DNA of 31,186 bases, taken from contig CAYULK010000002.1 of the NCBI GenBank assembly GCA_964445625.1, forward strand, positions 1-31,186. Direction: 5' to 3'. Below are positions 1 to 31,186 of this stretch, one piece after another. Source of the DNA: an uncultured Calditrichota bacterium (GTDB lineage: Bacteria; Calditrichota; Calditrichia; JAJRVZ01). Under the pieces are notes generated by a model. That model was not told the DNA's origin. It saw only the letters and a list, made by a program, of their open reading frames with translations, and did not search any database. The translations under genes were made by a program, and so were the position numbers. The number at the start of each line of letters is the position of its first letter. Within the stretch, counting starts at the first letter, position 1.

Positions 1-1016
1 TTTCTAATTTCCTCTTTCTCAGGCATCATATCCAATACCAGAACATCCAGCAGAACATCATTATTAAAATCCGCCACATCATTCCCCATCGAGGCACTGC
101 TGACGTGACCCATGGAATGTCTCATCGCCTCGGTACAGGTACCATCGCCGTTGTTATAGTATAGATAGTCATCTTCATGGAAATCATTGGATATATAGAT
201 ATCCGGGTAACCGTCCCAATTAATATCACCGATTGATATACCCAAACCGTACCCCAGGATAGTTTCATAAATGCCGGATTCTGCGGTGACATCTTTGAAA
301 TGTCCTTCCTCATTCTTATATAATTTATCCCCGGCTTCATCATCCCGGATTTTACGCAATTTTTTGGCATCGCCATAAGTCTTTTTTGAATGCACGGAAT
401 GATTCATCAGATACATATCCAGATCACCATCCAGATCATAATCAAAGAAGGCAGCCTGCCTGCCAAGCCCGGTATGCGCAAGGCCGTACTCAGCGGCTCT
501 TTCTGTAAAGGTCAGATCACCATTATTTATGTACAGTTGGTTCGGACCCTTTTTGTCGAGATAATTCGTCCGGCATACATATATATCCAGAAGTCCATCC
601 CCGTTAACATCGGCCATGGTTGTGCCGGTAGTCCATCCTTCCGTTCCTCCGCCTACATTGGCAGTTTTGGTAATATCCTCGAATTGAAAATTCCCCTTAT
701 TAACGTACAAACGGTTGAGATACATATTAGCGGTAAAATAAATATCTGCCAGACCGTCGTTGTTAATATCACCAACTGATACTCCTCCCCCATCATAGAA
801 GTACAGATAATTAACACCATTGAATAATGTGTCTTCCGTAAGTGTATTCTCAAAGGTGATGTTGGTTTCTTCAGAGGTTAGCTTCTCAAACAATGGTTGG
901 ACGGAATCTTCTTGTTCACAGGAATAGAGAACAAAAATCGTCACTATTAGGATCAAGATTGAAAGAGGACTAAATCTAACATTCCACTTTGAAGTTTGTT
1001 TATATAGCAGATTCAT
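1..1016 (-). CDS. FG-GAP/VCBS-repeat (CRTAC1/ASPIC-UnbV type) lipoprotein, N-terminal part, runs off the window start
   Basis: Not in the ORF track (open-ended); translated by hand from ATG 1016: MNLLYKQTSKWNVRFSPLSILILIVTIFVLYSCEQEDSVQPLFEKLTSEETNITFENTL...YFYDGGGVSVGDINNDGLADIY. It has a lipobox-like LYSC, a DxNNDGxxD motif, AAGGA upstream, and clear paralogy to 9545..12907. Confidence 0.85.
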   Translation of the reverse strand, partial: MNLLYKQTSKWNVRFSPLSILILIVTIFVLYSCEQEDSVQPLFEKLTSEETNITFENTLTEDTLFNGVNYLYFYDGGGVSVGDINNDGLADIYFTANMYLNRLYVNKGNFQFEDITKTANVGGGTEGWTTGTTMADVNGDGLLDIYVCRTNYLDKKGPNQLYINNGDLTFTERAAEYGLAHTGLGRQAAFFDYDLDGDLDMYLMNHSVHSKKTYGDAKKLRKIRDDEAGDKLYKNEEGHFKDVTAESGIYETILGYGLGISIGDINWDGYPDIYISNDFHEDDYLYYNNGDGTCTEAMRHSMGHVSSASMGNDVADFNNDVLLDVLVLDMMPEKEEIR

Positions 1017-1100
1017 ATTTATATCCTTATCAGTTTCCCTTTAAGTTACAGCTCTCCTAACTTAATCCATATCCAAAATTGAGACGGAAGCACTATATTA

Positions 1101-4100
1101 CTAATTATCTTGGAAATTGAAGAGAAATCTTTTGAATGCTTTGGTGGTTATTTTTCTAGTGTTATATGTCTGGAGGTACGACAGGTATTCCTCCTCATCG
1201 GGGTATAATTCATCCGGACCATATGGATAGGAGTCCATACCGTGAAAGGGGAGTGGTTTTACCGTTTGGCCTTGAGCTGTATTGAGATCACCGTCCTTTA
1301 ACCAGCCATCATTGTATAATATAAAGTCTCTACGCCAGCCAGAAGGCAGATCAGAAATCTGTTTCGCTTCAAATTCAACGGTTATTTCATCTCCGGCATT
1401 CATGATCACGTACTTACTGTCCGACTCCAAGAGTAGTGGGAGCACATTACCATATTTGGTATACATACCGGTTAAGTCCCTCCATTTCGGTGCCGTAGTA
1501 ACGATTTGGTAGTCCGGGATATGCGGACTGTACGGTGTTTCCCGGGTTACCTTCGAAAAGCCCCGGTAATGAAGATCCGCCAACATTGGCTCAAGTTTAA
1601 AATTTCTTAATGTGCCCCCCGCCACATTGGTAGCATAAAAAATATAATCCCAATAAATCTGCATATTTGTATGTATCCGGATACGGTAATCCTCAATGAG
1701 AAATTTATTACTCAGGTCCACCACCACGGTTTTATTTTTACCTTTGGGAAAACCTAAATTTTCTATTACCGTCCTCCAGCTTCCTTGTTTATCGATTACC
1801 TGAAGTACAGGCGGCATTAAATTGACTATACTGGATTGGGCGATGTTTACGTTAATACTCGCATCAGTGGGGTAAACCCAGCCCTGTAAGAAAAGAAAAA
1901 CACTATCGACCTGAGTTAGATCCCCCAGGTCCAGAATGAGATCGTGCGGTTCCATTATTCCCTGGTACCTGGTAGGATTAAGATTGGAAATGTATTCTCC
2001 GTCGCGGTACGCAATTTTCTGTAGAAGATTATTTCCTTGACTATCCCGGGCTGATACCGGCAATATTTTATGAGCAACCGTATAAATACGAAATGTTGGG
2101 AAGGGAGGTGGTGTAAATCTCTCATTAATAAAAATATCCACATCACCGGGATGATCAACAACCATTAATTTAATTTGGTCAACAAAGGAGGTCTCCCACA
2201 ACTCGGAAGTTAACTGAAGCGAGTATCTTTCATTTTTCAGATGCAGTTTTTCCCCTGGAATTTTGAAATATTCATCAGTGGAATTGGGAAAAGCATAAGA
2301 AACTTCGCCTCCCATAATTCCAAGGGGCATACCTAAAGCGCTGGCCCATAGAACATCGGTCACAAAATCATACTCCTCTCCGTTCCAGGCGTACAACCAG
2401 GGACAGGATCCTTTCAGGATTTGGTTTTCCACAATCGTTTGATTTCTTTCGGGGTTGAACCGATTTTGGGGTACCCCATTACTCCAAACTATCCGAACCA
2501 CATCAGCATTTTCCAAATTCCCGAGGCCGAAGTGGGCGATTGGATCTTTCATTAGCCGCATCTGATACAGAGTACCGGCTTTTACTTCCACCTTAGCACC
2601 GATTCCAAAGTAATTATTTTTACTACTACCACTGCGGAGTCCGGCCAGCCGCACAACAATATAGTTATTCACATTGCCACCGTCATTGCGCAGTAGGTGG
2701 ACAGTGCCTTGTGTACCAATTAAGAAAATATCAATATCACCATCATTATCATAGTCAGTCACTTCTACCTGACTACCGGCTTCGGGAAGTTCGGGTAGTA
2801 ATATAGAGGCATCCAAATATTTTCCTTCTCCATTGTTATAAAATAGCCAAAGTCCTCTACTTTTATGGGTTCTATCTTTTGACTTGCCGGCAACTAAAAG
2901 ATCGAGAAAGCCATCATTATCTGCATCAAAAAATAAGGCATCAAGTCCGGAAATTTCTTTTATACTTTCAAATAGGCTGTCCGACCTGTCATCTCGCTCA
3001 AAAGTGCCATCACCCTGATTGCGAAGCAGAGAATGTTGACCACTGCTCAAGCTCGTTAAAAACAGATCCAAATATCCATCATTATTATAGTCGCCCACTG
3101 CCACAGCACCGGTGCCGTTATCAGTTGCTAAGCCTGCTTGTTCAGTAATATCCCGAAAATAACCCTGCCGTAAATTATCAAAATATTGATTGCTTCCGCC
3201 CTGATTTACTACAAAAAGATCGATATCCCCATCATCGTCAAAATCTCCGAACACAACATCCCGGCTATTCGAGATAACTTCCACAGCACCGATGCCGACC
3301 TCTTCTCCAATTTCAGTGAATGTTCCATCTGAATTATTTCGGTACAAGCGGTTTTGAGAACTTGTAGCGATGAATAGATCCAAATCACCTTCCAAATCCA
3401 GGTCAGCAAACAGTGCTTCCCGGCCTTTGGAGTCGGTGCGGATTCCGGTAGAGGCCGTGACATCCCGAAAGGCTCTTTCTCCGGTATTATGGTATAATCT
3501 GTTGGCCAACGTATTGGTGACGAATAAGTCGAGATAGCCGTCATTGTCATAATCGGCAAAAATAGCAGAAAGATCCCTACCGGTATGGGAGATACCGGCA
3601 TCTGTCGCAATGTCTGAGAAGACGCCGTTATCGTTGAGAAATAAAAATTGCCGGCTGGCTTGTTTCCCCGGTTCGTATCTGGAGACGAAAACATCCTGGT
3701 CTCCATCGCTATCATAATCGCCATGCGCAAGTACGATCTGCGGATAATCATCACTTAACTCCACAGCATTTCCGGATGATATGATATCCAATCCGCTGGA
3801 TGACGTTACCTCGGTGAAATTGAGGGCATCAGGAATACCGGTCCTTGCCTGGATATGCAGCGATACCGTATGACTAAAACGGAGAATGGGCTCACCGGTG
3901 ATGGCGCCGCTTATTCCCTTCAATTCAGTAATTGCTGCCTGATAGAAGGATGTCGACTTCAACAAATTGTGAAACATGCGGGTGGGAGGAAAAGCCTGTT
4001 CAGGATTTGCGTCGCGCATAAGCTCAAGACTTTTCCGAAATATTTCCAGTGAACCCTCCGGCAATTCAGGCAGGATCTGGTAGATGGTTTCCATATGCTG

Positions 4101-4679
4101 CAGCGCCTGATCCGGCTTTCCATTCCGTAATAACAACTCTGCCAGCTGCAGGCGGGCCACTACATTTGCAGGCAGGGAATTAACCACCCTGGCTAAGTAA
4201 TCTTCCGCTTTTTGTTGAGTACCAGGATCCTGTGAGTTGATGTAATATTGTGCCAACTGATATAATGTCCGCACATGGAAGGTGTGTTTTTCAATCGTAA
4301 ATTCCAAAGTGCTGATCGCCTGATCTTCTCGCTGGGTTAATTCATACACTTTTGCTAATAAGAGACGAGCACCGGGATGATCCGGTTCCAGGATTAATGC
4401 TTCCTGCAGCCATTTTTCAGCCATTCCGAGTTTGTTCATCATACGTAAATAAGTCAGTCCGAGATCAGCGTATCCCAGAGGTTCCTCCGGTGCAATTTCA
4501 ATCAATGTCCGGAATTCTTTTGCTGCCTCCGGCAGTTTATTCTCCTCAAGATAAGCCAGACCAAGATTCCGGTGAAGGATCATCTTTCCAGCGGTCTGAG
4601 GATTGAACTCTACTTTTTTTTCACACCCGTTTAATAGGATGAGCAGGCCCGAAACAAAATAAATTAATCTTTTCATCAT
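1101..4679 (-). CDS. TPR + FG-GAP/VCBS repeats + ASPIC/UnbV domain lipoprotein with a long uncharacterised C-terminal domain
   Basis: Likely start MMKRLIYFVSGLLILLNGC at 4679 (lipobox LNGC), not the ORF-track start 4772. TPR-like helices (HRNLGLAYLE, YADLGLTYL, RLLLAKVYE) are followed by repeated DYDNDGxLD motifs, an UnbV-type segment (YFGIGAKVEVKAG...AHFGLG...VRIVWSNG), then about 430 aa beginning GSCPWLYAWNG. Confidence 0.88.
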   Translation of the reverse strand: MMKRLIYFVSGLLILLNGCEKKVEFNPQTAGKMILHRNLGLAYLEENKLPEAAKEFRTLIEIAPEEPLGYADLGLTYLRMMNKLGMAEKWLQEALILEPDHPGARLLLAKVYELTQREDQAISTLEFTIEKHTFHVRTLYQLAQYYINSQDPGTQQKAEDYLARVVNSLPANVVARLQLAELLLRNGKPDQALQHMETIYQILPELPEGSLEIFRKSLELMRDANPEQAFPPTRMFHNLLKSTSFYQAAITELKGISGAITGEPILRFSHTVSLHIQARTGIPDALNFTEVTSSSGLDIISSGNAVELSDDYPQIVLAHGDYDSDGDQDVFVSRYEPGKQASRQFLFLNDNGVFSDIATDAGISHTGRDLSAIFADYDNDGYLDLFVTNTLANRLYHNTGERAFRDVTASTGIRTDSKGREALFADLDLEGDLDLFIATSSQNRLYRNNSDGTFTEIGEEVGIGAVEVISNSRDVVFGDFDDDGDIDLFVVNQGGSNQYFDNLRQGYFRDITEQAGLATDNGTGAVAVGDYNNDGYLDLFLTSLSSGQHSLLRNQGDGTFERDDRSDSLFESIKEISGLDALFFDADNDGFLDLLVAGKSKDRTHKSRGLWLFYNNGEGKYLDASILLPELPEAGSQVEVTDYDNDGDIDIFLIGTQGTVHLLRNDGGNVNNYIVVRLAGLRSGSSKNNYFGIGAKVEVKAGTLYQMRLMKDPIAHFGLGNLENADVVRIVWSNGVPQNRFNPERNQTIVENQILKGSCPWLYAWNGEEYDFVTDVLWASALGMPLGIMGGEVSYAFPNSTDEYFKIPGEKLHLKNERYSLQLTSELWETSFVDQIKLMVVDHPGDVDIFINERFTPPPFPTFRIYTVAHKILPVSARDSQGNNLLQKIAYRDGEYISNLNPTRYQGIMEPHDLILDLGDLTQVDSVFLFLQGWVYPTDASINVNIAQSSIVNLMPPVLQVIDKQGSWRTVIENLGFPKGKNKTVVVDLSNKFLIEDYRIRIHTNMQIYWDYIFYATNVAGGTLRNFKLEPMLADLHYRGFSKVTRETPYSPHIPDYQIVTTAPKWRDLTGMYTKYGNVLPLLLESDSKYVIMNAGDEITVEFEAKQISDLPSGWRRDFILYNDGWLKDGDLNTAQGQTVKPLPFHGMDSYPYGPDELYPDEEEYLSYLQTYNTRKITTKAFKRFLFNFQDN

Positions 4680-4784
4680 ACGTATCAATTGAGAGGGTTG
4701 AAAATTAATAAATCTTTCACTTTGAACATGTCTCCTAATAATTACGCTTAAAGTGATGAGATTTAATAACATAAATTATATAAA

Positions 4785-5738
4785 TCAACATGTTTTACTA
4801 CAATTACAGTGTATAGGAGACGTGAGTGCCTGATTGATGTTCATTCTATGTATACTTCGTAAGCGTTCTGTATGGCATTTGTCGCATGACGATAGTTTTT
4901 CAACGTCCCAAAGGTCAGCAAATACGCGACCAAGCTTTAACTGTATGCCATATGCAAGTACTTCTTCTAAAGATTTTAGATTTGGTGGAGAGAATAGACC
5001 AAAACTATGTAACTGATCAAGAGCCCCGTTGCCCATACGGGTCGGGATAATCACGCAACACTCTACACCGATATTGAATGCAAAATCAATGGAATGCTTG
5101 GCCCAAATGATTCCTTCGGCTTCGTTGAGGAAAGGAGGAGGCAGCAGAATGAAGGTACGAACCAAAATATCTTTTTTAAAAAGATAGTTCGTGGCCTTTT
5201 CAAAATCTTCCAATGTCATGCTTTTATTTAATTTTTTGAGTATCTGAGGATGGACCGTTTCCACTCCCATAGCTACATATAGTTTCGGTTTAAGTAGATC
5301 GAGAAAGGGTAGACAGCGCCTTTTAACAAGACGGGGGTGACTTTCGATCACCACGGATTTGAATGATCCAAGGAGGTTAGCGATCTCTGGAAAATCATTC
5401 GGTGGAATTGCCTGTGGGTCGAAAAAACTTCCACTGTTGTACAACTTGATATGTTCCACGGGAGGTATTTGATCTAATGCCCATTTGATTTGTGTGGGAA
5501 TCGCTCCATTCGGTACCGACTTATCAAGTGTATTCTTCCAAAGATCACACATCAGACAGTGAAAGGGACACTCATTATTCGTTAAAAATATGGTTGCAAC
5601 GCATTCAACTATACCTTCTTCCGTGTGTTCTTTCTCCACCAGATAGTTATAAGGTCTCAAGGGATTGACACGATTTTTTACTGGTCGCTGGTTTAGAATC
5701 CACCGATCATTTGTTTGAACCATTGTGGTGTCATTCAT
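4785..5738 (-). CDS. Radical SAM protein resembling the TIGR01210/RaSEA (archaeosine-type) family
   Basis: CxxxCxxC at C57/C61/C64 (CPFHCLMC). Downstream motifs YNSGSFFD, ESHP, MGVET, TFILLPPPFL, IPT and C-terminal CDKC...CNC recall the RaSEA pattern (TSGSFLD, ESRP, IGLET, LLKPPFL). Radical SAM call is firm; the subfamily is from motif memory. Confidence 0.8.
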   Translation of the reverse strand: MNDTTMVQTNDRWILNQRPVKNRVNPLRPYNYLVEKEHTEEGIVECVATIFLTNNECPFHCLMCDLWKNTLDKSVPNGAIPTQIKWALDQIPPVEHIKLYNSGSFFDPQAIPPNDFPEIANLLGSFKSVVIESHPRLVKRRCLPFLDLLKPKLYVAMGVETVHPQILKKLNKSMTLEDFEKATNYLFKKDILVRTFILLPPPFLNEAEGIIWAKHSIDFAFNIGVECCVIIPTRMGNGALDQLHSFGLFSPPNLKSLEEVLAYGIQLKLGRVFADLWDVEKLSSCDKCHTERLRSIHRMNINQALTSPIHCNCSKTC

Positions 5739-7059
5739 ATTGAGCGCTAAAAAACCGACGGTATTGTGTCTGTTTTGTTGGAAATCGGTTATTGAAATCT
5801 TCTTGTGTTATCGCACCATGCTGAAACCGGCGTTTTGGGAATACCGGCATTTTCAGCCCTGTAATAGCTTCCACACCTCTAGATACAATCTCACCTTTCA
5901 GTTGATACAATTTTTCGTGCTGCCATTGCGTTAAAGCGATAAAAGGTATGGTTTCAGCAATTTCAATGACGTTGGGAAGCGTGTAGGGGCTTAAGCCATC
6001 AAACCCAAACAGACTTTTCGGAGCATTAGTGCGGGTATAAGCCCGACTCAGACCCCCGGAGTAGGTGAGTGAATGTTTAATAGAATCTACACCCCAGCCT
6101 TCCTGGTAAAGCATCATATTATTAAAGACACTTCGAATTGTAAGTTCTGGATTTTCCTCAATGCTATAATCCTTTAAGTTTTCGTCTCCACCATCGCCAT
6201 CAATGAGATAGCACCATTCGGGATAGCGTTTGCGTATTCCACGGCATAGAGCTATATTCATCGATGCTGCCTGGATATCCAGTGGTTTGTAATCCTCCAC
6301 AACCCTGATGGCTTCCTGCCAGTTTACTTCATTAACGGAGACTTCAATGGGCTCTAAGAACAATGAAAGCCCAAGTTGTTCTAAAAAACGACGTGTCTGA
6401 ATTAAGTCATCACCGCCCCCCTGTACAGATAACGTAAAGGCTTTGAGTCGTGCAGGATTTAAACCAAGTTGCAACATAGCATGATAGGTTAATAAGAATA
6501 CCGAACCGCTGTCGATGCCCCCAGAGAAACAAACGCCAATGGGTCCTTCAATGGCTCTGTTCTGGAGCCATTTAACGATTTCCTGATACAATGTCTTTAT
6601 ATAAATTTTGCCGATTTCATTCTTATCCGGCTCCAGACATTTCTGATCAGGAGTAAAAAATCGATAGTAATTTGGATTTGGGTCAGGGCAACCAACGAGA
6701 GCAATTTCGGTAACATAATGGGCCGGCGCCATGCGTGTATAGGAAGGATGAAATTGATCTTCCAGCCCCTCGTTTTTCAGAAATTCAGCGATGGTATCAA
6801 TGCGTTCGGCTGCAACAAGCAAGGGCCCGTCTTCTTTTTTGGCGATGAAATAGCGCAAAGGCTGCCCAATTGAACGCGCCAGCCGCACAGACATGCCCTT
6901 CGGGGCAACTAAAGCAAATTGACCATCAATGGCCCGGACTCTATTGACGTCATCTGCGGCCACAAGTTCCCTGGCCTCCTCAACAGTCAGGTTATAGATA
7001 ATATTTTTTGAGTCATCCGTTAAATCAACTACACGTCTAATCGCTTGAGTGTTTTGCAA
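5731..7059 (-). CDS. Asparagine-synthase-like adenine nucleotide alpha-hydrolase (PP-loop) enzyme lacking the Ntn catalytic Cys
   Basis: PP-loop SGGIDSG (about aa 179-185) and IDGDGGDE (compare AsnB SGEGADE). TTG start 6 nt after GAGGG. Stop overlaps the radical SAM start (ATGAATGA). Confidence 0.82.
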   Translation of the reverse strand: MQNTQAIRRVVDLTDDSKNIIYNLTVEEARELVAADDVNRVRAIDGQFALVAPKGMSVRLARSIGQPLRYFIAKKEDGPLLVAAERIDTIAEFLKNEGLEDQFHPSYTRMAPAHYVTEIALVGCPDPNPNYYRFFTPDQKCLEPDKNEIGKIYIKTLYQEIVKWLQNRAIEGPIGVCFSGGIDSGSVFLLTYHAMLQLGLNPARLKAFTLSVQGGGDDLIQTRRFLEQLGLSLFLEPIEVSVNEVNWQEAIRVVEDYKPLDIQAASMNIALCRGIRKRYPEWCYLIDGDGGDENLKDYSIEENPELTIRSVFNNMMLYQEGWGVDSIKHSLTYSGGLSRAYTRTNAPKSLFGFDGLSPYTLPNVIEIAETIPFIALTQWQHEKLYQLKGEIVSRGVEAITGLKMPVFPKRRFQHGAITQEDFNNRFPTKQTQYRRFFSAQYE

Positions 7060-7310
7060 TTCATGCCCTCTGTTTCTATGCTAAAATGATTTGGTGACTA
7101 AAATAAATAAGCTATAAACGAAAGCACATTTGTTTTAATAGCCTTTTTGTTCCTTCTACTCCCAATCAAGGAAACCGTCTGAAAATCCCAACCATGTTCA
7201 TTCTGTAGAAATGTATGTATCATTATGCTTGACAATCAGGATATCTATAATTTATAAAAAAATTGTGACAATAGAAATTTCAGGTCAGGAGTAAATATTT
7301 TATGCCGGTT

Positions 7311-9416
7311 TTAATCCCGAACAGGTGCCAGGCGTTGGATGTCCTCTGCGGTGGCCGGTGTAAGACGTATCGCCTGACCACCGCCTGCTGCCAGACGCAA
7401 CGACAGTATGGTTTCGATATCAACCAGTACCTTCTTGATCTCTATGTCATAAGGATTGCTAATCCAATCTGCCATTTTTCCATCTCGATAAACCTCAGCA
7501 ACGTATTTCCTGGCAGGCTCCAGAAAGCCAAGCGGTAATTCCAAAACACGATCTTCCTCATCGGTGATACTACCGATATACCAATCTTCGCTATTTCGAT
7601 CCTGTCGGGCAATTGTAATGTAGTCGCCAATTTGAGCATGTATTACTTTGGTGTCCTGCCAGTCAGCTGGTACATCCAGGATGAATTGAAAAGCCGGTTG
7701 ATCCTCATAGTTTTCAGGCAGGTCGGCGGCCATCTGCAACGGGCTGTAAAGAACTACATATAGAGCCAGTTGTTTTGCCAGTGTTGTGTTGACCCGGTTA
7801 TTAGGGCGGGTCTCTTTAAGAATCAGGTCAAAAATTCCGGGTGTAAAATCCATGGGCCCGGCGAGCAATCGTGTAAACGGTAGAATAGTGGTATGGTCCG
7901 GTGGATTACCGCCATCCGGACCCCACGCATTGTATTCCTGACCCCTTGCTCCCTCACGAGTCATCATATTCGGATAAGTACGCCGGATACCGGTGTCCTT
8001 TATGGGTTCATGCGCATCCAGCATGATATGATATTTAGCCGCTGTCTCGACCACTTTTCTGTAATGTCGTACCATGTACTGGCCATGATGCCACTCCATT
8101 TGAATTGAATTATCATTTTCATCTATGCGTTTAATTCCCTGGCCCCAGCCGACATATCCTGTTTTAACTTTATCAATCCCTAGTTTGCGGTAATATTCGA
8201 AAGCATCCTCCATTTGTCGCTCATAGTTTATGACCGAAGCGCCTGTCTCGTGGTGACCAATAATCTGGATCCCTTTGCTTGCAGCGTAGGCGCTCAATTC
8301 TTTTATATCGAAATCTTCGTAGGGAGTCGTAAAATTGAAAAGTTCGCCATTCTGAGTCCAGTCGCCATCCCAGCCTACATTCCAGCCTTCAACAAGCACT
8401 CCCGGAAAACCATACTTAGCTGCAAAATCGATATATGCCTTGGTATTTTCAGTTGTCGCGCCGTGTTTCTTACCAGAGCCCCAGGTGTACTTGCCAATAT
8501 GCATGCCCCACCAGATGCCAATATATTTTTCCGGTTTAATCCATGAAACATCACCCAGTTTATTCGGTTCATTCAGGTTCAGGATGAGATAGGATGTGAT
8601 TAAATCACCGGCAGATTCAGCGATCTGAATCGTACGCCAGGGCGTTTGGAGTGGAGTGGAGGCTTTTACTTTGACACCATCGGACCAGGGGACAAGATCA
8701 CAAAGCAACGTGTTGTTTTTAAAACCTGCCAGGGTCATAGAGGCATAATTGGTAAGATTAGCCTCATGAATGCTTAAAAACAGACCGTCGGCAGTTTCGA
8801 TTGTCAATGGCGTATGGACTGCACGGATGGTATCGTTTGGAATTGAACTGATCGGAGATTTTTTATACAAGTACTCATAACGCTCGCGCTGGTAAGCCGG
8901 AATCCACCAGGCCTGATGGTCCCCTGTCATGGCAAATTCTGTCTCCTCATCCATGATCTGAAAGTCGTTGAGATGATTTTGTTCCGGCAACTCGTAGCGA
9001 AAACCGAGGCCATAGTCGTATACCCTGAAGACCAGGTTCATCTTGCGTGGGGTTTCGGTGGTCTCTTCGAGCTGAACTCGTAGTTCGTTATAATGGTTCC
9101 TGATTTCTTTTACCTCTCCCCAGGGTTGAAACCAGGTCTCGTCAAAGCTGCTTTTCTGAATCCCGATTTGAGTCAGGTTCTGGTTCAGGGGAGCGGCGTC
9201 TTTGAAAATAAAGCCCAGTTTAGAAGGTTTTATAATGTTCTTACCCGAACGGTTGACCTGATAGTAGGGCACCCCATCTTCAAGCGAAAGTGTGACTGTG
9301 ATCTCACCGTCAGGTGAGGAAACATAGAGACTTTCTTCTACACCTTGCTTACACTGAGTGAACAATAGCAGCAGAAGGATAAGTGTAAAAAGAGCAGGGA
9401 GTTTGTTATTATTCAT
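7311..9416 (-). CDS. susB: Glycoside hydrolase family 97 (SusB-like alpha-glucosidase/glucoamylase), probably the inverting subgroup
   Basis: GH97 motifs PWRTI, YIDFAA, HHET, VKTGYV, DAHE, REGARGQE, GPMDFTPG, YSPLQMAAD. N-terminal signal ending FTQC. Confidence 0.92.
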   Translation of the reverse strand: MNNNKLPALFTLILLLLLFTQCKQGVEESLYVSSPDGEITVTLSLEDGVPYYQVNRSGKNIIKPSKLGFIFKDAAPLNQNLTQIGIQKSSFDETWFQPWGEVKEIRNHYNELRVQLEETTETPRKMNLVFRVYDYGLGFRYELPEQNHLNDFQIMDEETEFAMTGDHQAWWIPAYQRERYEYLYKKSPISSIPNDTIRAVHTPLTIETADGLFLSIHEANLTNYASMTLAGFKNNTLLCDLVPWSDGVKVKASTPLQTPWRTIQIAESAGDLITSYLILNLNEPNKLGDVSWIKPEKYIGIWWGMHIGKYTWGSGKKHGATTENTKAYIDFAAKYGFPGVLVEGWNVGWDGDWTQNGELFNFTTPYEDFDIKELSAYAASKGIQIIGHHETGASVINYERQMEDAFEYYRKLGIDKVKTGYVGWGQGIKRIDENDNSIQMEWHHGQYMVRHYRKVVETAAKYHIMLDAHEPIKDTGIRRTYPNMMTREGARGQEYNAWGPDGGNPPDHTTILPFTRLLAGPMDFTPGIFDLILKETRPNNRVNTTLAKQLALYVVLYSPLQMAADLPENYEDQPAFQFILDVPADWQDTKVIHAQIGDYITIARQDRNSEDWYIGSITDEEDRVLELPLGFLEPARKYVAEVYRDGKMADWISNPYDIEIKKVLVDIETILSLRLAAGGGQAIRLTPATAEDIQRLAPVRD

Positions 9417-9455
9417 GATTTTCCTCTATATGGAAGATGATAAATTGGAATTTTC

Positions 9456-9485
9456 AATATAGACAACCTATGATTTTAAAGTCAA
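9456..9485 (-). promoter_or_regulatory. Putative sigma70-type promoter for the GH97 gene
   Basis: Minus strand TTGACT (9485-9480), 18-nt spacer, TATATT (9461-9456), about 40 nt upstream of the GH97 ATG. Confidence 0.5.
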
Positions 9486-9544
9486 GATGAAGGATACACT
9501 CATCCTGGTTGCACATAATAATTAGCGAATTGTTTGATTGTGGA

Positions 9545-12500
9545 TTATCTGGTCGTAATCTCATACACCTGATTCCAGTCATCATTCTTTGCAAAAATAA
9601 TTACCTCTTGTTTATTTCTATATCTAAGAGAAATCATATCCCGAACCTGGCCTGTCAAAGATAATCCACTATTCTGAATCGATACGGAGGTAAAGCTACC
9701 TGTACTATTTCCTATTAACAGAGTGCCGTAACTTGCATCGTATCTCCCGAGCTGGACATCGAGGCCATAGAAATTTCCAGCCAGGAGTAGATCCTTTGCA
9801 CCGTCAGCATTGAAATCTCTGGCCAAAATGGCATAAACAGGCGAAAACTGCGCCTCTGTGGGCAACGGTTGAATGCGGAATATTCCTTCCTCATTTCCAT
9901 AAAACACCGTTGTAGCGAATGTACCGGCTGTTTTAACAACTGCCTCATTTAGCTGTTCTGCGGAAAAAATATCTGTAATCTGCTTTCCGGCATAAGCAGC
10001 ATGAGTGGGAAATTTTTTCTTTAAATAGGGTAATTGCTTCATCAAATCCGGTCTTAATGGTAGGGGATAACTTTTCCCCAGTTTGTAATAGCATAGAATT
10101 TGTTCTATTAATCCATTTTTATCGAAATCGGATATGTAAATAGTCACGGGCTCGGATTGGGAGACCCGGATTTTAGAATTCTTGCCTAAATTACCGGCTA
10201 TCAGATCCACATACCCGTCCCCATTCAGATCATCCACTGTAACACAGTTCCACCAGCCATTGGTTTTCTCCAATCCAACTTTACCGGTAACATTGATCAG
10301 ACTATCTCCCGTATTTTTGAACAAGCTAACAGGCATCCATTCACCGACTACTACCAAATCCAGGTCTTTATCATTATCATAATCAAACCATTCTGCATCG
10401 GTTACCATACCCACATTTTTCAATTCTGGAGCATATTCCTCAGTGACTATCGAAAAATGTCCCTTACCATCATTCTCTAGCAGATAGCTAGTGGGTGAAA
10501 GTCCATATTTCCAGGGGATACTGCGGCTACCCACGAATAAATCCAAATCGCCATCACTATCAAAATCCCCCGGCACCACACATGAACCGCTGGAGCGAAT
10601 TCTCGGCAGGGCGTCGACAGACTGTGTAAAATCTCCTCTTCCGCTGTTGATATACAATCGGTCAATAAGGGCAGGCGCTGTCTTGGAATACTCATTGCCC
10701 CCGCTTACTACGTAAATGTCCAGGTCGCTATCTCCGTCCGCATCAAAAAAGGCGATTCCGACATCTTCGGAAATCTTTGCCTTTTGGAGCAGCAGTTCAT
10801 TGGTGTTTTTAAACTCTCCGGATACGGTCTGTACCAGTAATTTTCCCGCAGATCCTTTTGCGCCGCCGATGTATAAATCTTCCCATCCATCACCGTTTAT
10901 ATCACCTTTGGCTATTTTAGGTCCCTCGGTGGATAATTGATGAGGGATAAACAGTTCTCTTTGAAAATCGATAAATTCATTTTCAACATGTCGGTATTGT
11001 AGTGGTAACTCCTGGGAAATATCCCGAAAGATGGGATCTATATTTATGGGCAGATTCTGGGTATATAGTCGAGCATCTCTTTGATACAAGGTAAAAACCT
11101 GATCAACAGCCACATTCGTTTTGATATCTCTGGTTCCATCCGGCCAATCGACGATCAATGTATCTACCAGATTATTCTCTCCTAATCCGAAAGTGAGGAC
11201 ATAGTCAACAGAGGCCTGAAATCCCCTCATTGGTACCTGCTCCAGGACGAAGGTTTGCCGGTTGGCACATTGGAGTGTCACCTTCGATCCAATGGCAAAA
11301 GCGTTCATCCCTTCTCCAACCAGTTTCACCCTCAAATAATGATTGTCGGTCAGGGAATCGGCTTCGTTTCGATAGACAAAAGCCGGTTGATTGACATTGT
11401 TAATGACCAGGTCATTATCACCATCACCGTCCAGATCACCGTAAGCAACGCCATTCGAGAAGCTGGGAATATCCAATCCCCATTCCTTTGCCAGGTTAGT
11501 GAAAGTTAAATCTCCGTTATTACGAAAAGCATAATTTGAGAGTTTCGTGGAGGGAATTTTTCGTATGAGTTCGGGAAAATTGATGCGGTCGCCTTGTAAG
11601 ATTTTACGGATATTTTCTTTCTTCATAAGGTAGAAAAGATAGTCTTGGTCCGTGACATCCCGAAAAATTCCGGTTGAAACAAAGATATCCTTTAATCCGT
11701 CATTGTTTAAGTCTACAATCAACGCCCCCCAGCTCCAATCGGTCTCCGCCACACCGGCCAGCAGTCCAATTTCACTGAATAAAATTTGATGTTCTGGAGT
11801 GAAACCCCTGTTTAACTGTAGTACGTTCTGTGAAAATTGATGGTAATAGCCCCATTTGATTTTCTTTTTATTGAACTCAAAAGATTCAAAATTGAAGGTG
11901 GTTTTCAATCTGTAGTCATCTTCCGGTAGCATATCGGTTGCGAAAATATCCAGCAAGCCATCATTATTAAGATCGGCAATATCTCCACCCATAGAAGAGA
12001 GACTAATGTGTTGCATCATCTCTTCCAGTTTTTCTGTAAATGTGCCGTCATGATTATTGATATAAAGATAGTCCCGTTCGAAAAAATCATTGGCCACATA
12101 TATATCCGCCCACCGGTCATTGTTGATATCGCAAACCGATACTCCCAATCCAAACGTAATGACACTTCTAAAGATGCCTGCTTTTTCGCTAACATCCACG
12201 AATCTGCCATTATCATTTCGATATAACCAGTCTCCACCATTTTGATCCGGTTCATTGCGCAAATTTTTTGATAAATCAAAGGAGCTCATAGCCCGGAAAG
12301 CGTTATTAAGCACATAAAGATCTAAATCACCATCTTGGTCATAATCGAAGAAAGCAGCATGGGTGGAAAATCCCGGATTATCGATTCCGTATTCAGCCGC
12401 AGTTTCTATAAAGGTAGGTATACCATCTTCATTATTTCCCTGATTGAGAAAAAGCTCATTGGCTCGGTTGTCATCGTTGATGTTTCCAGAGTTGCAGACA

Positions 12501-12907
12501 TAAATATCCAGCTGTTGATCGCCGTTGATATCAACCAAACATACCCCAGTGGACCAGGTATGGCTTCCGGCAACTCCTGCTTGCTCCGTCACCTCCCTAA
12601 ACTGGAAATCACCTTGATTCAGGAATAATTTATTGGATTTCTGATTAGCGACCAGGTACACGTCAGGCAGGCCATCATTGTTGACATCTCCAATAGCCAC
12701 GCCACCGCCGTTATAGTAATTGCGATACTTAAAAACGTTAAAATCCGTTTCATCAACCAATGTATTTTCAAATTCCAGATCTGTATAATCACTGGGGAGC
12801 AAAGTAAACATACTATCAACGAGAATGTCAGGTGGTTTCTTATCACAGGAAGAGAGTAGAATAAGAATTATTCCACAAAGAAGGCAGATTATTTTCACTT
12901 TGTACAT
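9545..12907 (-). CDS. FG-GAP/VCBS-repeat + ASPIC/UnbV (CRTAC1-like) lipoprotein
   Basis: Lipobox LSSC at C21, many GDxNxDGxxD Ca-binding repeats, a central UnbV segment (IGSKVTL...RGFQAS...LTFGLG...VDWPDG), then a second set of FG-GAP repeats. Confidence 0.9.
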   Translation of the reverse strand: MYKVKIICLLCGIILILLSSCDKKPPDILVDSMFTLLPSDYTDLEFENTLVDETDFNVFKYRNYYNGGGVAIGDVNNDGLPDVYLVANQKSNKLFLNQGDFQFREVTEQAGVAGSHTWSTGVCLVDINGDQQLDIYVCNSGNINDDNRANELFLNQGNNEDGIPTFIETAAEYGIDNPGFSTHAAFFDYDQDGDLDLYVLNNAFRAMSSFDLSKNLRNEPDQNGGDWLYRNDNGRFVDVSEKAGIFRSVITFGLGVSVCDINNDRWADIYVANDFFERDYLYINNHDGTFTEKLEEMMQHISLSSMGGDIADLNNDGLLDIFATDMLPEDDYRLKTTFNFESFEFNKKKIKWGYYHQFSQNVLQLNRGFTPEHQILFSEIGLLAGVAETDWSWGALIVDLNNDGLKDIFVSTGIFRDVTDQDYLFYLMKKENIRKILQGDRINFPELIRKIPSTKLSNYAFRNNGDLTFTNLAKEWGLDIPSFSNGVAYGDLDGDGDNDLVINNVNQPAFVYRNEADSLTDNHYLRVKLVGEGMNAFAIGSKVTLQCANRQTFVLEQVPMRGFQASVDYVLTFGLGENNLVDTLIVDWPDGTRDIKTNVAVDQVFTLYQRDARLYTQNLPINIDPIFRDISQELPLQYRHVENEFIDFQRELFIPHQLSTEGPKIAKGDINGDGWEDLYIGGAKGSAGKLLVQTVSGEFKNTNELLLQKAKISEDVGIAFFDADGDSDLDIYVVSGGNEYSKTAPALIDRLYINSGRGDFTQSVDALPRIRSSGSCVVPGDFDSDGDLDLFVGSRSIPWKYGLSPTSYLLENDGKGHFSIVTEEYAPELKNVGMVTDAEWFDYDNDKDLDLVVVGEWMPVSLFKNTGDSLINVTGKVGLEKTNGWWNCVTVDDLNGDGYVDLIAGNLGKNSKIRVSQSEPVTIYISDFDKNGLIEQILCYYKLGKSYPLPLRPDLMKQLPYLKKKFPTHAAYAGKQITDIFSAEQLNEAVVKTAGTFATTVFYGNEEGIFRIQPLPTEAQFSPVYAILARDFNADGAKDLLLAGNFYGLDVQLGRYDASYGTLLIGNSTGSFTSVSIQNSGLSLTGQVRDMISLRYRNKQEVIIFAKNDDWNQVYEITTR

Positions 12908-12968
12908 AAAAGATATTTAGCCTGGTTAATTCATAGCGCAGCAATGCTGCAATCAAATTATTTAAGTA

Positions 12969-13097
12969 TCATGAAGAACACGAAGGTCACGAAGTTTTAA
13001 AAAATATTTATCCACAAATTTCACGAATTATCACGAATTAAAAAATATATTATAAAAAATCCGTGGAAATCCGTTTGATCCGTGTAATCCGCGTGCC
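12969..13097. repeat. Intergenic short-period repeat with imperfect inverted arms (CACGAAT units facing ATCCGTG units)
   Basis: CACGAAG twice, exact TCACGAATTA tandem at 13021-13040, an AT-rich centre, then ATCCGT three times plus ATCCGC at 9-10 nt period. Confidence 0.75.
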
Positions 13098-13323
13098 ATT
13101 AATATCATTGCATCTTTGCTATATATATTCTCAGAGAGTAAAAGTTTTGCTAATCTCCCAGGCGATCCGTTGGAAATAACAAAGTTTTTAGCAGTAATAG
13201 CATAATTATTAGATTTATCAAATAACGACAGTAAAGCCCCTTTTGCTAAGGAGGGCTTAAATCGTTGATTATATGTTCCTTATACCCTTAAAACATCGGT
13301 TTTTTGAATAATTCAGGTTAATT

Positions 13324-13363
13324 GAAAAAAAAATAAACGGCCCTAAAAATCGGGGCCGTTTAT
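13324..13363 (-). terminator. Rho-independent terminator downstream of susD
   Basis: 11-bp inverted repeat ATAAACGGCCC (13333-13343) / GGGCCGTTTAT (13353-13363), followed on the minus strand by a T run. Confidence 0.8.
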
Positions 13364-13403
13364 AGACAAATTGTAGTAGAATAAAAATACTACGATATTA
13401 CAA

Positions 13404-14933
13404 TTAATATCCCGGATTTTGTGTCAGGTTGGGATTTGCATCCAACTGACTCTGCGGGATGGGAAAGATTCGTCTATACGGGCCATCACTTGCGGGTTTT
13501 AATGTCCATGCATCGAGAAAGTGCCCGGTTCTAACCAGATCTTGACGACGGAAACCCTCCCATAACATCTCAAAACCACGCTCATCAAGAATGCGATCCC
13601 GCAATTCTTTTTTAGTACTGAAATCAGCAAGAGAAAGTGGCACAAAAGGGTCAAAGCAACGTACCCTTACCGAGTCAATCAGGTCGAGACTTTCCTGGTT
13701 AGGCCCGTTGATTTCGTTCAAGGCTTCCGCTTTGCTGAGCAGGACATGCGGATAGCGAAAAATGGCGAAGTCATTCCCGGCATTTCCGCCACTCATATCA
13801 GGATCCACCTCCCACTTAAGGATGCGCACGCCATTTGATTCATTGGCGCCGAACAGGGGAGATTCTACAGTAAAATTCAATGTATCACCCTGGCGATCGA
13901 ATGCCTGGTCGCCTGCATTTGGCCCGCCTAAGACAAATTGAGGACCTACCAGCATATGGATAAAACGTACATCGCTGGTGTCGTAACTATTATAAAAGTC
14001 GGCCAGGACGGAAAATCCATTCCAAGGAGTCTGAGGCAACTGGTTGTAATGTAAGGTAGCCATGAAGCGTAAAAATCCCGAACCATCTAATGCCTTATTG
14101 GCAGTAACCAGAATGTTCTCTGGGTTATCAGGTCCTTCATTGGCCAGTTTGAAGTTATCCGCATATTTGGGCAACAGTTCATACAGGCCTGAATTAATTA
14201 CTGCGTTACAGGCCAATACACATTCATTCCACTTTGGTGTTCCGGTATAAACCTCGGCATTCAGATAAACTGTGGCTAGAAAAGTATTGGCAGCCCCTAA
14301 AGTTAACCGGCCGTAACTTTCCCGTCCAAATGTGTCTTTAATATCCGGCAATGCAGCTTCAACTTCTGCTACGATAAAATCGAATACTTCCTGCCTGGTA
14401 TTGGGAGTTGGAGGATTGTTCGGATCCGGGGATGCGGTAGTGACTATCGGCACCCCGCCGTATAGATCTATCAGCAACCAATAAAAATAGGCCCTAAGCA
14501 CTCTTACTTCCGCAATAGCGACGGGAATGAGGGCCGAGCCGCTGGTCGAGGTCTGTAAGTTTTCCAGGGTTGCATTGGCTCGTGCTACGCCAGTGAAATA
14601 ATCTTTCCATCCTCCATCTACGGCAGAGTTGGTAGCGTCCCAGTTATGTTCCTGCAATTGCCGCCACTTTCCTCCGTCATCCCAATCTCCGCCTCGCGTA
14701 GGTACAAATATCTCATCCGAGGATACTTCCTGCATGTGTATTCCTTCACCCCAGGACAATGTGCGGAGACTGCTATAGACCGGGACCACTGCCGCGATTA
14801 ACTCTTGCTCCGTTTTATAAAAATTATCCGGTGTTACCGAACTAAATGGCGACTCTGAGAGATCGGTACAGTTTGAAAAGATCATTAAAATTAAAAGGAA
14901 CGCCGGCAGAAAAAGAAATCTATGATTATTCAT
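13404..14933 (-). CDS. susD: RagB/SusD family nutrient-binding outer-membrane lipoprotein
   Basis: Lipobox FSNC; SusD hallmarks (Y.GVARAN, AEVRVLRAYFYWLLIDLYGGVP, FRYPHVLLSKAEA, ERGFEMLWEGFRRQDLVR, C-terminal NPNLTQNPGY); directly downstream of susC. Confidence 0.95.
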   Translation of the reverse strand: MNNHRFLFLPAFLLILMIFSNCTDLSESPFSSVTPDNFYKTEQELIAAVVPVYSSLRTLSWGEGIHMQEVSSDEIFVPTRGGDWDDGGKWRQLQEHNWDATNSAVDGGWKDYFTGVARANATLENLQTSTSGSALIPVAIAEVRVLRAYFYWLLIDLYGGVPIVTTASPDPNNPPTPNTRQEVFDFIVAEVEAALPDIKDTFGRESYGRLTLGAANTFLATVYLNAEVYTGTPKWNECVLACNAVINSGLYELLPKYADNFKLANEGPDNPENILVTANKALDGSGFLRFMATLHYNQLPQTPWNGFSVLADFYNSYDTSDVRFIHMLVGPQFVLGGPNAGDQAFDRQGDTLNFTVESPLFGANESNGVRILKWEVDPDMSGGNAGNDFAIFRYPHVLLSKAEALNEINGPNQESLDLIDSVRVRCFDPFVPLSLADFSTKKELRDRILDERGFEMLWEGFRRQDLVRTGHFLDAWTLKPASDGPYRRIFPIPQSQLDANPNLTQNPGY

Positions 14934-14960
14934 ATCTTGTCCTCCTATTCTCTTATTAAT

Positions 14961-17900
14961 CTATTTAAAGCCAATGTTTAAACCGATAGAAATGGTCCGG
15001 GCTCGGGGATAATTAGTATAGTCTACTCCGAGAGTAGCCACCGGGCCTCCGTTCTGCGCAATGGTGTTGACTTCCGGATCCAAGCCCTGGTAATCGGTCC
15101 AGATAAACAGATTATCGGCAGCCACGTAAACACGCAATTTTCTAAAAAAGGTAGTTTCAAAGGTGTACCCTATAGTTATGTTCTGCAAGCGGATATATGA
15201 TCCGTCTTCTATGAATCTGTCGGTATATTTAACCTGAGCCTGGGGGTCCATTCCATTTGCGACATCATCCAGTGCTCCGTGAAAGAGATTAATACCATTA
15301 AAAACATTGGAAGGCCGCTGGTATTCCAGACGGGTATTATTCAGGAGTTCAAATCCATGTACCCCCTGAAAGAAGAACAGAAAGTCAAAACCCTTCCAAG
15401 CCGTTATACTCGAGAAGCCCCAGGTAAAATCCGGCCGGGCGTTTCCTAAAACAAACCTGCCGTCATTAAGAGGTCCACCGGTGGTTGTTATTATTTCATT
15501 TCCATCGTCATCAAATCCCAGGAAACGAGGACCGAAGAATGTACCCAATGGCTGGCCGGGTAGGATAATTTGTGCCTGTACACCGGATAGTCCGGCGCCA
15601 CTAACCCTTCCGGTGGTAATATATTCCCGGCCTCCTAAATTGAGCACTTTATTTGAATTTGTGGCAAAATTAAATGTGGATCGCCAGAAAAGATCTCCCG
15701 AAGAGAGATTTATGGTATTCAGCGATATCTCAAGACCCTTATTCTCAACTTCTCCTGCATTTGCCAGCACGGTCGCTACCACTGCCGGTTGCGGGACATC
15801 AAAATTAATTAACAAATCCTTGGTTTTTTTGCTATAGACATCAATAGAACCTGAGATTCTGTTTTCCAGGAAACTGAAGTCTAATCCCAGGTTTATCTGG
15901 CTGGTTTCCTCCCATTTCAGATCGGGATTGGCCAACTGGGTCGCTGATACACCGGTTACTACCTTGTCTCCGATAACAGCATTGGCTCCCGGACCAAGGA
16001 TAACCAATGAATTATAATTACCAATATCCTCGTTTCCGGTGATGCCATAACTGAGTCTTAATTTTAAGTCATTCAAGATTTTAACATCTTTTAAAAATGA
16101 CTCTGACGAGAGACGCCATCCTACCGCAGCGGAAGGGAAGGTACCCCATTTATTCCCTTCTCCAAAGCGGGAAGATCCTTCATAGCGGAGGGCCAGATTG
16201 AACAGGTACTTATTATCAAGGCTATAAATGCCGCGCCCAAGAAAAGAAATCAAGCGATTATCTGCCCTGTAGGACCACGGTGAAACTGTAAAATCAGCTC
16301 CGCCTCCGAGGTTATTGGTTGACCAGGCGTCTGTGACAAAGTTTTGCGCAGTTGTCCCAAACCCCGAACTTTCGAATTCCTGGTAAGTATATCCTGCCAG
16401 GACTTCCAAGTCCTGATTACCACCGAGATTCGGTTGATACTTACCTGTTGCCTCAAAAAGTACATTTTTTGTGTCTGTACTTACGACATCGGCTCTTCCG
16501 CCAAAGGTCGCCGCATATGGTATACTATTTGGTTGATAAATGGACCGGGAAGCGTCGCTCCGGTCAAATCCAAAATTTATCCTTCCGGTTAATTCCGGAA
16601 TGAAGTCATATTCCACATTGAAATTGGCAAAAATCTGCATATTCTCGGATTGATCTTCGATAAGCTCAACCATGGCCACCGGGTTGCGGATATCGGGGCT
16701 GGCATAAGCATAAAAGGATCCATCGCTGTTCTTTACAGGGAGGGTAGGATTATGCTTTAAAACGTTGGTGAATAGTCCGCCCCGGAAACCCCCGATTTGT
16801 CGATACGGTGTGTTATTACGTGTGATGTAACTGGGATTTAAGCGCAAGCCCAATCGTAGTGTATTATCGTACATTTTATGCATAATGTTGAAACGGGCGG
16901 AAACTCTTTGTCGCGCGGAATTGAGTATAATACCCTGTTCATCAAGGTAGTTCAGTGAAACCAGGTATGTGGTAGTCGCGCTGCCGGAACTGTAAGAAAG
17001 AGTATGGCTCTGCGAATAGGCTGTTCTGGCAATTTCATCCTGCCAGTCCGTGTTGGCTGTTCCCATTTCGGGGGTTGCGCCTACCTGTGCCGCATAATCT
17101 CTGTATTCCTGGGCGCTTAATAAGTCATATTTACCATACTGACTTGAAGTGCTGGCAAAACCTGAGTAATTCAGGGCGGAGCCACCGGGTTGTCCACTCT
17201 TGGTTGTAATCAGGATCACGCCGTTTCCACCCCGGGCGCCATAAGTAGCAGCTGAAGAAGCATCCTTTAAAATATCAATAGATTCGATATCGTTGGGATC
17301 CAAATTACTGAGCGGGTTATCTCGTAGACCACCAGCAGGGTTGTCCTCGCCGGTTCCACCGCTAAGTCCCGTTGGATCAAACGTGGGAGTGGCTGAAACA
17401 TTTGCAACCGGTACACCGTCAATTACATACATCGGCTCGTTCGAAGCCGAAACAGATGTACCGCCCCTTATACGAATCATGGGCGCAAAGCCCAGATCTC
17501 CATTGCCCGTAACAATCTTTACACCGGCTATCCGGGACTGTGCCAGTTGCATAGGATTGGTAATGGCACCCCTGTTGAAATCTTGAGGACTCAAGGTGCC
17601 TATGGCATTGGTAACATCTTTCCGTTGCTGGGTGCCATACCCAATGACCACGATAGCTTCCGCAGAAAAGGCCTGAGGAATCAAACGAACATTAATCTCC
17701 TTACGGTCACCGACTGTTTCTTCCACATCTGTAAAACCCACGTACATAAAAACTAGTGTGTCCTGAGGAGAAACATCTTCCAGGAGATATACACCATCTA
17801 AATCTGTAGATGCTCCCTGCTGCGTATGCTTCACGATAACATTTGCTCCTGGTAGGGGGCTCCCATCTTCTGCGGAAATGATTACCCCTGTAACGCTAAT

Positions 17901-17972
17901 TCCCTGGGCAACCACCAGCCCCGCGAAAATTAAGCTTACCACCAGGCTAAACAGCAAATATTTTGCTTTCAT
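14961..17972 (-). CDS. susC: SusC/RagA family TonB-dependent receptor
   Basis: Signal peptide, N-terminal GxxLPGANV domain, VVIGYG, plug motifs (IRIRG, PMYVIDGVP, DIESIDILKDASSAATYGARGGNGVILITTK), NPDLKWE, C-terminal YPRARTISIGLNIGF; GGGAGG Shine-Dalgarno. Confidence 0.96.
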   Translation of the reverse strand: MKAKYLLFSLVVSLIFAGLVVAQGISVTGVIISAEDGSPLPGANVIVKHTQQGASTDLDGVYLLEDVSPQDTLVFMYVGFTDVEETVGDRKEINVRLIPQAFSAEAIVVIGYGTQQRKDVTNAIGTLSPQDFNRGAITNPMQLAQSRIAGVKIVTGNGDLGFAPMIRIRGGTSVSASNEPMYVIDGVPVANVSATPTFDPTGLSGGTGEDNPAGGLRDNPLSNLDPNDIESIDILKDASSAATYGARGGNGVILITTKSGQPGGSALNYSGFASTSSQYGKYDLLSAQEYRDYAAQVGATPEMGTANTDWQDEIARTAYSQSHTLSYSSGSATTTYLVSLNYLDEQGIILNSARQRVSARFNIMHKMYDNTLRLGLRLNPSYITRNNTPYRQIGGFRGGLFTNVLKHNPTLPVKNSDGSFYAYASPDIRNPVAMVELIEDQSENMQIFANFNVEYDFIPELTGRINFGFDRSDASRSIYQPNSIPYAATFGGRADVVSTDTKNVLFEATGKYQPNLGGNQDLEVLAGYTYQEFESSGFGTTAQNFVTDAWSTNNLGGGADFTVSPWSYRADNRLISFLGRGIYSLDNKYLFNLALRYEGSSRFGEGNKWGTFPSAAVGWRLSSESFLKDVKILNDLKLRLSYGITGNEDIGNYNSLVILGPGANAVIGDKVVTGVSATQLANPDLKWEETSQINLGLDFSFLENRISGSIDVYSKKTKDLLINFDVPQPAVVATVLANAGEVENKGLEISLNTINLSSGDLFWRSTFNFATNSNKVLNLGGREYITTGRVSGAGLSGVQAQIILPGQPLGTFFGPRFLGFDDDGNEIITTTGGPLNDGRFVLGNARPDFTWGFSSITAWKGFDFLFFFQGVHGFELLNNTRLEYQRPSNVFNGINLFHGALDDVANGMDPQAQVKYTDRFIEDGSYIRLQNITIGYTFETTFFRKLRVYVAADNLFIWTDYQGLDPEVNTIAQNGGPVATLGVDYTNYPRARTISIGLNIGFK

Positions 17973-18297
17973 GCTAACCTCCCTTATGAATTTAGTATAG
18001 CATTATCAAAAGTTTTTTCTAATGATGAATAGTTAGTATTTAATCAAAAACCGGATGATGGTAATTTATTGAACTTTAGAGTATAAATACTGAATCTCTA
18101 CCCTAAATTAGCCCACTGACTATTTTCGAAAGGGTGATACTATAGTTCTTTAATTATTTTGAAAACTGTCTTATAAACATAATCAGATCTATGCTGATGA
18201 ACATGAATGAATAAATAGAGAAACTCTTGCAGTAGAATAACCTGCATATCTTAGTATGATTTTTATTGTGATTGATTGTGATATACATGATAATATA

Positions 18298-18311
18298 GTT
18301 AAACGATTAAC
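18298..18311. promoter_or_regulatory. Putative LacI-family-type operator just downstream of the susC promoter
   Basis: GTTAAACGATTAAC: GTTAA/TTAAC arms around a central CG, placed about +5 to +18 relative to the predicted start site. Confidence 0.5.
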
Positions 18312-18322
18312 CAAGTGTTTAC

Positions 18323-18351
18323 AATTTACAACAATCAATTTTTTCTGTCAA
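18323..18351 (-). promoter_or_regulatory. Putative sigma70-type promoter for susC-susD
   Basis: Minus strand TTGACA (18351-18346), 17-nt spacer, TAAATT (18328-18323). Confidence 0.6.
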
Positions 18352-18691
18352 GAAAAAATATAAATAACTGTAAAAAGGTCATGAAACCCCGAAAATAGGG
18401 GCTGATGGGGACATGGATTATGACTTTGCTATGGCCATATACTAAAATGTAACTAACCAAGTTCTGTGGGATCAGGCCGGAATACTTCTATTTGTATTTA
18501 AAATAACAAGAATTTCGCTTTAATAATTGTAATAAAAATTTATCAAAATTAATTTGGAAAATAATCACTATATTTTGTAAAATCATGGGGCTATGCTAGT
18601 CAAACCCCTAAATAATTACGCTGTGTACTCTGCCTGCCCGGCTCAGACGGTTGATTATTTTTTCACTACCATTAAATATATAAGAGATAAA

Positions 18692-19258
18692 ATGAGATCA
18701 TTCAAACTTAAACAACGGATTATTAGGAGAATAGGGATTATATCTATTCTCGGTCTTTTTCTGATATCATGCGGCTCGTCGGTTCGTGTCCAATTTGATT
18801 ATCTTGAGGGTCATGATTTTAAACCCTATAAAACCTTCGATTTTTTGGTGGCACCCAATGATCTTCAAATGCATGATAAATCAATCCGGCGGATTAAAAA
18901 TGCAGTCATAAACGAACTGGAATTAAACGAATTTGAGATGAAATTTACTCAGCCTGATTTCTTAATTGCTATCCAGAAGAGTGTTGATTCAAAAATCAAC
19001 GTGACTAATTGGGGATATACATACGCACCATATAGCAATTATTACGGCGGATATGAATACTGGGGAACGCCAAGTATGAGTGTCTATAAATATGAGGAGG
19101 GAACCCTGGTTATTGACATTATCGATCCAAAGACGATGGATCTGATTTGGAGAGGGGTGGCGCAAAGAGCACTCCCACCCCGGCTTGATTCCGAACGGAT
19201 TCAGGAAATTATTAATGAAGCCGTACGCAGAGTACTTTATTACTGGCCACCGGATTAA
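18692..19258 (+). CDS. DUF4136-like lipoprotein
   Basis: Likely start ATG 18692 with lipobox LISC; motifs YKTFDF, PDFLI, YEEGTLVIDIID...LIWRG typical of DUF4136. Stop overlaps the convergent kinase stop (TTAA, 19255-19258). Confidence 0.82.
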   Translation: MRSFKLKQRIIRRIGIISILGLFLISCGSSVRVQFDYLEGHDFKPYKTFDFLVAPNDLQMHDKSIRRIKNAVINELELNEFEMKFTQPDFLIAIQKSVDSKINVTNWGYTYAPYSNYYGGYEYWGTPSMSVYKYEEGTLVIDIIDPKTMDLIWRGVAQRALPPRLDSERIQEIINEAVRRVLYYWPPD

Positions 19259-21963
19259 TTGTTGAGGGGCAAAGTTATAATAAACTGGCATGATCTTTCC
19301 GGTTTAAAAGAAACGGAAATTTCACCATCCAATTGAGTAATTTTTTCCTTTACAATATCCATCCCGACCCCGCGACCAGAGAGCATACTGGTATTTCCTG
19401 CTGTTGAAATTCCCGAGATAAAGATGGTTTCTGTAATTTCCTCATCAGTCCATTTAGAAATGATATCTTTATCCCATTTTCCCAGGGAAATAGCCCGGTC
19501 CCTGAGTCTGTCAATCTGTAAACCACGTCCGTCATCTTTGATCCATATCTGTAGTTTGTCTTTATCCATCTTCGTACTCAACTCAATGATGCCAGCCGGA
19601 TCTTTACCCTTTTGGATTCTCTCTTCCGATGATTCAATACCATGGGCAATCGAATTGCGTATCAGTTGGATCAGAATTTCTTTTACCGTTGTTTTATAGC
19701 CATGTGGTATGGCATTAAAGTCAAAATTTTTCTCAACTAATTCGACATTATTTTCAAGTTCCCGGCTATTTTGCCTAATAAACCGGCGCAGGGAATCGAT
19801 AAATAATTTATTTTCATACTTGCGTTTTGGTCGGAACTGAGCATGAATCCGGCCAATTTTATCGATCAGACTGATCACTTCCTGGTAATTTTGTTTTATT
19901 TCCAGAAGTTTTACCTGAATATTTCTGACATCGCTTTCGGCAATGATCGTTTTGTTACGCAGATGGTCGATGATATGTTCGAAGGCATGCGCTTCTTCAG
20001 CAAAAATTGTCAAATCAAGCAGGCCGGCATTACCCTTGATCAGATGCGCGGACCGGAATACTTCTTCCAGAATTTTTTCATTTTTTCCTTCCTGTTTTAA
20101 TTCAGAAAGAAGTTCTTCCATTTTTTCCAGTTCGACGCTGGCGCTGTCTATAAATTCAGTTAACATTACCGGATCGACCCTGAGAAGGACGAGCACAATT
20201 TCCAGCTGATTTTTTGTCTTGGCTTCTGATCGTTTTAATTTTTCAGCCAGCAGTACCTGGTCCGTATTATCGATGACGGTGACCATCAATTCGTTAATTT
20301 TTCCGGCACGGTTGAGTATTCTCTGAAAATTAAAATCGAGATGCTTCAGCTGTTTTTCTTCTGAACCAGATCCGTCTAAGTGGACTTCGACTCTACTGAG
20401 CGGATTCAATTCGCGAATCATGTTCTGTTCAAATTCATTATTGAACATCAGTTCCAGGAACTCAGCTGTTAAACCCAGGGTATCATTGGGAACTTTATTC
20501 TCCAGGATATCCAGAAATTTTTTATTGCCAAGTGAGTTCCGGAAAAAGATTGATTCCAGTTCAGCAGAATACTGGGATTTGATTTTGTAATCAGAACCGA
20601 GCAGGAATATACCTTCTTCCACATGGCGCAGGATATTATCGGTTTGTTTTTTGGCCTCTTCAAGATGGCTCTTGGAGCGTCGGAGTTCATCTTCAACCCG
20701 TTTGCGATCTGTAATATCCCGGACAATACTGATCATTGATTTGCGGTTTTCATACATTATTTCATCAGATATAACCTCCACTTCTAGTTTCTTACCTGAT
20801 TTTGTAATATGATTAAAGTGAAAGGGAAAATTTTTATTTTTAATATTAATACTTTTTTCCAGCTTTCTGTGATCTTTCGGATCGTGCAGGTCAAAGGGTG
20901 TTAAAGATTTTATCTCTTGTGGCGTATAGCCATATACTTTCTCGACAGCACGATTACATCCCAGATAGCTATGGGTTTTTTTATCATAAATCAGGACCGG
21001 ATCAGCAATTCTGTTAAATAATTTAAAATATTTATTCTGACTTTCATCGACCGGATTTTCGGAACTGTCTGCCAGATTATCCACATCAAGCGGGGTTCCG
21101 TTACTCTGTGAGCTGTGAAAGAGGTAAGCAGCGCCAAGAATGCCTATATTTGGCTCTTCATTAACATCCACCTTTAGCTTGTTAAGCGCTTGCTTGTACG
21201 GACTGGCCGATACCGTTTGCCACATGGCATCGAAAAAAAACTTAAAAGCCTTTCTAATCGATCCGCCAATAATCACCAGATCAGGATCGACAGTATACAT
21301 AATGGTCAGAATTGCAGCACCCACATGCCGGCCAAACACATTAAATATCTGTTTTGCTTCTTCATCACCTGATTGTGCGCGATTTAAGATTTCTTCAAAG
21401 GGCTTGCCATATTGGTCATCGAAAAAAATCTCTGAACAATAGCTCTCAAAACTACCTTCTTTATATGGAATTTTACCAAATTCACCGGCACCACAGCTGG
21501 ACCCGGGAATAAGTTTGCCATCGATGATCAATCCGGCGCCCATACCGGTGCCAAGAATCAGACCAACAATATTATTGTATTCACGTCCTTTACCAAAATA
21601 TTTTTCACCCAGTACGTAGCAATTCGCATCGTTATTGATATGAACAGGGCATTTGAATTGTGCCTCGAGTACTTTTTTCAGGTGAATTTCATGCCATGCC
21701 GGAATATTTTTTGCATTGTAAACGATGCCTTCTTTTACATCCACCTGGCTGGGAACTCCGATCCCAATTCCTGAAAGGTCCTTTGAGTAGACCTTTTTTA
21801 TTACGCCCACCAATTTATCCAGGATATATTTTTCTGATTCGCGGCCGGATATTTTTGTGTTGTGGAATATTTTTATTTGATTATTTTTAACCAATCCGGC
21901 CCGAACTACGGTACCTTCAAAATCCACACCGATCACCGGATTATTTTTTTGATTTTCATTCAT
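19255..21963 (-). CDS. Multidomain sensor histidine kinase: ROK - PAS/PAC - PAS - Hpt - CheA-type HATPase
   Basis: ROK aa 9-283 (GIGIGVP, NNDAN, LGTGMGAG, GAGEFG, GGS). PAS/PAC aa about 311-425 ending IVRDITDRK; second PAS-like aa about 440-570. Hpt AHLIKG (His640). N box LIRNSIAHGIE, G1 DDGRG, F box FISGIST, G2 SGRGVGMD. No transmembrane segment and no CheW domain. Confidence 0.9.
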   Translation of the reverse strand: MNENQKNNPVIGVDFEGTVVRAGLVKNNQIKIFHNTKISGRESEKYILDKLVGVIKKVYSKDLSGIGIGVPSQVDVKEGIVYNAKNIPAWHEIHLKKVLEAQFKCPVHINNDANCYVLGEKYFGKGREYNNIVGLILGTGMGAGLIIDGKLIPGSSCGAGEFGKIPYKEGSFESYCSEIFFDDQYGKPFEEILNRAQSGDEEAKQIFNVFGRHVGAAILTIMYTVDPDLVIIGGSIRKAFKFFFDAMWQTVSASPYKQALNKLKVDVNEEPNIGILGAAYLFHSSQSNGTPLDVDNLADSSENPVDESQNKYFKLFNRIADPVLIYDKKTHSYLGCNRAVEKVYGYTPQEIKSLTPFDLHDPKDHRKLEKSINIKNKNFPFHFNHITKSGKKLEVEVISDEIMYENRKSMISIVRDITDRKRVEDELRRSKSHLEEAKKQTDNILRHVEEGIFLLGSDYKIKSQYSAELESIFFRNSLGNKKFLDILENKVPNDTLGLTAEFLELMFNNEFEQNMIRELNPLSRVEVHLDGSGSEEKQLKHLDFNFQRILNRAGKINELMVTVIDNTDQVLLAEKLKRSEAKTKNQLEIVLVLLRVDPVMLTEFIDSASVELEKMEELLSELKQEGKNEKILEEVFRSAHLIKGNAGLLDLTIFAEEAHAFEHIIDHLRNKTIIAESDVRNIQVKLLEIKQNYQEVISLIDKIGRIHAQFRPKRKYENKLFIDSLRRFIRQNSRELENNVELVEKNFDFNAIPHGYKTTVKEILIQLIRNSIAHGIESSEERIQKGKDPAGIIELSTKMDKDKLQIWIKDDGRGLQIDRLRDRAISLGKWDKDIISKWTDEEITETIFISGISTAGNTSMLSGRGVGMDIVKEKITQLDGEISVSFKPERSCQFIITLPLNN

Positions 21964-22154
21964 ATTTGTAAGCTGCGATTCGATTAGTTTTAATACTATT
22001 TTCGACGCTTTTAGAAAAGAATTTAATTATTGATGCTATTGTTATAAAAATTGTCCGTTATCGTGCAATAAAACAGGCGAAATATCAGTTTTTAGTATTT
22101 CATTTGAGTAAAGCACATATTAAATTATGCCCGATTTATTTCATTACTATTCTT

Positions 22155-22177
22155 GTTCCCGGGTTGTATCTGGGAAC
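22155..22177. repeat. Short REP-like hairpin
   Basis: GTTCCC (22155-22160) / GGGAAC (22172-22177) in the divergent intergenic region. Confidence 0.4.
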
Positions 22178-22254
22178 GCTCAATTCGATAATTGTTTAAT
22201 CCCTCCGGGTACGGTAAAATCTGTATTTTACTCTGTTAAAAAACAAAAAAAATC

Positions 22255-22283
22255 TTGACAATTTTCATATTATTGATTAACAT
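22255..22283 (+). promoter_or_regulatory. Putative sigma70-type promoter for the TetR-led operon
   Basis: TTGACA (22255-22260), 17-nt spacer, TAACAT (22278-22283). Confidence 0.6.
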
Positions 22284-22288
22284 AATAC

Positions 22289-22302
22289 TGACCGGTCGGT
22301 CA
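22289..22302. promoter_or_regulatory. Putative TetR operator
   Basis: TGACCG-GT-CGGTCA palindrome between the -10 box and the TetR start codon. Confidence 0.7.
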
Positions 22303-22317
22303 TAATAAAATTTAAAA

Positions 22318-22947
22318 ATGCCGAAAATCGTTGATAAAGAAGCCAAGAAACTCGAAATCCTGCATGCGGCCATGCGTGTTTTTGCCCGGAAGGGTATTGT
22401 GAAAGCAAAAATGATCGATATCGCCGGTGAAGCCGGTGTGGGTAAAGGTACCATCTATGAATACTTTCGCAGTAAGGAAGAAATATTTACTACTGCTTTT
22501 CAATTTCTTTTTAAAATGACAGAGCAAGGCGTATACTCGGCTCTTCAATCTACAGATGATCCGGAGAAAAAACTTCGGCTTTTAATCGAAACATTTTTTA
22601 ATTCCTTTCTGCATGACGGGGGAGAATTTGCCGAAATAATGATGGATTTCTGGGCCGAGGGTGTGAGAAATAAAGACACGGATGTGATGGAGATTATTGA
22701 TCTCAAATCGATTTACACCGAGTACCGAAAGGTAATTTCTGAAATACTTAATGAAGGGATATCCAGGGGAGTTTTCCGGCAAATGGATGTGCACTCCATG
22801 TCATCGGCATTTATCGGTGCGTTTGATGGTCTCATGCTGCAGTGGATCGTGGATCGTGGTGTGATCGATATCAAAAAGGTATCAACAGTCATGCTGGATG
22901 GATTTTTGAATGGCATAAAAACCGAAATCAAGGGAGGTAACAAATAA
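22318..22947 (+). CDS. TetR/AcrR family transcriptional regulator
   Basis: N-terminal HTH ILHAAMRVFARKG...DIAGEAGVGKGTIYEYFRSKEEI; 209 aa. Confidence 0.95.
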   Translation: MPKIVDKEAKKLEILHAAMRVFARKGIVKAKMIDIAGEAGVGKGTIYEYFRSKEEIFTTAFQFLFKMTEQGVYSALQSTDDPEKKLRLLIETFFNSFLHDGGEFAEIMMDFWAEGVRNKDTDVMEIIDLKSIYTEYRKVISEILNEGISRGVFRQMDVHSMSSAFIGAFDGLMLQWIVDRGVIDIKKVSTVMLDGFLNGIKTEIKGGNK

Positions 22948-23691
22948 ATGGCACAGCAAATCTACATAGTTTTGATTTTCCTGTTTTCCACAGTCTTATA
23001 TGCCGAGTCGGCAAAGGATGTCGTGGCAAAGGCTGATGAATTAATCAAATCAAAAAGCAGCTATTCTGAGATGAAAATGAGTGTCATAAAACCTGACTGG
23101 TCACGTGAAATTGAAATGAAAACATGGTCGTTTGAACCAGAGTTTGCACTTGTTCTGATTAATGCGCCGGCCAAGGATAAAGGCACTGTGACTCTTAAAA
23201 GGGAAAAAGAAGTGTGGAACTGGATTCCGAGTGTGCACCGGGTAATAAAAATTCCGCCTTCAATGATGATGCAATCCTGGATGGGATCAGATTTTACCAA
23301 TGATGACCTGGTCAAACAATCTTCCGTTGTGAAGGATTATGTGCATTCGTTTGCCGGTGAGGAAGAGGTTGACGGATATTTATGCCACAAAATCCAGATG
23401 ATACCAAAACCTGAAGCCGGTGTGGTCTGGGGAAAAGTCATCATGTGGGTATCCAAGCAGGGCTATCTGCAACTGCGTGCGGATTATTTTGATGAGGATG
23501 AGTATCTCGTAAAATCAATGATCGGCAGTAAAATTAAGAAGATGGGGGGAAGAACCATTCCCACCCATTGGGAAATGATACCCGTTGATAAGCCGGGTCA
23601 AAAAACAGTCATGGAATATATATCCATTGAGTTTAATATCGACATAAACGAATCTTTTTTCTCACAGCAAAATATGAAGCGGGTAAGATAG
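22948..23691 (+). CDS. LolA-like outer-membrane lipoprotein-sorting family protein
   Basis: Signal peptide; PAKDKGT, WNWIPS...IKIPPSMMMQSWMGSDFTNDDL, GKVIMWV, ADYFDEDE, FFSQQNMKR; abuts the TetR stop codon. Confidence 0.85.
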   Translation: MAQQIYIVLIFLFSTVLYAESAKDVVAKADELIKSKSSYSEMKMSVIKPDWSREIEMKTWSFEPEFALVLINAPAKDKGTVTLKREKEVWNWIPSVHRVIKIPPSMMMQSWMGSDFTNDDLVKQSSVVKDYVHSFAGEEEVDGYLCHKIQMIPKPEAGVVWGKVIMWVSKQGYLQLRADYFDEDEYLVKSMIGSKIKKMGGRTIPTHWEMIPVDKPGQKTVMEYISIEFNIDINESFFSQQNMKRVR

Positions 23692-23862
23692 TTGTAGTCC
23701 ATCTTTAAGATGGACTACAACTACGGACAAGATAGTACACCAAAAGATGGACTACATCTACGTAATAGATCCCGAACCCACGCCTTCGGCGGGCAAACAA
23801 GTTCGGGATGACAATTGTGTCACTCCCGATACTCGGGATTTTCAACCTGAACTCGTTTCAGG
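23689..23862. repeat. Cluster of REP-like palindromes
   Basis: 16-bp perfect stem TAGTTGTAGTCCATCT/AGATGGACTACAACTA (23689-23723), a second copy of its right arm (23744-23756), ATCCCGAAC/GTTCGGGAT (23769-23809), TCCCGA/TCGGGA (23824-23838), CCTGAA/TTCAGG (23846-23862). Confidence 0.8.
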
Positions 23863-23921
23863 GTCTCATTCAAGCAAGTAGATTCGTTTTAATAGAGCAA
23901 AATCCGGCAGAAAGGCAAAAA

Positions 23922-25136
23922 ATGTATTTAACACTAAGCTGGAGAAACATCTGGCGCAATAAAAAAAGAACAATAATAGTTGCCGCATCTGTTTTCTTTG
24001 CCGTGATACTGGCTGCGTTAATGCGCTCCGGCCAACTGGGGTCTTACAGCTATATGATACATTCATCGGCCAAATTATTTACCGGTTACCTGCAAATTCA
24101 GGGTGATGAGTACTGGGATAAGCGCTCACTGGATGAGAGTATCGAAGTGAATTCTGATCTGTATTCCAATCTGAAGTCGATTGATAACCTGATGCATTTT
24201 ACTCCGCGACTGGAATCGTTTGCGCTGATTTCACATGATTCGATAACCAAAGTATCACAGGTCATTGGCATTGATCCACAAATGGAGCATGAAATGACCG
24301 GGATTTTCGACAAGCTAATCGCAGGCAAGGTTATCGATAAAAATTCACCGGAGCTACTAATTGGTTCCGGTCTGGCTGATATGCTCGGCGCAGGGGTGGG
24401 AGATAGTCTGGTAGTCTATGGCCAGGGATATCATGGCCAAATTGCGGCAGCTCTATTACCGATATCCGGGATTATTAAATTGCCTTTTAAGGCTATGGAT
24501 AATGCCATGATATTGATGGCATTATCAAAAGCACAGGAAGTATTTTCCTGCCCGGACAGGATAACATCCCTTCCGATTATGATAGATGATAACCGATTCC
24601 TTGAACAGGTTATGGCAGATATTCAACCATACCTGACAGAAGGTCAAACAATAATGTCATGGGAAGAGATGATGCCGGAATTACTGCAAAATATAGAGGT
24701 GGATAATGTCAGCGGACTTATAATGCTGGCGATTCTTTATATTGTTATTGGATTTGGTGTTTTTGGAACTGTGATGATGATGGTATCCGAGCGGGCACGT
24801 GAACTGGCGATTTTAGTTTCATTAGGTATGCGCAAAAGAAAATTATTGATGATAATGGCTATCGAGACATTTCTGTTATCATTGCTCGGTGTAATTATGG
24901 GTATTCTGGGAAGTATCCCGATTATTTTTTATCTGGTATATAATCCGATCGAACTCACCGGAAGTGCAGCCGAACTTTATGATCAACTGAGTATCGAACC
25001 AATAATGGCATTTAGTGCCCAGCCGTCAATTTTTATCTCTCAGGCACTGGTCGTTTTTTGCATTGCATTGGTTACGGTAATTTATCCTGCATTATTCCTC
25101 CGAAGCATGGATCCGACTACGACTATCAGGGGGTAG
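23922..25136 (+). CDS. FtsX/MacB/LolCE-type ABC transporter permease
   Basis: Likely start ATG 23922 (MYLTLSWRNIWRNKKRT); one TM helix, a large periplasmic domain, three TM helices, and ERARELAILVSLGM. The ORF-track extension to 23808 lies in repeats. Confidence 0.9.
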   Translation: MYLTLSWRNIWRNKKRTIIVAASVFFAVILAALMRSGQLGSYSYMIHSSAKLFTGYLQIQGDEYWDKRSLDESIEVNSDLYSNLKSIDNLMHFTPRLESFALISHDSITKVSQVIGIDPQMEHEMTGIFDKLIAGKVIDKNSPELLIGSGLADMLGAGVGDSLVVYGQGYHGQIAAALLPISGIIKLPFKAMDNAMILMALSKAQEVFSCPDRITSLPIMIDDNRFLEQVMADIQPYLTEGQTIMSWEEMMPELLQNIEVDNVSGLIMLAILYIVIGFGVFGTVMMMVSERARELAILVSLGMRKRKLLMIMAIETFLLSLLGVIMGILGSIPIIFYLVYNPIELTGSAAELYDQLSIEPIMAFSAQPSIFISQALVVFCIALVTVIYPALFLRSMDPTTTIRG

Positions 25137-25142
25137 ATAAGT

Positions 25143-25410
25143 AAAAAGGTATAGGGTATATGGTATCAGGTAACAAGAAGAGAATTGGGAAGGATAAAAG
25201 GAAAATAGGATAAAAGGCTAAAGGGTAAAGAGGACAAATACACTGATTTAGCCCCTCAGTCCCTGAGCCGTGGGTATTGCCCACGGTAAAGATAAAAAAA
25301 GATATATAACCCCATCGGGGTGAAATAATTATAATAAAGATAGAAATGTTGAATCTTAGGATTTTGAATTTAGAGTTTGTTTCGAATTTCGATATTCGGA
25401 TTTCGAATTT
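25143..25410. repeat. Intergenic 7-nt-periodic repeats plus two REP-like hairpins
   Basis: Purine-rich heptads (AAAGGTA/TAGGGTA/TATGGTA; AAAGGAT-like), CCGTGGG-tattg-CCCACGG (25268-25286), ACCCC-atc-GGGGT (25309-25321), TTCGAAT/TTCGGAT heptads (about 25349-25410). Confidence 0.75.
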
Positions 25411-25431
25411 AAACTGTAAGGGAGTCATACT

Positions 25432-26646
25432 ATGTTAATATCACTGGCCTGGAAAAACATCTGGCGTAAAAAGAAGCGCAGCCTGATCATCGTCGCCGCC
25501 ATCAGTTTCGGCTTATGGGGCGGCCTCTTTTCCGGAGCGATTATGATGGGTATGATGGATTCTATGGTTGAAACAGCTATCAGCCGTAGCATCTCGCATA
25601 TTCAAATTCATAAGCAGGACTATGAGAAAGATAAAGATGTACGCAATTTTATTCCCGATGCAATACAGGCATTAGAGCATACCCGGAAAATACCTTATGT
25701 ACAGGCGGCTGCCGGAAGAGTGTTGTTGATGGGTATGGCGGCATCTCCGGCCTCCTCATATGGTGTTCAGATCACCGGAATTGTACCGGAAGATTCCCGG
25801 AAAATAACAGATATCCATTCAAGCATTACTGAAGGACAGTACTTTGTTCCGGGCAGAAAAAATCAGATTCTGATTGGGAAAAAATTAGCGAAAAGATTAA
25901 ATGTAAAGATGCGCTCCAAAGTGGTGCTCAGCTTTCAGGATCTGAGAGGAGGCATCGGTTATGTTGCATGTCGTATTGTGGGAATATTTAAAACCGCATC
26001 AACACTATTTGATGAAACGAATGTGTTTGTCCAACAAAGTGATCTGTACAGGATTCTTGATACTGAGCCGATCGTACACGAAATCGTTATCCGCACAGAA
26101 CATTCCGATCATATCGATTCTGTTAAAAATGCGTTACTAGTTAAATTTCCCGGGTTGCAGGTGGAATCCTGGAGTGATATTGCACCGGAGCTGGCCTATA
26201 TTTCAGAAACTACCGCCCTCTGGTCCTATATTTTCGTCGGTATCATATTATTTGCTCTGCTGTTCGGAATCACCAACACCATGTTGATGTCGGTTGTTGA
26301 CCGCACACGTGAATTTGGTGTATTGCTGGCGATCGGAATGAAGAAATGGAAAATATTCAGCATGATCATACTTGAGACGATTTTTCTGTCACTCACCGGT
26401 GGATTTGCCGGAATGTTAATTGGCGGATTGTCAATCATGTATTATAATCGAAGCGGTATAGATTTGTCAGCTATCTCTACCAGTCTGGAAAGTTTCGGTG
26501 CTACTACCATGCTGTATCCGGCATTACCGCCGGCAATGTATATTATACTAACGATAATGATAGTGCTCGCGGCAAATATTGCTGCGTTGCTTCCGGCATG
26601 GAAGGCCACTCATCTGGTGCCATCAGAAGCAATACGTACTTATTAG
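25432..26646 (+). CDS. FtsX/MacB/LolCE-type ABC transporter permease (second paralog)
   Basis: MLISLAWKNIWRKKKRS; DRTREFGVLLAIGM; same four-TM topology. Confidence 0.92.
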   Translation: MLISLAWKNIWRKKKRSLIIVAAISFGLWGGLFSGAIMMGMMDSMVETAISRSISHIQIHKQDYEKDKDVRNFIPDAIQALEHTRKIPYVQAAAGRVLLMGMAASPASSYGVQITGIVPEDSRKITDIHSSITEGQYFVPGRKNQILIGKKLAKRLNVKMRSKVVLSFQDLRGGIGYVACRIVGIFKTASTLFDETNVFVQQSDLYRILDTEPIVHEIVIRTEHSDHIDSVKNALLVKFPGLQVESWSDIAPELAYISETTALWSYIFVGIILFALLFGITNTMLMSVVDRTREFGVLLAIGMKKWKIFSMIILETIFLSLTGGFAGMLIGGLSIMYYNRSGIDLSAISTSLESFGATTMLYPALPPAMYIILTIMIVLAANIAALLPAWKATHLVPSEAIRTY

Positions 26647-26670
26647 TGATGTATAGAAAGGAAATGAACC

Positions 26671-27357
26671 ATGGCTTTAATTGAAATCCGGAACGTAGAT
26701 AAAACTTATAATTCTTCCTCAATCCCGGTCCATGCTGTTAAGAATGTATCATTTAATATCGAAAAGAAAGAATTTACTGCCATTGTGGGGCCATCGGGTT
26801 CAGGGAAAACGACATTACTGAATATGATTGGCGGTTTGGATAAACCCAATAATGGCAAGGTAATCATTGACGGCAGCGATATATCTAATTTATCCTCTTC
26901 GGCATTGGTTGATTACCGTCTGCAAAATATCGGTTTTGTTTTTCAGGCCTATAATCTTATTCCCGTATTCACGGCGCGTGAAAATGTTGAATTTATTATG
27001 CTGTTGCAGGATGTGGATAAAAAAGAGAGGGAGTCACGGGCTTCCGCACTTTTGGACCAGGTCGGGTTAAGTGACAAGATAAATTCACGCCCGGCACATT
27101 TGTCCGGTGGTGAACAGCAGCGCGTTGCCGTAGCCCGGGCACTGGCCTCGCATCCGGTATTTGTACTGGCCGACGAACCGACAGCCAACCTGGACTCGGA
27201 AACAGCAGAATCGTTACTGGATCTGATGGAGGATCTAAATAAGAACCATGATATGACATTTATTTTTTCAACCCATGATGTACGGGTCATGAACCGGGCA
27301 CGCAGGATTATTACCCTGCGGGATGGGGCAGTGGCGGAAGATAACAGTAGGCAATAG
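26671..27357 (+). CDS. ABC transporter ATP-binding protein (LolD/MacB-like)
   Basis: Walker A GPSGSGKT, signature LSGGEQQRVAVARAL, Walker B VLADEPTANLD, H-loop STHD. Confidence 0.96.
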   Translation: MALIEIRNVDKTYNSSSIPVHAVKNVSFNIEKKEFTAIVGPSGSGKTTLLNMIGGLDKPNNGKVIIDGSDISNLSSSALVDYRLQNIGFVFQAYNLIPVFTARENVEFIMLLQDVDKKERESRASALLDQVGLSDKINSRPAHLSGGEQQRVAVARALASHPVFVLADEPTANLDSETAESLLDLMEDLNKNHDMTFIFSTHDVRVMNRARRIITLRDGAVAEDNSRQ

Positions 27358-27630
27358 ACAATAGGCCATAGGCAACGCCGATAGTTACGTTTCCCTCGGG
27401 GAAACAATTCGCCGCGGGTCGGATCTTCGATCAGGATGAATTCTTCCATGAATTTATAGGCCAAAGGCATAAAGCTAAAGGCCAAAGGACCCAGGCTCCA
27501 GGATTTTATTAAATGTAAAATGTAGATTTAAGAATGTAAAATGTAAAAGGATTTTTAAGTGAGAATAATAAATTCCTTTTAAATTCTGAGTTTTACATTC
27601 TACATTTTGAATTTTACCCAGGACTCAGGT
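27350..27630. repeat. Intergenic 7-nt-periodic repeats and inverted heptad element
   Basis: AATAGAC/AATAGGC/CATAGGC heptads, GTTTCCC-tcg-GGGAAAC (27389-27405), AAAGGC heptads, and an AAATGTA-rich arm (27511-27551) facing a TACATT-rich arm (27574-27616). Confidence 0.75.
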
Positions 27631-27653
27631 GCTCAGGAATTAATAAACCTAAT

Positions 27654-28886
27654 ATGACTAAAAATTCTACACTATTACTACTGATAACATTGCTATGTTC
27701 AACCACGCGGGCCCAGCTATCCCAATGGGAGTTTGGCGGGTATGCCAAGGATCTGATTACATATGCCGATGATGATTATTCTCTGCTTCCTGAAGAATTT
27801 GAAAATTTCCAAAATTTTGAAATCGGCAGATTACAAAACACAGCACAACTTCGTCTGAACCTGTTCTGGTATCCTGCTGATGGATTGACTTTTACTGCCC
27901 AGGCCAGAAATCTGTTAATTTATCAAAAGAATATAAAACTCAGTCAGAAGTTTTTGAGCAATTTGACGACGGATAGTTATTATTTTGATCTCAAAGTCGA
28001 ATGGAAAGAGGAGGATGACTGGTATGCTTCTTCAGAGATAGACCGTCTGTATCTGGATTGGATTTATAAGGATATTGAGGTGATTCTCGGCCGGCAGCGT
28101 ATTGCCTGGGGAACCTGCCTGGTCTGGAATCCTACCGATTTTTTCAATCCCTACGATATCCTGGATTTTGACTATGATGAGCGATCCGGTACAGATGCCG
28201 GACACATACAATATTATACGGGCTCATTGTCCCAGTTCAATATTGCCGTTACACCGGGGCGTACAAAAAATGATGTGATATATGCCGGACGGTATGTGAT
28301 GAACTATTTGAATTACGATGTGGCTCTGATTGCCGGATGGTATCGAAACAGCCTGAAACTGGCCGGCAACTGGGCCGGAGAGATCTGGGATGGAGGATTC
28401 AGGGGCGAAGTGCTGTACACCGATCCTGATATCCGTTATACAACATTTAATTTACAGCCTGAAGATCTTACTGATTTTATCGTTGAAAAACATATTCAAA
28501 CTCCTTACTGGACGATTGCGCTTTCCTATGATTATACTTTCGGGAATAGTTTTTATACGCATACCGAATATATATATAACGGATTGGGTACGACTGAAAA
28601 TGCAGGATATCGCCGGTATGATATTCTGTTCACGGGTGAACTTACCCCGGCGCGTCATTCAGTGTTTCAGGAAATTGCCTATCAGATATCAGCGCTCTGG
28701 CGTGGAAGTTTTTTTGTAATCTATAATCCGACAGATTACTCCTGGATTGGGGCGCCCGCGATACAGTATTCACTGGCGAATAACTGGGAGCTTTTCCTGA
28801 TGGCCTTTCCATCCGGTGGTGAATCAGGTACCGAATATGGTGGGTTCCCAACGCAATATTTTGGAAGAGTGAAGTATTCGTTTTGA
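27654..28886 (+). CDS. Hypothetical exported protein, probable outer-membrane beta-barrel
   Basis: Signal peptide, alternating aromatic strands, IDRLYLDW / GRQRIAWG / NPTDFFNP segment, C-terminal VKYSF ending in Phe. Confidence 0.7.
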   Translation: MTKNSTLLLLITLLCSTTRAQLSQWEFGGYAKDLITYADDDYSLLPEEFENFQNFEIGRLQNTAQLRLNLFWYPADGLTFTAQARNLLIYQKNIKLSQKFLSNLTTDSYYFDLKVEWKEEDDWYASSEIDRLYLDWIYKDIEVILGRQRIAWGTCLVWNPTDFFNPYDILDFDYDERSGTDAGHIQYYTGSLSQFNIAVTPGRTKNDVIYAGRYVMNYLNYDVALIAGWYRNSLKLAGNWAGEIWDGGFRGEVLYTDPDIRYTTFNLQPEDLTDFIVEKHIQTPYWTIALSYDYTFGNSFYTHTEYIYNGLGTTENAGYRRYDILFTGELTPARHSVFQEIAYQISALWRGSFFVIYNPTDYSWIGAPAIQYSLANNWELFLMAFPSGGESGTEYGGFPTQYFGRVKYSF

Positions 28887-29339
28887 TCGCCAGGAGGCCA
28901 GTGCAGTAAAATTTTGCTTTGCTTTATGATTTTTATCGAGAGCCGATTTGAATTCTTCAGGTAACTCAAACGAAATTTGCGGGCGGTCCGGTTTTTCCCA
29001 CATACCATTCTGCTTCGCGATAGCGACCTTGTGTAAACCGGGTTTGGTCATGCGGCTTTGATTGATCAAACGGGCGACCCGTTTTTTATTCGATTCTGAC
29101 CAATTACTGTTATTTTTGCGGGGGGTAAATTTTCTGGCATATTTTTGTTCGTCGATCTTCCTGATAATACTATCCACCCAACCATAACATAGTGCTTCTT
29201 CAATGGCCTGTTCATATATCAGTGTCGGCTTGCCGGTTTCCTTTTTATAGAAAACCAGCCATATGCCGGAGGACTTATTATGATTTCCAGCCAGCCAGTT
29301 TCTCCACTCAGCAGTAATTTTAAAATCCAATTCTTCCAT
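28824..29339 (-). pseudogene. YdeI/OmpD-associated (OmdA) family protein, apparently C-terminally truncated
   Basis: EWRNWL..NH, IWLVFYKK, EEALCYGWVDS, FTPRK..SNWS..NK are YdeI motifs. Family similarity stops at about aa 149 (NFTALAS), after which the frame runs antisense into the upstream gene (63-nt overlap). Confidence 0.65.
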
Positions 29340-29355
29340 TGCAAATCCCCATAAA

Positions 29356-29429
29356 TAATTACGAATTACTAATGACTAATTACGAGCAGATGTATACAGA
29401 TACGATGTGTAATTAGTAATTTGTAATTA
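29356..29429. repeat. Imperfect inverted repeat built of AATTAC(G/T)-type heptads
   Basis: TAATTACGAATTACTAATGAC (from 29356) versus GTAATTAGTAATTTGTAATTA (29409-29429): 21 bp with 2 mismatches. Confidence 0.75.
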
Positions 29430-29448
29430 AACGGTGCAGGTCTTCTGT

Positions 29449-29814
29449 TTATTCATCCTTGCGGTGTACGGTATCCGGTGAAAACGCCGGAACACAAACG
29501 GCAATATATTCTGCGCCAATCGGTCCCGGTGTGCTGTATTGAACATTTTTATCTTTCTCGGCAATAAAAGCTTCGCCGGCTTTTATGATGAATGTATCAT
29601 CAGGTGTTTTAACATGAACTTCTCCTTTCAATACCAGCGTATACTCATTAAAATCAGGAGTTTGCGCAGGTTCTTCCCACCCCTGAGGACTTTTCATACG
29701 GGCAATACTTACATCTGAAGTGTCAGAATTAACAAGACCAATATATTCGTTTATAATTTTTAGTTTAGTCCCGGCTGATTTTATCTGAGTCGGCTTTTTT
29801 ATGTGATTTATCAA
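29449..29814 (-). CDS. Cupin domain protein
   Basis: TTG start after AAGGAG; SIARMKSP.GWEEPAQTPDFNEYTLVLKG, AGEA, YSTP, YIAVCVPAFSP. Confidence 0.85.
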   Translation of the reverse strand: MINHIKKPTQIKSAGTKLKIINEYIGLVNSDTSDVSIARMKSPQGWEEPAQTPDFNEYTLVLKGEVHVKTPDDTFIIKAGEAFIAEKDKNVQYSTPGPIGAEYIAVCVPAFSPDTVHRKDE

Positions 29815-29895
29815 ATTCTCTCCTTATAGTTTAGATGGTGTGGTAACTAATAACTGATGTGAAACCTACGACTTGCATTAAATATGCATCTGAAA

Positions 29896-29923
29896 ATTAA
29901 TACAATTCAGATTTTGTATTAAT
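29896..29923. promoter_or_regulatory. Perfect 10-bp inverted repeat, putative operator
   Basis: ATTAATACAA-N8-TTGTATTAAT in the cupin/MFS divergent region. Confidence 0.5.
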
Positions 29924-29932
29924 AATTTCTAT

Positions 29933-29961
29933 ATGTTATATTGCATTCTTTTAAAAGTCAA
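29933..29961 (-). promoter_or_regulatory. Putative sigma70-type promoter for the cupin gene
   Basis: Minus strand TTGACT (29961-29956), 17-nt spacer, TAACAT (29938-29933). Confidence 0.5.
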
Positions 29962-30024
29962 TAATTACTAAGTGTATATTATTATACAAGTTTTTAGTGA
30001 TTGATCATTCAAGAGGGACATAAG

Positions 30025-31186
30025 ATGGAAAAACGAACAGCATTTCCCGGTGTATTCTGGGTGGCCAACTCGGTCGAAGTACTGGAGAGGTTTGCTTATT
30101 ATGGTATTTACATGGGCTTTGGAATCTATATGGCATCTCTGGGCTATTCACAGGCACAACTCGGAATAATCCAGAGTTTGTTCCTGTTTTTTTCTTATGT
30201 GACACCGGTTATTTCCGGCACATTTGCCGACCGGTTTGGATTTAAAAAGATTCTTATCATCTCATATTTGGCATATCTGCCGTCAATTCTGCTGCTTATT
30301 CTGACAAAATCGTTTTCCGGAATTGCGCTGACCATGCTCAGCATTGCCCTGGCCGCAGGAATTTTTAAACCACTGATTTCTGGAACTGTACGTGCGGTGA
30401 CCGATAAAACAAATAAAACACTCGGTTTTGGAATTTTTTATGCCATGGTAAATGTCGGTGCCTCGTTTGGTCCTATTGTGGCTGGTAAATTACGTGCTAT
30501 TTCATGGAATCATGCATTTGTGGCCGCTGCTATTGCCATTGGTGTTATGCTTTTGATTACCATCTTTTTTTATAAAGAGCCTGAGCGTGAATTAAAACCG
30601 GTGCCGCTTCGTAACAAACTTTTAGAAATCTTTGAGGTTTTATCAGATATAAAGTTTTCAGTATTTCTCATTATAATCGGTCTGTTCTTCTGGCTTCCTT
30701 TCTGGTCATTCTTCAATCTGCTGGCCATATACATCGATGGCACTCTTGATACCGCAACCCTTTATCTGCAATTAAAGAGTGTCTTCGGCACAGCGTTTGC
30801 CAATTTTTTCTCGCATACCGATGAGCACGGTACCTGGCGCTTATTAGGCGAAACGGTTGCTCATACCGGTTATGTCATAATGATATTTCAAGTTCTTGTT
30901 TCCCGCATTTTTGAAAAACGTGCCGCAGTTTCAACCTTTTTAATCGGACTCGGTGTCTTGGCAGTAGGATTTTTAGTACTGGCCTACGCCAATATCGGCT
31001 CAGTAGCCTGGGTGTTTCTGGGTATTACCTTCGTAGCTATCGGTGAAATGATATCCTCCCCCAGAATCCAGGAATATATCACCTGGATTGCACCAAAGGA
31101 GAAAGCCGGCCTGTATATGGGTACGAATTTCCTGGCCATTGGTCTCGGCGGTGCCTTAAGCGGTGTGGTTTATACGTCCTTATATG
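30025..31186 (+). CDS. MFS transporter, POT/PTR (proton-dependent oligopeptide) type, runs off the window end
   Basis: Not in the ORF track; translated by hand from ATG 30025: MEKRTAFPGVFWVANSVEVLERFAYYG (ExxERFxYYG motif), GTFADRFGFKK, GIFKP, GFGIFYAMVNVG, IGEMISSP; no stop before the window end. Confidence 0.88.
   Translation, partial: MEKRTAFPGVFWVANSVEVLERFAYYGIYMGFGIYMASLGYSQAQLGIIQSLFLFFSYVTPVISGTFADRFGFKKILIISYLAYLPSILLLILTKSFSGIALTMLSIALAAGIFKPLISGTVRAVTDKTNKTLGFGIFYAMVNVGASFGPIVAGKLRAISWNHAFVAAAIAIGVMLLITIFFYKEPERELKPVPLRNKLLEIFEVLSDIKFSVFLIIIGLFFWLPFWSFFNLLAIYIDGTLDTATLYLQLKSVFGTAFANFFSHTDEHGTWRLLGETVAHTGYVIMIFQVLVSRIFEKRAAVSTFLIGLGVLAVGFLVLAYANIGSVAWVFLGITFVAIGEMISSPRIQEYITWIAPKEKAGLYMGTNFLAIGLGGALSGVVYTSLY

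Follow-up and report, generated by a model that had tools for sequence, protein, structure and literature searches.

A coupled AsnB-like ligase and RaSEA-like radical SAM enzyme that may form a two-enzyme module serving an exported TPR/FG-GAP/ASPIC lipoprotein system

RaSEA, a radical SAM enzyme of archaeal tRNA modification, works only in a complex, and its partner there transfers lysine and makes no use of NH4+, Asn or Gln (PMC11298593). The AS-like enzymes reportedly need a Glu-Tyr dyad for carboxylate adenylation, and one of them, PesC, proceeds from an amide to a nitrile (PMC13060819). Homologues of hydrazine synthase (HZS) are encoded in clusters that also contain genes for a CRTAC1-family FG-GAP protein and for two substrate-binding proteins of the ABC type (Hagglund et al. 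2025, PMC12758564). The AsnB and radical SAM families are both known for unusual C-N chemistry, and their pairing was absent from the literature searched. No paper describing the pair was found among those on TIGR01210, K06936, CRTAC1-family proteins, ASPIC/UnbV, or RaSEA and asparagine synthetase, and no assigned function came to light, in line with the original prediction of a possible unknown pathway.

Such a pair is encoded on the minus strand of the window, i.e. the whole 31,186-nt stretch of Calditrichota DNA analysed here (Table 1). The gene of a PP-loop enzyme had been predicted to be coupled to a radical SAM gene by an 8-nt overlap, and the overlap is present: the bases concerned read tcattcat on the plus strand and ATGAATGA on the coding strand, which places the radical SAM start codon 8 nt inside the 3' end of the ligase gene. 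The start call of the ligase agrees with the alignment of its N-terminus with the MNxQY starts of homologues.

Table 1. Positions of the gene pair and of its neighbours in the window.
Feature	Position	Strand	Basis or description
FG-GAP repeat protein, N-terminal part only (gene runs off contig end)	3..1016	minus	Pfam FG-GAP_3
Giant TPR + FG-GAP propeller + UnbV_ASPIC lipoprotein	1101..4772	minus	Pfam TPR, FG-GAP_3, UnbV_ASPIC
RaSEA-like radical SAM enzyme	4785..5738	minus	317 aa, ATG start
8-nt start/stop overlap ATGAATGA (translational coupling)	5731..5738	minus	Direct sequence reading
AsnB-like, glutaminase-less adenylating amide synthetase	5731..7059	minus	442 aa, TTG start
GH97 glycoside hydrolase	7311..9416	minus	Pfam GH97 N-terminal, catalytic and C-terminal domains
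FG-GAP/UnbV_ASPIC propeller protein, 1120 aa	9545..12907	minus	Pfam FG-GAP_3 (9 repeats) + UnbV_ASPIC
SusD (13404-14933) and SusC (14961-17972)	13404..17972	minus	Pfam SusD_RagB, TonB-dependent receptor/Plug

Among 80 related loci, which come from several phyla, 79 had the ligase gene directly upstream of the radical SAM gene; this bears out the expected co-conservation of the two genes and rules out a chance adjacency. The genes overlapped in 68 of these 79 loci and by exactly 8 nt in 55, as judged from tblastn-derived gene ends. In canonical operons, the ligase gene begins about 30 nt past the preceding FG-GAP gene and then overlaps the radical SAM gene. Such a tight coupling suggests a complex of the ligase and the radical SAM protein, and, by analogy, the two probably function as one.

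Among species-representative genomes, at least 566 matches of the pair were confirmed, the best loci being those of Bacteroidota, Planctomycetota and MAGs labelled Calditrichota and Deferribacteres; Maribacter luteus (locus L016) is a cultured carrier. Between these lineages, the ligases share 62-79% identity. The pair was detected in 2 of 86 genomes of the window's phylum, 3 of 151 genomes of Flavobacteriaceae and 19 of 121 genomes of one Planctomycetota order, and a 93%-complete genome from the window's own genus lacked it. This patchy distribution argues against a housekeeping tRNA role.

The gene layout of the window and of the related loci left no room for a precursor peptide gene beside the pair. 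No RiPP-type cluster of small ORFs was conserved among the 972 ORFs (of at least 80 aa) of the related loci, and the combination that marks RiPP maturation, an adjacent precursor peptide gene with a leader peptidase or recognition element, was not found. PADLOC defence-system models gave no match for the ligase or the radical SAM protein, and an anti-phage defence role was dropped on that account. Promoter and terminator scans returned sites no more numerous than in shuffled sequence. A search for RNA data containing the window sequence found none, and the only runs with it were DNA runs from hydrothermal-vent and marine-sediment metagenomes.

The ligase proved to be the AsnB-family PP-loop enzyme that had been proposed, and it additionally has no glutaminase site. 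Its PP-loop, FSGGIDSG (residues 178-185), aligned with VLLSGGLDSS of canonical AsnB, and its DGDGGDENLKDY aligned with SGEGADELFGGY. Both marks of the asparagine synthase synthetase domain, the SGGxDS PP-loop and the acidic Glu...Tyr motif, are present in the protein, with E293 and Y298 being as invariant among homologues as the PP-loop. Pfam Asn_synthase covered residues 172-312 only (E 3.5e-11), and no Pfam model matched the C-terminal half (residues 313-442). The N-terminus reads (M)QNTQAIRR, in contrast to the MCGIV start and ANGEIYNH of canonical AsnB, and both the Cys2 nucleophile and the NGEIYN oxyanion motif are missing from the sequence and its alignment to canonical AsnB. By these two features and by its score against TIGR01536 (33.1 bits, with a cut-off of 267.1), the ligase falls outside the glutamine-hydrolysing asparagine synthases. 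The loss of Cys2 and of the oxyanion motif was counted in favour of a glutamine-independent step.

The ligase model had a two-domain fold like those of ASNS, beta-lactam synthetase and carbapenam synthetase (E ~1e-11, TM 0.5-0.6). Residues 290-344 are the most conserved stretch of the protein, yet they were modelled at pLDDT <50, and the acceptor pocket was not readable for this reason. PDB sequence searches, with a single sequence and with a profile, returned nothing usable, and the ESM Atlas contained only unnamed 'asparagine synthase-related' and 'radical SAM' clusters.

The radical SAM protein carries the cluster motif CX3CX2C (C57/C61/C64) and C227, all invariant, as well as C228 and, close to the C-terminus, C285, C288 and C311, all at least 90% conserved. 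TIGR01210 was its best NCBIfam match (110.8 bits, E 7.4e-32, residues 34-315), with a score below the equivalog (RaSEA) cut-off of 212.15 bits. The top three AFDB Swiss-Prot fold matches of its model (pLDDT 88.5) were MJ0550 (TM 0.81), Q5JE80 (0.73) and Q8THK1 (0.82), with 21-23% identity, the last two being RaSEA from T. kodakarensis and from M. acetivorans. Elp3, YhcC and YtqA ranked next, with TM ~0.53. The protein combines the CX3CX2C motif with a full-length RaSEA-type fold, and RaSEA is its nearest characterised relative. The original description of the enzyme as RaSEA-like was therefore right as to the best family and the best three folds, but the TIGR01210 check proposed with it failed, since the score and the low identity place the protein outside the equivalog.

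The giant lipoprotein encoded next to the pair is ~1200 aa long and its N-terminus reads MMKRLIYFVSGLLILLNGC; translation probably begins at Met32 (position 4679), and residue 50 is the lipobox Cys. A full-length orthologue was found inside the flanks of 43 of the 80 related loci. In the three lineage samples, all 24 pair-bearing genomes encoded the giant: in Flavobacteriaceae it occurred in the same 3 of 151 genomes as the pair and in no others, in the Planctomycetota order it occurred in 22 of 121 genomes including all 19 with the pair, and in the window's phylum both pair-bearing genomes had it. For other pair-bearing genomes taken from the related loci, the giant was present in 4/4 in one check and 4/5 in another. 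The giant was also encoded without the pair: the window's phylum provided at least six such genomes, of which one is 100% complete, and the Planctomycetota sample three. The pair depends one-way on the giant, as it occurs almost only where the giant is encoded and the giant also occurs alone. Since such solitary giants exist, the giant cannot require what the pair makes. Pair-less giant loci of the window's phylum contained GH4, GH31-like and GH97 genes and a sodium-solute symporter. An importer substituting for the pair was considered and rejected; the symporters adjoin the GH4 and GH31-like genes and so look like sugar transporters.

The SusC/SusD outer-membrane pair heads the co-directional gene row of the window, with the 1120-aa propeller gene downstream of it. 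The protein cut by the contig end showed 42-52% identity to the ~1100-aa FG-GAP/ASPIC type found beside SusC/SusD in related loci, and in L006 and L007, which are the closest loci, the pair is followed by the same SusC-SusD-FG-GAP set. A GH97 gene was found only in L083 among the 80 related loci, and it is a lineage-specific neighbour and no conserved partner. The operons of Bacteroidota often contain a bona fide DAHP synthase gene (432 bits, above cut-off) together with genes for a protein of the RidA family and for two orphan binding proteins of the Peripla_BP_6 type; DAHP synthase was present in only 32 of the 80 loci and RidA in ~10, and neither is encoded in the window. In other phyla, an FAD monooxygenase or halogenase-like gene lies near the pair, its product scoring best against QhpG (80 bits, cut-off 240) and also matching LodB, GoxB and a halogenase, in every case below cut-off. 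These biosynthetic neighbours fit a small, possibly aromatic product. MauG-like dihaem proteins were found in the extended cluster. A natural fusion of a radical SAM domain, a transmembrane helix and FG-GAP/ASPIC (P0392) was found in two runs, and it was given little weight as a Rosetta stone, being unique, at 32% identity and without an adjacent ligase gene.

The interpretation tentatively preferred, with somewhat less than even confidence, is that the pair forms a cytoplasmic two-enzyme module in which glutamine-independent amide formation would be followed by a RaSEA-like radical step in the service of the exported propeller system. Judging from the motifs retained, the AsnB-like enzyme would adenylate a carboxylate and form an amide or amidine bond. 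Its nitrogen source would not be glutamine-derived ammonia; an amine or amino-acid donor is a more attractive candidate than free ammonia. The 5'-deoxyadenosyl radical of the partner could then cleave or rearrange the adduct as RaSEA does; this chemistry of attaching an amine and then cutting by a radical is proposed for the pair purely by analogy with ArcS-RaSEA. The product would most likely be a small molecule (a cofactor, ligand or tailored metabolite) serving the exported TPR/FG-GAP/ASPIC lipoprotein system. A more specific and doubtful version would see in the pair a new way of making a primary amide or amidine without glutamine or ammonia, in which an amino-acid amine (e.g. of lysine) would be attached and the donor's carbon skeleton radically removed, with a novel small product acting as a cofactor or ligand for the widespread exported CRTAC1-like propeller system, including hydrazine-synthase-like haem clusters. 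If the RaSEA analogy holds, an amine that is borrowed and then radically cut off would be a general strategy beyond archaeal tRNA modification. The pair could also offer a genetic and biochemical entry to the giant lipoprotein family and to the nearby hydrazine-synthase-like haem clusters.

It is also conceivable, though unlikely, that the pair matures a protein by modifying, in the cytoplasm before export, a residue in the giant or in an FG-GAP/ASPIC protein encoded nearby. Such a modification might amidate the residue, join it through an isopeptide or lactam link, cross-link it radically or lead towards a protein-derived cofactor. The strict one-way co-occurrence and frequent adjacency of the pair with the giant would fit this, as would the ability of AS-like enzymes to amidate, cyclise or nitrilate peptides (PMC13060819) and the MauG-like proteins of the extended cluster. 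The FAD partner is nearest, below cut-off, to QhpG, which like LodB and GoxB matures protein-derived quinone cofactors; however, it also matches a halogenase, and again below cut-off. The P0392 fusion joins the two protein types, but it is a single case and its halves would lie on opposite membrane sides. The giants themselves speak against such a modification: complete genomes encode them without the pair, and of the 289 positions with at least 95% conservation among 38 pair-associated giants, 284 were unchanged in four pair-less ones. The five differing positions were mild changes, e.g. R to K and D to E, with no Trp, Cys or acidic hot spot, and a modified residue in the giant was rejected as no discriminating Trp, Cys or acidic residue separated the two groups.

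Synthesis of a lactam or beta-lactam-type secondary metabolite, with the ligase closing the ring intramolecularly and the radical SAM enzyme tailoring it, is improbable. Beta-lactam and carbapenam synthetases fit the ligase model as well as asparagine synthetase does (E ~1e-11) and are likewise without a working glutaminase. However, beta-lactam synthetase has Tyr where asparagine synthetases have the Glu of SGEG, and the ligase has Asp or Glu at the position aligned with this canonical Glu, as in asparagine synthetases. No other antibiotic-type genes are conserved near the pair, and an identity of 60-79% across phyla is unusual in secondary metabolism. A catabolic module, in which the cytoplasmic pair would process a compound captured or set free by the exported propeller and SusC/SusD proteins, would agree with the SusC/SusD/GH97 gene row that holds the window's pair and with the glycosidase and symporter genes at same-phylum pair-less giant loci. 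It is very improbable: a catabolic route would seldom spend ATP on a ligation and then call on radical SAM chemistry, which makes for a costly sequence, neither the glycosidase nor the SusC/SusD genes are kept as partners of the pair across loci, and many loci have the anabolic DAHP synthase instead. The lowest probability was given to the modification of RNA or a nucleoside as a bacterial analogue of archaeosine synthesis. The sequence conservation of the pair is very high, and the radical SAM relatives RaSEA, Elp3, YhcC and YtqA/MnmL act on tRNA or are suspected to; but the pair is patchy in all three lineage samples and missing from the same-genus genome, it shares operons with exported proteins, the ligase partner is not ArcS-like and the radical SAM protein is under the TIGR01210 cut-off. 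The lack of TGT in the window's genome, which is 68% complete, carries little weight. Presence of the pair depends on the lipoprotein, and this tie, together with the patchy distribution, points away from general RNA modification. Archaeosine synthesis itself was rejected on the distribution, the partner and the TIGR01210 score.

Compared with the AsnB family (E. coli AsnB, human ASNS; PF00733, TIGR01536), the ligase has the same two-domain fold, PP-loop and acidic Glu...Tyr motif, and it differs in having neither Cys2 nor NGEIYN and in its length (442 aa vs ~555). Beta-lactam synthetase, carbapenam synthetase, TsnB9, TsrC, AsnO and PesC share this fold and form ATP-dependent C-N bonds on non-aspartate substrates. 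The structural scores of such glutaminase-inactive homologues against the ligase model equal that of ASNS, a likeness seen at the level of fold; no sequence-level match between them and the ligase was found, and the gene context differs, with no precursor peptide, NRPS or beta-lactam genes conserved near the pair.

The HZS-homologue clusters are approached by the Bacteroidota loci L042, L058, L072 and L079, in which the pair abuts a set of an FG-GAP protein, HZS-alpha-like and HZS-beta-gamma-like haem propellers and Peripla_BP_6 proteins. In contrast, the published description (PMC12758564) mentions neither a ligase nor a radical SAM gene, and many pair loci are without HZS homologues; no HZS-like gene was found in the window or in its 68%-complete genome. 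From the ArcS-RaSEA system of Euryarchaeota, the pair differs in that it is bacterial and patchy and in that the partner is an ATP-dependent AsnB-fold ligase instead of a TGT/PUA-like ArcS. An ArcS partner with preQ0-tRNA supplied by ArcTGT was not found, the partner being AsnB-like in 79 of the 80 loci, and no TGT domain was detected in the window's genome. The genomic links of the pair are with exported propeller proteins rather than with tRNA genes or preQ0 synthesis, and no tRNA or queuosine-pathway genes were conserved near it in the related loci. What the two systems have in common is a radical SAM protein for which RaSEA is both the best family and the best full-length fold match, paired with a C-N bond-forming enzyme that, in the case of the ligase as judged from its sequence, would likewise work without glutamine/ammonia-tunnel chemistry.

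The AsnB-like ligase and RaSEA-like radical SAM genes belong to a co-directional row in which all eight listed genes lie on the minus strand of the window. Plus-strand bases 5731–5738 read tcattcat, that is ATGAATGA on the coding strand, so that the radical SAM ATG sits 8 nt within the end of the ligase gene; the 8-nt overlap claimed in the original prediction was thus borne out. The start codon of the ligase ORF is TTG, and the protein's N-terminus matched the MNxQY starts of homologues in the alignment. On the same strand, a 902-aa ORF (19255–21963) unites ROK, PAS, Hpt and HATPase_c domains (Pfam).

Genes of the co-directional row in the window
Feature	Position	Strand
SusC	14961-17972	minus
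SusD	13404-14933	minus
FG-GAP/UnbV_ASPIC protein	9545-12907	minus
GH97	7311-9416	minus
AsnB-like ligase gene	5731-7059	minus
Radical SAM gene	4785-5738	minus
TPR + FG-GAP + UnbV_ASPIC protein (giant), 1223 aa	1101-4772	minus
Second FG-GAP gene, incomplete at contig end	3-1016	minus

Each of the two proteins has thousands of homologues. A scan with one genome per species gave at least 566 confirmed radical SAM matches, and clustering of this family at 50% yielded 321 clusters at E ≤ 1e-30. The ligase gene was directly upstream of the radical SAM gene in 79 of the best 80 loci, confirming that the genes are conserved together, and the two overlapped in 68 loci (by exactly 8 nt in 55). Ligase identity was 62–79% among the aligned loci, which came from MAGs labelled Calditrichota and Deferribacteres, Bacteroidota and Planctomycetota.

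The radical SAM protein carries the cluster motif C57-x3-C61-x2-C64; C227 was invariant and C228, C285, C288 and C311 were at least 90% conserved. Its top NCBIfam match, nearly full length, was the RaSEA model TIGR01210 with 110.8 bits, well below the cut-off of 212.15 bits, which places the protein outside the RaSEA equivalog. For the structural model (pLDDT 88.5), PDB matches were only Elp3 and PFL-activase-type folds (TM ~0.5). The top three matches in AlphaFold DB Swiss-Prot were MJ0550, RaSEA of T. kodakarensis and RaSEA of M. acetivorans (TM 0.73–0.82, identity 21–23%), followed by Elp3, YhcC and YtqA (TM ~0.53). Given the best NCBIfam and AlphaFold DB matches, RaSEA is the nearest characterised relative.

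The ligase matched Pfam Asn_synthase in residues 172–312 only (E 3.5e-11) and scored 33 bits on the glutamine-hydrolysing asparagine synthase model (cut-off 267). Its PP-loop FSGGIDSG and DGDGGDENLKDY, invariant or nearly so in 21 aligned homologues, fell on VLLSGGLDSS and SGEGADELFGGY of a canonical AsnB (Maribacter luteus) in a profile alignment. By this newly made alignment, Glu293 and Tyr298 are predicted to be the counterparts of a Glu-Tyr dyad whose importance for carboxylate adenylation in AS-like enzymes has been reported (PMC13060819). Canonical AsnB has an MCGIV start and ANGEIYNH, whereas the window ligase lacks both motifs, so glutamine hydrolysis would not be expected from its sequence. 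With adenylation motifs kept and the glutaminase lost, the ligase would form a C–N bond in an ATP-dependent manner, taking the nitrogen from a donor other than glutamine. Its AlphaFold model (pLDDT 78, pTM 0.83) contained both AsnB-fold domains and matched five enzymes to a similar degree (E ~1e-11): human ASNS, beta-lactam synthetase, carbapenam synthetase, E. coli AsnB and TsnB9. The most conserved stretch, residues 290–344 (DGDGGDEN ... SGGLSRGY, many invariant), was the sole long region with pLDDT <50. This invariant core, newly found not to be confidently modelled, could be a lid or partner interface.

For the context analysis, 972 ORFs of related loci were clustered. The usual Bacteroidota operon runs (RidA-family)–Peripla_BP_6–DAHP synthase (432 bits, above its cut-off)–Peripla_BP_6–giant (~1190 aa)–FG-GAP/ASPIC (~555 aa)–ligase–radical SAM. 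A variant has the order ligase–radical SAM–FG-GAP–hydrazine-synthase-alpha-like–hydrazine-synthase-beta-gamma-like haem propeller–Reg_prop–RidA–Peripla_BP_6–DAHP synthase; Hagglund et al. 2025 described its pair-free core as the 'HZS homologue cluster' and mention neither the ligase nor the radical SAM gene. In Planctomycetota and some other genomes, the pair is followed by an FAD enzyme of ~500 aa, whose top family matches (QhpG, halogenase CmlS, LodB/GoxB) were all below cut-off, and in several genomes the giant lies just a few kb downstream of the ligase gene. The window order ligase–radical SAM–giant, with SusC, SusD and FG-GAP genes nearby, recurred in L006 and L007, the closest loci, and GH97 was no conserved partner of the pair in related loci. 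In L006, a DUF1016/YhcG PD-(D/E)XK nuclease gene (7409–8404) between the FG-GAP and ligase genes looks like a mobile insertion.

The pair was found in 2 of 86 Calditrichota genomes, the giant in at least 8, both pair-bearing ones included. Among 151 Flavobacteriaceae genomes the same 3 carried pair and giant, and in a Planctomycetota order (121 genomes) all 19 with the pair were among the 22 with the giant. Nine further pair-bearing genomes, reached through related loci, had the giant in 4/4 cases in one check and 4/5 in another. These counts are given without a statistical test because related genomes are non-independent samples. The reverse dependence failed: at least six Calditrichota genomes, one 100% complete, had the giant without the pair. 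The occurrence counts make the pair an accessory module dependent on the giant's system; both its patchy distribution in its own phylum and this one-way dependence, checked in three lineages, are new. The window genome, recovered from hydrothermal-vent metagenomes, is a MAG of 68% completeness, and the pair was absent from a same-genus genome (93% complete). In G067, the sole other pair-bearing genome of the phylum, a PQQ-dependent quinohaemoprotein dehydrogenase gene is the immediate upstream neighbour of the ligase–radical SAM–FAD trio (L095, G067:C36, 11780–14068), with the giant on a different contig.

Giant-only loci and the occupants of the pair's position were also newly described. The pair-less operon of genome G080 includes the order Peripla_BP_6–Peripla_BP_6–giant–FG-GAP(556)–Amidohydro_2, the Amidohydro_2 gene (368 aa; L102, G080:C113, 13570–14676) standing exactly at the pair's usual site after the ~555-aa FG-GAP gene; this may be coincidence or functional replacement. 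The same-genus genome G041 has an HZS-like/Peripla_BP_6/giant cluster without the pair (L100, G041:C8:429000–448900), its giant being two overlapping ORFs (8071–9597 and 9347–11653; 768 and 508 aa), which could reflect a frameshift, pseudogene or sequencing error. Three pair-less giant loci carried a sodium-solute symporter (L098, 820–2727; L099, 12247–13833; L103, 4587–6383), adjoining a DUF5110 (GH31-type) gene in L098 and GH4 and glucosamine-6-phosphate-isomerase-like genes in L103; none was found within 10 kb in 80 pair-bearing loci.

The giant is a lipoprotein: from Met32 (position 4679) it reads MMKRLIYFVSGLLILLNGC, a typical lipoprotein signal, and a Maribacter orthologue has a similar lipobox. 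Met32 is probably the true start, the longest ORF beginning too early (4473–4772, minus), which would widen the distance between the radical SAM stop and the start of the giant from 12 nt to ~105 nt. A natural fusion, also new, was the 896-aa ORF P0392 (L096 and L097, 8001–10691), identical in two sequencing runs, in which a RaSEA-like radical SAM domain is joined through a hydrophobic helix (~residues 345–362) to six FG-GAP repeats and UnbV_ASPIC; no ligase gene was found nearby and no second example of the fusion was detected.

A small molecule is favoured as the product of the pair, since many operons come with their own dedicated DAHP synthase along with a RidA-family protein and orphan binding proteins, a flavoprotein joins the pair in other phyla, and no space is left where a precursor peptide could be encoded. 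Maturation of the giant or its FG-GAP neighbours is a serious rival, against which the newly made residue comparison speaks: among 289 positions with at least 95% conservation in pair-associated giants, 284 were retained in pair-less ones, and none of the substitutions was telling. Of less weight as alternatives to the small-molecule reading are a lactam-type metabolite, a catabolic role and an RNA substrate. The patchy distribution, operons with exported proteins, missing ArcS-type partner and sub-threshold score make a housekeeping role in tRNA modification unlikely.

No paper describing the pair was found, in line with the possible unknown pathway of the original prediction. To our knowledge, ArcS–RaSEA is the sole known system with this radical SAM subfamily. 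There, ArcS attaches lysine instead of ammonia and is active in complex only, and RaSEA then converts the lysine adduct made by its partner (PMC11298593). An attractive chemistry for the pair, drawn entirely by analogy, would be that the ligase attaches an amine whose carbon skeleton the radical SAM enzyme then strips by a radical step. What sets the pair apart from ArcS–RaSEA is that its RaSEA-like radical SAM enzyme is joined by another kind of partner, one that depends on ATP.

What the first reader, a model, noticed from the sequence alone, without database searches (positions are those of the whole stretch)
19255..21963. ROK sugar-kinase fold fused to PAS-PAS-Hpt-HATPase: candidate cytoplasmic sugar-sensing histidine kinase
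Seen: one uninterrupted 902-aa frame joins a full ROK domain (aa 9-283), a low-complexity linker, two PAS domains, an Hpt with His640 and a CheA-type ATPase, with no transmembrane segment. Established: ROK domains normally occur as sugar kinases or in HTH repressors (NagC, XylR, Mlc) that bind sugars allosterically. I do not recognise ROK as an input domain of a histidine kinase. Inference: this is a soluble sensor converting intracellular sugar level into phosphotransfer. Its position about 1.3 kb from an alpha-glucan-type SusCD/GH97 locus suggests glucose or a related hexose as ligand.
Basis: partly seen in the sequence, partly recalled or inferred. Interest (0 to 1): 0.88.

Follow-up and report, generated by a model that had tools for sequence, protein, structure and literature searches.

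The report
ROK sugar sensor on CheA-type kinase
A soluble bacterial signalling kinase carries, as its input, a sugar-kinase-like (ROK) domain that has kept its sugar pocket but lost its ATP loop, which makes it a rare and untested candidate sensor of sugar inside the cell, built on an already named but unstudied kinase class.

Summary
Window 19255-21963 (-) is one 902-aa frame: ROK, a disordered linker, PAS, a second divergent PAS (seen only by structure prediction), Hpt with His640, and a CheA-type ATPase. It has no membrane segment, no CheW domain and no dimerisation domain. It is not a chimera: contigs from independent metagenome studies bridge the ROK-PAS joint, and 22 related fusion proteins exist.

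The fusion is rare, about 10 clusters among 1.84 billion representatives, and arose once. All 22 fused ROK domains have lost the glycine of the DxGxT ATP loop, which all 24 free-standing relatives keep. The sugar-contact residues (N111, D112, E161, E173) stay nearly invariant. ROK repressors show the same signature, so the domain most likely senses sugar and does not phosphorylate it.

The kinase core matches the "class III histidine kinases" (Adebali et al. 2017). That definition is recalled from memory, because the paper could not be read here. This scan has met that class before on other DNA, but never with ROK.

In relatives, ROK-kinases sit in arrays with a Reg_prop/Y_Y_Y kinase, CheY-like regulators, CheX and a dead kinase, which points to a CheY-like partner. 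The SusCD/GH97 argument for glucose fails, because that adjacency is missing in the 75%-identical ortholog. The ligand is unknown.

The parts
19255..21963 (-). Whole gene: 902-aa soluble ROK-PAS-PAS-Hpt-HATPase kinase (P0001)
   Evidence: full-length AlphaFold2 model with mean pLDDT 87.2
21103..21936 (-). ROK domain (aa 10-287), zinc-less subtype; predicted non-catalytic sugar-binding sensor
   Evidence: Pfam ROK E 6e-43; best PDB sequence and fold matches are zinc-less NanK 5nck (TM 0.86), BglK 4htl and ROK repressor Lmo0178; pLDDT about 96
21910..21924 (-). Degenerate phosphate-1 ATP loop D-F-E-G-T (aa 14-18) in place of DxGGT; Glu16 replaces the conserved Gly
   Evidence: Position 16 is D/E/S in 22 of 22 fused domains and Gly in 24 of 24 stand-alone relatives. 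Position 18 is Thr in 4 of 22 versus 23 of 24
21445..21636 (-). Sugar-pocket residues: N111 and D112 (within NNDA, 21625-21636), E161 (21481-21483), K164 (21472-21474, in place of the canonical His), E173 (21445-21447). No CxCGxxGC zinc cluster
   Evidence: Conserved in fused domains: N111 22/22, D112 21/22, E161 21/22, E173 20/22. They map to the five GNE sugar residues N, D, E, H, E (PMC2742894)
21040..21102 (-). Low-complexity, Pro-containing linker (aa 288-308), predicted disordered
   Evidence: pLDDT below 50 at residues 289-308. In most other family members this stretch reads like a helical heptad linker, judged by eye
20710..21039 (-). PAS domain 1 (aa 309-418)
   Evidence: Pfam PAS_9 E 3.6e-10; TIGR00229 E 3e-15
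20266..20616 (-). PAS domain 2 (aa 450-566): a divergent PAS that belongs to the conserved kinase module
   Evidence: AlphaFold2 model of aa 440-575, pLDDT 89.5; all top Foldseek hits are PAS/LOV; present in all 63 aligned family members, including ones without ROK
20173..20265 (-). Long connecting helix (aa 567-597) between PAS2 and Hpt
   Evidence: Helix 567-595 in the model
19843..20172 (-). Hpt four-helix bundle (aa 598-707) with phospho-acceptor His640 (codon 20044-20046)
   Evidence: Pfam Hpt E 8.5e-10; matches CheA P1 structures; H640, K643, G644 and N645 are invariant in 17 family members
19264..19821 (-). CheA-type (P4) ATPase domain (aa 715-900) with intact N box (19630-19668), G1 (19522-19536) and G2 (19357-19377). 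No P3 domain before it and no CheW/P5 after it
   Evidence: PDB hits to CheA P4, E about 1e-29; motif table; no H-kinase_dim or CheW hit, although both are detected in the true CheA of the same genome

Best explanation
The gene encodes a cytoplasmic sensor kinase of the CheW-less, sensor-fused CheA-derived type (class III histidine kinase). Its N-terminal input is a ROK domain that has become a pseudokinase. It keeps the hexose-binding pocket, has lost the ATP phosphate loop, and therefore binds a cytoplasmic monosaccharide without phosphorylating it, as the ligand domain of a ROK repressor does.

Proposed mechanism: sugar-induced closure or re-pairing of the ROK dimer is passed through PAS1, PAS2 and the long helix 567-595 to the Hpt-ATPase pair. 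This changes ATP-dependent phosphorylation of His640. The phosphoryl group then goes to a single-domain CheY-like regulator encoded elsewhere, probably the one that serves the paralogous kinase arrays and is reset by CheX.

Shown: the architecture, the intact kinase motifs, the loss of the ATP loop together with retention of sugar residues, the single origin of the fusion, and the array context in relatives.

Inferred: ligand binding, the coupling between domains, the partner and the output. The identity of the sugar is unknown.
For: 1. Architecture and folds.
2. Catalytic H, N, G1 and G2 boxes are intact.
3. The ATP loop is lost specifically in fused domains. Position 16 is Gly in 0 of 22 fused versus 24 of 24 stand-alone. 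Thr18 is kept in 4 of 22 versus 23 of 24. The phosphate-2 Thr139 is kept in 12 of 22 versus 24 of 24. Meanwhile N111, D112, E161 and E173 are kept in 20-22 of 22.
4. [quoted passage not shown] PMC2742894 defines the five sugar residues.
5. The fused ROK domains form one clade (support 97/92) nested among canonical stand-alone ROKs.
6. In relatives, ROK-kinases lie between a Reg_prop/Y_Y_Y kinase and CheY, CheX and a pseudokinase, with another CheY upstream. The window's own genome holds the start of such an array, a CheY-like gene followed by a Reg_prop ORF cut by the contig end.
7. The gene is real and recurs in vent, sediment and seep metagenomes.
Against: - No biochemical data exist for any member.
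- In this particular protein only Glu16 departs from DxGGT. Thr18, the phosphate-2 GTG and the adenosine GG are present, so residual nucleotide binding cannot be excluded from sequence.
- The ROK-PAS1 linker is predicted disordered and contains prolines here and in the ortholog. That is a poor conduit for a mechanical signal.
- This gene has no response regulator or CheX within the window, and none was seen near its closest orthologs.
- The same-family ortholog in G002 (P0008) is truncated inside the ATPase domain, so some orphan copies may be decaying.
- No CheX was found in the window's genome, which is only 68% complete.
Confidence: 0.6

Rival explanations
1. The ROK domain is still an active sugar kinase. 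The protein would then be bifunctional, an enzyme whose catalytic turnover reports sugar flux to the histidine kinase, in the way hexokinase-type glucose sensors work.
For: The catalytic Asp112, the phosphate-2 GTG and the adenosine GG motif are present in this protein, and Thr18 is retained. The closest structural relatives are true kinases (5nck, 2qm1).
Against: The Gly of DxGxT is replaced in 22 of 22 fused domains, by Asp or Glu in 20 of them. Thr18 and Thr139 vary freely across the family, which indicates no selection for nucleotide binding. From established knowledge of ASKHA phosphate-1 loops, that Gly is essentially universal in active members.
Confidence: 0.12
2. The ROK domain has no small-sugar ligand. 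It would serve as a dimerisation scaffold, replacing the missing P3 domain, or as a protein-docking module, as Mlc docks on EIIB.
For: The protein lacks any dimerisation domain. ROK proteins are typically dimers, and Mlc is regulated by protein binding; both points are from established knowledge, and Mlc structures are among the fold hits.
Against: Four sugar-contact residues are nearly invariant over 22 fused domains that are only 35-75% identical overall, which a pure scaffold would not require. Family members without ROK work with the same core, so ROK is not needed for dimerisation.
Confidence: 0.15
3. This orphan copy is a decaying or functionless paralog of the array-borne ROK-kinases.
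For: It has no partner genes nearby. Its ROK-PAS linker is disordered and proline-containing, unlike most relatives. The same-family ortholog P0008 is truncated.
Against: The 902-aa frame is intact, with every kinase motif and sugar residue kept. The orphan subfamily (P0001, P0002, P0004-P0007) is conserved at 48-75% identity over its full length in several genomes and environments.
Confidence: 0.08
4. The ROK-kinase joint is an assembly chimera.
For: The window comes from a fragmented genome bin (372 contigs, 68% complete).
Against: Independent contigs from different studies bridge the joint with no joints or indels. Twenty-two clusters from independent assemblies share the fusion.
Confidence: 0.01

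Closest known systems
Class III histidine kinases (HKIII; Adebali, Petukh, Reznik, Tishkov, Upadhyay and Zhulin, J Bacteriol 2017, 199:e00218-17). The citation was confirmed in the reference list of PMC6501615. The paper itself is not held, so its content is given from memory and from earlier scan notes.
   Same: Hpt plus CheA-type ATPase. The protein carries its own sensory domains. It has no dimerisation (P3) domain and no CheW domain. Paralogs in relatives sit with a single-domain response regulator and CheX.
   Different: The input is a ROK pseudokinase, which I found described nowhere. The protein is soluble. This copy is an orphan without an adjacent CheY or CheX. No pilT above the curated cut-off was found in five genomes of this lineage, whereas, as I recall it, the paper reports pilT in all HKIII genomes.
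CheA (class II chemotaxis kinase)
   Same: P1/Hpt with the HxxKG phospho-site, and a P4 ATPase that aligns to T. maritima CheA at E about 1e-29 with N, G1 and G2 boxes.
   Different: It lacks P3 and P5, which the CheA survey PMC10782961 finds in all CheA homologs, and it has input domains, which CheA lacks. The true CheA of the same genome (contig C6) has 3 Hpt, H-kinase_dim, CheW and REC.
ROK transcription regulators (NagC, Mlc, XylR, Thermotoga ROK regulators; Lmo0178)
   Same: The same logic: a ROK fold kept as a sugar-binding sensor with the kinase DxGxT motif altered (PMC3553997). Lmo0178 is among the best fold matches (TM 0.80).
   Different: The output is a histidine kinase rather than an N-terminal winged-helix DNA-binding domain. 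The zinc cluster, which those regulators largely conserve, is absent here.
Zinc-less ROK sugar kinases (F. nucleatum NanK 5nck; Listeria BglK 4htl) and the stand-alone ROKs of about 285 aa in FCB-group bacteria
   Same: Best sequence and fold matches. There is no Cys cluster. They share NNDANC, GAGEFG and the conserved Glu. The stand-alone relatives are 40-48% identical.
   Different: They keep canonical DxGGT[K/N] and the phosphate-2 Thr, and they are single-domain enzymes. The nearest ones follow an MFS transporter, and in two cases a GH2 gene as well.
Bacteroides hybrid two-component systems with Reg_prop/Y_Y_Y periplasmic glycan sensors
   Same: The neighbouring kinase in the arrays uses the same Reg_prop/Y_Y_Y sensor, which gives the arrays a carbohydrate theme.
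   Different: Those systems use a classical HisKA kinase, a receiver and an AraC output in one protein. Here the propeller is wired to an Hpt + CheA-type core and a separate CheY.

Membership tests
ROK family (Pfam PF00480) | Significant match to the ROK profile, and the ROK/ASKHA two-lobe fold | tested here: met
   147.8 bits against a cut-off of 22.9; Foldseek TM 0.75-0.86 to ROK structures
ROK family (Pfam PF00480) | Zinc motif GHx(9-11)CxCGxxG(C/H)xE | tested here: not met
   There is no Cys cluster, and His is replaced by Lys164. The three other ROK genes of the same genome have the full motif. Solved ROK kinases such as 5nck and 4htl also lack the cluster in the printed alignments.
ROK sugar kinase (active enzyme) | ATP-binding motif DxGxT | tested here: not met
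   The motif reads D-F-E-G-T. Gly is replaced in 22 of 22 fused domains, and Thr is kept in only 4 of 22. The motif definition comes from PMC2742894 and PMC3553997.
ROK sugar kinase (active enzyme) | Catalytic Asp and sugar-contact residues (N, D, E, H, E) | tested here: met
   N111, D112, E161 and E173 are present and nearly invariant. The His position is Lys164, so four of five are met.
ROK sugar kinase (active enzyme) | Measured sugar phosphorylation | not testable with these tools
   Needs an enzyme assay
CheA (class II histidine kinase) | P1 Hpt domain with phospho-acceptor His | tested here: met
   Pfam Hpt; His640 in HxxKG; matches CheA P1 structures
CheA (class II histidine kinase) | P3 dimerisation domain (H-kinase_dim) | tested here: not met
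   No PF02895 hit. The alignment to P3P4 structure 4xiv starts after P3. The model shows only a 7-residue gap between the last Hpt helix and the first P4 helix. Positive control: PF02895 is found in the genome's true CheA.
CheA (class II histidine kinase) | P4 CheA-type ATPase | tested here: met
   E about 1e-29 to T. maritima CheA P4; N, G1 and G2 boxes intact
CheA (class II histidine kinase) | P5 CheW-like domain, and no input domain of its own | tested here: not met
   The protein ends at the ATPase domain with no PF01584 hit, and it carries ROK and two PAS domains. Criteria are from PMC10782961.
Class III histidine kinase (HKIII; definition recalled, paper not readable here) | Hpt plus CheA-derived ATPase, with sensory domains and without a dimerisation domain | tested here: met
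Class III histidine kinase (HKIII; definition recalled, paper not readable here) | Works with a single-domain response regulator and CheX encoded nearby | tested here: inconclusive
   Not met at this locus or at its orthologs' loci. Met for the paralogous ROK-kinases in arrays of relatives. The own genome has the CheY-like gene plus a Reg_prop start of an array, but no CheX was found in the 68%-complete bin.
Class III histidine kinase (HKIII; definition recalled, paper not readable here) | pilT present in the genome | tested here: not met
   TIGR01420 gave no hit over its cut-off in G000, G001 (93% complete), G002, G004 (91%) and G007 (95%). The only hit was one below the cut-off, in G007.
Classical (class I) histidine kinase | HisKA/DHp domain carrying the phospho-His next to the ATPase | tested here: not met
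   No HisKA-type Pfam hit. The His lies in an Hpt bundle.

The most novel reading that the evidence does not exclude
In non-flagellated, apparently pilT-less FCB-group bacteria (probably Calditrichota) of vents and marine sediments, several CheA-derived kinases with direct carbohydrate sensors converge on one CheY/CheX pair. One is a periplasmic Reg_prop/Y_Y_Y propeller kinase and one is a cytoplasmic ROK pseudokinase kinase, and a dead-kinase paralog may modulate them. The resulting receptor-free 'chemosensory' circuit would compare extracellular glycan with intracellular sugar and drive an output that is neither flagellar nor type IV pilus motility. The derived acidic residue at position 16 and the derived basic or amide residue at position 164 would form a cross-cleft latch that replaces ATP in closing the ROK domain on its sugar.
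Probability: 0.3. Interest if true: 0.8.

Novelty: new variant of a known kind. Interest (0 to 1): 0.55.

Why it matters
ROK domains are known as sugar kinases and as the ligand domains of repressors. This finding shows the same fold recruited a third way, as the input of a phosphorelay kinase, with the same evolutionary signature as in repressors: the ATP loop is discarded and the sugar pocket is kept.

Direct cytoplasmic sugar sensing by a two-component kinase is rarely documented. This protein is soluble and modular, with a clear ligand-pocket hypothesis, so it can be tested directly in vitro.

It also extends the input repertoire of the experimentally unstudied class III kinases. Its array context (propeller kinase, ROK kinase, CheY, CheX, pseudokinase) in organisms where no flagellar switch or pilT was found raises the question of what such CheY-type circuits control.

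Tried and rejected
- Chimera or misassembly: rejected.
- SusCD/GH97 adjacency as a clue to the ligand: rejected, because it is not conserved in the 75%-identical ortholog or in other homologs.
- A conserved neighbour of the orphan subfamily: none found. A DUF4136 lipoprotein gene lies within 7 kb in three loci, which I read as residual synteny.
- CheA membership: rejected, since P3 and P5 are absent.
- Flagellar chemotaxis as the output: no FliM in five genomes.
- Type IV pilus output: no pilT over the cut-off in five genomes.
- Taxonomy from GH97 homologs: inconclusive. The names are mixed (FCB group, Calditrichaeota, Marinimicrobia, Fidelibacterota, Chloroflexi). No rpoB marker hit (PF04563) was found in the incomplete bin.
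- The genome-contig scan returned ROK-only or core-only matches and no further named genome with the full fusion.
- Literature searches for a ROK-histidine kinase fusion: nothing found.
- The HKIII paper could not be read by DOI or by PMC id.
- A profile search of PAS2 against PDB sequences found nothing. Only the fold search identified it.
- Assigning the sugar from NCBIfam equivalogs failed. All ROK hits (glucokinase, NagK, AlsK, BglK) are far below their cut-offs.
Full report
**1. What is there**

The window holds one uninterrupted 902-aa frame on the minus strand, 19255-21963. Pfam finds ROK (aa 11-284, E 6e-43), one PAS (321-419), Hpt (600-688) and HATPase_c (759-901). NCBIfam and PDB sequence searches align aa 722-900 to the P4 ATPase of CheA at E about 1e-29, and aa 603-693 to CheA P1. 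His640 lies in RSAHLIKGNAG, the HxxKG phospho-site. No segment is hydrophobic enough for a membrane helix.

A full-length AlphaFold2 model built on 73 relatives has mean pLDDT 87.2. It gives this layout:
- ROK, aa 10-287
- a disordered linker, aa 289-308
- PAS1, aa 309-418
- a helix, aa 428-447
- a confident beta2-alpha4-beta3 domain, aa 451-565
- a long helix, aa 567-595
- a four-helix Hpt bundle, aa 598-707
- after about seven residues, the ATPase domain, aa 715-899

A separate model of aa 440-575 (pLDDT 89.5) matches only PAS and LOV structures, with TM-score up to 0.70. There is no CheA P3 hairpin and no CheW/P5 domain. Both are detected by the same tools in the genuine CheA of the same genome on contig C6. 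The H, N, G1 and G2 boxes are intact.

**2. It is real**

The ROK-PAS joint lies at nt 21030-21114. It is bridged by a contig of run X1 (identical) and by one of run X4 from another study (29 substitutions, so a different strain), with no joints or indels. The stretch occurs in hydrothermal-vent, marine-sediment and cold-seep metagenomes from at least five studies. A 75%-identical full-length ortholog lies on a 345-kb contig of a same-genus genome.

**3. How common**

Among 5.8 billion clusters, about 18 proteins in the first search combine ROK with this kinase core. Four further fusions came from the second search and were included in the motif tables. An exhaustive HMMER pass over 1.84 billion representatives at 50% identity finds about 10 such fusions.

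The C-terminal module of about 480 aa (PAS2, helix, Hpt, ATPase) is by contrast a large family. It occurs with many other N-termini: Reg_prop/Y_Y_Y, GAF, PAS, 7TMR-DISM, CBS, cNMP-binding and MASE6.

**4. The ROK domain looks like a sensor, not an enzyme**

Its best sequence and fold matches are NanK 5nck (TM 0.86), BglK 4htl and the ROK repressor Lmo0178. In the printed alignments 5nck and 4htl lack the Cys cluster, as this domain does.

I compared 22 fused ROK domains with 24 free-standing relatives of 270-300 aa (40-48% identical), taken from the protein searches and from named genomes.

| Position | Fused (n=22) | Free-standing (n=24) |
|---|---|---|
| 16, the Gly of DxGxT | Gly in 0 (Asp 12, Glu 8, Ser 2) | Gly in 24 |
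| 18, the Thr of DxGxT | Thr in 4 | Thr in 23 |
| 139, phosphate-2 Thr | Thr in 12 | Thr in 24 |
| N111 (sugar contact) | 22 | 24 |
| D112 (sugar contact, catalytic Asp) | 21 | 24 |
| E161 (sugar contact) | 21 | 24 |
| E173 (sugar contact) | 20 | 24 |

The four sugar positions correspond to the GNE residues N516, D517, E566 and E588 in PMC2742894. Position 164, the canonical zinc and sugar His, is Lys, Arg or Gln in 20 of 22 fused domains but varies in the free-standing ones.

A maximum-likelihood tree puts all fused domains in one clade (support 97/92) nested among canonical free-standing ROKs. The only 'free' sequence inside that clade, P0191, also has a degenerate loop. So the fusion arose once, and the ATP loop changed at or after that event.

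[quoted passage not shown] The fused domain carries the same signature. From general knowledge of ASKHA phosphate-1 loops, that Gly is essentially universal in active members, so an acidic side chain there should hinder phosphate binding.

Caveat: in this particular protein Thr18, the phosphate-2 GTG and the adenosine GG are still present. Loss of nucleotide binding is therefore an inference from the family pattern.

**5. Context and partner**

In the window the gene is flanked by a convergent DUF4136 lipoprotein gene, which overlaps it by 4 nt, and by a divergent operon of TetR, a LolA-like gene, two FtsX genes and an ABC ATPase. The SusC/SusD/FG-GAP/GH97 locus begins 1.3 kb beyond the DUF4136 gene. 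No response regulator is present.

The same-genus ortholog keeps the TetR side but has entirely different genes on the other side (a beta-lactamase-fold protein and multihaem cytochromes). More distant homologs have unrelated neighbours. The SusCD/GH97 adjacency therefore carries no information about the ligand.

A search of 40 related genomes showed something else. A second lineage of ROK-kinases (ROK-PAS-GAF-core or ROK-PAS-core, 765-1274 aa) lies in conserved arrays. In the order seen in L108 and, on the opposite strand, in L107, the array reads:
- a CheY-like regulator (125 aa)
- a Reg_prop/Y_Y_Y-Hpt-ATPase kinase (1320-1386 aa)
- the ROK-kinase
- a CheY-like regulator (122-124 aa)
- CheX (148 aa)
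- a core-like protein of about 480 aa whose G2 box is lost, and whose phospho-His is Tyr in one case

Arrays without the ROK member also exist, for example L111.

The window's own genome is a 68%-complete bin of 372 contigs. It holds a CheY-like gene 58% identical to the array regulator, followed by a Reg_prop ORF cut by the contig end. This looks like the start of such an array. It also holds a Reg_prop/Y_Y_Y-GAF-core kinase on C46 and a PAS-core kinase on C114 cut at its N-terminus. No CheX was found.

The most likely partner of the window's kinase is thus a single-domain CheY-like regulator encoded elsewhere. This rests on homology to the array paralogs and nothing more.

No FliM was found in five genomes, and no pilT above the curated cut-off, including three genomes that are 91-95% complete. 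The output is unknown.

**6. Ligand**

No NCBIfam equivalog reaches its cut-off. The free-standing ROKs closest to the fused clade (L015, L016, L017, L019) each follow an MFS transporter. In L015 and L017 a GH2 enzyme with exo-beta-glucosaminidase and mannosidase-type domains comes before the transporter. This weakly suggests that the ancestral substrate was a mannose- or glucosamine-type hexose. I regard the ligand as undetermined.

**7. Comparison with what is known**

By the criteria of the CheA survey PMC10782961, all CheAs have P1, P3, P4 and P5 and no input domain. This protein is not a CheA.

It matches the class III histidine kinases of Adebali et al. 2017: sensor-bearing, no dimerisation domain, used with a single-domain regulator and CheX. 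I could confirm the citation but could not read the paper. None of them involves ROK.

I tested the class's recalled features here. The core features are met. The CheY/CheX neighbourhood is met only for paralogs. The pilT association is not met.

The ROK part works like the ligand domain of ROK repressors but is wired to a kinase. I found no paper describing a ROK-histidine kinase fusion.

**8. Verdict**

This is a real, rare, single-origin fusion. The kinase class is known from genomics and untested experimentally. The ROK pseudokinase input is, as far as I could establish, undescribed. I file it as a new variant of a known kind.

The sugar-sensor mechanism is well motivated by sequence evolution but unproven, and I give it 0.6. 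The organism is an uncultured FCB-group bacterium, probably Calditrichota, judging from named relatives of the kinase family. Its taxonomy was not resolved here.

Noticed in passing
L107 (G001:C8) 6102-17364; L108 (G007:C19) 3259-13853; L111 (G036:C1) 6066-12718: Conserved arrays of paralogous CheW-less kinases. The order is: CheY-like regulator, Reg_prop/Y_Y_Y kinase, (ROK-PAS-GAF kinase), CheY-like regulator, CheX, then a core-like protein of about 480 aa. The ROK-kinase appears as an optional middle member.
   Followed up: partly
L108:12420-13853 (+); L111:6066-7535 (-): The core-only array members of about 480 aa have no Pfam hits and a destroyed G2 box. One has Tyr in place of the phospho-His. 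They are probable pseudokinases. An earlier scan note made the same point about a related operon.
   Followed up: partly
ROK positions 16 and 164 (window 21916-21918 and 21472-21474): In the fused clade position 16 became acidic (20 of 22) and position 164 became Lys, Arg or Gln (20 of 22). Neither change is seen in free-standing relatives. The two may form a co-evolved cross-cleft pair.
   Followed up: no
G000 contig C165:1-2873 (locus L113): A CheY-like gene (122 aa, 58% identical to the array regulator) is followed by a signal-peptide Reg_prop protein cut by the contig end. This is probably the start of the kinase array in the window's own genome.
   Followed up: partly
G000 contig C114:7687-9357 (locus L007): A PAS-PAS-Hpt-HATPase kinase whose N-terminus runs off the contig end. 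It could be a second ROK-kinase of this genome.
   Followed up: no
G000 contig C6:523-4338 (locus L010): A genuine CheA with three Hpt domains, H-kinase_dim, CheW and a receiver (ChpA/FrzE-like), in a genome where no MCP, FliM or pilT was found. The bin is 68% complete.
   Followed up: no
L015:5811-10861; L017:6090-10894; L016 and L019 around 8100-10860: The free-standing ROK kinases nearest the fused clade lie directly after an MFS transporter. In two cases a GH2 exo-beta-glucosaminidase/mannosidase-like gene comes first. This suggests a small uptake-and-phosphorylation operon.
   Followed up: partly
window 19255-19258 and 18593-19258: The kinase gene and the convergent DUF4136 lipoprotein gene overlap by 4 nt at their 3' ends. 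A DUF4136 gene also lies within 7 kb of the kinase in L001 and L002.
   Followed up: no
window 19258 compared with L001:12709 onward: Synteny with the same-genus genome breaks exactly at the 3' end of the kinase gene. The TetR/LolA/ABC side is shared, and the SusCD/GH97 side is replaced by beta-lactamase-fold and multihaem cytochrome genes.
   Followed up: partly
G002:C6:61383-63746 (locus L097; protein P0008): The same-family ortholog (51% identity) ends inside the ATPase domain (804 aa). This is either a frameshift or a decaying copy.
   Followed up: no
protein P0191 (293 aa): The only 'stand-alone' ROK inside the fused clade. Its loop reads I-F-L-G-G-K, without the Asp. It may be a truncated gene call or a secondary split of the fusion.
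   Followed up: no
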